64,000 bases of DNA from Tubulanus polymorphus. Taxonomy: Eukaryota; Animalia; Nemertea. The notes below the pieces were generated by a model. The model saw only the letters and a list, made by a program, of their open reading frames with translations, made no database searches and had not been told where the DNA came from. The position numbers and the translations under genes are program-made. Positions 1 to 64,000 of the stretch are shown here, piece after piece (position 1 is the first letter of the stretch; every line of letters begins with the position of its first letter). The DNA lies in NCBI RefSeq assembly GCF_964204645.1, contig NC_134032.1, forward strand, positions 6,064,275 to 6,128,274, in the 5' to 3' direction.

Positions 1-424
1 GATTTTCGCCGTTAATTTATCTGACCCGGCCGGAAATGAGAAACGAGGTATCATTTTGGCTTGAAATTGTAGAGTTTGAGACGGAAAAAATGGTTAAAAT
101 TTAAAATGCGGATACGTATAAATATAATCATATACTCGACATACGGTTTCAAGGTAACAGCTATCAATATTAAGATGAATATCGACTTGTATGTTGATCG
201 TATGATAAGCAATATTCGGTGACATATTTCACCAGTATGAATACTATCCGGACCGAAAGCTTGCCAAATATTACTAATAAACGGATTGAAATTGTCGCTA
301 GAAGGGAATAATCATAGCGTAAATCCATCGGTAGGTTCTAGTTTTGGACATTATAAATCCAAACATAATTGTCGTAATAACCAGAACTGTTGAGAAAAGT
401 GCCAAAAATCAGGCCTAAATTCCT

Positions 425-757
425 CATGCTCTCCCACGGCAGGGATTCGAACCTGATAGCATCGCTACACTCAGCCACGGCACGAACCACCTGCCACAGA
501 AGGCCGGTTGCGCGTGCACATGCGCAGCTTTGCCACGCGAAAAATGCGGCACCAATCAGATCGTCGTATAATCGCTGAGGTAAATTTCACGGTAGAACTA
601 TAAATGGGAAAACCCGGGCTAAAATAAAACGGGATATCTGATTGGCTGATAATGACATCACCTAAGCTGTAGCTATGCACTCGGTCAAGTGTGCCAGAGT
701 TTTGTATCGTGGCAATCTCGATGCCATCAGGTTTGAATCCCCGCCGGAGAGGATGAC
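425..757. repeat. tRNA/SINE-like repeat fragments in inverted orientation (425-523 minus, 707-757 plus); related scrambled copy at ~8836-8900
   Basis: GCAGGGATTCGAACC (reverse complement of B-box-like GGTTCGAATCCC) near 440-453; GATGCCATCAGGTTTGAATCCCCGCC near 720-745; 8862-8900 is the reverse complement of 476-523 with mismatches. Confidence 0.45.
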
Positions 758-1914
758 ATTCCTAGGAAATTCAGTAATTAAAACCTTCATGGTCACCTGT
801 TTGCCGTCCAATGATTTATTAGGAAGTTGTTGTAGGAAATCAGTTGTAGGAAGTGAGGACGATTACAAGTCGCTGCAATTACATAAGATACGACGGAGAC
901 TGCATTGAAACCGTGAGCAGTACACCTCTTTTCTTCCAGTGACTTCGATTTATAGACAGTGTCAATCGCATAATACGGGCCGCTATCCCTGCCAAAGAGA
1001 CGTTAAAGTCATCATGTGAAGGATAACCCATAACGTGAAGTATAATGTAGTAACGTATAAACTCGTAACGTGAAGGGTCAACTCGCGTCATCGAGACTTG
1101 CTGTGGATTGAAGGATACGAGCTTTGCTATGTTCAATGCCGCCATGTTCAAATTCGTCTAATGAAATATCACAATTAAGCAGAACGTCGAGGAAGACACC
1201 TATTCTTTACAGCCAGGCTCTACACTTTCTAATACACATCTTTCTAATACTCACAGTTTTCGGGCCTACTGCCCAAACGTGACATGAAGAATAATGTTAT
1301 TCCTATGGATATGGAATTCCAGTCTATCACAAACTTCACTTAAGGTTATTTTCACTTTAAAACATTCACAAAAAGTATCACTTATGATTACAATTACCTC
1401 GTAGAAGGAAGGAGGTATAAACAAATATATCAAATATAAGATAGCGATGCTTATAAATATGGCTGTATACCCCACGTATGGTTCCTAACCAGTCAACGCC
1501 CTCCTCACAGTCAGCACTCGGCCAAAGTACGATGTCAGCATTCGCAACTCGTCAGCCTTCAGCCGCCAGTCAACCTAACCAGTCAACGCCCTTCTCACAG
1601 TCAGCACTCAGCCAAATAAATGGAAGTTCGAATTCAGCATTTCTTTTCTCATCAGACGAGTTTTACCTTCCTGGAATTCATCAGATGATGGAAGACCAAC
1701 AACGCAGAATCAGTACATTCAGATGAACCAATTAGCAGTTGTTTGTACTTCTCAACATTCTGCGACTTTCTCAGTCCAATAACAGGCTCGGTTTAAGATC
1801 AGGATTCTATTATTGACGGTGCTAGTAGTATAGTTATCATTCGTGACACGAACGATGTCATGACACTCAAATATATATTGAACATGCTTCAGCCCGATGA
1901 ACATGAAAATGGGA

Positions 1915-2152
1915 TAAATTTGATACATTTAGGGGACCGCAGTGAGGTACTCTATGTCGGATTTCGAGCTGCTTTTAAGAACAAAATAGTGGTGGGCACG
2001 AAAGAGATTAAATGTATTGTTTGAGGCGGAATTTGCGATTGACGGAGGAGGTCCAACGAGAGAATCTCTGACTTAATTCTTTAAACAGCTGAGTAATTCT
2101 TGTCTGTTCACTGGAAACGAAGGCAGAAAAATCTTGGCTCTAAGCGCATCAG
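1915..2152 (+). pseudogene. HECT E3 ubiquitin ligase (G2E3-like) N-lobe fragment
   Basis: Manual translation RLNVLFEAEFAIDGGGPTRESLT*FFKQLSNSCLFTGNEGRKILAL matches the HECT 'V.F.GE.A.D.GGP.RE' motif; contains an in-frame stop; ends at a CAG|GTGAAT donor. Confidence 0.6.
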
Positions 2153-2400
2153 GTGAATATTTATCAGCACATCATCATCATTTCATCTAAAGAAAACTCA
2201 TACAGCTCCCCAAAAATTTTGCTTATATAATCACATAGTAATTGTGTTCATTCGACTTGCACTTGGCATCATTCAACAGCTTATTTGTAAGAATGATAAT
2301 CTTTAGTTTACCATCGCGAAACTCTGAAAAAATATCATTATTTGATGACACATGTCTTAAACAAGGTCGGCTCTGTATGCATTATGCCTGACTGACAGAA

Positions 2401-2560
2401 CACAGGGGCTTGTAAACCGCTAAATTTAAACTGCAAATAAATTCAAAATATCACAGAAATACATTCAGTTGATGTTGTTTATTTATCCACTATAGAGTTC
2501 CGATAAACAATTGGCTGTTAAGGATCAGTAAGGCGCGACGCCTTACTATATAACAAGGTA
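2401..2560 (-). mobile_element. Terminal fragment of the same CAC-ended DNA transposon family as 13624-15986
   Basis: Starts CACAGGGGCTTGTAA; 2419-2558 is the reverse complement of ~15770-15923. Confidence 0.65.
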
Positions 2561-3987
2561 TATATTTATAAAAGGAAATATACTGCGACAGGTGGTTTTG
2601 CAAAGTCATTAAAAATCAAGAACAAAAGCCTCTAAGGATACAATTCTTCCGATTTTGGAGGGAGGAGTCATAAAGAATGAATAAATTAATGAAGATTAAA
2701 AAATCGGAAGTAATAGACGAACAGTTTAAAAGCGGAAGCACCCGTTGCGATAAATTGAAGATTTAAATTTTACAAAATCATTATGAAAAACGGAATGAAA
2801 AGAAACAAATGCTACCGTTGATAGTATTCACGTACAAATTGTAAAATGAGAATAGAAACTTTAATTGAATACAAGTCACGAGAAGAGCAAAGAGATTTAG
2901 ACAATCAATCCGGCGGCTTGAAATAAAGATCTTAAAATGAATAAACTCGAATACAAGATCTTTGCTTTCGAATAATTTGTTAACTAAAAGGGTTGACCAA
3001 AGGTTCATATAAATCTATATTTTTGATTATTGAATTTTGAAATCAGGGGATCTAAAAATAGTATTCATCATTAGCGGGACGTCGATTCAGCAATTAATTT
3101 TTCAGGGAAGAGCCGATCAGCCTTCCCGAAAGGGAATGCGCATCATCCGTGAGTGTCTCATTGCTCTAATTAAAGTTGAAAAATAAGATACATGTACGTT
3201 GTTTTCTGAATACTAAAAGATTCTTAATTTTTATTTGTGTTCTGTCTACTTAATTGCGGAAATCCGATGTATTTGCAGTACTGGGAACAATAAAGTATAT
3301 TCGAATAAGAATTAAGTATATTTGAATAAGAACTAATAATGTATAGTCGAACTTGAATTGAGCCCACTAGGTGGTGGTATTGGAAGGCACCAGGTGGTTT
3401 GGTCATCTTAATGTGCTCCAGCGCCGTGGCGGAATACATATTCAATAATTAATAGCAAATATAATTCTATCTTTACCTGAAATAATGTTAGGAATAGCAA
3501 GATATAAAATAAATTTATTTTCGTTGCAAAAAAAATTGGCGGTTATTTCAAATCACATCGACAGCGAGCAGTACGGTCCACTACTACTACACAGTCCAGT
3601 ATCCTACACAATAGTTGGTCCAGCAAGCCACAACGGAATCTTCTTTGAAAATATCCCCGATTAAACTTCAGTAATTGGCAAGAGGTAGCACAATGGTGTA
3701 GGAAAACAAAAACACCGTCCTTGGTGCTTTAAAGAAAGTTTATTCCAAAATCATAAATGAGAAGAGAGGCGTGTGGATTCAGTTCCTAAAAAATATGACA
3801 ATACTTTTATTGACTCACAATTAAATGATAACATTTTTATAAATTGAGGACGAGATCATTAAAAACTGACTTTAATCACGAGACAAGCTGTCGCCTCACA
3901 ATAATATTGATGGTTGAGTTTTTGATTGAGTGGGCCCACTTCCCAGTAACCTGCTAAGTCTGGCTGTAGCAACCACAAACTTCAAAC

Positions 3988-4266
3988 TAAAGGGCTTGTC
4001 ATGATAGCTGGGGGTTAAAACATCAAACACCTGACCCAGTATCCTAGGTACCGGTACTACTTATTAATTAGGCCTATAGTTGGTAACTAGGATACTTGGT
4101 CAAATCTTTGAATTTGGACCCCAGCAATCCTGACAAGCCCTTATGGTAGTAACCTGCTGGCCCGGTTTCAGGCCTATAGACTAGTATTAACTTTAACCAA
4201 ATTGATAATGAATTGAGTTAACCCCTAGGTTAAAGTTAATACCAGTCTATAGCCTTAACCGGGCCC
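3988..4266. repeat. Two adjacent fold-back (MITE-like) inverted repeats
   Basis: AAGGGCTTGTCA...AGTATCCTAG pairs with CTAGGATACT...TGACAAGCCCTT (~3988-4143); GGCCCGGTT...TATTAACTTTAACC pairs with GGTTAAAGTTAATA...AACCGGGCC (~4159-4266). Confidence 0.55.
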
Positions 4267-6311
4267 CTGAGTAATAGGCCTACCACAGTAATAAGACACT
4301 TCCTAAAAATTCCTATTTAGGCTAAATTACAATTGATAACGAGTTAAGTGATAAAGTCTAAGTCTAAAAAATAGTCATTTTCTAAAATCGACATCAAAAA
4401 AGGCCCTACATATTTGAATCTTAGGCCAACCTCATAAAGAAATCTTTCTTTGCTCTAACGCCCTGTAGGTTTACAGTAAATGTACAACTAATAAAACGGT
4501 TTTTTTCAGGTAGATCAAGACAACTATTCTGAAGCAATGTCAGTTATATTATTCACATAATTTAAAATGACTGCACTTTAGGCTACTCATAATTCTTCAA
4601 TTACCATTTAAATTAATCTCGAAACATTAGAGGGCATACATTTTATATATCATTAATTGTTGTATTGCTTAGGCCTTTACGTCCCAAGTGGGCTAAAAAC
4701 ATGTCCCTCACATCAATTAATAAATGAAAGAACCAGTTACGCAGAACTGTAAAATAACCTGTGGAACCTATGCTAACTGTAATCATATCTAATTTTAGGC
4801 TGGTGCAAATACAGGAAGACATTCTGAAAACACTTCCTCCTGAATGGAGTATTACTAAAAGAAAATTATCGGACACTGTAAAAGCTGTTTTTCCTGATGT
4901 TCGAATAAAGCGGATCTACGATTGTCGTAACGGAAGTACCGTTTATGTTGGTTTGCAGGGGAGATTATCTACCGATGCGGTTTCAATTCCAGAAAAACTA
5001 TTTTAAAATTACAGACAACCCTATGTTAACAACATACGGTTGTTTCGACGACAGTGTGTTCAATCGTGATCGTATTTTGAAAGAAGTCACTGTTAAAATT
5101 GGTCAAGTGACTGCTGTTAATGTACTTGGAAGAAGTTTTAAACCAGCGGATTTAGATCTTGTAGCTACAATTTTAGAAGTTGCATTGACTCAAATCAAAT
5201 CGTTAAAACTATGTCAAGGATTTTCTGTTCATTGTAAGCAGTGCAACACTGAGCACCTGAAAAGATTTATGCTCAATGTTGATGAAAATCAACGTGAAAT
5301 TCGGTTCCGATCGATACATTGCGCGATACTCAACAATTATAGGGATTCTACATGTTCCTACTGCAAGAAATATAAATACAGTCTGCACAGGAAATGTATA
5401 CAATCTTCCATGATTGAAATCGGCGGCACGGATCACAACGTCTTATCAAAACTTCTCGAAGACTACAGAGACCAGCTACAGTATAGCGAAGAATATAAAA
5501 TGCTGTTGGACATGCAAAATGAAGCCATCTTTGAAAAAACATAAACCGCGTTCATTAAGATGGCACCCAAAGTAAGTCAAAACCATATATCTGAAATCTT
5601 GAAGACATTAAATTAATCATAAATTTTAACAAGAGGTATCCAATTTATTTTGCAGGCTAATTTCTTTTAGCTTGAAAATTTGGTGCTAATCACCAAAGTC
5701 CTACAATGGACTCCATAATTCGAATTTGCTCGGGTACTATAAACATCAAGTTCGACACGATGGACGATTTTCTGCGTATATCTTCCAGTGGATGTCGGCA
5801 GAAGCAGACGGTATTAATTTGCCCAGCGCTGGAAGAGAAGGAGGTAATATTATTCGACGAAATTACATTTCAGGTGATTTCCAGTCAGTGAACGAACAAT
5901 GATGTAACTAAACCTATCATTTAAATAGTAATTAACATAAATTCATTTTTATAGGAGGATCTGCAGATAACGTATCGTGACGGCATCGGGCGATTGGTCG
6001 GTTTTGTTGATCATGGTGATACTGGTAACGAAATTAGAAAGCTTAGTAAAGGTATGGCTCATCATTCCACGTGATTGTTGAAAGTTGATGTCCTGTACTA
6101 AATTTCCTGTAAGAGTGGGCGTTTTTGTATTGCCTCCAATATCATTCAGGCAAATTACTGTATTAACTTATCTCTTATATTCATATTATTGAGCATTTTT
6201 TGAATTCCTAACACTCTGTCACTTGAGTATTGATAGTCCCTATAGATGGTGTCGCTACCTGTAGTAATCATGTAACGAAATAGGTGGCATGTCTATCAAT
6301 AGATTTACTCA

Positions 6312-6473
6312 GGGATCATTCATTTATTACGTACGCATAAAATTTGAATATTTCAATCCCCTCTCCCCCTGTACGCAAAATCGACCATTTTTTCATATAC
6401 ATTAAGCATTACACTACGCAATTGCACGTACCCCTCCCCTCCCATAATGCATACGTAATAAATGAATGACCCC
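6312..6473. mobile_element. PIF/Harbinger-like MITE
   Basis: TIR GGG(A/G)TCATTCATTTATTACGTA at both ends; TCA duplication at 6309-6311 and 6474-6476. Confidence 0.8.
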
Positions 6474-7329
6474 TCATGTTTATAAGCAGAAGCAGTCTTA
6501 AGTGGTTGCTAGTGGCAACCAACTAGTTTGTATAAATAAGTTGAGAATTTTTTTTTAAATCTACTAAAAACAGTGCTTGGAGTAGTTGGTATTGTAAGAT
6601 ACTGGTGTAGATACTGGTGTAAATACTTTCCTAGCTAATAAAAACAAAAATGTTAACGTGTTGTTAACGTTGAATCCTAATAAATTCAAACTGCAACCGA
6701 AAAAAATGTTACTTCAGTTATGAGATTTGATGCCACTTTGATCTGATCACACATTTCTTTTTCGGAGTGAAGAACGAACTTAGCAAGTCATGTGCTTCAG
6801 TTCACTTACCCCGGCAACACGGGATTCAAGTTTCCATTCGCACACATCCCAACTCGGGAAATGACTGCTCCAGAGCTGTACTTTCTTTTGTGGGAGGCAA
6901 TCTGCAATATCAAATACTGGTGTGGGGCTCTTCTCATTTCAAAAAGCATCTCATCAAAAAGATGAGAAACAATATACTGAACATTGGAGTGAAAGAAAAT
7001 CTAAGGAGATCACTGCAACACGGAGGTCATATAATCTGGCAACACTGGATCGCAGCGTACGAGTGGGACAGTGAGAAGTCACTACCGCTGCACCAAAAAC
7101 TAACGGGAAGCCATTTGGCACCGACGTCTGAAGAAAAGATGAGAAATCATCTGCACAAAAAGGTGATAGATGCAGATATGCTTAATTTAATGAAGGTAGG
7201 AGAATTTAATTTTACCAGAAAAACTGGAGTAAATATTCACTAATTTGTTAGGACTTATTGCGTGATTAACTAGGCAACCTAAACTTTGTAGCCATATTAG
7301 TGAAACTCTTACTGAAGGATATTCTAGAC

Positions 7330-7460
7330 GTTCATTTTGCAAGTCCAACAGCATTTTGTATTCTTCGCTAGATAGTAGCTGGTCTCTGTAGTCTTCGAGA
7401 AGTGTTGATAAGACGTTGTGTGACGTAATATCTTGCAAAAGGAACATGTAGAATTCATAC
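7330..7460 (-). repeat. Inverted, internally deleted copy of transposase exon 5345-5521
   Basis: HNVLSTLLEDYRDQLLSSEEYKMLLDLQNE (minus) versus HNVLSKLLEDYRDQLQYSEEYKMLLDMQNE (plus). Confidence 0.85.
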
Positions 7461-8413
7461 AATTTGAGTACATGCTACTTACAGTTGCATATCTGGGATT
7501 TCTATGCTTAGATTTTCAAAAATACAACTCCCGGTTATCAGCCACCATCGGGACCTCCACAATTGTGAAATTTTAATTGTGTGGCGAATGGCGGATATAT
7601 GGAATTTGATGGAAAATTGGAAGCTTAACGCATTAATTTATTCGGGACTAAGCTTGGCGGCAGCCGGGAGTCGAAGATAACCGGGAGATGACTGTATTTC
7701 AAACATTTAAGCGTAGAAATTCCAGATTTTAGCTGAATTAAATCTTTGGCCAGAATATAATGAATCGAAATGTCACTCTCAATTGGATTTTCAGATGTTT
7801 CAGAAATATATTGGACTAGAGGAAGGCCAAAAATTGGATTCTACAATTCGACTTTAGGAGGCAACAACTTCCATAGTTGCGATATTTTGCGACAGAAGAC
7901 CAATCAAAGAGAAATCCGACATCAGAATATTTGATCTCAAGAAATCGTAACAATTCTTTTTTAGACTTTGATAACCATATTGACAGTGAAATCAAAAAAT
8001 TGGACAAAGAGAGTAACAAATCCGAAATCGATGTCCTCCAAACGAAAATGATGTCAGCGCAAACGAGATACGACATCAAAAGCTGCAGAGAAGGATTTAT
8101 AGAACTCGTGGAGATCACCTTGCAAAACGGAACAAGTACGATTCAACCGTATTTGATTAACACTGATCAAGCAGAAAATTGGTTTTGCCAACAGCAGGCC
8201 ACATTTAATGGGGCTAATGATAACCCTAATTATCAACAGCACTGTGCGTCAGCCACTTCAAACATACTTTGTAATCCGTCCGTATCAAGAAAATCAAATG
8301 CCTTTACCACAAAAACTGACAATCCGTCCATAGAAATAGACAAAAAGCGGCAGAGGCTGAATACTTGTAAGCCGTTGAAACTGTGAATACTTATACGGCG
8401 TAGTAAAAAGAAT

Positions 8414-8633
8414 GAAATGCCACAATATTTCAGCCAAAAGAATGAAAAATTCTATAGGCGAATCGTATTTATTAGGAGCAACATTTCGGCTAAATACAAT
8501 TAGCCATCATCATGCGTACTGTTTGAGTACACCTGATGATGGCTAGTGGTATTTATCCGAAAACGTTGCTCCTAATAAATACGATTCTACTACTGAATTT
8601 TTCATTTTTTTGGCTGAAATATTGTAGCATTTC
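8414..8633. repeat. ~105-bp-arm inverted repeat carrying hammerhead-ribozyme-like cores (Penelope-like pLTR remnant)
   Basis: Arms ~8414-8519 and ~8527-8633; CTGATGA (8533-8539) ... CGAAA (8558-8562) on plus; TGATGATGGCTAA-loop-TTAGCCGAAA on minus. Confidence 0.6.
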
Positions 8634-8951
8634 TCTCGTACTTCATCTTACACGGATATTGTGTATCTTCTCGACTCGTTGTAAATAGTTAAGAAGCATC
8701 AATTTTTGTGCTGATTGGGCGATATGAAAAATTAATTACGTCGGACTTGACTATATGTAAATATAGCTTAGACTAAGTATGCATTTAATCAATGAAAGAC
8801 CGGCTAGTCACTAATTGCTGATCATTTTTTTCATCCTCTCCCGGCAGGGATTGCATGTACCTGCGCACCCGGTTTAGTGTGGCAGGGGTTCGTGCTGTGG
8901 ATATCTTGCAATGGGAGAGGATAATGATTTTTACTATGATCTTAAGTCAGT

Positions 8952-11900
8952 TCAACCAAAAATGAAATGCAAGCACGCAAAGATGCAAAAGGGTAAAAAG
9001 ATAACGGTTTGACTATTGCAACAAATCTTACACTTCCATTCTGTATCATCAGCTGAACCTGGCACAATGCCAGTACAAGCAGGATCTATCCTTTGCAACC
9101 AATTAGTACACTCCAGCCAGAGTGCAGAATCGGAATCGTTTTCTAGCCATTCACGATTACAAATATGACAAGTGTATAAACTAGTTCTACTGCGTTTGTT
9201 TACAACCTTACGGGTTTTTCGAGATGTTCGTTTCTTCTTGGAAGTAGATTTGGAAGGTAAATCCTGTATTGAAACTGTGGGTATATTGTCTGTAATATTT
9301 GATGTAGATGGATGTCGAATTGTATGTACTGTTTCATTGATATCCGTCTGTTGGGGTAGGGCTAGATTGTCAGTCAAAATGTCTGGGAACGGCATATTCT
9401 GCTGCTGGGGTATACTTTCAATTAATTGCTGAATGAGCCTATGTCTCCTTAGCTTTGTATTAACTGGCAATCCATATGCTCTGTTAACTAGACGTACGAA
9501 TATCTTTAATATTAAAGCTAATGAAATCAAAATTATCTTCTGTGATAGCTTTAGCTAGAATCGTATGTATATCAGCTTTATGTTTGAATAACAACTTTAC
9601 AGAAATAGGCGTTTCTGCCTTTTTTCTCTTTTGATCAACGCTTCGCCTCAGTGTTTGAGTTTTCTCTTTACCCATAATGAATAAAATTTGCTTCCTGTAT
9701 TGGTTATTTACAGCTTTTATGAAAAATCTCACAGCATCTTCACATAAATCACTTATGCCAATAGAAACTAGAAACATTGAATTAATTACATTATCTACAT
9801 CAGTTATTTTCAAAACATCGATAAAAGTCAATCGTATTGAAAAGACTGACCCACATACTCCGCAGAGTTTTATCCTGACCAACATTTTCAAGAGTTTCTT
9901 GTAGTTTATACTCTGATGGATTAACACTAGGATTTTGCACTACAATTCTACAACGTTCAACTGCCATAAAGAAATCAAAGCATTTGTCTGATATATGAAT
10001 CAAACTTTCTCGATCGTTTTGCTTTCGAACTACATCATGCAGAGAATATGTGTTTGAAGAAAGAGCTAAAACTTCAAATTGGCTTAATGTAAGAGACCTT
10101 AGAAGGTCCAATTTAATTTTAACAGCCGAAAATGATTGGCTGATCGGCAGAAATATTCCTGTGAAGAAAATTTGCACTCGTTTCAAACACTTATGAATGC
10201 TATACCCTCCAACAACTGACTGATTTATCCACATTAAAAATGAAGCATGAAGTTTGAAAGTAAGTTCAACACAAAATGCCATTTTGTCATCACTAGCTGG
10301 TTCCCGCTTGCACAACCCTGATGATAAATCTTTAAACGAATCGGATGAAATGTATTGATGCAAAAGACGGGTATGAGCCACCCAATGTCTTGATTTCGGT
10401 TTACCAGAAATATACGATGTCTCAGAAACCTTGAGAAATTCCTGCCAAACAGAAAGTGAAAAATTATTCAAACTTTCAAGGTCAATTGAGATATTGTCGC
10501 AGACTGCATTTATGTGACTTAGTACTAGTACTAGGAATTCTAATAGAATCGAGAATTTGGCTTGGGTTCACTGAGCCTGGCAGTTCTGAATCGAATGAAT
10601 CAGGTAAATCGATGTCCTGTTCAAAGAAATTCATTGCTCTTACAAATTCGTAATCATCTTCATTATGATCATCTTGACTATCGCTGTCATCTTTTGTTGA
10701 CATAGGGCTATGAGGAAAATATATCATTCTACAACAGGTTAAGTCAGGTGAAAATCTGTTTCAAGTTGCAGGTGAGTAAAAGTTTCCAACACTAGTAGGA
10801 TGTTGTCTGCAATGTTGTAAAGTTAAATTACCTAGCAAAAACAAATCATCTGCTAATCGAGCTCGATTAAGAGCAACTCCTAGCTGTCCTGGAGAAAATA
10901 TATTATTGGAACTAATAGCGACCGAGTCAAGAGTCATACACCTTGACATCGGTGAATAGTTAAAGCAAATGATAAAGGTAATGGAAGCTGCGTCATGCTT
11001 GTGGACAACTTATTTTCACCGAGACTGAACTTGCTAAACACAAATGGCCTGAATTCTGTGGTAATATCAATAGATGGGAAATGAACTAAAACACTAGTGT
11101 CATGCATTTCCTGAACGACTCCTTTTAATCCGTTAACTAGTTTGTTTGATAAATTTCTTATCAATAAAACAGGTGCATTGAATTTCGATGGTAACCGAGT
11201 TATTGCAGGGAATTTGAAATGACTAGTAGAACCAATGATATTAGTTGCAGAACAAACCTTCTGCTCACAAGGCATTTGATCTAGCTTAGATCGTAGCCAC
11301 ATCGAAATTGGTTGCAAATAAATATGTGGGTTCCACACCAGCTGGAACTGGCCTACATAACTTTCGGAGAAATTGAACTCTTTCTTAAGATGGCTGTCCT
11401 CGAGTCACTTCATTAACGGTTGTAATGAAAACAGGATCTGATTGTCGGATGACTTTGAGTGAGAATGAAAATATGAGAGAATGAAAATCGATCACTCAAA
11501 AAACAATATAATAATATGATCCATCATCTCCATAACTCGGAACTGGTGGCTACTGGAAAAAATCGCCAGAAATGATAACCTGCATGCCACTGAAAAATGG
11601 CTCTGACTTGCGTACATGACGACAAACAAATTCTACAAGGTTAAAAATATGTTTGCTGATCGTAGAAATTTGGTCAATGACCAACACATCAGTGTTGATA
11701 ATATTATCTTGTATTGATCGCAAGTTGCCATCTGATTGAAAGCGTTCTGCTAATTGCTCACAACTGAACCTCCCATCAAAAATACCAGACGATGAATAGT
11801 TTTCGGATTAAATTCACTGAACTGCATACACTAGGCCTGTGCAGGCACAAACAGCAACCCTTTTTTTATCCGATAGGGTATTTTTGATAATAGTCCTCAA

Positions 11901-11996
11901 GCAGAATATTTTGCCCGATCCGGCCTGACCTAAAATATATAATTTATGGCCGACGCGAGCAAAAGACACTACCGAGGCTTGCTCCTGATTTAACAT
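8952..11996 (-). pseudogene. Decayed PIF1-family helicase with long C-terminal extension ending in a PHD-like finger
   Basis: GQAGSGK Walker A, VLVIDQIS, SGDFFQ, APVLLIRNL..LVNGLKGVV, QLPLPLSFALTIHRCQG, GQLGVALNRAR; terminal CHIC...WLEC...C...WKCKIC; split over many ORFs. Confidence 0.75.
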
Positions 11997-12327
11997 AGCT
12001 TATCAGCGGATGATGATTTAGAAGTGACAAAGCACATAAACCTGTTGGGTCATAAAAGATTACAACCGATTCCATGGAGAAAATATATAGTTGAAGTGAC
12101 TGACTAGAATCATGTAGAATCGCAGGTATATTGGATGAAAAACCATGCAAATTGCAGTTGAAAGTAACCAAATTCAATCGTCATCATTTCACTAGACACA
12201 AACGATAATTAAACAGGGCGCCCTATACTATTGTCGGTGGTATTGATCTTGATAGTGATTCAACAACATGGCAGCAAAAGTCGTCATTGTGCCATTTGGC
12301 AAAAAATTGGCCGAAAGAGAATTATTG

Positions 12328-13540
12328 AATAATAATAATAACACTTTTAAAGCGCTGTAATTCCATGCCAAAGAGGCAAAGTTGAAAAGCGCTCCTCTGG
12401 CGTGTCATAGAATGCACGGAAAAGCACTGTTTTGAGGTGAGATTTGAATTGGACGGGCGCAAATGTTCTTCTCCAAAATTACAAAAGCGGTATGTGGGTT
12501 CAACTAATTTGTGCTGATTAGCCGAGCGTAATGTACGAGCAGGGATGTAGACTTGAATAAGTTCACTGATATATACAGGGGCGGAGCCAGTGAGAGCTTT
12601 GAAGGTAACGTAACCTTGTACTTAATCCTGGCGACAACTGGTAGCCAGTGCAGCTCACGCAATATGGGTGTAATGTGGTCGAATTTAGAAACACGCATAA
12701 CGAGACGAGCAGCACAGTTTTGAAGCAATTGAAGTTTACGAATCAGTTCATGCGAAATTCCACAGAGCAGACTATTACAATAATCCATCCTTGAAAGAAC
12801 AAGGGCCTGAACAAGTGATTTAGTAGCTGTGCAGGTTAAGTTCCTACGTGCCAGCCCAATGTTACGGATGTGATAATATCCACTTTTTAGAACTGATTGA
12901 ACATGTGATTTCATGGAGAGCTCGCAATCAAACATGACGCCCATATTACGAATTGGTTTTTCTGATACACGAACTTCTACACCAGCAACAGTCAATGATT
13001 TGATGTCAACAGATCGGAGGCGCTTTTTCGTCCCAAGTAAGAATACCTCAGTCTTTGATGCATTAGCCTTTAAAAGGTTGGCCCTGTACCAGTTAAAAAC
13101 AGCTTGTAAACAAGACTCCACATTCTGCAGCTGTTGTGTAACATTAAGCGTGTTGAGGCATTTAATGATTTTGTAGGCCTGAGTATCATCTGCGAACCCA
13201 TGTCGGTCGACATGATACGATCGGATGGGTTCTCCTAATGGTAGTATATACACTAGAAAAATAAGTGGCTCAGGACAGAACCTTGGGGCACACCGTACTT
13301 TAGGTCTTATTCACTGGATGTGTATGTCCATTTATAACAACTTGCAATTATCTACACCTGAGGTAAGAACCAAACCACTCAAGAGCAGAATCAGTTATAC
13401 CAACATATTCTTTCAGGCGAGCAAGTAATACTGAGTGATCAATTGTGTCGAACGCTGCACTTAAATCCAGCAAGATGAGGATAATGTCATCTGCATCAAT
13501 CATATTGCGGATATGATTGAAGGCAGTGAAGATGGTGCTT
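12328..13540 (-). mobile_element. 5'-truncated L2-clade LINE (RT domain and 3' end)
   Basis: [44 protein letters not shown]; (TTA)n tail at ~12328-12341. Confidence 0.85.
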
Positions 13541-14257
13541 ACCACCACACCACGTGCAATTACCAGGAGGATGCTACCACGTGACGGGATAAAAATGGAT
13601 TCCAAAAAATGGAATTGGCCAGACACAGGGGCTTGTAATTACTTACAAATACTAATCAAATGCATGGTTTAGGAGTTACATAATACCTGTTCCGGTACGT
13701 GTCATCATATTAAGAAATATAAAAAAGCCCAAAATTAAATATCGTAATGTGCTGCCATCTATATGGACGGGATGCCGGTCAGCACGGAACCAGTCTACTT
13801 CCGATTGAGCTGCGCCGCAGCGAATTTTTTTTCACACCAGATCCGCCATTTTGTTTCTACGTGTGACATAATATCACGTGATCTCAACATGTATACACAA
13901 TTACTACCGGTAAACATAAAACACGTGTTGCTTATAAACAGGAATGAGTTGAATAACGAAACCCACTAAGTAACAAAACGAAAATTGGAGTTTGAAATAT
14001 AATCCTTAATCATAATGTCAATAAAATTGGGGAATTATATGATCAATTTTATTAATTAAAATTTATGCTGATGTAGACACTTCGTGTAGAAGACGCTGTC
14101 CTCAATTATGCAACATCCAAAAAGCCCCAAGTCTAGACTTTTTGTGTCCTTGTAAATAAAACCTTATATGGGGGTAATACCCTCTTAGCCTCTGCAGGGA
14201 ATGAAGTCTACGTCCTTGAGCTCCTTCTTAAGGGCAAAAAATAAATACAGGCCTCTC

Positions 14258-14524
14258 CATGGGCGTCGCTAGGATTTTTTAGGGGGTTCGAATATCGGCA
14301 ATTTGGCGAATCTAGTAACTGCCTTTGACGATGTCCGAGGTTGCCATGGGGGTTTGGGTGTCCTCCCCCAAGAAAACTTTGAAAATTAGGAGCGATTTAA
14401 AGTGTTTTCCCGCCACCTTGAGTGATTACCTTGTGGAAAAAACACGAGTGTTTTTATATAAAGAAACCTAGCCGAAAAAAAGGGGGTTCGTTCGCACCCC
14501 CGAACCCCCCTGGCGACGCCTATG
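14258..14524. mobile_element. MITE nested in the CAC-ended element
   Basis: TIRs CATGGGCGTCGCTAG / CTGGCGACGCCTATG; CTC on both flanks. Confidence 0.6.
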
Positions 14525-14715
14525 CTCTGCTGCCACCAGACTTCAGCACCACTCATAAGTCAGATATTTGTCACAAATCAAACATTTATTTGCTAAACAA
14601 ACAAGCCCAACCTGGGCTTCACACATTTGTCAAAGAAAATATTTTTGAAAATGTAATACAAAATTAATCATTTACAGATACTGGTAGGGATCAGCAGTAT
14701 GACAGCCTCAGATTG

Positions 14716-15765
14716 AACATAAATAGGCCTACATCTTTCTTTGCACCTAATTATTCATGAGTCTGATAATTCTTAAATAAATTTGCAGCATTTTTGGTTA
14801 CTCTGTCTCTACTATGTACGAAACCATTTAGACCGAAGAGCATTCGAGATTATACGTCACGTTTGCACGACTGCTCTGTTGAACTGAATCATCATTCATG
14901 AAGATAAAGACCGAAAATAAATCGGGGTTACGCATGCGCAACAAAGCAACGACCTGGTGTGAAAAAGAAATTCGCTCCGCTGCATCAATACGGTCTCAGG
15001 CAAATACGAAGGCGTTATTATATTGAAATCTTTACATAATATACTAATACATAAGAAACTATTTTATATATTTTTTGAATTGAGCTAATGACATGTGTGT
15101 CAACATAAATAGGCCTACATCTTTCTTTGCACCTAATTATTCATGAGTCTGATAATTCTTAAATAAATTTGCAGCATTTTTGGTTACTCTGTCTCTACTA
15201 CGTACGAAACCATTTAGACCGAAGAGCATTCGAGATTATACGTCACGTTTGCACGACTGCTCTGTTGAACTGAATCATCATTCATGAAGATAAAGACCGA
15301 AAATAAATCGGGGTTACGCATGCGCAACAAAGCACCGACCTGGTGTGAAAAAGAAATTCGCGCGGAATACGAAGGCGTTATTATATTGAAATCTTTACAT
15401 AATATACTAATACATAAGAAACTATTTTATATATTTTTTGAATTGAGCTAATGACATGTGTGTTAACATAAATAGGCCTACATCTTTCTTTGCACCTAAT
15501 TATTCATGAGTCTGATAATTCTTAAATAAATTTGCAGCATTTTTGGTTACTCTGTCTCTACTACGTACGAAACCATTTAGACCGAAGAGCATTCGAGATT
15601 ATACGTCACGTTTGCACGACTGCTCTGTTGAACTGAATCATCATTCATGAAGATAAAGACCGGAAATAAATCGGGGTTACGCATGCGCAACAAAGCACCG
15701 ACCTGGTGTGAAAAAGAAATTCGCTCCGCTGCATCAATACGGTCTCAGGCAAATACGAAGGCGTT
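14716..15765 (+). repeat. Tandem repeat, about 2.8 near-identical units of 363-386 bp
   Basis: Units begin AACATAAATAGGCCTACATC at 14716, 15102 and 15465. Confidence 0.95.
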
Positions 15766-16404
15766 TCATCCCTTGTTATTTCTATATAGTAAGGCGTCGC
15801 GCCCGGTGATACTGATCCTTAACAGCAAATTATTTATCGGGAACTCTATAGTGGATAAATAAACAACATCATCACAAGGTATTTCTGTGATATTTTGAAT
15901 TTATTTGTATTTTAAATTTAGCGCCATTCTCGCGAGATTATCAACAACCCGGAAGTAAAATCCAAGCCAGTTTAAAAGCCCCTGTGGACAGAAATGCGTA
16001 AAAGGAAGAAAATGAAACAAAAATAATTCATGTACATTGTAAGTGTATCATAGAATGATTAATTAAACATTTTCCATTTACTCAAGCCGTTGAAAAGCAG
16101 TATAATGTGGCATCCGGGCTCATAATATCGTACAGTATAACCCACAGAGGACCACTACCAACTTTCCTGGATCCATTTACATATGCAATGATATCAAAAC
16201 GTCACTAAAGGGAATGCGATATCAATGGAAGCTGCGGGAGATGAGAAAGATTCTCTAGAACGGGTAAGGACGTATCTTCTTAATAATCTGATACATTTTT
16301 ATGAAGAAAAAATTACCTCTTCAATGTAGCTAAGAAATGTAGCTGAGGAAAAATTGTAAACCATAGGGATGCCTATGAAACAGCGCAGAATTGGTTTTTC
16401 GATA

Positions 16405-16826
16405 CGGTACAGCCTAGAAGAAACTTAACTCCGTTTTCGTTTGCGTTTGGTTTTATATCGTTCAAACCGCGTTTCGTAATTCGTTTTCGTTCGACACTCG
16501 TTAGGGACGAATATTCGTTTCAGAATTACGCGTTTCACTGCACGCTGCGCGCAACTAAACTTCGAACGCTCCTATTAGGCGTTTATAATGTTTGTGCATG
16601 TATTTTACCATGTAGTCATCCAAATACAAGAGATTGCACTCGAAAAGAAGGGAGCTGCTGTTAGTACGTTCGTGCATTCGATGTCTGCGCGCCATACGCG
16701 TTGAATTTGAACCGCGGGAGTAACTAGTTTGATTCAGGTTTCTATTTCGTTTTATCAAAAACGAAAAACGAAAACGCAACGATCTCCAACGAACGCCGGA
16801 CGCGTTATTACTTTTTGGCTGTACCG
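16405..16826. mobile_element. Tc1/mariner-like MITE
   Basis: TA|CGGTACAGCC ... GGCTGTACCG|TA, with internal inverted CGTTTT/AAAACG repeats. Confidence 0.55.
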
Positions 16827-17289
16827 TATATTATATGTCAAGCCTTCATGTAAACAAATTTTCCCAGGTGATAGGCAAGATCAAGTGTTCATGTATTCAC
16901 AGCAACAGTTATCTTTTTCTCTGAATTCTATCAAAAATTTATGTATTTTTGATTCTATAGATCGCAGGATGTGAACACAAAGAGAGCTTCAACGAGATGG
17001 TGGCTAAACATGAGTGCGTTATCTCGGTTTTTGGTTGCATGACACTGGCAACGTATAAGAACAAGAAGCCACTAATCAAAGGACTCGATTTCTTGCTATT
17101 CAGCGATGGAGTGTACCTTTGGCACAGTAAGTTCAATGCCTTTATATTGTAATTTGTGAACACAAGAGTATTATCTTGAAGGCAATTCGGACATTTTTAA
17201 TATACCCATTCGCGAATCTAGACAATTGCCTTATAATTTCGAACGTCGAGGAAACTGCGAACGAAAGTTTATAAATGCAGTGATATACT

Positions 17290-17800
17290 ATCCCAGTTAA
17301 GGACGCCCGCGCCCACTGTCACAAAATGCGAAAGACTAAAATCCAGAAACCAATACAAACCGGCGCTGATCAAGTTAGCAGTCGTAGACTTAAAAACCAC
17401 GATCGAAGTACTTCGCAAGGAGGTAGAAAAATGCGAAACAGTTTGGATACGGAGCGCAAAAAGCCATGTTGAAAGGTTACAAGAATTCAGCACCCGCAAG
17501 ATTCTCCAATTTATCCCAGAAGGTGAAAGCCTTAAACTGGCTAGTAACGGTCGCTTGGTTGACGAAACGCCTACGCATCCACAGCATGAGCTGAGTGATA
17601 AACCGTCAACCGCTGGAAATCCAAAAGCCACCTACTCGTCAACCGCTGGAAACCCAAAAGCCACGCAAGCGGGCCCAGCCGAACATGTACCACGGGCACG
17701 TTCCTCACGACCAAGTTTACCGGTGCGTAACCCATCCACGGCTGGTGAGTTTAACTGTTTGCGCGCAACTACCACAGACGCCCTCTTTCGTATTCGGTAG
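17290..17800 (+). pseudogene. LINE ORF1-like remnant
   Basis: Open frame CERLKSRNQYKPALIKLAVVDLKTTIEVLRK...VWIRSAKSHVERLQEF...GESLKLASNGR resembles the ORF1 C-terminus of CR1/L2-group elements; short tandem duplication of STAGNPKAT. Confidence 0.45.
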
Positions 17801-17989
17801 TAACCAGGTGCCAGGAGGCTCAGTAAATCAACGCAGATCTAGGACATCGAAACCGGACCAAAAACATCCTCGCGTTTCGTCATCGTCATCACCCGAAACC
17901 ACCATAGATTTGCTGCGCTCGGCCTAACGCTCGAAAAAAAGAATCGCACCTGACAATTCTCCACCGCGTTAGGTGTGCTTCGATATTAA

Positions 17990-19358
17990 TCTAATTCAAT
18001 TCAATCATTCAATTCAATTAATGTTTATTGTCTTTTAAATCAATATTACATGACTATAGGTGAGAAGAAAAACAAAATGAGGGGGAAAATAAAAATATGT
18101 TTAGGTCTTTGGCTAGCTTAGTTGATGTAAGAATCTTAGTAAACTGTGTATTAGTATTTCGGGTACAATAATCTGGGAGCAATTTTGTAAATTTTTCTAT
18201 AAGAAAGGCCCTTAAATCTGAATACTCTGGGCACTCCATCACAAAATGAACGTCGGTTTCTACTGCATCACACAGAGAGCACTTCCTGTCGACACGCGGG
18301 ATAAAATGTCTCCCCCCTTTCTATCATCAGTATGTGGGCACTTGGCCTGAGACGCGTAAGGGCCATTCAATAGTTCCTGTGCATGTTGAGTAGTAGGTAC
18401 GGTTCAATTTGGAATCCTGTTTTCACTAATCTAAATAACTCTAACTTGTTTGAATTTCCTATCTGATGATTCCAGTATATCTTGAACTTCTCCTGCATTT
18501 TGTGTCTTAACCTATTGTTGATTTAGAGATTTTAGAGTTTTCTATGTACAAAGATTCCCGACTAATACAAGAGAGTAAAGCATATACAAAATGATTCCAT
18601 TCCACCATGGCAGTTTCTTAACACTATCATAAATTGCATATGCTAAAGTACCATTCGAGCCCTTAATATGTTGCCAGAAGTTGGTAATTCTAATACAGGT
18701 TTCGATATAAAGTGGGTATTTCCCCAATTCCCCTAAAACTGCCATATCAGTGTTTTCCTATTAACCCCTAAAATGAATTTGCAAAGGCAAGTAATTTGTG
18801 GTGATGGGTTTCTTTCATGAGGGTTGATTCTAGGCAGAACTGGTTGTTCTTTGCTAATCTTTTGGCAAGTGTTGTAGAGGGCAGCCATATCTCGCAACCG
18901 TATAATAAGATTGGGCTCACAAGAGTGTCAAATTGATATAATGCCGCGTTTTACAGTTTAGTACCCCGATCATTTTCTGGATTGACAACATTGCCCGGTT
19001 GGCAGATGCGAAAAGATGCTCTTTGGCTTTCTGGAATTTATCATTCGATGAAAATATAAGGCCAAGGTATTTGAATTCTATAACCAACTCGAGGTATGAG
19101 TTTCCAAGTGAAAATTCAAATGTAAATTTACTTTTTTTTCTTTACACCACGACTTTGATCTTATCAGTATTGATCTCAAGTTTCCATTTTCTACAAAAAA
19201 GATCTAGCATTTCAAGACATTCCTGAAGTCCTTCTGGGGAGTTGGACACTAGCACGAGGTCATCGGCGTATAAGAGACAGCTAAGAAGTGTCGCCGATTA
19301 CTACAGGATCACATTTAACAATATCATTTATATACGGGTTGAAAAGAAGCGAACTTAA
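17990..19358 (-). mobile_element. 5'-truncated LINE (RTEX/CR1-group), RT C-terminus with zinc knuckle
   Basis: LLYADDLVL..EGLQ near 19230-19280; VLGELGKYPL; ETDVHFVMECPEY; (TTGAA)n-like tail at ~17994-18018. Confidence 0.75.
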
Positions 19359-19359
19359 A

Positions 19360-22011
19360 ATATAAAATGTAAAAATATTAAAATATTAAAATATAAAATG
19401 GACATAAAAAATAAAAAATAAATTCTCGCACGCTCGAATTTATTTTTTATTTTTTACTCCCTCGCCCCTTCAACCTTTGATATGAAACAACTTATTCCCT
19501 CTTACTCTAATAATATTCATATATATGAACATTATATAAATGAAATCAATTTTAATAAAAAATATGTTATTAAAATGGAGAGTAAACAAATACACAGTGA
19601 ATTCTTAAATAGAATCAAAGATACAACAAATGTCAAATCAGTAGATTATAAATTCAAAAAGGTTAACAGAATTAACATTACATAAGAAATATTTAATTAC
19701 AAATATTGAAACAATTACTAATAGATATGGTAATAAATTAGTAATTCACTTAGAATATGAAGGATTAAAAAGAAATAAATATAAATTTAGAACATATTTA
19801 CCAGATAGATTTCATAGATTATCTAGTGAAGATCTAGAAGAATTATGTTCAGGTAACTTCTATTTCATATATAAGGGTAAGAATGAAAAAGGGCACAATG
19901 ATATAGATTTTGAATAATATAAAAATATGTAAAATAAATGGTAGAATTAAAAGAATATAGAATATTTTTAAGTAAGAACAAAGTTAACTAATGAACAACA
20001 TAAATTCATAGTAAGAAAACCATTAGCTAAAATTGTAGGAATTACACCAAATAAAGTTTATACAAATGTTGATGCTACACCAAACCTAATGCCTTACACA
20101 CATTTTTATATGTATTGTAATTTAATTTATCCTATAAAGACATTTGAAGCAACTAAAGATACAATTTGTAATTCTGGTTAATTAAATATTTTACCATTAA
20201 AAATGCTAAACACTTTGGAACACATATTACTTATTATTTATCAGAATGCGAATTTAAACCTTGTATTCCACATTTTAATAATTTTAAATTAGAAGTTAGA
20301 AATCATATAATAATGCATACTTAATTGATTTTAATAATTTTCTTGTAATTTACGAATTAGTTATAAGATGTAAAGAGTAATTTTTTTGATATATAAATGA
20401 ATATAACTGTTGGACCGAGTTTATGTTTTGGATTTGATTTTAAACGTGAGAAAGAAATGAAATTTGATATTAATGATGTAATAACACGTATAAAAAATAT
20501 TGTATTTACTAATGAAACAACATTTGATCATGAAACATCAATAAATAAAGAAACTTATAATGTAGAAAAAATTACTGATTTAATTAGAAATTCTTTAAGA
20601 TTTTATGAATTAGATGAAGATTTTATCATCGATGATATTAAAAAAAATAATAACTGAAATACATAAAAATTAAAACTAATAATATTATAAATATTGAAAT
20701 AATTATAACTAAGTTAACTAAATATTTTGAATATAATTTTACATAGAGAAATGAAGTTTTAGATTCATTAATTAATTTAGATATTTATGTTACTGAAACT
20801 AATAATTTTAATGCAAAGATGGAATATATATTTCATGTATACGTAATTAATTTTAAAAAATTGAAAGATGAAAAACAATGGTTATTAAAATCTAATATGA
20901 AGTATTTGCAGAACCAGTTAAATTTTGCAGCTATTTGCGCAACAACAGGATGTGGAATTAGTTGGAATGATCATTTAAATAATTCTTAATATAAATTAAT
21001 TTAAAGTTTATTTAGATTTCATACTTATTTTCAAAAAATATTAATAATAAATGAATAAGAGTGTCCTTTACCAGGATCTAGATATTTTAAAGAATTACAT
21101 AATAAGATTAATTTATCAAAGTTTTATAAAAGTTGTAATGAATTTAATATAAGTATAAATAATTCTGATTTCAGAACAAAAATTGGAACAATAAGATCAC
21201 TTCCTTGCCCTACAAATATTGAACAATATTGTGCAATTCCATCTAATAGATTTTATAATATCTATAATAATAAATTAGGTTATGGTAAAATAGAAACTAT
21301 GGATTTAGAAACATTAAATTTCAAGAAAACAATGATGGTTGGGTTTATTTTATTTTAGATAATAGAGAAGGTTTTACTAAAGCTGGTATACAAAGAATAA
21401 ATCAATCAATTAGAACATATTTGATATGTATTCTAGGCGACCAAATTGTAACAAGATCCCCAATAATTGGAAATTTAAATACATCATTTGATACACAAAA
21501 ACAATTGAAAGTATTATTTGAAGATTCAATTCATAATGATAAAAATAGATCGATTCCAGAAAACATTGTAAGATATCAAAATTATTTAGATAAATCTCAT
21601 GTAAGATTAGATTATTGTATTGGTCCTAATTAATTAATTATTTCTGATGATTTAATATTAAAAATGGGAAATATAATTGGTTATGATAATCTAATTAAAA
21701 CTGCAACAAAAAACAATTCATTTGGATTAAATGATATGAATAAAAAGATTATTACTGCTCCAAAATTAATGGAAGGTGAAAAAATTTAAAAAAATATTCA
21801 ATCAACTGAAACTAAAACTAAGAATATTAAATTGGATAATGATTATAAAATAAAAGATTACAATATATAGCAAATCGAATATAGAAAATATAAAAACTGA
21901 TATTATTCAACATGATATAATTAAAAGTAATAATGATAATAAATCACATGAAAATGCTATAACTTGTATAGGAATTGTGATAGCAGGAATATTATATTTT
22001 AAATTTTAATT
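19360..22011 (+). mobile_element. Decayed Polinton copy B, left segment (homologs of the 108-aa ORF, minor capsid, 118-aa ORF and 460-aa ORF)
   Basis: MVELKEYRIF at ~19938 matches 36405-37163; 20397-20657 matches 36032-36388; ~20740-22009 matches 33510-34892; many stops and deletions. Confidence 0.9.
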
Positions 22012-23223
22012 TTTGGTTTACCTTTGTCAGCGATATGAAGTTGGCATTGAGCCAATACATGTAAAATCGCGGTACGTTTTTTTATGTGAGCATTTGTTTC
22101 ATTGGTTCTCGGTTTAAACGACGTATAATCGATGCGATTGAAGACATGGCGAACCTCCGTCGATGTACATGGTCAACTTTGTTAAAATTCTACGAAAAAC
22201 TGTTTTTGGCGGGAAAATTCTTAGCTCTCGCGTATAAAATTGCAATGACCTCGATTGGGGGGCGTCGTCTCTACGAGCGAATGTGATTGGCTGTTTTTGC
22301 TGCGAGGTATTAGACCGACACACGTACGCAGTTTACTCAGCTGACGCAATTAAATAGTTCGTTATAAAATGAATTATGTAGGCCTAGTTGTTGATATGTT
22401 ACATCAAAGCTTGGTTCAGTTTTGTGGTAGCGTATAGAATTATCAAAAAACGTCATCATCTTTCGAAAGCGGTTTATCGGGCCAAACGAAAGGATTCAAT
22501 AAAGCCAGATTCATGCGCAGGTATTTCACAATCAACTACATCGTCATTTACATCGCTCTCGGTAAGTCAAGTTTTCTTTCTATAAACTGTTAAAATTATA
22601 TTACTTGTGGCAGTGACAGCTTTCGAAAATCACATGTTTGTCATTCTAAGTGTTCAAGGGTTTGCTAAGTGTAGCTTTCATTTTACGAATTCTACACCGT
22701 GGTTTGTAATGGACGGATTATTATTAACACGTGCGATCAATCATGGCGGTGCCGTCATGAAACGTACTGTTGCCATTGTTAAGAGCAAGAAAGTGTCTGT
22801 CTCTACCCATTGTTTGTACGAGTCTAGCTAGGCCTAATTAGTCAATTTTTGTCTTTAGTTACTGATTTGTGGGAATTGAAAATCAGATTTAGGCGTACTG
22901 AACATTTTCACTAAATACATGGCCGTGGTCAGGTGAGTACGTCGCAGAAATAACAACATAGCCGTTACGGCTCAAATCGTTTTTCTGTAGTAGAATCTCT
23001 CAGATGATCACTCATTTTTCATCAACTTATTGTCGTCATTTATTTTGTTTGATAGGCTTATGTGTTGAGGTATTATGATATTTTAAGGGCTTGTTAGAAA
23101 CCGTGCAGCGCACGTGGTGCTGTATTATACAGCACCACGTGCGTATACAGTATATACTATCAATAGTATGTAGTATACATACACTTACATGCGTCGTGTC
23201 AGGAACTGACAGCAGTTCTCTTC

Positions 23224-23224
23224 A

Positions 23225-23268
<44 letters not shown>

Positions 23269-23325
23269 CACACGCACACACGCACACACGCACACACGCA
23301 CACACGCACACACACACACACACAC
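23224..23325. repeat. (GCAC)n/(CA)n microsatellite
   Basis: Directly visible. Confidence 0.95.
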
Positions 23326-23567
23326 GTTGGGCTCTGCACTGCTCTCACCCATCTGCATTGAATATAAATATATTGTTTCATGCAGTTTCAAAAAAACTTT
23401 CAATGAATTGAAAATTATTATATTGCATAATCATTTGAAGCATACACATTTGTCATACCATCCATTTTGCTAGTGTGTTCTACTCACACTACTTGATCAA
23501 TTTTATATCAATGAAACATGATTCAAATATAAGTCATTGTTGACAAATATTGAGCAATAGAAATTTA

Positions 23568-24771
23568 TTGTTATGCCCTTGACTTTACTTGAGAGGGCCC
23601 GTATTACAGAATTACCCGCATCTGAATACGTGCTGCAAGTGACCTTAACAGCGTAGAGGCTGCAATTGTTGACCTATTTATTTCAAACTTGATACACATT
23701 AGGATATCACTTGGGCCAGAACTATTTATTCGATTCAAATTACGGCCACCAGGGGCTAATGTTAGTGATTGGCAAGTAACTGTTGCAAGTAAAGCAGCCA
23801 GCTTAAGAACACATTAATGCTATTAGGCTACCCAAACTGATTGTCTCTGCGAGTATCACTGTGAGTTCACCGAACAAAGTTTTCACCTTATGCATATAAA
23901 ATTTGTCTAATAGTGTCTAGATAACAAGATCCAGAGCATCAACGATGAAACAATTTTCAACATTCATAATGAGACAATCTATCGAATATACACTACCAGC
24001 TTTACAACGCAGTCAGTCGCTAGAATGATTGGCAGTAGTTTGGAAGGCAGCCAATTTCCTGGAAACTTAAATTAGGCCACGCGTCTGAGGCACGTTTTCA
24101 CATCACTGACTGCAGTACATTTAAATATAACCACTGATCACAGCTTTTATACTATCATCGATATCAGATGAAATATTTCATAGCTGTCGCAGGATTCTTA
24201 CTAACAGTCGGATGCGATAGCCTTTTTTGAAAGCCCTGTTTAAGTAGGGTATCATATGGGGCAGAACCCTATTCAAAATCTGGTTAATTCAATTCAAATT
24301 ATGACCACCAGGGGCTGACATAAAAAATGACGTTAACAGCCTAGGGCAACAAATTTTTTTGTATACTTTGTACACGACTAGGGTATCACTTTGGACAGAA
24401 CCTTATAAAAAATTGGGTTGATGCGGTTAACATTATGGCCACAATGGGGCCGACATGATAAATAATGTTAGCAGTCTAGAAGCCGCAATTTTCTTAAAAC
24501 TTTATACACGATAAAACCTTTACTTGGGGCAGAGCCCTATTAAGGATTAAGTTGAATTGATTCAAATTATGGCCACCAGGGGAAAACAGCCTAGAGACTG
24601 CTACTGTTGATAAATTTTTTACACTTTGTGAACATGTTGTTTAATATCATTCTTATAGAAATAATTGTGGCAACAATATTTCTAACACATTTTACCACAA
24701 ATCCTGTCACTTCACATGTGGGCCAGCGACATTCAGGCAGGGGGCATTTGAGGCTTTGCCTCAATCTAGTT
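23568..24771 (+). mobile_element. Non-autonomous Helentron-associated (HINE-like) element nested in the Helentron 5' region
   Basis: 5' TTGTTATGCCC and 3' GGGGGCAT subterminal inverted repeat; hairpin TTGAGGC-TTT-GCCTCAA (24748-24764) then TCTAGTT; four internal degenerate repeats containing ATTATGGCCACCAGGGG. Confidence 0.6.
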
Positions 24772-25197
24772 TTTCAATGCGTCAATATCAAGTTTCAAGT
24801 TATTCACTTAAAATGTATTGAAACATCAATGATACTTCATTCATTTCAAATAGAGTATTCTTGAAATACTACAAAAAAACTTTCCTAACCATTGTAACTA
24901 CCAAAAATCTTCAGTAAATTTAATCATACATATTATAGGTGAAGTGAACTTCAAACATTTCAAAATTAATTATATTCTCCCTATTATCTTACTGTTGAGT
25001 ACTTGGGTGTTCATACAGATTTTATTTTCGTCTAGGAAAAACTTGTCCTTTCCATATTAACAATGTTACATGACTCTGAATTTTCTTTTTCAGGTTGAAA
25101 ACAGTAGGAAGGAAATCGTAAGTATTAGCTGAACATTGAAATGCTTGACCACCATAACTGACTAAAGCAAGACAATATTAATTGACAATTGCTTGAC

Positions 25198-25467
25198 AGT
25201 AATTGGAAGATGTGGGTTTCAGATCAGAGGACGAGAGGACGAGACACCACTCATCACCACAAGTAATTTTTTTCCTAATAAAAATGGGAGAGAGTGAGTA
25301 CCAGACAGAAAACAATAATGTTAATAAAAATCAATATTATTGCCCATATTGTAAAAAATACATTGATAAATCTATTAAACCTTATATGGAAAATGTTAGA
25401 AATTATATTGATTCACTAGAAATAAAAGATACAATTGAAATTTTAGAAATATTACGTAGTAAAATTG
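25198..25467 (+). repeat. Left TIR of Polinton A, extending into an internally deleted copy of the polB 5' end
   Basis: Reverse complement of ~42058-42639 with a deletion; NKNQYYC.YCKKYID is fused to KPYMENVRNYIDSLEIKDTIEILE. Confidence 0.85.
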
Positions 25468-25634
25468 TGACACACATAAACAGTGAGTGCGCGTAACAAC
25501 AGCTGCGCGTGTGTTAACTATACCTGGATAAATAGATGCTGTGAGGCTTGGGTGAGAACAGTTAATAGCGTGTTTGTTATATACAAGGGGAAGTAATCCC
25601 ACTCATCACCACAAGTAATTTTTTTTCCTTATAA

Positions 25635-25961
25635 ATGGGAGATAGAAAAGCATTCTTAGCAACAATAAATAACAGAATAAAACCAGCAAAAAAACAATTT
25701 GAAATAAAAAAGTTAGTTGATGTTACAAAAGAAATTGAACATAAAATATTGAAATTAGAAAAGATAAAAACTAAATATGGAGAGAAAGTATCAGCTAATT
25801 TAAGCTACTGTAATGTTAGTACATCACGAGAATTTAAAGTGTTTTTACCCGATAAACGGGTTTCATTGAGTATGGAGGAATTGAAAGATTTAGTAGGATT
25901 TAAAATAATATATCATGGGAAAAATGAAGACGGTCATCATGATTTAGAAATTGTTGATTAA
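25635..25961 (+). CDS. Small conserved Polinton protein (possible OB-fold/ssDNA-binding)
   Basis: 108 aa, TAAATG start; diverged homolog in copy B at ~19575-19917 (RYGNKL...FRTYLPDR...YKGKNEKGHNDIDFE); the function is inference. Confidence 0.65.
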   Translation: MGDRKAFLATINNRIKPAKKQFEIKKLVDVTKEIEHKILKLEKIKTKYGEKVSANLSYCNVSTSREFKVFLPDKRVSLSMEELKDLVGFKIIYHGKNEDGHHDLEIVD

Positions 25962-27043
25962 ATAAGAAATAAAAATAATGAATATCTATAATCCAAAATG
26001 ACCTTAGTTGTTTTATAAACAACTATAATCATACAGTACATCTGTTACATATTATTATAAGAGAGTGCTTCATTTGAATATTGATCAATCAAACAGGTGT
26101 TGCACAACGTTGTTGTTATATAATAAGCACGCAGTACATACAACACACACAAGCCAGTTAGCTGGTATTGAATTACTACGTTTTCATTAGTTGCTGAAAG
26201 CGAGGTTTATTTAAATTAGCTCAGTCGTGACGACAGGAGGATAGTCATCATTCTCTCGTGATTAAAAGGAATATTTCAATGTTTTTACGGTAAGTTTTTG
26301 CAAAACCACCCGACTTGACTCGCAGAGTTTTTAGGGGATAAGCATCCCGTTATTGAGAGGCGCCACGAGATACCTATCCCCAAGCATTTCTACTTACACC
26401 CCTGTGACCCACACCTCACCAATTCTCCTTCAATGGTTGACAGTCAACACATTATATTAAAGGCGCCTAATGCATTTCCTATCAACCCCTTACCCCCGAA
26501 AGGAGGATCGAAAGTCGAAACTGAAGGAGAACCACGGAGGGTGGACAAAGGTGCATTTTCGAAATGCCCCTGCAAGCCAAGCCCGGCGGCACTCCAGTGG
26601 TTGAATGAATTACCTTATATACTTAGCTAAAACACCTAAGTAAATGTTGTTGGTGCTAAAAAAATATGTGAAATTTGAAATTATAAATTATTCCAAATGA
26701 AAAGAATGTAAGAATGAAAACTGATAAATGAATTATGTATTTTTAACTTCATTATGATATAATTTTTAATCAAATTAGTAATCAATTACTATATTAATTG
26801 ATTAACAAATTCAAATTCAAATATTCAAATAAAAACAAAATAAATTAATAAAAATAATGAATATCTAGAATCCGAAATGACTTATCTGGACAATTTAATT
26901 GCTCCACATAGATAGACAAAAGTAGTGAGATATTCAATTATTTTTTTTGTTTTTTTTCTAAAATATTAATCCATTTGTTGGTCGAAGAAATGGAAGAGGA
27001 TTATAAATTATTAACCAATTTAGTAAAAAAATACGTATAATAA

Positions 27044-27718
27044 ATGGAACCAGAACAACCACAAACTATCAATATTACAAATAACACTGGTGTTATAAAC
27101 ATATACTACAAGAAGTGTTCTAAATGTGAATTAGATAAATCATTTACAGAATTTAGTAAGCGTAAGACTAGCAAAGATGGTTTTCAATATTGTTGTAAAA
27201 CTTGTTTTAAACTATATACCAAACAATACCGAGAAGATAATATAGAACATTATAATTATTATATGGCAGAATATATGAGAGAAAGATATCAAACAGATCT
27301 TAATTTTAGATTGAAACAATGCTTAAGGACTAGATTAACACAATTATTCAACAAAGAAACACATTCAGAAACATTAACTAATTTGTTGGGTTGTTCAGAT
27401 GAATTTCTCAAATCATGGATTATATTTCAATTCGATGATAAAATGAATATAGATAATTATGGGGATTATTACCACATTGATCATGTGTTACCAATATCTA
27501 AATTTAACATGAATGATGAATACAATAAAAGACCTTTTTGGGGTTGGAAAAATTTAAGGCCTTTAGAAAAGAAAGAAAATCAAATCAAATCTAATAAACT
27601 AGATTTACAGTTATATTCAGAACAGTTAACAAAGGCAAAGAAATTTATTGATCAATGGAACAATAATCCAAATAATGAACGATACGTTGAGGAATTTGAT
27701 ATCAAGGATCCGAAATGA
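27044..27718 (+). CDS. HNH endonuclease of the large-DNA-virus type with N-terminal Zn finger
   Basis: CSKC...CKTC; LLGCS..FL..W..FQF...NYG.YYHIDHVLPISKF...NLRPL...EN..KSNK; intact ORF. Confidence 0.85.
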   Translation: MEPEQPQTINITNNTGVINIYYKKCSKCELDKSFTEFSKRKTSKDGFQYCCKTCFKLYTKQYREDNIEHYNYYMAEYMRERYQTDLNFRLKQCLRTRLTQLFNKETHSETLTNLLGCSDEFLKSWIIFQFDDKMNIDNYGDYYHIDHVLPISKFNMNDEYNKRPFWGWKNLRPLEKKENQIKSNKLDLQLYSEQLTKAKKFIDQWNNNPNNERYVEEFDIKDPK

Positions 27719-27830
27719 CTTATCTGGACAATTTAATTGCTCCACAGTGATAGACAAAAGTAGTGAGATGGTGCCGTACGGCACCCACATGGTGATATTC
27801 AATTATTTTTTTTGCTTTTTTTCTAAAATA

Positions 27831-28199
27831 TTAATCCATTTTTTTTATTATCAATTTTGGAATTTCAGAAGTACTTTCATTTTTGATAGCAGTTGGTTCA
27901 GAATTACTAATATCATGAATTTTATTTGATTTCTTATACCAATTACACCCAATCAAAATGAATACAATTACAAATCCAACTGTAAAATATAAATATTTAT
28001 CAAATATTCTACTATCAGAAGGAGTAGAAATAACAATATTTTCACCATTTTTATTAACATTTTTATTACTTATTTTTTCTTTTACAGCTTTTTTATATTC
28101 TTGTGATTTAATTCCTAATTGTCGAGACCATTCAATTTGTTTCTGAGTTCTCGGTTTTTTCTTCACAGTTAATTCCTTCACTTCTTTCACCTCGCTCAT
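27831..28199 (-). CDS. Polinton protein with one transmembrane segment
   Basis: 122 aa; basic N-terminus; hydrophobic YLYFTVGFVIVFILIGC; TAAATG start. Confidence 0.65.
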   Translation of the reverse strand: MSEVKEVKELTVKKKPRTQKQIEWSRQLGIKSQEYKKAVKEKISNKNVNKNGENIVISTPSDSRIFDKYLYFTVGFVIVFILIGCNWYKKSNKIHDISNSEPTAIKNESTSEIPKLIIKKMD

Positions 28200-28737
28200 T
28201 TATTATAGAAATATTTTTACTTTCAATATTTGAAAATGTTATAACTCCAGTTGATAATAATGTCATAAATCCACCTAATTGAAATGATAAATATCCAATC
28301 CATTTATTTAATTCAGTCATAACTAAATAATCATTTTTTAAATCGGAATATAATCTATTTTCATTTTCAATTGGTAGTATATAATTACATAATTTACTAT
28401 AACCTTTTACTACATTTTCTGATATCGCGTCATTAATTCTAGCTGTTCTCGCGGCTTCATAAATCTTAAATAATCTAATAATTTCATCTGATTTCATTGT
28501 GTCTAATTCATTATAAGTTTAATTTTTACCGACAAAATTTTTACATTTTCCAGATGCTATTAATATTTCTAATTGATGTTTACAATAAAGATAATATTCA
28601 TAATTATTATTTGTTGTAACATTATTTAAAGCACCATCATCTGGAGTTAATTTTGTTTCTGTTATTCCTAAATCATCTAAAGTTTTTTCAATTGGAACAT
28701 CACCATTTTTAGATTTTATTTTCTTTTCACCTCCCAT
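28132..28737 (-). pseudogene. Single ~200-aa Polinton gene split by an in-frame TAA
   Basis: ...NFVGKN*TYNELDTMKSDE... reads in one frame across ORFs 28519-28737 and 28132-28497. Confidence 0.7.
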
Positions 28738-28769
28738 TTATATAACAAATAAATTAGTTGTGTGATGTT

Positions 28770-29030
28770 GCAACTAGAATTTAACTAGAATGTAACTAGA
28801 ATTCAACTAGATTAACAAGCTAGTTGAAATATTGTTGTGTTTGTTTATTTCTTGTTAAATCTAGTTGATTTTTGTTTCAACTACTAACAACTAGAATTCA
28901 ACTAGAATGTAACTAGATTTAAAATAGATTAACAAGCTAGTTAAAATATTGTTAAATCTATTTGATTTTTGTTACAACTACTAATAACTAGAATTCAACT
29001 AGAATTCAATTAGATTAACAAGCTAGTTGA
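28770..29030. repeat. Intergenic nested tandem/inverted repeat array (AACTAGA core)
   Basis: 11-bp units AACTAGAAT(TC/GT/TT), three blocks each ending AGATTAACAAGCTAGTT. Confidence 0.9.
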
Positions 29031-29032
29031 AT

Positions 29033-29641
29033 TTAAATAAATTCATATTTAAATGGGTGTTGTAATCTAAATAGTAATTTTGATCTTTTAATATTTTTCA
29101 ACTTATCCATATATTCATTATGTAAATCATGTGGAATAATATCATTTTCCTCAAGTACATTTTTCATCGATTTTCTATCTTTATTATAGAATAAAACTAG
29201 AAATCTAATGTTTTCTCTAAAGTCTTTAACAATTGAATTATATTTTTGATTTAAAACCCAAGTTGTTATCCCAAAATGTCTTCCAGAGAAAGCCAAATAA
29301 CATAACTCACTTTCTCTAACTTTTGAATCATGTAGATTAGCACAATCATCTACAATGAATAATGTATTTGATCCTTTATAAATATCAATTGCTATTTTAA
29401 TACAATTATCTAAATTTTCTTTAACTGTTTTAGGATCTAATATAATAAATTTATTATTTCTAGTAATGTTTCTATCATAAGTTTGATTAAATTCATATGT
29501 TGGACAAAATAATACTATATTATCAAAATAGTTTTTGTAAACAGTTTCTAATAAATTTAATATAAAATAAGTTTTTCCACAATTTGTTACACCAGAAATT
29601 AACATATTATGAGGCTCAAATATGAATAATTCCTTATTCAT
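29033..29641 (-). CDS. A32/FtsK-like genome-packaging ATPase
   Basis: ISGVTNCGKT Walker A, FIVDD Walker B, GRHFGITTWVLNQKY. Confidence 0.92.
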   Translation of the reverse strand: MNKELFIFEPHNMLISGVTNCGKTYFILNLLETVYKNYFDNIVLFCPTYEFNQTYDRNITRNNKFIILDPKTVKENLDNCIKIAIDIYKGSNTLFIVDDCANLHDSKVRESELCYLAFSGRHFGITTWVLNQKYNSIVKDFRENIRFLVLFYNKDRKSMKNVLEENDIIPHDLHNEYMDKLKNIKRSKLLFRLQHPFKYEFI

Positions 29642-30770
29642 TTATATATTTTTAATTTTACTTGATAATATCCATTCATTAAATTTATCTGGCCATCCAA
29701 CCCATTTTACTAAAGAATATTTTTTTCTTTTAACAGTTTTTGTTTTCAGTACTTTTTCAATTTTATATTCTTGTTCTAGATTTTCAATAGTTAAACTTAA
29801 TTCTTCTTCGTAAAAGTATCCATCAACTTCTTCACCATCTAAATCTTCTAATTTATAGACATATGGTTTTGTTGTTATTACCTTTTTTATTTTATATATT
29901 TCTCTAGTAAAATTTCGATCGTATCCTTTGTCAAATATCTTTTTATACTTAGAAATTCTAACATTTTGACCAACTTTAAATTTAGGTTCACCAAAATCAT
30001 CAACAAGAAATGCTCCATATAAATTATTCCAAACAATTTCAGCATTTTCAGGTTTTCTAGCATCAATAGGTTTCATTCCAATAGAAGAATGATAAGAATT
30101 ATTATATCCTTCTATAAATTTTGGTAAAACATCAATCCATTTATAAGTATTATTTGCTGTGAAATATTTTGACATTCTTGTTCTTAATGTTCTATTAAAT
30201 CGTTCAACAACTGCTGCTTTTTTATCCGATTTTGTCGAAAAATATTTAATATTATGAAAATCTAAAAGTCCATGAACTAATGAATTATCAAATTCTTTTC
30301 CATCATCAAATTGAATTTTTTCTGGTTTTAGTTTACCACCTGAAAGAAATTTTCTTAAAACATGTGATGTTTGTGCAGCATCTTTTCTATAAAGTGGGAA
30401 GCTCCATACATAACGACTAAAAATATCAATTATATTCAATATCCACCAATAATCATTATTATCTTTTTTAAGATTTTTCATATCAATTAAATCTCCTTGC
30501 CACTGTTGATCTACATAACTTACCATAGTTTTACGAGTTTTATATTTTCTAACAATTTTTTTTATGTGTTGTATATGTTGGTTGTTCTAACATAAATTCA
30601 TTTATATCTTTATATTTAACTAAATTTTGTGGGATTATCTTATCTAATTTATCTTGTTTTACTTTACGCCATATATTTTTAGTAGAAGAATAAGCAACCG
30701 AACTCTCAGGGTTGTAATATAAATTTCTTAAATATTGTTCTTTAGTATTAGGAGTTTTTTTACCACTCAT
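29642..30770 (-). pseudogene. Retroviral-like (RVE) integrase with C-terminal chromodomain; one extra A in an A8 run
   Basis: WQGDLIDM, QFDDGKEF, VVERFNRTL (D,D,E); YKIEKVL...LVKWVGWPDKFNEWI chromodomain; removing one A near 30560 joins 30549-30770 to 29642-30526 (HKKIVRKYKTRKTMVSY). Confidence 0.92.
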
Positions 30771-30800
30771 TTATATATCCTTAATTTTAACTTTATATTT

Positions 30801-32048
30801 CTAATATTGAATACTATCTAATTGTGAATTTACAATATTTAATTGTGCGTCAGATATAATATAAATGTGCATTTTGAAATTTAAGCTTCCTTTTTTCTTT
30901 TTCATAAATAATTGTATTCCATCTTTAGTGTTTTGTAGTTTTTTTCCAGAACCATGTAATGAATTATCCTCTGTTGTTCTAAAATCTAACCATAATGCAT
31001 ATTTATTACCGGTATAATAGTCAATTTGATTAATATTACAATTTTCAAATGATTTTATTTTTTCATTCATAAAATGTTTTTTAATTTCTACCCATTGATC
31101 TATCATTCTCATTCCTTGACAAAATATTTTATTCGCTATACCTTCGATAGTTATTTCTACTTTTGTTATTTCAGGATTATAATAATTATCTACCTTTATT
31201 GCGCCATTAGTATACGTTCCAATAGTAAAAAATATTAATATACCTTTAATAGATCTTCTAGGAAAGTTAATATTCTCATTAATTATTTCATCATTTGCAT
31301 TAATAGTTACAGTTTTAAATTTATCAATATAATCATATAATAATGAAAATCCTTGATTGTATTGAGTTTGAATTATACTTGAAATATTTTCATCAGTTAC
31401 TGTATCATATTCTAAACATATATTCGATAATTTATAACTCATATCTTTAACAACGCTAGATAATACAATTTCATTTACAGGAGCAAATGTTATCTCAAAT
31501 ATAATATCTTCTTGAATTGCGTATTTATATAAAGGGGCATTATTATTTATCAATTCAAAATCTAATGGAATTTTATATTTGCTTCCATATATACTTTTTA
31601 TCAATTTATCTACATCATTTGTTAATATTGCGCTATTAGCTTCTGATCTTAATTTATTTTGGTTTTCTGATTGGATGCCTTGAAATATCATATTATTTCT
31701 ATTTTCTTTTGTTAACCATAAATCTTTATAATACATGAATAAATTATAATCATCTAATGAGAAAACTGTTTCTGGACCAATCTTTATTGTTAACTTTTTA
31801 ATCAAATATCTTCCAACATTATCAACGACATAATTATTATTATTACCGATTACTTTTATATCAGCTGATAAATAAATACTATTTGGAACATAAAAAGTAT
31901 TTTGTGTTAATCTCGGAATTCTAACATATAAAGTTTCATCGGGATTAATATTTGAAGGGTTATGAGTAATTATATGATGTGATCTTTCTGCTTTAATAGC
32001 ATTAGATATTCTATGATTCTTAGAAGGATTGATATAACTCCCACTCAT
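30801..32048 (-). CDS. Major capsid protein (double jelly-roll)
   Basis: 415 aa, beta-rich; HNPSNINPDETLYVRIPRL...VPNSIYL; YKLSNICLEYD; position and size typical of Polinton MCP; intact. Confidence 0.8.
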   Translation of the reverse strand: MSGSYINPSKNHRISNAIKAERSHHIITHNPSNINPDETLYVRIPRLTQNTFYVPNSIYLSADIKVIGNNNNYVVDNVGRYLIKKLTIKIGPETVFSLDDYNLFMYYKDLWLTKENRNNMIFQGIQSENQNKLRSEANSAILTNDVDKLIKSIYGSKYKIPLDFELINNNAPLYKYAIQEDIIFEITFAPVNEIVLSSVVKDMSYKLSNICLEYDTVTDENISSIIQTQYNQGFSLLYDYIDKFKTVTINANDEIINENINFPRRSIKGILIFFTIGTYTNGAIKVDNYYNPEITKVEITIEGIANKIFCQGMRMIDQWVEIKKHFMNEKIKSFENCNINQIDYYTGNKYALWLDFRTTEDNSLHGSGKKLQNTKDGIQLFMKKKKGSLNFKMHIYIISDAQLNIVNSQLDSIQY

Positions 32049-32068
32049 TTATTTAACAAAAAAATTAA

Positions 32069-33493
32069 TTATTTATTTTTAATCATATTTACTAACCCAA
32101 AAATAATAGCACTTACAACTGTGATTAAAAATAAAATAATATGTTCAGCAACAAAGTTAAGAATATTACCTGCAGATTTCAATATAAAACCAACAATTGA
32201 TGCAATAACTCCTGGTAATGCTGCAGCAGATTTTTTAGATAGTTCCCATAAATATTTTGCTAATTTCTTTAAACCATCCTTAACTTTATCTTGTATAGAA
32301 TTATTACCTGGAGGTTTATCCGGTTTATTTGGAGTAGGAGTAGATTTCAAAGCATTTGATATTGCTAAACCAATTGTTGTAAATACCATAGTTATAGATG
32401 TTAGAATTGAAAGAATTGTTATTCCTTCTAATTTAAATAATAACTTTATTCTATCTTTTAATGATATTTCAGAATTTGGTTTAATCAACAAATCTTTAAA
32501 AATAACTTTTAATCTATTAATATTATAATCATATGATTTTAATAATAATTTAATTTCTTCTTTTTGTAATTCTATGTTATATTCTAAATCATCTATTTTT
32601 TTTTCTAAACGAAATTCTTTTTGCTTATATTCTATTTCATCAATTACTTGATGGTCTAAATCAGACTTTAATTTTTCTATTTCTTTATTTTTATCAGTTA
32701 ATTCTTTTTCTAAAGTTCTAATTTTAAAATCTCTTATACTTTTATTATGTGCAATTTTATCAGCTTCATTTCTTATACTAATAATTTCTCTAATTGCTTC
32801 ATCAGAAAATATATTTAAATCTTCTAATTGTTGATTTGTTGCATCAAGTAATCCATTTGGTAAAAGTTTTTCAGTTTGAACTTTATTTGATTTAAGTTTA
32901 CTAGTTTTGGAAGTTATATTCTGTTCAGAAGTTGTTTCTGTTTCTAAATTTTCATTAATTATCTTAAAAAAATTAGTATTTCTTTGTTTAAATTCTTTTA
33001 TATTATCATCTCTTTCTTTTTGTGTAACATCAGTTATAACATCATCAATGATTTTCTTAATTCTAGATTGTTCTAATAAATTAAAAGTTGATTGTGTTAT
33101 TATTTTATCACTACTTTTAAGATTTGAAATCTTAAAATAATAGTCACCTTTCAATTTCCAATAATATTCACCATTTAAATATTTCAAATCTTCTACTAAA
33201 TGATCCATACCTTTATTTGTTATATTGAATCCAGATTTTTCTAATATTGGTTTAAATTTATGAATAATTTCATTATAATTGTATTTTTTTTCTGTTATTT
33301 CTGGTACTTCATTTTCAATACTTATCTTTGAACGTGCTTTGTCAATAAATTGGGGTGTAGTTAAATTAGAATTATATGCTGTTTCATTTCCATCATTAAA
33401 ACTTGTTTCATCAAAATCAGGTGGTTGTTCATCAGTTATACCAGGTTCATCAAAAGGATCCATTCCAATATCTTCTCCACCTTCTACTTCCAT
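32069..33493 (-). CDS. Coiled-coil protein with C-terminal hydrophobic/amphipathic helices
   Basis: 474 aa; EGITILSILTSITMVFTTIGLAI and AAALPGVIASIVGFILKSAGNILNFVAEHIILFLITV; homolog in copy B. Confidence 0.8.
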   Translation of the reverse strand: MEVEGGEDIGMDPFDEPGITDEQPPDFDETSFNDGNETAYNSNLTTPQFIDKARSKISIENEVPEITEKKYNYNEIIHKFKPILEKSGFNITNKGMDHLVEDLKYLNGEYYWKLKGDYYFKISNLKSSDKIITQSTFNLLEQSRIKKIIDDVITDVTQKERDDNIKEFKQRNTNFFKIINENLETETTSEQNITSKTSKLKSNKVQTEKLLPNGLLDATNQQLEDLNIFSDEAIREIISIRNEADKIAHNKSIRDFKIRTLEKELTDKNKEIEKLKSDLDHQVIDEIEYKQKEFRLEKKIDDLEYNIELQKEEIKLLLKSYDYNINRLKVIFKDLLIKPNSEISLKDRIKLLFKLEGITILSILTSITMVFTTIGLAISNALKSTPTPNKPDKPPGNNSIQDKVKDGLKKLAKYLWELSKKSAAALPGVIASIVGFILKSAGNILNFVAEHIILFLITVVSAIIFGLVNMIKNK

Positions 33494-33509
33494 TTATATA
33501 ATAAAAAAA

Positions 33510-34892
33510 TTAAAATTTAAAATATAATATTCCTCCGATTACAATTCCTATACAAGTTATAGCTAATTTAGTATTTTCATGGGATTTATTATCATCATTT
33601 AGTTTAATTATATCATGTTGAATATTATCAGTTTCTATATTTTCTGATGTATTGTAATCTTTTATTTTAGAATCATTATTTAATTTAATATTCTTAGTTT
33701 TAGTTTCTGTTGATTGAATATGTTTTTTATTTTTTTCACCTTCCATTAATTTTGGAGCAGTAATAATCTTTTTATTTATATCATTTAATCCAAATGAATT
33801 ATTTATTGTTGCAGTTTTAATTAGATTATTATAACCAATTATGTTTCCCATCTTTAATACTAAATCATTAGAAATAATTAATAGATTAGGGCCTATAGAA
33901 TAATTTAGTCTTACATGAGATTTATCTAAATAATTTTGATATCTTATAATGTTTTCTGGAATCGATCTATTTTTATCATTATGTATGGAATCTTCAAATA
34001 AAACTTTAAATTGTTTTTGTGTATCGAATGATGTATTCAAATTTCCAATTATCGGTGATCTTGTTTCAACTTGTGATCCTAGAATACAAATCAAATAAAT
34101 TCTAATAGATTGATTTATTCTTTCTATACCTGATTTAGTAAAACCTTCACTATTTTCTAAAATAAAATAAACCCAACCATTATTGTTTTCTTGTTTTAAA
34201 TTATCATAAAATTTCGGTAATTTATTGAAATTTAATGTTTCTAAATCCTTTGTTTCTATTTTACCATAACCTAATTTATTATTATAGATATTATAAAAAC
34301 TATTAGATGGTATGGGAAGTGCACAATATTCTGCAATCTTTTTAGGGCAAGGAAGTGATCTTATTGTTCCAATTTTTGTTCTAAAATCAGAATTATTTAT
34401 ATCTATATTAAATTCATTACAAATTTTATAAAACTTTGATAAATTAATATTATTATCCAATTCTTTGAAATATCTAGATCCTGGTAAAGCACACTCTAAT
34501 TCATTGAATATTATTCTGATTTGAAAGTTTGTATGAAATCTAAATAAACTTTGAATTAGTTTATATTTAGAATTATTCAAATGATCATTCCAACTAATTC
34601 CACATCCTGTTGTTGCACAATAAACAGCAAAATTTAATTGGTTCTGCCAATACTTCATATTAGATTTTAATAACCATTGTTTTTCATCTTTCAATTTTTT
34701 AAAATTAATTAAATATACATGAAATATATTTTCCATCTTTGCATTAAAATTATTAGTTTCAGTAACATAAATTTCTAAATTAGTTAATGAATCTAAAACT
34801 TCATTTCTATATGTAATATCTTTATTAAAATCTATTGCTGGAATATTATATTTAATTGATTTATTATATTGGAAAGCTTTTGGAAACCCCAT
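33510..34892 (-). CDS. Conserved Polinton protein with C-terminal membrane anchor
   Basis: 460 aa; WQNQLNFAVYCATTGCGIS; terminal LAITCIGIVIGGILYF; homolog in copy B. Confidence 0.8.
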   Translation of the reverse strand: MGFPKAFQYNKSIKYNIPAIDFNKDITYRNEVLDSLTNLEIYVTETNNFNAKMENIFHVYLINFKKLKDEKQWLLKSNMKYWQNQLNFAVYCATTGCGISWNDHLNNSKYKLIQSLFRFHTNFQIRIIFNELECALPGSRYFKELDNNINLSKFYKICNEFNIDINNSDFRTKIGTIRSLPCPKKIAEYCALPIPSNSFYNIYNNKLGYGKIETKDLETLNFNKLPKFYDNLKQENNNGWVYFILENSEGFTKSGIERINQSIRIYLICILGSQVETRSPIIGNLNTSFDTQKQFKVLFEDSIHNDKNRSIPENIIRYQNYLDKSHVRLNYSIGPNLLIISNDLVLKMGNIIGYNNLIKTATINNSFGLNDINKKIITAPKLMEGEKNKKHIQSTETKTKNIKLNNDSKIKDYNTSENIETDNIQHDIIKLNDDNKSHENTKLAITCIGIVIGGILYFKF

Positions 34893-34908
34893 TTATATAA
34901 CTAAAAAA

Positions 34909-35343
34909 TTAATAATTTATTAATTCTTTTAATAATTTATCTTGTTCTTCAACTGTTATATGACCATTTAAACTTATTATATAATCTAGTGTGTTCTTTA
35001 ATTTATTTATTTCTTTTATATTAGTTTTGATTTTTTCTTTATTACTTTTTATATTTAATTTTGAACTTATACCAGTTAAAACACTTGAACTTAATCCTAA
35101 CACACCAATTGATATAGCTAAAGGTGTTAATGGACTGAATATTGCTAGAAATGTTATTACAGAACTAATTGTAACCGAACCACTTATAATCAAATAATAT
35201 ATAATTTTACTTTTTAAATATTTTTTCTTTTTTATCTTTAAGTCACTTTCAAATTCTAATATTTGTTTTTCTAAATATGTTTTTAATTTAGTTTTATTTA
35301 TATCATGAGGAATAATATCAATACTATCAACTTTATCTTCCAT
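34909..35343 (-). CDS. Two-TM membrane protein
   Basis: 144 aa with a central hydrophobic hairpin; TAAATG start. Confidence 0.7.
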   Translation of the reverse strand: MEDKVDSIDIIPHDINKTKLKTYLEKQILEFESDLKIKKKKYLKSKIIYYLIISGSVTISSVITFLAIFSPLTPLAISIGVLGLSSSVLTGISSKLNIKSNKEKIKTNIKEINKLKNTLDYIISLNGHITVEEQDKLLKELINY

Positions 35344-35362
35344 TTATTTAGAATAAAAATTA

Positions 35363-35785
35363 CTAATTAGTAAACTTATAAGCAACAAATATAACAATAA
35401 CAGTTCCACCTAAAATCCATATTATTTCATATTTCTGTTGTTCTTTACTCGGGGTATAATAATCTGATAATTTAGGTTTGTATAGATGTAATTTTTCTTT
35501 ATTGGTTACTGCGTTATATAAACTCATTGCATCATCAACTGATTGAAAATATCTGTGTGAAATCTTCTGATCATATAATTCTTTATTGATGTAATCCATA
35601 TAGTTTTGTCTCTTTTCTCTATATTCTTCTGCAGCTTTATTGTATTTCTCTAACGCTAAATTATGTCTTCTTTGTTCTCCTAATGAACTATTTTTATCAA
35701 TATGTTTAAATAAATAACCACCACCAGTAAATGCTAAAGCGTTAACAATTGCCGATCCTATAATAGTTATAATTGCAGAAGCCAT
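35363..35785 (-). CDS. Small membrane protein with hydrophobic N- and C-termini
   Basis: 140 aa; IIGSAIVNALAFTGGGYLF...EQRRHNLALE...IIWILGGTVIVIFVAY. Confidence 0.75.
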   Translation of the reverse strand: MASAIITIIGSAIVNALAFTGGGYLFKHIDKNSSLGEQRRHNLALEKYNKAAEEYREKRQNYMDYINKELYDQKISHRYFQSVDDAMSLYNAVTNKEKLHLYKPKLSDYYTPSKEQQKYEIIWILGGTVIVIFVAYKFTN

Positions 35786-35809
35786 TTATTTAACAAAAAA
35801 ATTATGCAT

Positions 35810-36031
35810 TTATATGGGAGGAATATATTTTTGTTTTTCCAAATAATCAATAGTTAAATTAGATAAAGTAACTGCTAACGTTAATTTCAAAATATCATTG
35901 ATATCAAATCTATCAACATTAACATTTCCCATTTTGAATACTTTTTTTAATACCATTGAATAACCAACCGTTCCAACTGATAGTAATGCGCCATTATATA
36001 ATCCAGTTATTATCCACTTATTATCACTCAT
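35810..36031 (-). CDS. Small hydrophobic Polinton protein
   Basis: 73 aa; TAAATG start abutting the upstream stop. Confidence 0.65.
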   Translation of the reverse strand: MSDNKWIITGLYNGALLSVGTVGYSMVLKKVFKMGNVNVDRFDINDILKLTLAVTLSNLTIDYLEKQKYIPPI

Positions 36032-36388
36032 TTATTTATCAAAAAAATTACTATCTTCAAAATATTTAGTTATCTTAGTGATGATTATTTCAACATTTAT
36101 TTTATTACTAGTTTCATTTGTATATATTTCAATTATTATTTTTTTAATATCATCGATTATAAAATATTCATCTAATTCATAAAATCTTAAAGATTCTCTA
36201 ATTAAATTAGTAATCTTTTCTACATTTAAAGTTTCTTTATCTATTGTTGTTTCATACTCAAATGTTGTTTCTTTAGAAAATACAACATTTTTGATTTGTG
36301 TAATTACATCATTAATGTTAAATTTCATTTCTTTCTCACGTTTAAAATCAAATCCAAAACATATACTCGGTCCAACAGTTATATTCAT
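36032..36388 (-). CDS. Hypothetical Polinton protein
   Basis: 118 aa; homolog at 20397 in copy B. Confidence 0.75.
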   Translation of the reverse strand: MNITVGPSICFGFDFKREKEMKFNINDVITQIKNVVFSKETTFEYETTIDKETLNVEKITNLIRESLRFYELDEYFIIDDIKKIIIEIYTNETSNKINVEIIITKITKYFEDSNFFDK

Positions 36389-36404
36389 TTATATAATGAA
36401 AAAA

Positions 36405-37163
36405 TTACTCTTTACATCTTATAACTAATTCATAAATTACAGGGAAATTATTTAAATCAATTAAGTATCCATTATGATTTCTAATTTCTAATCTAAAATT
36501 ATTAAAACGAGGAATGCATGGTTTGAAATCACATTCTGTTAAATTATAATTTATTTGTGTTCCAAATTCTTTAACATTCTTCAATGGTAAAATGTTTAGT
36601 AAACCAGAATTACAAGTTATATCTTTAGTTGCTTCGAATGTTTTTGTAGCATCAATTAAATTGCAATAAATATAAAAGTGTGTGTAAGGTATTAAGTTTG
36701 GTGTAACTTCTACGTTTCCTGTAGCAGTAAATGGTTTAATTCCTAACATTTTAGCTAATGGTTTGTTTACCATAAATGCTTGTTTGTTTCCTTCATCTAA
36801 CTTTATTTTAATTTTATCAGAACTATCACTTTTTATGAATCTAATTAAAAATTTATCTTCACTTCTAAGTTTTAATCGTGCTCTTCTGTTAATTTCTTGT
36901 GCTAATTTTTCTAAATTATATAATCCCGGTTTTAATAATAGATTATACCATTTATCTATATTTTCTACATAAATCATAAACAATCTATGTTCAATACTTT
37001 TATCTGATATATTATAAAAAGAATTACATAAACTTATATTAACTAATTTTAAATCAACACAATTCTTAAATTCTCTATCTAATTGTACTAGTAAATTATG
37101 TGATTCATAATTTTTAAGTCTTCTAGAATCAACAAATATTCTGTATTCTTTTAATTCTACCAT
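36405..37163 (-). CDS. Minor capsid protein (penton, single jelly-roll)
   Basis: IFVDSR...VQLDREFKN...LVNISLCNSFYNIS; YIYCNLI; FRLEIRNHNGYLIDLNNFPVIYEL. Confidence 0.8.
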   Translation of the reverse strand: MVELKEYRIFVDSRRLKNYESHNLLVQLDREFKNCVDLKLVNISLCNSFYNISDKSIEHRLFMIYVENIDKWYNLLLKPGLYNLEKLAQEINRRARLKLRSEDKFLIRFIKSDSSDKIKIKLDEGNKQAFMVNKPLAKMLGIKPFTATGNVEVTPNLIPYTHFYIYCNLIDATKTFEATKDITCNSGLLNILPLKNVKEFGTQINYNLTECDFKPCIPRFNNFRLEIRNHNGYLIDLNNFPVIYELVIRCKE

Positions 37164-37231
37164 TATTTATAACATAAAAAAATTACCGCTCATCACTAAA
37201 AATTAATTTTAATAAAATTTTTCCTAAATAA

Positions 37232-38536
37232 ATGGATGAGAAGATAGCATGCGAAATTTGTGGTGAACTTCTAAGAAAAAGTAATAAGGCTCGACATATG
37301 AAAAAACATAATGAAAATTATAAACCCCCTAAAATAAACTGCCCAAAATGTAATAAATTATTCTCAAGAAATTATGTTAAAAAACATTCAGAGAAGTGTA
37401 GAATTAATGGCGCAACGGCTAATGTTGATAGTAATTCTGCTGAAGTTGAACCTGAAGTTATTTGGAAAAGACCTTTCTTATTCTATATTATATAGGATAA
37501 TATAAAAGATCATTTCTGTGAGCCTTGTCGAATGAAATATAACCCCGAAAATATAGAAGATTGGGAGAATCATCAATTTCGTAAAGTACATATAGATAAA
37601 ATTTCTAATAAATTTGAAACTGAATTTAATGAAAGAAAAGATAATTTATTAGAAAAAATAAAATATGAGAAAACGTTACCAGATAATGAAGAAACAGTTG
37701 AAAAGTTAGAAAAACAATATAATGAATTAACAAGAAAAACATATTATTGTAAATATTGTAAATTGATTATTACAACAAGTAATTCAAATCTACATAATAG
37801 AACAATAAAACATAAAGAAAACGTAAGAAAATACCAAGAGCTTAATGAAGATCTATTACCAATAAATTATAAACGAAAATGTCCACAATGTAGTTATGCG
37901 ACCTTAAGACAAGAAGGTACTGTGTTATTTTGTAATGAATGTGGATGGCAAAAGAATTTATGGGGTGAAGAAAAAACTAGAAATTTTCTCATAGATCCAA
38001 AATTAAATTATCTTGATGAAATTTTTAAAATATTTTCTATAGAAGATCATACACCAGAATATATGCAATGGCTTGAAAAAATGAAAATAATAGAAAATGA
38101 AAATGGTGAAATAACTAAAAGAGATATTATAAAAACAATTATTCCACCAACATTTAACACAAAACAAAAGAAAATGTATTTATATTTATTATTTAATGAT
38201 TATTATGAAAAACCTAAATTAACAGAAGAAGATATGAAAAATATAAAAAAAATATTCAAATAAATATTAATGTATCATTTGGAAAATAGAATAACAGATT
38301 CAATAAATTATGAATTCTTTTTAAATAAGATTGTAAATTATTTAAACCTAGATATTATAATTCCATTTGATGAATTAACAAACAAAAAGAAACAAAGAGA
38401 GCGAGATGAAATGTGGAACAAGATAGAACTTTATTTAAATGAGAAAAATGGAATGGAAGAAGAACCTGAACAATTAAATGAAAATGAAGAAGACAATAGT
38501 GATTTCGAGTTTGATGATACTGATTTTATGTTTTAA
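37232..38536 (+). pseudogene. Zinc-finger plus VLTF3-like (poxvirus late transcription factor 3) gene with two in-frame stops
   Basis: ORFs 37232-37495, 37532-38263 and 38270-38536 share one frame; C2H2 fingers, CPQC...CNECG ribbon, C-terminal INYEFFLNKIV...KKKQRERDEMWNKI resembling VLTF3. Confidence 0.65.
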
Positions 38537-41500
38537 TAGCCATAAGGTAATGTTTTTATACCATCATCTAAAATATGCCTTTTAACATCAAATGGATTTA
38601 AACTAGTTTTTTCAACTTCACTAATGTACATCTCATGATCTTCTGATCTTAAACAATTCATTTTGTGTTTCATTACAATTGATTTATATAAACACTTTAT
38701 ATAATCTTGAAATTCTATATGTTTATCAACCACATGTTTTGTTATTCCTTTTAACTTTTTAGCTTCATGATCTTTTGTTCTGTAACTATACATTTTACTT
38801 CTTATCCCAATAAATTCAATCATTTCATCACCTCCTAATTCATCTTTAAACTTACCAGGAATCTTTTTATTATCATTGCTAAATAGTTCATGATCTTTGG
38901 GGTAATTGCTAAAATCAAAATAATGTTTTAATGTTTTTAAGTCTTTTGTTATATCATTTGTCTTGATTTTTAGTATGTAACTGTCAGTATCAAAATATAA
39001 TATTTCAATATGTTTTTCCCCAAAAAGTGGTTGTAAAACATTATAATAAAAATCATACATTAATAATTTTGATACTTCTAAAACAGTCGAACCAATAAAT
39101 ATAGGTTTATTAAATTTCATTGACGTTCTTTTTACCGCGGTTAAATAATCCTCAAACCTTTTATTTCCTAAATGTCTAGGACTTGATTGTAGGTGTCTTA
39201 ATCTTTCATAATTATTCACTAATTCAATATCATTTCTATTTCTAATATTTTCACATGTTTTTCCATAAAACTTATTATTCATCAATTTAAAAAAATCTTT
39301 TTCGAAATCAGTTTTTGATATGGTTCTCTGTTGAGTATTGAAATCTATATATTTTTCTAACCACTTCGATTGATTAAATTCAATATATCTATGTACTTTC
39401 TTTAATTTCATTCCTTGTTTTAGATAAAATTTTAACATTCTATAATGAACAATATAATTGTATTTATTATTTTGAGTAAGTATTAATTTTTCTGTAAAAA
39501 CATGACTTTTCGGTTTTATTTTCTTCTGGTATTCACTTAAATAACTATCATCTACAGTTAAATGTTCTGGGCAATAAGGTAAGTTTCTTGTTTTAAACTT
39601 TATATTTTCAGGATATTCTAAATCAACTACAAAGAAATAACCAATTGGTGCTTCATCTTACAAACTAATAATTGCGCTTTCCCAATCAGTTTTATCACCA
39701 TTTTCAACTTCTGTTAATATAAAATTTTTATATGGTTGAGGTTGCATCATTGCCCAACCATATAAATTATTAGCGTCAATATATAATAATTTATATTCAT
39801 CATTTGCTTTAAAATACCTATCTCCCATAACACCACTAATTCCACCTCTAATTGATTTTTCAAATAATAAAACCATATCTGGTTCTTTTAATAAATCTAA
39901 TTCTACATTTGTATATTTTAAACCACATTGCCAGGTTAAACCAGGACTAGAGTAGCAATAACAAGGATCAACATTAAAATGATTCAAATTAACTTCTCTA
40001 AATTTTTCAAATATGTCAGCCAATATCATAACATCTGATTTTAAATATAAATCAACTAATTCACCATGATTTTTCATCTTAAAATGGTCCCAAATATTTA
40101 ATGTTCTATTAAAAACTTCGTCTTTCACATACTCCTCTTTTAATTGATCATAAAATTGATCTTTTAATAATTCTGTTACATTAAAATCATTGTGTGTTTT
40201 ATAAAATGAATAAGGAATTGCGCCTTTATATCTCAATAATTTAAAATCTTGGTCATTTGGATAATAATATCGAGTTATAATAAAATCATTATCAACTAAT
40301 GATTTTGATAAATTATCTAATGAACTTGCTAGAAATCTATAAGAATCTAAAAATCTAATGCAACCAAATTGAAATGAAATATAATTTTCAGATGTTTTAG
40401 CTAATAGTTTAAAATCATATTTTCTTACATTTGCTTCATTCATAGCATTATATTCTTCTATTTCTTGATTAATTGCACCCAATTTTCCCGATAATTGTTT
40501 TATAAATAGATGGGTATCATATCCTGATAAATTATGAAATAATATTGGTACGAAATTTACTTTTTTAGCTTGTAAATTGCAATCTTCATGAGCAGCTCCA
40601 CGATATTTTGAATTTAAATGATCATGATCTCTAACTCTTTTATCAAATGAATGAAAACGTTTTTCACAATAACAACAATGAGTTGCATAATTAAAATCAA
40701 TTTCATCTTCTTTTGTCATAACAATTCTTTTATTTTTGTTTAATAATTTTGTAAAATCACTTTCTAATTCAATCATTTTATCACAAAAATCATTAACTAC
40801 ATTTTCACCTCTAAAAGAAATATATTGACTTTCATATAATTCAGGATAATTTGATTTTATATAAATTCCATAAGCAGCAGCTCTTTGATGAACTTTTTTA
40901 ATTGTATTTATAATTGGTGGGTCTTGAATTATATCTTCATTTAATTCACTTCCTTTATCCATTGATTTTAATAATTGCTTTTTGTTATATATTTCTTTTC
41001 TATCTTGATCAGTTAATTCTTTATTCAACGATTCAAAATCCCCATAAATTACAAATGGAACAATATTTTTAAATTTATGATTAGTAAATTTCAATTTATA
41101 ATCTTTTTCTGTTGGCATTATTAATTTACAAAAATCTTTATTATCACATAATTCTTTATGTTTTAATAATGTATTCTCAGTCATAAATTTAGATAAACAT
41201 TTTCTACATAGATAAATTTTACGATGATGATCACTTTCTGTTCTAAAGAATAAATCAATTTGTTTTAACCACATATAATGTTCATTTTCATCTTTTTTTA
41301 TAATATAACAAATCTATAGCATTTTCATCATCATAATATTCTGTTAAATATAAAGCTTCCAATGTATAATCTTTAATATCTTCACCTTTTTTCTTTGGTA
41401 ATTGCATTAATTCAAATACATTTATTTTTAAATTATTAACTTTTTCTATTTTAGGAATCATTTTTATAGTTACTGGATATTGATCAATTTTATATAATGT

Positions 41501-42523
41501 TTCATATTTCCGATAATCTGTTATTCTACAAACATTTTCCTGTGATGGATGTAAGCAACTAATAATTGCCCACAGAAAACATTTGTTGTCTTCATTTTTA
41601 ACATTTATAATTGCTTTTGATAAAAATGGTAATTTAATATAACTTGATGCTTTCATATCTTTTTCTATTATAAAGTTTGAATTATTTTTAAACATTTTAT
41701 TACTTTTTGATGTTTTATTTCTTTTTGTATTATAAACATTTAAATCTAAATATATAATTTCATTCAATGTTAAACCAGAACCCTCAAAATATCTTTCTTC
41801 AATATGACGTTTAAATTCATTTAATATTTTTTCTAACTTCTCTTTTATTTGTGTTTTTGAAATTATTTCTTCAGAGAGTGTTTGAATATTATAATTCATT
41901 TTTTCTTCTGACTTTATAAAACTTACTTTCCCAGAGATACTAATTTTTGGATATTCAACATCTGTTATCAAATCTAGTATTTTTTCTATTATTTCATTAA
42001 ATTTACTATAATCTTCTATTGTTGTACCTTTAAAAAATCTAAATATAATAGCTGGACCAATTTTACTATGTAATGTTTCTAAGATTTCAATTGTATCTTT
42101 TATTTCTAATGAATCAATATAATTTCTAACATTTTCCATGTAAGGTTTATTTGAAATGGATTTTGTTTTTGAAGTTGATTCTTTTACTTGTTGAGGTTTA
42201 TTATCAAAATAATCTTTTCCTAAAACATTATTACTCAAATTTTGATGGTGTTTTTGTGATTCGAGATGTCTATTATAATTCCTTTTTACTATAAATTCAT
42301 TACAAACTTCACATTTTATTTCATCCACATTCATATTTTCTAATCGTTCTTTTCTTTCATTAGAATTTTCTGGAGTTTCAAAATCTATTACATTTTTTAT
42401 ATGATTTGTAGTTTTTTCATGTCGTGTTTTATTAGATGTATCGATGTATTTTTTACAATATTGACAATAATATTGATTTTTATTGACATTATTGTTTTCT
42501 AGTTGGTGTTCATTCTCCCCCAT
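38533..42523 (-). pseudogene. polB: Protein-primed family B DNA polymerase (~1330 aa) with OTU-like and EndoVII-like domains; one frameshift and one nonsense codon
   Basis: Exo IYGDFES, FHNLSGYD, YLKSDV; pol YIDANNLYG, KLMNNKFYGK, YFDTDS; insert CCYC...DHDHL...AHEDCN; NEDNKCFLWAI...HYMW; extra A in A7 at 41293-41299 and in-frame TAA at 39658-39660. Confidence 0.95.
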
Positions 42524-42854
42524 TTATTAGGAAAAAAAATTACTTGTGGTGATGAGTAGGAAAAAAAAAATTACTTGTGGTGATGAGAGGTGTCTCGTCC
42601 TCTCGTCCTCTGATCTGAAACCCACATCTTCCAATTACTCCTGACAATATCACATGTAATGCTTCATAACTGACATGATCATACTACATACTACTTGACA
42701 AAATAAGACTGATATAAATCAACTGCCTACAATGATGCACATTAGACAGAACAATTATGCCATTATAAACTAAACAGTCTTTCAATATCAGACAAAACAC
42801 AAATTGACTCACTAACAACATAATTAAATCTGGGTTAAGGACAAATAAACAGGT

Positions 42855-45800
42855 ATGGACTCCTTGCAGAACTATCGCTGTTTAGTTGGTAATTATTACT
42901 GTAGGGCAGTATACAAAAGCCAGTCTGTATGCCATTCATATGTTAGAAATAGTGGCAATTTAGTTCAAGCAACTGGTGCAAAATTTGTAGCATCGCAATG
43001 GCTGGCCTGTCTGTATTACATGTATGCGTCTAAAGTTTATGATATCTGTGAAATGAGAAGAAAGTGTAGTTATTATGCATCTATATGGATTATACAATTG
43101 TGCATATATAGGAATCACTTCATGTGTAGAAATGAGCAATCATGTTTCCCTTGTACTCCATTAGTGACATCATTGCATGAAGATTCTACTATACTTCTAG
43201 CAAATGATGTTGAACTCAACCCTGGCCCTGTACTAACAGGTGCATTTCACCAAGGTGATCCAACCATATTTTCTGCTGATTCTGTAGGAAAACAGTGTGT
43301 TCCTATTGCAGCATGTTGTATTTTATTTACTTTGTTAAAGCAAAATATGAATACTTGGGTAAGCAGTGATCTTGATAATATATGCTTACAGGGTGATAAG
43401 TTGTATAGGGATATAACTGACAGAAGCAATCAAGGCTATTTATTTGCAAATGATATTCCTCTTTATCTTTCTTGCTTTGAAGCACATTTTATTTTGAAGT
43501 CCAAGAAGAATTTAGTGGGAGTATGTGTTAGTGTCAATGAAAGCCTAGGAATCCCAAGTGTTGCAGAAGTACTCAGTAACTACTTAGTCAGCAATTCAAA
43601 TTGTATAGCTATATTAGGCACAAATGCATGTGCTTTATTTGTAAGGAATGGTAAATATTACCTTTTTGATTCTCATAGCCGCAATACCTCAGGTTTCCCT
43701 TGTGCTGATGGATCATCAGTTTTACTAGAATTTGACAGTCTGATCAATATTTTGGATTTCATCAACACATATATAAGCTCTATTAATGCTGCAGCTTATG
43801 ATGTATCATTCTATGATGTTAAATTGATTTCAAAGAAAGCTTATATACTAGGTATAAGAAGGCATACAATTGTTAAAGCTCCGAATACCAGTGATACTGT
43901 CCATGCAGCATCTACTAGACCATCTTTGTCCAGTTTTAGAAGTTTATCATCTGTTCAATTGTACTTGGACGATCAAGCAAAAAAATTACAGGAAAAACTT
44001 AAAAAACGATCATACATGAGGTCATACATGAGATGTTACAGAAAAAATGATGGTAAATTGCATATTAATAAGACGCAAAAACAGAAATGTCATGAGAGGT
44101 ACCTTAACGATCAATCATCGAAAAAAAAAACTTCAACAAGATCTACAATTAAAGACAAAGTTATATTTCCTAGGAAAAGATCACATAATCAAAGTGTACC
44201 ACAAAGTAATGTCAAACTCAAACAATCTAGAAATGGATCCATGTCTTATGGAATTTCATCCAATAATGACCATGTGTCAATCTCTAACTCAGAATCTACA
44301 TGTTTTCATGATTCTTTCTCAGCTGACTATTCGGCTTTCCTAGCAGCAGTTGAATGTGGGCCTGCTTATGTTTGTTCAGTATGCCAGCAAACATGGTTCA
44401 AGGTTTCTGTTTCAAAAGTTACTGCTTCAATTAATGCTAAAAACAGCCATTTATTGAATGATTGCCTTACACACATTATCTCTCATGAAAAAGAAGAATG
44501 GATATGTGTTACCTGTATAGCAAATATAAACAATGGACTTATTCCGCGCTTATCTGTAAAAAATAAAATGGGATTCCCTATCAAACCACCAGAGTTGAAT
44601 ATTACGTCATTAGAAGAAAGGCTCATAGCACTTAGGATCCCATTTATGCAAATACGACAACTCCCAGTTAATCAGCAGAAATTTATTCGAGGTGGAGTTT
44701 GTAATGTCCCAGTTGCCATTGAACACACTGTCAATACATTGCCTAGGAAAATAAGTGAAAGTCAAACTGTAGCTGTTCAAATTAAACGAAAGCTAGCCTA
44801 CCGAACTGTTGAGTTTGCCGAGAATATTCGCCCTCTAGTAGTCATACGAGCATTAAAGTGGTTGTTAGACAATAGCCATTTATACCAAAATTCTGGAGTC
44901 TGTATTAATGACCATTGGCTCTCATGCTTACATACTAATGATCCCGAGATACAACCTTTTCTTGAAGGTAGAATTTCTGATTCGAAAAAGAGACAACCCC
45001 AAAATCAAAATCCACCTGAATCAGATTCAGACAGTGATGATGATGGATTTATAGAAATTGATAACAAAGAACAGCAATTAGAAAACATGGATACACTATT
45101 AGATGAAGTTGATCCAAATGTCTTTACATATGCTCCAGGAGAAGGCCAGCATCCCTTGGGACTATATACGGATAGTGACTCGGAATATTTATCTTGGCCT
45201 ACAATATTCTGTGGCAAAGTGCGTCCTGATAACTCCGAGCGATATAGGCCAGTGCATTACAGTGATATCTGCAAGTACGAACTCCGCTGCATTGATAGGC
45301 GAGTTGCCTCAAATATTCCTAACATCTTTTATAAACTAAAAAAATTGCAAATAAAACAGGTTTCAGACAAGGCGTCTATCTCAGTGCGTAGAGTAAAAAC
45401 AAGGGGTAAAACGTATACAGCCGGTGATCTTGCAGATGAAACTGTTCGAGACAACATGGTCAAATTGGATGAAGGTTATCATATTTTCAAGTCAATCAGA
45501 AATACCCCTGCATACTTAACTAAACGTAAAAGAGATATGTTTGCTTGTATTCGACAACTCGGTTTCCCAACAATATTTTTAAGTCTGTCTGCCGCTGATA
45601 CTAAATGGACTCCACTTTTAAGAACTCTGGGTATTCTTATAGATGGAAAGCACTACACTGATGATGAAATAAAAAACTTTGATTGGAGAACCACAAGCCG
45701 CCTCATCAGTAACGACCCAGTGACTTGCGCAAGATATTTTGATCATAAAGTACAGCAATTTATAAAGCTAGTTCTCAAAAGTAAAAATAATCCGATTGGA

Positions 45801-48800
45801 AAAGTTTCTGACTTCTTTGCCAGAATAGAATTTCAGACCAGGGGTTCACCACATGTACATATGACAATATGGCTACATGATGCTCCAGTCTTTAGAGAAG
45901 ATTCTGATTTGGAAATAGTTGACTTCATTGACAATATCATTTCAGTTTCATCTAATGTCCCACTTAGTGAACAAAAGTACCTTGAATATCAACGACATAA
46001 ACATTCACAAACTTGTCGGAAAGGTAGGACAAAATCTTGTAGATTTGGATACCCACAACCACCAATAACCACTACTACGATACTTTACCCACTTGATATT
46101 GATTCTGCTGATAATCAATACAGCTTGCCACTGCATACACTTCAAGAATACTACACTCAAATTATTGAGGTTTTGAATAGCTATGGTGACGGCTCTGATA
46201 TCTCTTTTAAAAATTTCCTTCAAAATGATCTCAAGATGTCTGAAAATGAATATGTTGATGCTATCAGATCTTCCTTATCAAAACCAAAAGTTTTCCTAAA
46301 AAGATCACCTAATGAAATTAGAATTAACCCGTACATGAAAAATCTTTTGGGTATTTGGCAAGCAAACCATGATATCCAATATGTTTTGGATGCGTACAGT
46401 ATGGCGGTGTACATTGCAAGTTACACCTGCAAAGGACAAAAAGCTATCAGTACTATATTAAAAACTGCCTGCAAAGAAGCAAGAAATGACAATTTAGACT
46501 TAAAAAAGCAGTCAGGCACATTGGCAATAAGTTCATTAACTCAGTTGAAATCGGCGCTCAAGAGGCAGCTTATCTTACTTTACAAATGCCCATTACTCGA
46601 TGTTCCCGAGAAGTGGTTTTCATAAACACTTCACCACCAGATGAACGTACATATCTTTTAAAAGATTTGAACAGCCTAAAGAAGTTGCCAAAAAATTCAA
46701 CTAATATAGAAGTTGACAACATATTAGTTCATTACTCAAGACGACGCCTTGAATTGGAAAATTATTGCCTTGCTCAATTTGTTTCTGAGGTTCAAAACCA
46801 CAAATCATCCACTTATGAGACCAGCCAATATGATGATAACATTGATGATGACCCTCCTTGTGATGGCCTTTCTAGCAATATGTCAGACAGCCAAGTAAAG
46901 CTAAAACCAAATGCTCGAATTATACGCTTTGTTAATTACAACAAACGCTCTGACCCAGAAAATTTCTTTCGAGAACGTTTATTGCTGTACGTACCATGGC
47001 GCAAAGAAAAAGACCTTCTACGTGACTTTGATTCTTATGAAGCTGCTTTCAAATCCTACACAGCACAAATCAGTATGATGATGAAAAAGTTTGAAGCACA
47101 CAATGATGACTTGAAATCAGTTATAGAAACTATGGATAATTTAAATGTAGATACTGATGAACAGCTACCTGACAATGACCAGACTTTGAGTATGGAAAGT
47201 ATGTTCTTTGATCCTGATCGGCCAATTCACCAACGCATTTATGACTTGGCACCAGACATAGGTTTGACATCAGTGAACTACAATGTTGAAGTTTCTCTCC
47301 TTCCTAAAAGAATTACTGAACCTGAATATCATGCATTATTGCAATCACTAAATAAGAGACAGAATGAAATATTTACACATATAGCACAGCATATAAATCG
47401 AACTAATGATGTAAGTCTCCATGTTTTTTGTACAGGCTCGGCTGGATGTGGAAAATCTATTGTAATTAAGGCTATACATCAGTACTTGTTGCGCTCTCTA
47501 TCCTCTTTACCAGGAGAAAATCCTGACGATTGTAAAGTCCTTCTTTTGGCCCCTACCGGTATGGCTGCTTATGGTATTAATGGCTCCACAATTCATGGTG
47601 CCTTTAAGATCCCACCAAGTCGAGGATACAAGTATGAGCCGTTGTCAGCTAGTTCTTTAAATGCTCTGAGAACTAAGTACATGAACCTACAAGTAGTCAT
47701 AATAGATGAGATTTCAATGGTTGGTGCTTGTATGTTTTATACAATTAATCTACGTTTGAAAGAAATAATGGGTACTCAAAAGATATTTGGAGGCGTACAT
47801 ATTATTACCTTCGGCGACCTCTACCAGTGATGGATAGGTTTATATTTCAACCAGTACCTAAAGAATATGCTGCATTTGCTAATAATCTATGGCTAGACAA
47901 TTTTAAAATCTACGAACTTCATCAGATTATGAGACAAAAAGAAGATTTAGCTTTTGCTGAGCTTTTGAATCGTTTGAGAACCAACAATTTGTCCCACTTA
48001 GACAAAGGCATTTTAAAGTCTCGTATAGTCTCTTCATCTGATACAATATATCCTAAATCTGCTCCACATTTTTTCCCTCTAAAAATCCAAGCTCAGAAAC
48101 ACAATGACCAGATATTTAATGCTGTCTCATCAGTTAAAGTATCAATAAAATGTACAGACGTTGTCTTAACAGATATATGTAGTTCAGTAAAAACTAAAGT
48201 ATTATATGCCTGTGAAAACTGTAAAACTTATATAGATGCAAGTGGCCTTCCAAGAATTTTAAACGTTGCCGAGTCATTGATTTACATTACAACAGTTAAC
48301 ATTTCAGTAGATGATGGTATAATTAATGGATCTGAATGCACTGTAAAAAAAATACAATTTGATAATAATACCATTGATCGACCATCCATAATATGGGTAG
48401 AGTTCCGTAATACTGATGTAGGCAAACAACAAAGAAACAAATATAGATGTTTTTTTACTGACCAGATAACTGCTAGCTGGACTCCAATATTTGCACTGAA
48501 ACGTTCATTCACTGTCAGAAATGTCACTCTTCAGAGAACTCAATTTCCACTTATGCCCAGTTCAGGCAGAACAATTCATCGTGCCCAAGGTGGAACATTT
48601 GACACAATAGTTGTTGACATGAGTACTGGAGCCAAAACACCTGCATCCATACTAACTCATTCACACTATGTTGCCCTCAGTCGTGTAAAACAATTGTCAG
48701 GTTTGCACATACTTAATCTAAATGAAAAAAAAATATCTGTATCTTCACATGTCATCCAACATATGGAATATATGTGCCAACACAGACAATTACAGCTATG

Positions 48801-49491
48801 TTACACACCACTGTATTTAACTTTGCCTTTTGCATTAAAAATCATATATCAAAATGCTAGGTCATACTCAAAAGATTATCTTGATATCAAAGACAACCCA
48901 AATGTCAAAGCTGCTGACATAAGTGGATTTTCTGAGTCAAGACTTATTTGTTCTGACCAAGAATCTGAACTTGACATGCCCGGCTACAAAATTATTCGCA
49001 ATGACATGCCCCAACATCTTACTACTGCATTTAGACCACCACATGGCCTAATTGCATACTACAAAAGCAATATACACCTTCTAGAATCTTATGTTAGCAG
49101 CCAGGTCAACATAGAATATACATACATTTGTGTGCAATATATGCACAGACCTCACCAAATTGTCTTCGTTTACGTGTCACCACAATGTTCATTAGAAACC
49201 CTATTCTACTCTATGAATGCATTGTCAAATCACCTAGACTTGCATAGCCCATTAGTAATTATGGGAGATTTCAACATGAAATCCATCGTTCATTCAACTG
49301 ACTACAATGACATATTAGCTGGGTTCATGGTAAACAAGTTTAATTGCCACCAACTTGTAAAACATCCAACAACTAAACATGGGAGCACACTTGACCTCAT
49401 CTTCACTAATGTGTCTATGTCCAACATTCAAGTAGGAATTATTGACACCTACTGGTCAGACCACAGTATGATTTACTGTTCTTTATTTTGA
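42855..49491 (+). pseudogene. Helentron polyprotein: 2A-like peptide, herpes-tegument-type cysteine protease, Zn finger, HUH Rep, PIF1 helicase, AP endonuclease; two frameshifts
   Basis: DVELNPGP; FHQGD...GKQC...FDSH; FPTIFLSLS, EFQTRGSPHVH, YIASYTCK; GSAGCGKS, IIDEISMV, GDLYQ, TIHRAQG, YVALSRV; QNARS, SESRL, MGDFN, TLDLIFTN, WSDH; frameshifts near 46510 and 47826. Confidence 0.93.
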
Positions 49492-49617
49492 ATACAGTAA
49501 AACTCTAATAGGCTATATCTGTACCACTGCATTATTCATTTCCTGTCTGCAAATGATAAAAAAACACTAAAAATCATCTGAAATACTTGTAACCAATTAC
49601 TTCTTATTCTTTTACAG

Positions 49618-52044
49618 ATGCTTTCTCTAAAACACGTTGTGCTCAACAACAGCAAATTTTATACCAAACCTGTGAAAGTCCTGATAGCTGCTAAACAACT
49701 AAACCAGCGTACAAACAAATATGAATATGCAATCTGTGATGAAGAAAGAACGTGCAAGGCTATAAGTTATGAAGACTGCATAGATAGAAAATTAAAAGAA
49801 GGCGACTCTGTGCTTCTAAGGAATTTTGAAATGGGAAAGAAACATATGCTACTATCAAAAAAGTGTGTTATTACCAAAACAAAAAAGGTCAATGTTCCTC
49901 AAAAAGTAGTTGAAGAAGCCAGAGCTTTAATTATAGAAATAGCTCCAGTGGCACGTGATATTGCCGAAATCAAGTTCAATGATACTGACTCCAACTTGTC
50001 CAGTATAACTGGAAGAATTGTAAAGGTAAATTAATAACATCCAGAATCACTTTTCAAACTTGTATACAAACATTAGACCTTTATGTACATAAGAAATTGA
50101 CTTATGATGCTCAGAGCCTCTATAATTTATGAATAGCAACCATACTGCATTCATATGTAAAAATAAACTATAAATACCTTAGCTTGCTTTGTGGTAATTA
50201 TGCCACAAAGCATTCATGTCCAAAAATATTTCATGTCCGGGTTAGAAAATTATTGGCCACGTAATAGCTGTCCAGCCAAAAAGTTCTGATTTGATAATCA
50301 GGTATGCTCTCATGCTGTTAAATTAATCCCCAGCTAAGCTGTCCAATAATTAATGTCCAACTAAACTTTTATGAATGTCACATGACAGGATATAAACTAA
50401 TCATAATCAACTGTAAAAATACTCATTTCAGGCCTATTCACTATATTATTGAAGATATTTCTTGTAATAATTACAAATATTTCTGTTTTACCTTATTTCC
50501 AGGACGAAGAACCTAGGGATGTTAAAATTACAGCCACTGGTGCTAACATTAAAGTCAGAAACATCGTTGTAGAAGACAAAACCGCCAATATTGACGTTGT
50601 TTTGTGGGCAGACAAATCTTCATCTCCAATAAAACTAGGTGACAGTACTACCATCACACACCTGCTAACTGCTACAACCAAAGATAATATCAAACAACTC
50701 AGATCAACTTATAAAACAGAAATCACAGTAAGATAGCTATTCATAAGGATAATTTTCAAAAATAAATTTCTCATGACGCCCCTACTTACGCACAAAAAAC
50801 CTTTAAAAAGACCTAAAAAATCTTATCCATATAATTGGACACCACCTAAATCTTATTTTCATGTTATTTGCATATGTTATTTTCAGTTAAAAACTCCTGA
50901 GGTGACAATCGCAAATGTTACCTTCCTGGGCATTGAATCAGCAACTCCTCTACTCTACTGTGTATCATCAATTTCAACAGATGATGAAGTTACCACTTAT
51001 TCCGTTTAAAAGAACCTACTTCTTCAAATAATCAATTTCAATGGAAATCAAGGCATGGAACAAGACGTCATTGAATGCATGACTGAAATTGGACAAATTC
51101 AACTAAAGATTTTAGGTATTCTAAATGATTTTCATAAAAACGATATCTGACATATATTAAACTTTGCCTAATATGCTACTAGATATTCTACATTTAGTTC
51201 AAACTGGTTCAAAAATAAATATATTTCCTGTTTGTACTGTTCAAGATGTGCAAGCTTACCAAAATATAACCATATATTTGTCTGTACTAATTAAAATTTG
51301 CAAAATCCAGCATTACCTCTATCGACAGAACCTGCTAATGTATTGTTCTAAATATTGATTTCAAAATTTGTAGGATATTATATGAAATTATGTAATTATT
51401 AAATTACGTATGTATATTTACAGGTGACACCATCATAGGTCTGGCAGAATATGACCTACAAAAACAGCCTAAAGCCTCCACCTCTGGTAAATTATATTTC
51501 CTCCTAAAAAATACACATCATTAGTTAATAGCTGGCTAAATCAAAAATTGAGTCTAAACTCAAACTTCTAAACAAATTAAACTATACGTGCAAGGTCTAA
51601 AACTAAATGCATGTAATCCGATCATTAAAAATAACCTGTTTGTACATATACTTATTCACTTCATTATTAGTTAGAAACAAATTTTCAGTATGTTTTGATA
51701 CTCATTGTTATAAAATTTTTACTATCCCTCCTCAAATATCCTGCAATATTATTATGCAATTGCTAATTTTCATGATCCAATCACTGCAATTTTCTTCCAT
51801 GATAACAAAAATGATTTAAATCAAATTACTAGGAAATCCCCTCATATATACTCCCCACCACTTAATGCCCAAAAAATTTCTGGTAACATATTTATCATGG
51901 CAACGTGAAAAATGGTCTAATAAATATTTTAATTTGGCAGGGAGTAACAAACCAGCTGTCACAACTCAAAACAATGTTTATGAAGATCCTGACGCCCGTC
52001 TACTGGATGAGGATGATGATTCTGATGCTTGCCTGCTGGATTAG
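49618..52044 (+). pseudogene. Spliced tandem OB-fold (RPA/SSB-like) gene of the Helentron, ~342 aa, one in-frame stop
   Basis: Exons 49618-50025, 50503-50727, 50887-51115, 51424-51486 and 51941-52044, all GT-AG with compatible phases; SITGRIVK|DEEPR...VRNIVVEDKTANIDVVLWAD OB-type motif; acidic tail LLDEDDDSDACLLD*; TAA at 51007-51009. Confidence 0.7.
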
Positions 52045-52069
52045 AATATCTATGTACAACTAGTGTTAT

Positions 52070-52360
52070 CAAATCATTTCTGTTACTTTAACGTAATTTT
52101 AAATAGTACGACGACAATAATTCCAATGTTAGCCTACAGGATTAAAATATCTAGGTCCAACAGGTGTGATCAAATCATTTCTGTTATTATACCTTAATTT
52201 TATACAAATTTGAGAACAATAATTCCAACGCTAGCCTGCGTTGTTAATATCTATGTCATTTCTGTTATTATATCTTAATTTTATACAAATTCGAGAACAT
52301 TAATTCCGACGCTAGCCTGCGTTGTTAATATCTATGTCATTTCTGTTATTATATCTATTA
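52070..52360 (+). repeat. Degenerate ~80-100-bp tandem repeats in the Helentron 3' region
   Basis: TCATTTCTGTTA...AATTCC.A.G.TAGCCT recurs 3-4 times. Confidence 0.8.
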
Positions 52361-53058
52361 CTATATTTTTATAGTCTTTGCTTCTATACACTTGGCAACT
52401 TCAATTTTATACACTGTAATAGGATTTTGGGAAGCAGCCTTATTTGGTTAATACGTCCAAACATAGAAATCAATTTAATCAACAACCATTCAACGTCTGA
52501 TGATGTCATCCATGTTAAACGAATCATAGTGTTATAGGACAAATCTCTTTATAATGCTAATTCACTGTATTTACCTATAAGCATTTATTCATTTTCAAAA
52601 TGTTAACAGAGTTATTTTATCACATATTGTTATTTGATAAGTATTATTTTTGAATATGTAATAAATAAATTTAGTTTCTATACAAAATTTATATATTTTT
52701 CTCATTTTACTAATTGGTATCCTTGCAACCATCAGCACAACCAAAAATTTGAGACTTCATATATTTATTTCCTAAATTAACAAACCAAGACACAATATTT
52801 GACAACAATTATTGAATTTTAACTTGATTTATTCCTATTCAAATGTGTATTTGTTGTTAATTCTTAATTGATTAAATATAACTTGTACGTACTGCCATAT
52901 ATTCAACTATGTATATTTACTGAAGAATCCACTTAATTAGGAATTACAACAATTTATCCCATTTACACGAGTCTGTATTAAAAGTGAATGACTAACTATC
53001 GACAACAAACTAACTGATACTATTCGAGGTAAACCACTTTGCCTCAGGGCAATTTATT

Positions 53059-54785
53059 TTATTATGTAAATGGCAGAAGGTGGAGAAGATATTCCAATCG
53101 ATACTTTTGGTGACACCCCTGGTATAAGTGATGAACCACAACTTGAGTAATGATGATGGATCAGCATATGATAATTATTTAGATGATGATGAAGATGATC
53201 CATCATATAATTCTAGTTTAGCTGAAGATGATGATGATGATGATGATGACGACGACGACGACGACGACGACGATGATGGAATTAGTGCCGAAGTACGTGA
53301 AAAATTTGAAAAATATTTAACAGCTCCTGAAAGCGGTGTAATTTTAACTAGAACAGGAGGAAAATAGTTAATGAAAATATCAGAATTACAACAACAAGAA
53401 TATCCTGATAAAAACAGGAATTATATTTTATGAAAAGTAGAGTAACAGATACAGTTATAAACCAATTATAACCTTAAGAAATTTAATAAATAAAGTTGAT
53501 ACGGAAGGAATTGTAGAAAGAATTTTAAAATACGACCTATTTTTCATGAATAATTTAGAATTTAATAATGATGCATGGTATTATAATGTTGAATTAAATA
53601 GGAAAACTGTACCAATTCAATCATCTAAAATGGGACGAGAAAATATGTATGAACCTGGAATGCGATCAAGATCTACAATTGAACGTTCAAAAGGTGGTAC
53701 AGAATTTCTCAGAATTATATGGAATGCCCTAGAATAAGTAAATGAAGAAGAACTAATTAAGAATATTGATATTAACAAATATTCACCATTTGAAAATCCA
53801 AATCTAAATCCTACTGATGTTGATCCAGAAATGGAAGAGTATAGAGATAGATTTGATAAATTAAGAACTTCATCACCAACACCAGGAACACCGAGAAGAG
53901 ACATCCCACCAATTAATAATGATTCAAGTCAAATAGAATTCGTACAAAATTTTGATAGCGCGATAGAAACAGTGAATTCAATTAGAGAATTGTCGAATAG
54001 TATTTCAGATACACCTAGTACTGAAGCTGGAACAAAACAAATGCAATCTTTATTAAAAAAGGGATTTCTTGGTATAACTGATGAAGATTTAGAAGCATTT
54101 CCTAAACAAACACGTAGAGATATTAAAGGTGTACAAAAATCAGCTGATAAAATTGCGCACGATAAAATGATTAGAGATTTGAAAATTAACACTTTAGAAA
54201 AAGAATTAACTGATAAAAATAAAGTAATAGAACAATTAAAATTAGATAGAGATAATAAAGTTATTGAAGAAATTGAATTTAAAAAAAGAAATGCGTGTTT
54301 AGAAAAAGAAATTGATGATTTAAGATATAATATACAATTACAGAAAGAAATTAAATTATTATTAAAATCATATGATTATAATATTAATACATTAAAAGTT
54401 ATTTTTAAAGATTTGTTAATAAAACCAAATTCTGATATATCATTGAAAGATAGAATAAAATTATTATTTAAATTAGAAGGTATAACAATTCTTTCAATTC
54501 TAACAGCGGTAACTATAATATTTACAACAATAGGTTTAGCTATATCAAATTCATTAAAATCTACGCCTACTCCTAATAAACCACCTGATAAACCTCCGAG
54601 TAATAATTCTTTACTACAAGATAAAGTTAAGGATGGTTTGAAAAAATTAGCAAAATATCTCAAAACTATCTCAAAAATCTGCTGCAGCATTACCCGGAGT
54701 TATAGCGTCAATTGTTGGTTTTATATTGAAATCTGCAGGAAATATTCTTGACTTTGCTGCTGAACATATTATTTCATTTTTAAAT
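53059..54785 (+). pseudogene. Polinton copy B continuation: homolog of the 474-aa coiled-coil/TM gene
   Basis: Starts TAAATG MAEGGEDI at 53070; C-terminal half (ADKIAH...EGITILSILT...DKVKDGLKKLAKYL) nearly identical to 32069-33493; (GAT/GAC)n poly-Asp tract at ~53228-53277. Confidence 0.9.
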
Positions 54786-55509
54786 ATAGCTACCAAGCAG
54801 CGATGACGGGTTTTCTGCAAAGCCATTCAGAATGATGGGAATTGTAGTAAATTGAAATACCGATACATAGAATAAAATGCATTGACAGATTCTGACCTAA
54901 TATGCAACCACTGTGTAAACGTCAAATATGATTCAGCTTTGAAACCGAACACATGCGGACGTACAATGAACAAATATGAATTTATTTGACCAGGCATTTA
55001 ATTTGGCATTCTAACATCATGATACTGTATTATCACCATGCTTAAAAATGGATCTGTCCAATTGAGAACTCATCTTAAGCACCTGCTGAGTCGATAGATT
55101 GAGTGAATTTACAGATAAGAGCGTATTATGATTTAGAATAGAATTATGAAGTTAATGTTTTTATGGAAATATTTGAATAAATACATATATTGTAGTGTAG
55201 ATTCAATCAATAAATTATGAATTGATTTGGTCTGGATTTCCGGCTGATATTGATTTTGGCTTTATGGATTACAAATTCTATAGTGATAAACAATTGATAC
55301 CTGCAACATGTGTGTAAATCAAACCTATTCCACTAGTTGCGTGTGTTTCCTAATAAACGGGAGAGTGACTCTTGATCTGAGTTATTAGAAAAATTATGTT
55401 CATTTAGATATAGAAATTCATTTTTTTTTTGAAAATTCTGTAATAATATTTGTTCTGTCCTAATTTTTATTACTGTATGAACCAGTGATATGCTTTGTAA
55501 ATATGATGT

Positions 55510-57130
55510 AATAATTTTTTAGCTTGTAAGTTACAATTCTCATGTGCTGCACTTCTAGACTTTCCAATTAACTGATCATGATCTCTTACTTTTTTTATCA
55601 GATGAATAGAATACTTGATAACAATAATAACATTTATCTGCAAAATCAAATTCTTCTCTATCTTGTTCTGTCATTATAATTTCTATATTTGTATCTAATA
55701 GTTTACTAAATTTTATTTCATATTCAATTAACAAGTCATAAAATTGATTGATAACATTTTCATTTCTATAATCATAATATTCACTTTTTAATAATTCAGG
55801 ATAATCAGATTTATTATATAACCCGAAAGCTGCAGCTGATTGATGGATCTTTTTAATAGTATTTGTTTCTGGTGGTTCTTCTGAAAAATCATTTTCATTA
55901 GAATTTTATTTCTTTCTTTTATAATACATTTCTTTTCTATCTTGATCAGTTAGTTTTGTATTTAGTGATTCAAAATCTCCATATATTACAAATGGTACTT
56001 TATTCTTGTGATCATATTTTTTGAATTCTAATATTTTATCTTTTTCTGTTGGAAGAACTAATTTACAATAATCATGATTGTCACATAATTGTTTATGATT
56101 TAATAATGCACTTTCAGTTCTGAATTTAGTTATACATTTTCTACATAGATATATTTTATTATCAAAATCAATTTCTGATTTGAAAAATAAATCAATTCGT
56201 TTAATCCACATATAATCATTAACATAATATAATATATCTATAACACCATTTGAATCATAATCTTTTGAGAAATACAAAGGTTCTAATGTATAATGTTTAA
56301 TATTATTACCTTTTGTATTTAGTAATTTGATTAAATCGAATACATTTATTTTTACATCATTATCTCTTTCTATTTTTGGAATACTTTGGATTCTAACAGG
56401 ATAATTATCTATCTTATAATCATTTTCAAATTGTTTATAATTTGATACTCTAAAGCTATGTGTATTATCAGTTGCAGGATGTAAGCAACTTATAATTGTC
56501 CATAGAAAACATTTATCATCAAAATTGTGTACATTAATAACAGCATTAGTTTTAAATGGTAATTTGATATAACTTGGTCCATTTATATTATCATCTTTAT
56601 AATATGATAACTTATTGACACGTGTTATAAACGTGTAAAGTCATAAATATAATTTCATCAAATATTAAAGCTGATCCTTCAAAATATTTCTTTTCTATTT
56701 TACTTGTTATTTCATTATGACATTTATCTAATCTATCATCTAGGCCCTATATGTTGTTTCGAAATAATATGTTGTGAATGAAAATTTATATTATATATTG
56801 GTCTATCTTCAGATTTTATGAATTTTTCAGATTTTATGACTTTATGAAGATATACTAATTTTAGGGTATTGTACGTCTGTAATTATTTTTATAATATTTT
56901 TCATATTTTCTAAATGTTTTTTATTTTCTTCTAACGTTTTACCTTTATGAAATTTAAATTCAATAGCAGCTGGTCCAATATCACTTTTGAATGCTTCAGT
57001 TATTTCTATTTCTTTTTTTTATCTAATGAATTAATATAATTTCTAACATCTTCCATCTATGGTCTTTTATTGTTTAATTTACTTTGTATTCTTTCAATTA
57101 TCATCTATTTCTAATCATTATCTTTATCAA
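55510..57130 (-). pseudogene. Decayed, more divergent Polinton polB N-terminal half
   Basis: DKCFLWTIISCLHP, YMWIKRIDLFF...IYLCRKC...VPFVIYGDFES, RDHDQL...AAHENCN. Confidence 0.85.
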
Positions 57131-57384
57131 AATAATCTTTACTTAAAATATCATTATTAATATTTATTAAAATTAAGAAAAACTGTTTTAAAATCTAAAT
57201 TATTTTTATTTTTATTTTCCTTTTTTTGTTAAAAGAACAACAGAATTTAAAGTGAATAAAATAATTAGCATTGAAAACGCGAATTATACTCTAACAGTAC
57301 TGTACATGACTTATGCCAAAATCTTTCTGTCGATTTTTAGTTAGGCAGTTTTACCGCAGGGGGCGCGTGCATCCCCTAATCAAA

Positions 57385-57889
57385 TTATCCAGAATAATAT
57401 GAAAGTCAATATATTTCTTTTAGAGGTGAAGATGTAGTAAATGAATTTTGTAATAAAATGATTGAATTAGAAAGTGATTTTGCACAATTATTAAACAAAA
57501 ATAAAAGAATAGTTATGACAAAAGAAGATGAAATTGATTTTAATTATGCAACTCATTGTTGTTATTGTGAAAAACGTTTTTATGCCGGGCCAATTTTACT
57601 ACGTAATGTTTCTAAAATTTCAATTGTATCTTTTATTTCCAGTGAATCGATATAATTTCTAATATTTTCCATATAAGGTTTATTTGAAAGAGATTTAGTT
57701 TTTGAAGCTGGTTGTTTTACTTGTTGAGGTTTATCATCAAAATGTTCTGTTCCTAAATTATTTTCATTTAAATTTGGTTTGTGTTTTTGTGATCCAAGAT
57801 GTCGAGATGTCTTTTATAATTCCATTTTGCTATAAATTCATTACAAACATTACATTTAATTTCATTTTTTTTCATATTTTCTAATTGTT
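57385..57889. pseudogene. Rearranged polB fragments with an inversion junction near 57582
   Basis: 57385-57582 (plus) matches the reverse complement of ~40652-40848; 57583-57889 matches 42051-42348 directly. Confidence 0.85.
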
Positions 57890-60800
57890 ATAGTATAGTA
57901 TAGTAGTATTTATTTATCATTTGGTTGTTACATTATTACATGATTGATATTATATAATATACAGTGAAAAAATGTAACAAGAAAATGTGGGCTACACAGA
58001 GATATCTCAAGTGCCACCCTAAAAGAAAAACATTAACATTCATACAAATTCACTCTAACACATGCACACTACAAGCACCACACGTATACACACACGCACA
58101 CTGCATTAGTGAATGCATTCAAACAAAGAAATACAACATGGATGTTCAAAATACATAATCACGATAATTTAAGGAATTTTTACGTTAGAATACTGATAAA
58201 CTAGTAGAATTACGAATCGGTTTATGGATAGTATTCCAGAGAAGAGGTCCAGAAATCTTTACTTTGAATTGTCTAGAATTAGTTCTATAATTTGGCGGTC
58301 GTAATTATCCATCGCCCGGGTGTTTCGATTGTGAATGTGATGACCGAGTTGCCAGAAATTTGAGAAAACTGTAGGAAGTTTTGCATATACGAAGTTATAA
58401 ACAAGGAAGCTAGTTGTAAGTTGTTGATATATCCTAATTTCAATATATTCAAACGGTTAAAAATAGGGTCAGTAGTAGCAAGGTACTCCGATTTACCGAT
58501 TAAACGAATCGCTCTTTTTTGAAGAATAATTTTAAAGGGCTCAAGTTACATGCGTAGTTTCGACCCCAGACAATGTTACAGTATTGTAAATGGGGGTGAA
58601 TCAAGGTAAAATATAATATACGCATAGAATTGGTTTAGAGCTTGTGATAAATACGATATAAAATTGCATTATTACGAGAAACTTTTTTACAAACTGAACT
58701 GATATGATCTTTCCATGATAGTTTTTCGTAAGTAGTTACACCCAAAAAAATTGTAGACGAGACTCGGTCAATCTCTTGGCTGTCAATAGAGATTTGTGTA
58801 TTACCAATATACGACTTACTGACTATAATGTAACATGTCTTTTTTATATTAATAGATAGCTTATTAGCACGAAACCAGATTACAAGATTTGATGATTCAC
58901 ATTTGACAGTATTAACAAGACGATTAATATTTTGATCGCAATAGAAACAATTCGTGTCATCAGCGAACAAAATGAAATTTAAAATATCAGATGAATTTGT
59001 AGTCATTCATAGAGATTAGAAACAACAAAAGACCTAAGATAGAACCTTGGGGCACTCCAATACCAATACTAAGCGAAGTTGATTTAAATGCTTCAATTTG
59101 AACAATTTGCCGACGGTCACTCAAGTAGTTTTTGAACCACATCAGTGCGTTACCTTTTATACCTTAATGGTTTAATTTATGTAGTAAAACGCTGTGATTG
59201 ACAGTATCAAAAGCTTTGGAGAGTTCTAATAATATCCCAATCGATGGTGTTTTAGATTCAATATTTGATGAAATTTTATCTATAGTCTGAGTCAAAGCCA
59301 TTGCTGTTGAGTGTTTTTTTCTGAATCCAAACTGGTTGCTATTTAAGAGTGAGAATTTATCACAAAATGAGGTTACTCTATTGTATACAATTTTTTCCAA
59401 AATCTTGGAGAAACAGGGTAGGATTGATATAGGTCGATAATTATCAAAACAATGGGTGTCACCTTTCTTAAAAAGTGGACGAACTCTGGCGATTTTTAGT
59501 TCAAACGGAACAATACCTGATTGTAGGCTGCAATTAAATATATGAGAAAGTGGGTCTCTGATTGTGTCAATAACGTTCTTAATAATTTTCATTGAGATTT
59601 CATCGATAAGAAGAAAACATTTTCCGCTGTTGGACGTCTTAAATAATTTTCAAAACTAACTCCGGAATCTGTAATAGTATTCGCCAAATTTTGGCCAACA
59701 TTAGCAAAGAAAGAGTTAAATTCATTGGCAATATTATAAGAACCATTAACGGCAGAACCATTCAAATAAAAACGTCTGGTTACTTTGAGTTCCTAGACGA
59801 TTTTCCAATAAGCGAGTTGGGGACATTCCAAGTACCTTTCATGTTTCCTTTAAAAAAAATGCAATTTACGTTCATAATAATTTTTTTCTGCTAACCGTAG
59901 TAATTTACATAAGATGCGCTAATAGTCTTTATAACGTGTTTTTATCTCAGGGTCTGAATTACGCAAAGTTTTTCCATACAAAATGTTCTTATATTTGATG
60001 GAATTAATTAAGCCGATTGGAAGCCATGGTTTCGACCATTTACTTTACGATGTAGACCGTGGTTGGATGAACGGAAAGCATTCATTATAAAGACTAGTAA
60101 ATGTGGATACAAATAATGAGTATGACAATTGAGGATCCATATTATCATGAATACTAGACCAGTCCACGGCTAATAAACATCTATAAAATCTTTGTACATT
60201 ATGATCACCCATATTTCTAGTTGGGGGTTGCGAACTATTATTATACACGATTTCGCATCCACTAGACACAGTGAATACTGGGAAGGATCAGTGATGTCAC
60301 GACAAAGAATACCAGATTTAAACTGATTATAAATATCATTACTAAAAATGTTATCTATAATGGTGGAAGAAGAACTGGTTATCCTAGTTGGGTTATCAAT
60401 CAAAGGGACAAGGCTACCATAATATCAAGAAATACTTCTGTTGGTTTATGGTTATCCGCTTTTTATAAATCAATATTAAAATCTCCAAGAATATAATTGA
60501 TCTTATTCTCAGCATAGAGCTTATTCAACAAAGAATACAAGTCATCATTAAAAGAACTAATATTAGATCCGGGCGGACGATACCAATAATTTTATTTTTT
60601 GCCTTGCCACCATCAATTTCAATAAAAAGAGACTCAAAACTATTGTAAACAGTAATATCCAGACGTACTTTAAAGTCTAGACTTTCCTTGATATATAATG
60701 CTACTCCACCGCCATTTCCGTAGTCACGGTTTTTAAAGACGCTTTCATATGTGGGAATATTATATAATTGATCATTGTTGACAGTTGACCAGGTCTCAGT

Positions 60801-61638
60801 GAGACCTATTATTGAAAACTTACACTTCAAAACATCTAAGTAATCAGTGAACGCATCACAATTTCTATTACAACTTCTTATGTTGAAAGAGTAAATAGAA
60901 AAGTTATATTTATAAGGAGAAAAATTATTAACATCAAAATATTCACATGAGTTCATTATTACGAGTGATTACGAGAAAACACAAAAATGGCAAAAACTCA
61001 TCTATTCAAAAATAAGGGTTTTACATTCGAACAGTCATTTACATACACGTAACTTGTTTCATTCATTTACGGTTTCGTCAATATTAAGCTTTTTCGATGA
61101 CTTTTCTGCCGAAGGAGGAGTTTCCGATAACGATCTTTGTTTACGCTTGGAACTAGCAGTAACCGATGTGAATGAAGGTTCTTCGGCTGCGGATAAGTTA
61201 CTGGCCTTAATAGCATCGGTAAAGTGTTGCACTAACGCCGATTTTCCTTGATCATTCAGATGTATACCGCTTTTATCACTCATCAAATAATAGCGATCGC
61301 GGACACCGCCGGAAGGTTGTAGAATAGCATCATTATGAATGAATACATATTTTTGTTAATCATATAGTTTATTGCTGTATGCGTTAACCGTACTTGCTGC
61401 TGTATTTAATTCTTTTACATCGCCCGGAGTGCCCGGGATGATGCTTGATACGTAGACGCGGGTATTAATAAACTAATCCTTAACTTGTGATAAAGCTGAA
61501 AATATATTCATTTTGACTGTATCACAGTCAGTTCGGTGCCGGTTTACATCATTTGTGCCTAAGTGCACAATGACGTCAGATATCAGTGATTTCTCGGTTA
61601 CACGATCAAGCAGTTTATCAATATTTTTCGCCGTAGCT
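57890..61638 (-). mobile_element. CR1/L2-group LINE (SGNH-esterase ORF1, APE-RT ORF2), 5'-truncated, inserted into Polinton polB
   Basis: ORF1 VIVHLGTNDV, DKSGIHLN; APE FNIRS, GLTETW, GGGVALY, PTRIT..IDNIF; RT NYRPISIL, QFGFR, SKAFDTV, GVPQGS, LFADDT; AATAAA plus (TACTA)n tail; flanks rejoin as at 42335-42370. Confidence 0.9.
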
Positions 61639-61779
61639 TTCTTTTCTTTCATTGGAATTTTCTGAGTTCCTGCCTGGAACTCACTGTCTCCCATTTATAA
61701 CGAAAGAAAATTACTTGTGGTGATGAGTGATTTGTCGATGTCTCGACCTCTGATCTGAAAAAAGCATATTCCAATTACT
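61639..61779 (-). repeat. Right TIR and polB start of a decayed Polinton copy
   Basis: CCCATTTAT...AAAATTACTTGTGGTGATGAG...CCTCTGATCTGAAA...TTCCAATTACT matches 42519-42639. Confidence 0.9.
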
Positions 61780-62847
61780 CACTTTAACAATAAAGATATC
61801 ATTTTGCAGGTGCGCATAGTGAAGAAATTACCTCGACAGTCCAGCGTCATTGAGCACGGCGCGGTCGGAGCCCGCGCCAATGTTGAAAACTCTTGCGCAA
61901 CTTGATTCCTTATATACTGGGCAAATTTATCGGTCAGTTCAGTGTGGTTGAAACTACCTGGAGACAAAGTAACGACGTAGAAACGTTTCTCGCAACTGAA
62001 TATCTAGTTTCTGGTAACTCATTCCGGAGACCAGCATCAACTAGTTACCGTGAATCGGTAACCAGATATTTCCGCTGTGGATTTCCAGGACGTTAGAGAT
62101 TAAAATCCGGCGAGCTGCGGTATTGAATGATGTATTATTTACCGATTCCGATCATGATATCCATGGCAAGGATGGTGTGTTTGTGTTGCCCACCCGATTC
62201 TAACGATGGAGAATTTGGAAATGGATGAGGGGAATCGAGTGCTCGCGGATGTCCTGCAGTGATTTTTGGGACGAGTTCAAAAATATAATGGGTACCAATT
62301 CGGAACATATGCCTCTGCTATGACATGATTATTGGTCTGAAAAAATGGGAAGCTGTTGGAAGAATAACAGAATAGGTTATAATCAAGAAGGATATTTTCC
62401 CTTTTTTGGCGTAGCCACTTGATTATAAAATATTCTGAAAATGATGGCTATCGATTTTGCTTTCCAAATATCTTCTGATTCTAAAATTGATGGCTCTCGA
62501 TTAAATGGCCCATATCTTTTAAGTATGCCCCAACTGCAGAATCATAAGTTCTAAGAGAATGCACTGATATAATTGAAGAAATCAATAACGATGAGTTGGT
62601 TGAGATATTAGGTACTTACGACTGTCAGAGGCTCCGATTTGAGACAATGTTCAGCACTAAATGCGGTTAATAAGCCACATTGAGCTAGTGCAAAAACCAT
62701 GGTTGATCGTGGATTGTGGTATTGTGCGAACTGGAGTGCCGATAACTTAGGAAAACCTGAAAGATTGGTATGATGAACTGAAACCCCGAAGAAGATATTA
62801 AACTTCTTGTACGTATCCCCGGCGGTTCCTGAACTTTGCTGAACAAA

Positions 62848-62942
62848 CTGAAAAGCTGAAACGCTGAAATAAAAACGCTGAAATTTCAGGGAATTTCCGA
62901 AAAACGCCGAAATTTCAGGGAATTCCCGAAAAACGCTGAAAT
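62848..62942 (+). repeat. Short tandem repeat (~28-bp unit AAAAACGCTGAAATTTCAGGGAATTCCCG)
   Basis: Directly visible, about 2.5 units plus shorter CTGAAA repeats. Confidence 0.8.
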
Positions 62943-64000
62943 CGTGCTAGGTACCGACAATACACGTTTTGAAATGTTTTCCGGGCCGGTGTCCGCTGAC
63001 GTGTCCTGAACCGTGTTTTATGCTCTACCTTCGGTTACAGAGATATGCCTTAAGGTCGTCGTCATGATCGACTTGATCGATTGTGGATTGCGTGGATTGT
63101 TAGATGTGTTTTTGCCATAGTTTTATGTGCATATACCGGTACGATCTAACAATGAAGTTATCACTTTGAATAAATTCTTAATTACAGTAATATTGATTCA
63201 CAATATTTGTTGGTGATTTCTTGCAACTTATCATTGCCAAGTCTCATACAATGTACAAGTAGCAGTTGAATGAAAGAAAGTACAGTTAGGCTGAACCTGA
63301 TAACCCAAATTAAGTGCTAGCATGGAACTAATGATTATTTTGATTCTATTTTCGGTGTCATTGAAATTCGTTAATAAAGGTTCAACCGTCATAGTATACC
63401 GTACTTAGCATTGCTACGATTGGGTGCCATATTTCTATAATTTCTACAAGGAGGAAGGAGTCTTTAAGTGTCTTTGTTCCCGGGTAGGGTACGGGGTAAA
63501 ACCTGGTTTACTTTCTCTTTCGACTTGCCGGAGACTACTTTCTGCAATGTATTGCATGCTTTGATTTGTCTGGCCTATAGGAGTTGAACGATATTTTCCC
63601 ATACACAGGCTTGGCTTTAGTGTAGATGAAGGCTAGGCACTGCACATTGTGGATTGACTGGAACTCTTAACTCACAAAATTAAACGAGTCAACAAGAAAG
63701 ATCCAATAATTGGACGTTTGTCTAACTATATTATTTAACAGCTTGAAATAATACATAACACATTCTGCAAGAGTACACAAAGGAAATCAGTTCTTACATT
63801 ATATCAGAATCAATAGTTCGCTTAACTCTGGCTAGAATTCTGGTTCCATTGCTTCATATTCTAATGAAATCCACTAGCATACCTTAGAATATCGCTTAGC
63901 TTAAGACAAAAAATTTGGTACCAGGAAACAGGGAAGAAAAGTGGGTGTACTGTACATCCGCAATTGACTTATTTCTCTCTGGTTGAAACAAGTTATTATT

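Follow-up and report, generated by a model that had tools for sequence, protein, structure and literature searches.

Genes of an integrated Polinton in the nemertean Tubulanus polymorphus begin at a precisely spaced TAAATG motif resembling poxvirus late promoters

Introduction

Whether animal Polintons live as autonomous viruses or as satellites, and by what means their genes are expressed, is an open question, which a single precisely spaced motif at the gene starts makes answerable. Such a motif was noted in a Polinton (copy A) lying in a 64,000-nucleotide stretch of the Tubulanus polymorphus genome (contig NC_134032.1, positions 6,064,275 to 6,128,274; hereafter the window), where a preliminary description had tentatively attributed it to transcription by a poxvirus- or NCLDV-type machinery. 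Which machinery would read these starts? Searching by title and the beginning of the abstract, with subscription journals and bioRxiv supplements outside the scope, we found no earlier account of a TAAATG motif in Polintons.

Results

Copy A is an integrated Polinton

Copy A is an integrated Polinton (Table 1). Its termini read AGT...ACT, and its flanks (CTTGAC and CCTGAC) form a 6-bp target duplication with one mismatch. It encodes a protein-primed DNA polymerase B (pPolB, PF03175; gene broken), a retroviral-type integrase (PF00665; gene frameshifted), a packaging ATPase (PF04665) and a double-jelly-roll capsid (model pLDDT 88.8; Foldseek E 6e-18 to the PBCV-1 capsid), and a penton is suggested by an Atlas match. 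No Pfam family match to a cysteine or maturation protease was found among the copy A ORFs, and no RNA polymerase subunit among these or the scanned part of the relatives' ORFs. Four genes are broken in copy A and whole in relatives, and the element is integrated in tens of copies at many sites. The decayed copy B keeps TAAATG at 19938, 20397, 53070 and 61694, the second of which had been given as 20398.

The VLTF3-like gene of copy A matches its Pfam family at 23.6 bits, below the cut-off of 25, and an intact relative scores 0.93 (Atlas) to Pox_VLTF3 clusters. HMMER retrieved three relatives of this gene and a word-based search none, and the structure model for these relatives (pLDDT 45.7) was too poor for a fold search. 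Among 83 capsid loci, most of which are fragments, only the motif-bearing locus L003 matched a VLTF3-like gene. VLTF3 genes are present in other Polintons, as part of a published account reports (PMC11131425).

Table 1. Features of Polinton copies A and B (positions in the window)
Feature	Position	Strand	Remarks
Decayed copy B, left pieces	19657..22014	+	TAAATG starts at 19938 and 20397
Polinton copy A	25198..42639		17,442 bp, 24% GC
Left terminal inverted repeat	25198..25273	+	76 bp, 99% complementary to right repeat
108-aa gene	25635..25961	+	T-run TAAATG start; 73% identical relative in L003
224-aa gene	27044..27718	+	A-rich TAAATG start; one relative with weak HNH match
122-aa gene	27831..28199	-	A-rich TAAATG start
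Single gene	28132..28737	-	In-frame stop, two ORFs; TAAATG start
A32-type packaging ATPase	29033..29641	-	Motif within integrase 3' end; TAA also integrase stop
Retroviral-type integrase with chromodomain	29642..30770	-	Frameshift, two ORFs; TAAATG start
Major capsid protein, double jelly-roll	30801..32048	-	T-run TAAATG start
474-aa conserved Polinton gene	32069..33493	-	T-run TAAATG start
460-aa conserved Polinton gene	33510..34892	-	T-run TAAATG start
144-aa gene	34909..35343	-	T-run TAAATG start
140-aa conserved Polinton gene	35363..35785	-	T-run TAAATG start
73-aa conserved gene	35810..36031	-	Motif within upstream coding sequence; TAA also upstream gene's stop
118-aa gene	36032..36388	-	T-run TAAATG start
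Likely penton (minor capsid)	36405..37163	-	T-run, then TAAATA-ATG
Zinc-finger and VLTF3-like late transcription factor gene	37232..38536	+	Two in-frame stops; T-run TAAATG start
Protein-primed DNA polymerase B gene	38533..42523	-	Three ORFs; T-run TAAATG start adjoining terminal repeat
Right terminal inverted repeat	42564..42639	-	Pairs with left repeat
Decayed copy B pieces	53067..57889		474-aa gene homolog from TAAATG 53070; pPolB fragments
Copy B terminal repeat	61681..61779	-	pPolB-type motif at 61694

TAAATG marks gene starts at a fixed spacing

All 15 TAAATG starts previously listed for the 16 genes were confirmed, each ATG opening a long ORF, and the remaining gene, the likely penton, bears TAAATA; its counterparts in copy B and L003 begin at TAAATG. 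Copy A contains 25 ATG-ORFs of at least 70 aa, three of which were set aside ahead of the count (25284, which duplicates the pPolB start in decayed form, and the overlapping or antisense 27675 and 32013; none with TAAATG). Among the remaining 22 long-ORF ATGs, 15 lie in TAAATG, compared with 33 of 639 other ATGs (p=1e-13). Since six of the seven counted ORFs without TAAATG are downstream pieces of the four broken genes, the figure of 15 out of 16 genes is correct. This frequency exceeds what base composition or stop-start coupling would give: only 2/15 TAAs double as the upstream gene's stop, out-of-frame coding-strand ATGs carry TAAATG in 20/294 cases, and in shuffled sequence the first ATG after a stop was preceded by TAA in 1080 of 17101 cases (6.3%; p ~1e-13 for the observed starts). 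Over the whole window TAAATG is hardly enriched (122 vs 107 +/- 10), so that the signal is its position at starts.

The spacing of the motif is fixed, a feature that goes beyond the preliminary description. In copy A, AA at -15/-14 and A at -1 are present in 15/15 TAAATG starts, T at -10 in 12/15 (10/33 for non-start TAAATG, p=0.002), and at least five T within -13..-7 in 11/15 (1/33 for non-start TAAATG). Nine starts match T5+ N4-7 TAAATG, close to the "about ten" T-run starts reported before, and four have an A-rich upstream block instead of the T-run. Genes with no co-oriented neighbour upstream (25635, 37232 and 42523) bear the motif too, and pPolB, the integrase and the VLTF3-like gene have no promoter class of their own, likewise in L003. 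Coding strands showed no depletion of TTTTTNT, internal TAAAT or AATAAA; the internal AATAAA level (45 vs 44.9 expected in the element) is non-discriminating, because AT-rich Polintons without the motif show no depletion either (67 vs 71.6).

Consistently with the resemblance first proposed, T at -10, T-run, spacer and TAAAT(G) all occur at the spacing that passages of two published accounts give for vaccinia late promoters: a T ten bases ahead of TAAAT (PMC11980589), and a T core, a 5-7 bp spacer and TAAAT(G/A) (PMC5294985).

The motif is conserved in one Polinton clade

TAAATG opens 51/59 starts in the 14 closest relative loci, which span 20-44% GC and 51-77% capsid identity and form a supported capsid clade (SH-aLRT 98) in a quick tree with SH-aLRT support only, where L080 sits on a long branch and four loci (L053, L055, L057 and L061) are not placed. 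T at -10 recurs in 40/52 of the relatives' starts (vs 31/97). By comparison, TAAATG occurs at 4/390 starts in 61 other Polinton loci and at 1/52 in their 13-locus AT-rich subset, which uses AAA-ATG at 28/52 starts. TAAAT lies at most 12 nt from the ATG in 59/67 starts (directly at it in 56) and often stands a few bases upstream when TAAATG is missing, as would be the case for a DNA initiator. The claim that the motif is more than translation context is supported; neither start-codon context nor splice acceptors account for it. Neighbouring lineages carry a T-run/TATA form at 25/42 starts (81/1046 other ATGs), which resembles the ASFV late promoter as described in part in the literature. Capsid, ATPase or VLTF3-like queries found no relatives in IMG/VR.

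TAAATG alone is shared with iridovirus-like genomes

Scanning IMG/VR with the element's own motif surfaced 18 invertebrate-iridovirus-like loci with TAAATG at 84/238 ORF starts vs 279/7902 other ATGs; all flank one gene and are hence not independent, and other iridovirus genera lie outside the sample. The hexamer alone therefore does not name a poxvirus, and was ruled out as a poxvirus-specific sign. The T-run form still sets the element apart: it is present at 38/67 Polinton starts and at 14/72 distinct iridovirus-like starts (p=9e-6), of which 26/72 have T at -10, whereas the strict AATAAATG form characterises 67/72 iridovirus-like starts and only 30/67 Polinton starts (p=2e-10). TAATG and CATTA hairpins of the IIV-6 type showed no enrichment: the element has 3 and 7, against 4.5 and 4.4 for shuffled sequence. 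A TAAATG start motif of invertebrate iridoviruses, absent from two reviews, is a useful by-product of this comparison. The IMG/VR scans otherwise gave mostly single matches (108/960 starts overall, with full flanks in 80 of 117 loci, among the matches listed), and among the matches listed no poxvirus was recognised in the top-ranked loci and no helper virus for the element was identified. No poxvirus is known to have been described from marine invertebrates.

Discussion

Because the polymerase, integrase and VLTF3-like genes share one start signal, and the ORFs scanned include no RNA polymerase gene, the element likely needs an outside transcription machinery. A single late-type motif before replication and structural genes alike, in an element without its own RNA polymerase, fits a virophage-like virus, and the motif before the replication genes is as expected of a helper-dependent element. 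We tentatively read AA plus T-run, about 6 nt, TAAATG as a putative post-replicative promoter, to be read by the RNA polymerase that a co-infecting cytoplasmic large DNA virus with late transcription of poxvirus type would bring, an explanation that we consider plausible and just short of probable. The original proposal of a pox/NCLDV-type machinery is partly supported, by the promoter-like fixed-spacing motif, its vaccinia-late geometry, its conservation in the clade and its place before replication genes, and is weakened by the iridovirus-like TAAATG starts.

Under such helper dependence, integrated copies would be silent in uninfected cells; once a helper infects the cell, the DNA of the element would enter the helper's factory. 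There, polymerase, integrase, capsid and all other genes would be switched on at the same time, their transcripts beginning in the AAA of TAAAT and bearing 5' poly(A) leaders made by slippage; copying, packaging and re-integration of the element would follow. The VLTF3-like protein, itself behind the motif, might amplify or redirect the helper's late machinery and would not start the cycle. Copy A, broken in four genes, would rely on intact sister copies, and host protection could be a by-product. Several points count against helper-driven transcription of poxvirus type: the route from a nuclear integrated copy to a cytoplasmic polymerase is unexplained, the vaccinia match rests on published descriptions of promoters, from which the invariant AA at -15/-14 is absent, four starts have an A-rich block in place of the T-run, and the element has a VLTF3-like factor of its own.

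The nearest competitor, which we hold to be unlikely, is an autonomous nuclear element whose inherited NCLDV-style promoter is read by host RNA polymerase II under the direction of the VLTF3-like factor. The presence of that gene, its restriction among the 83 capsid loci to a motif-bearing one, and the nuclear access implied by tens of integrated copies speak for it, and with a VLTF3-like factor in the element, transcription may be partly self-driven. As most loci are fragments, the lack of VLTF3 in other loci says little for or against this. With this gene and pPolB behind the same motif, however, nothing would start the cascade, and the gaps of 0-30 nt (9/10 of the co-oriented gaps) are too small for a TATA box plus leader. 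A host-type signal, be it core promoter, poly(A) signal, trans-splice acceptor or short-leader translation context, is quite improbable. AATAAA occurs in 8/15 starts and TATAAA in 7/15, and the genes are packed as tightly as in operons, but AG lies between T-run and TAAATG in only 2/15, first genes of units bear the motif, relatives have TT, AT, CA or TC before TAAATG (10/52), and the AT-rich Polintons lacking the motif prefer AAA-ATG. Moreover, a TATA box overlapping the ATG would place the RNA start within the gene.

Should the polymerase be viral, it could also belong to an invertebrate iridovirus or a related virus, of which the element would be a satellite; this seems to us somewhat less likely still than the nuclear alternative. 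Late transcripts of such viruses are probably produced in the cytoplasm by a polymerase of their own, and the iridovirus-like loci do favour TAAATG and surfaced in a scan with the element's own motif; against this helper stand the differing AATAAATG and T-run frequencies, the unenriched hairpins and the dependence of the loci on one another, as all flank one gene. Iridovirus-like particles are known from marine invertebrates, as part of one report indicates (PMC5923455). A polymerase supplied in trans, by a further linear element of the cytoplasm or by a sister Polinton equipped with one, would follow the example of yeast pGKL, which is described in part as having a terminal protein, DNA and RNA polymerases of its own, and an initiator, TAAAN, that yields 5' poly(A) leaders (PMC6211774). 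We rate it even lower than a host-type signal: the ORFs of the element and the scanned part of its relatives' contain no RNA polymerase subunit, and the yeast ATNTGA box was seen by eye in 1/16 upstream 40-mers. Chance arising from 24% GC and stop-start packing, finally, has next to nothing in its favour beyond the commonness of TAAATG in the window; it is refuted by start counts, relatives and shuffles, the motif being fixed in spacing, kept at 40-44% GC and absent from AT-rich outgroups.

Returning to helper dependence, a wider and doubtful extension would be that animal Polintons include lineages of inherited virophages with promoters tuned to different families of cytoplasmic large DNA viruses (an undiscovered poxvirus-like virus of marine invertebrates for this clade, asfarvirus-like ones for its neighbours), that promoters predict helpers, and that the integrated copies provide animals with a heritable antiviral defence that can be induced. 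If helper dependence itself holds, the provirophage strategy of protists reaches animal germlines, promoter type can point to large DNA viruses of invertebrates that have yet to be seen, and the VLTF3-like protein of a satellite gains a concrete role.

Comparison with known systems

With Polintons/Mavericks (adintoviruses; PMC8502044) copy A shares terminal repeats, 6-bp duplication, pPolB, rve integrase, A32 ATPase, double-jelly-roll capsid, likely penton and many integrated copies; it differs in its poxvirus-late-like motif at nearly every start and in having no maturation protease by Pfam. Neither PMC8502044 nor PMC11131425 contains the word "promoter". The yeast cytoplasmic virus-like elements pGKL1/2, according to passages of PMC6211774, are likewise linear and AT-rich, replicate by means of a terminal protein and use a TAAA-type initiator, but have their own RNA polymerase and an ATNTGA box, and no integration or such capsid module. 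Vaccinia late and intermediate promoters, as partly described (PMC11980589, PMC5294985), have the same TAAAT(G) over the start codon, preceded by the 5-7 nt spacer and the T at -10, and the A-rich subclass of element starts resembles the intermediate ones; the element differs in its invariant AA and in replication genes using the putative promoter too.

Entomopoxvirus-associated Polinton-like viruses (PMC11296320) are also Polinton relatives proposed as poxvirus hyperparasites in animals; compared by description, they differ in being ~12 kb, in occlusion bodies, with divergent capsids, a tyrosine recombinase or no integrase, and a protease. "Promoter" and "TAAAT" are absent from the main text of that paper and "promoter" from its supplement. 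The virophages mavirus and Sputnik and endogenous EMALEs (PMC6428243; 10.1101/2025.10.09.676808) are, like the element, integrating small DNA viruses without RNA polymerase that carry a late-type promoter of a large DNA virus (a putative one in the element), and passages of PMC6428243 state that late promoter motifs are common to virophages and their giant virus. They differ in protist hosts, mimivirid helpers and other motifs (CroV TCTA); helper dependence is experimental there and inferred for the element, whose capsid belongs to the Polinton lineage.

Architecture and copy number of the element

Pfam searches of the Polinton under study (copy A) matched an A32 ATPase, an rve integrase with a chromodomain and pPolB, together with a sub-threshold Pox_VLTF3 match; the modelled 415-aa protein had a double jelly-roll capsid fold (pLDDT 88.8; Foldseek E 6e-18 against PBCV-1), and the gene starting at 37163 is likely the penton. 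Four genes were broken: integrase, pPolB, the gene starting at 28737 and the VLTF3-like gene. The integrase was split at a similar place in L003, a close relative with a 75%-identical capsid, and was whole in the relatives L001 and L005.

DNA reads from another sample bearing the same species label covered the adjacent flank at a depth of 7-13 and the left end of copy A at 272-1421, and 394 loose-ended reads of low agreement were found at its terminus; the element thus has at least tens of copies, spread over many sites. Reads across the left-end duplication showed variable joints, and a contig of run X1 tracked the flank (24709-25198) to the left end and then ran on for 25 letters without a match, which may mark an empty site. 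Copy B, a decayed second Polinton, seems to have been split by later insertions stacked over 31 kb, copy A and a Helitron among them. The named relatives of this Helitron (bivalves and a sea cucumber) are about 50% identical, and on this basis alone the host is likely a marine invertebrate.

Features of the two Polinton copies, neighbouring insertions and the relative L003 (window coordinates unless prefixed)
Feature	Coordinates	Length	Remarks
Polinton copy A	25198-42639	17,442 bp	24% GC; flanking DNA 38% GC
Terminal inverted repeats, copy A		76 bp	
Target duplication, copy A		6 bp	one mismatch
Left-end duplication	25231-25645		terminal motif duplicated inside left end; decayed pPolB start at 25284 (TAAAA-ATG); intact motif copy precedes 108-aa gene at 25635
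Degenerate tandem repeats	28771-29021		period about 100-117 bp; CAACTAGAATT units; sole long internal gap of copy A
Split integrase, copy A	29642-30770		
Split integrase, L003	L003:7141-8469		
Deoxynucleoside kinase gene, L003	L003:10340-10981		behind the same TAAATG motif
Copy B pieces	19657-22014; 53067-57889; 61681-61779		
Helitron	42855-49491		Rep, PIF1 helicase and endonuclease domains over three ORFs
LINE-type fragments	58635-60956		reverse transcriptase and endonuclease; inside copy B

A TAAATG motif at the gene starts of copy A

After three overlapping or decayed reading frames had been set aside from the 25 ATG-ORFs of copy A, 15 of the remaining 22 started at TAAATG, versus 33/639 other ATGs and a shuffle baseline of 6.3% for TAA before ATG. 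Six of the seven ORFs lacking the hexamer were internal pieces of broken genes, which leaves 15 of 16 genes, as the preliminary description had claimed; the sixteenth starts TAAATA-ATG, and TAAATG opens the corresponding gene of copy B and of L003. Stop-start coupling, which could have refuted that description, fails to explain the hexamer, with the TAA doubling as an upstream stop in only two cases. Counting backward from the T of TAAAT, A occupied -15, -14 and -1 in 15/15 starts and T occupied -11 in 14/15 and -10 in 12/15, while the T-run reported earlier (at least five T in -13 to -7) was found at 11/15 starts versus 1/33 non-start TAAATG. The pattern AA-N12-A-TAAATG occurred 22 times in the 64-kb window, 17 of them at starts of copy A or copy B.

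Conservation in relatives and neighbouring lineages

Capsid alignment yielded 83 loci, of which 14 grouped with the window (SH-aLRT 98, quick tree). The enrichment across related Polintons that the preliminary description had proposed to seek was pronounced: TAAATG opened 51/59 starts in this clade (GC 20-44%) versus 4/390 in 61 remaining Polinton loci, and in AT-rich outgroups AAA-ATG was found at 28/52 starts and TAA at 1/52. For the position counts the clade was enlarged by three partial loci (two chosen by identity, L076 once its start had been seen), which had TAAATG at 5/8 starts; T at -10 was present at 40/52 distinct starts of relatives versus 31/97 controls. Five loci picked for showing the motif (L053, L055, L057, L061, L080) had it at 10/12 starts; with capsids 29-35% identical, these Polintons lie further out and have a weaker T-run, and the motif may have arisen a second time there. 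The motif is a real feature and very likely a working promoter. Several assemblies labelled Bartonella contained a 54%-identical capsid (P0046), probably contributed by host or vector DNA, which hints that the clade has members on land.

In six loci on neighbouring branches, TATA lay within 20 nt of 25/42 starts versus 81/1046, preceded by a T-run at about 10 nt in 14/25 versus 22/81 (p=0.014); two distant groups had weaker TATA enrichment without the T-run (36/146; 13/113). L015, L044, L063 and L064 (with L016 and L060) carry an ASFV-late-like ATTT(T)C, about 10 nt, and TATA directly before ATG. The TATA-type lineages formed no single supported clade.

We met no description of a Polinton TAAATG start motif in the literature searched by title and abstract, and the word "promoter" is absent from PMC8502044 and 10.64898/2026.10.13.758929. 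Some Polinton-like viruses from insects have already been described as hyperparasites of poxviruses, in sections of PMC11296320 that hold no promoter analysis.

Transcription of the element and candidate helpers

One motif precedes all gene classes of copy A and is kept across the clade, and no RNA polymerase gene was detected in the element. Because pPolB, the integrase gene and the VLTF3-like gene all carry a late-type signal, the element would be unable to start its own cascade; outside post-replicative machinery likely transcribes it, and dependence on an outside viral polymerase, taken over all candidate sources together, seems probable. A self-driven element stays alive as a model because of its VLTF3-like gene, whose small family comprises three clusters in 1.84 billion representatives, whose VLTF3 identity the Atlas supports for an intact relative, and which has precedent in coral Polintons (PMC11131425). 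That gene itself lies behind the motif in copy A, likewise starting at TAAATG in L003, and leaves no cascade starter; we regard autonomy as rather unlikely. A host-type signal is very unlikely, as an AG acceptor was found in only 2/15 starts, the motif also stands at first genes of units, and relatives show non-AATAAA variants; AATAAA and TTTTTNT were not depleted in the coding strands of the element, which does not discriminate.

Scanning IMG/VR with the element motif brought up iridovirus-like genomes. In 18 invertebrate-iridovirus-like loci (L206-L217, L219, L221, L222, L227, L229, L234; two contigs first found by motif, all flanking one gene), TAAATG opened 84/238 starts versus 279/7902 other ATGs, stop-start coupling being absent in the 12 loci checked, and might be a late initiator there; it is not described in the iridovirus sections of PMC5923455 and PMC5294985. 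Because these genomes also start genes at TAAATG, the hexamer alone does not name the helper. Their form differs, however, with AA before TAAATG at 67/72 starts versus 30/67 in Polintons and a T-run at 14/72 versus 38/67, and an iridovirus source of the polymerase is unlikely; another linear element as source is highly improbable. The full geometry of the copy A motif favours a poxvirus-type polymerase, a tentative assignment to which we give slightly less than an even chance. The preliminary claim of poxvirus-type late promoters is supported by the geometry and weakened by the hexamer, which is not poxvirus-specific.

Comparison with known systems

In published accounts of vaccinia late promoters, TAAAT(G) spans the start codon, a conserved T lies ten bases before it (PMC11980589), and there is a T core and a 5-7 bp spacer (PMC5294985), a description that the copy A motif fits; slippage at the vaccinia promoters gives rise to 5' poly(A) (PMC4542343). 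Neighbouring Polinton lineages fit the description of ASFV late promoters, with TATTT at -15 to -11 and TATATA at the start (PMC5294985). TAAATG starts are shared by invertebrate-iridovirus-like genomes and the Polintons of this clade, but the iridovirus form is nearly always AATAAATG, whereas the form in these Polintons is richer in T-runs. The outside transcription proposed here for copy A follows arguments made earlier about mavirus and Sputnik (PMC6428243) and about endogenous virophages (10.1101/2025.10.09.676808).
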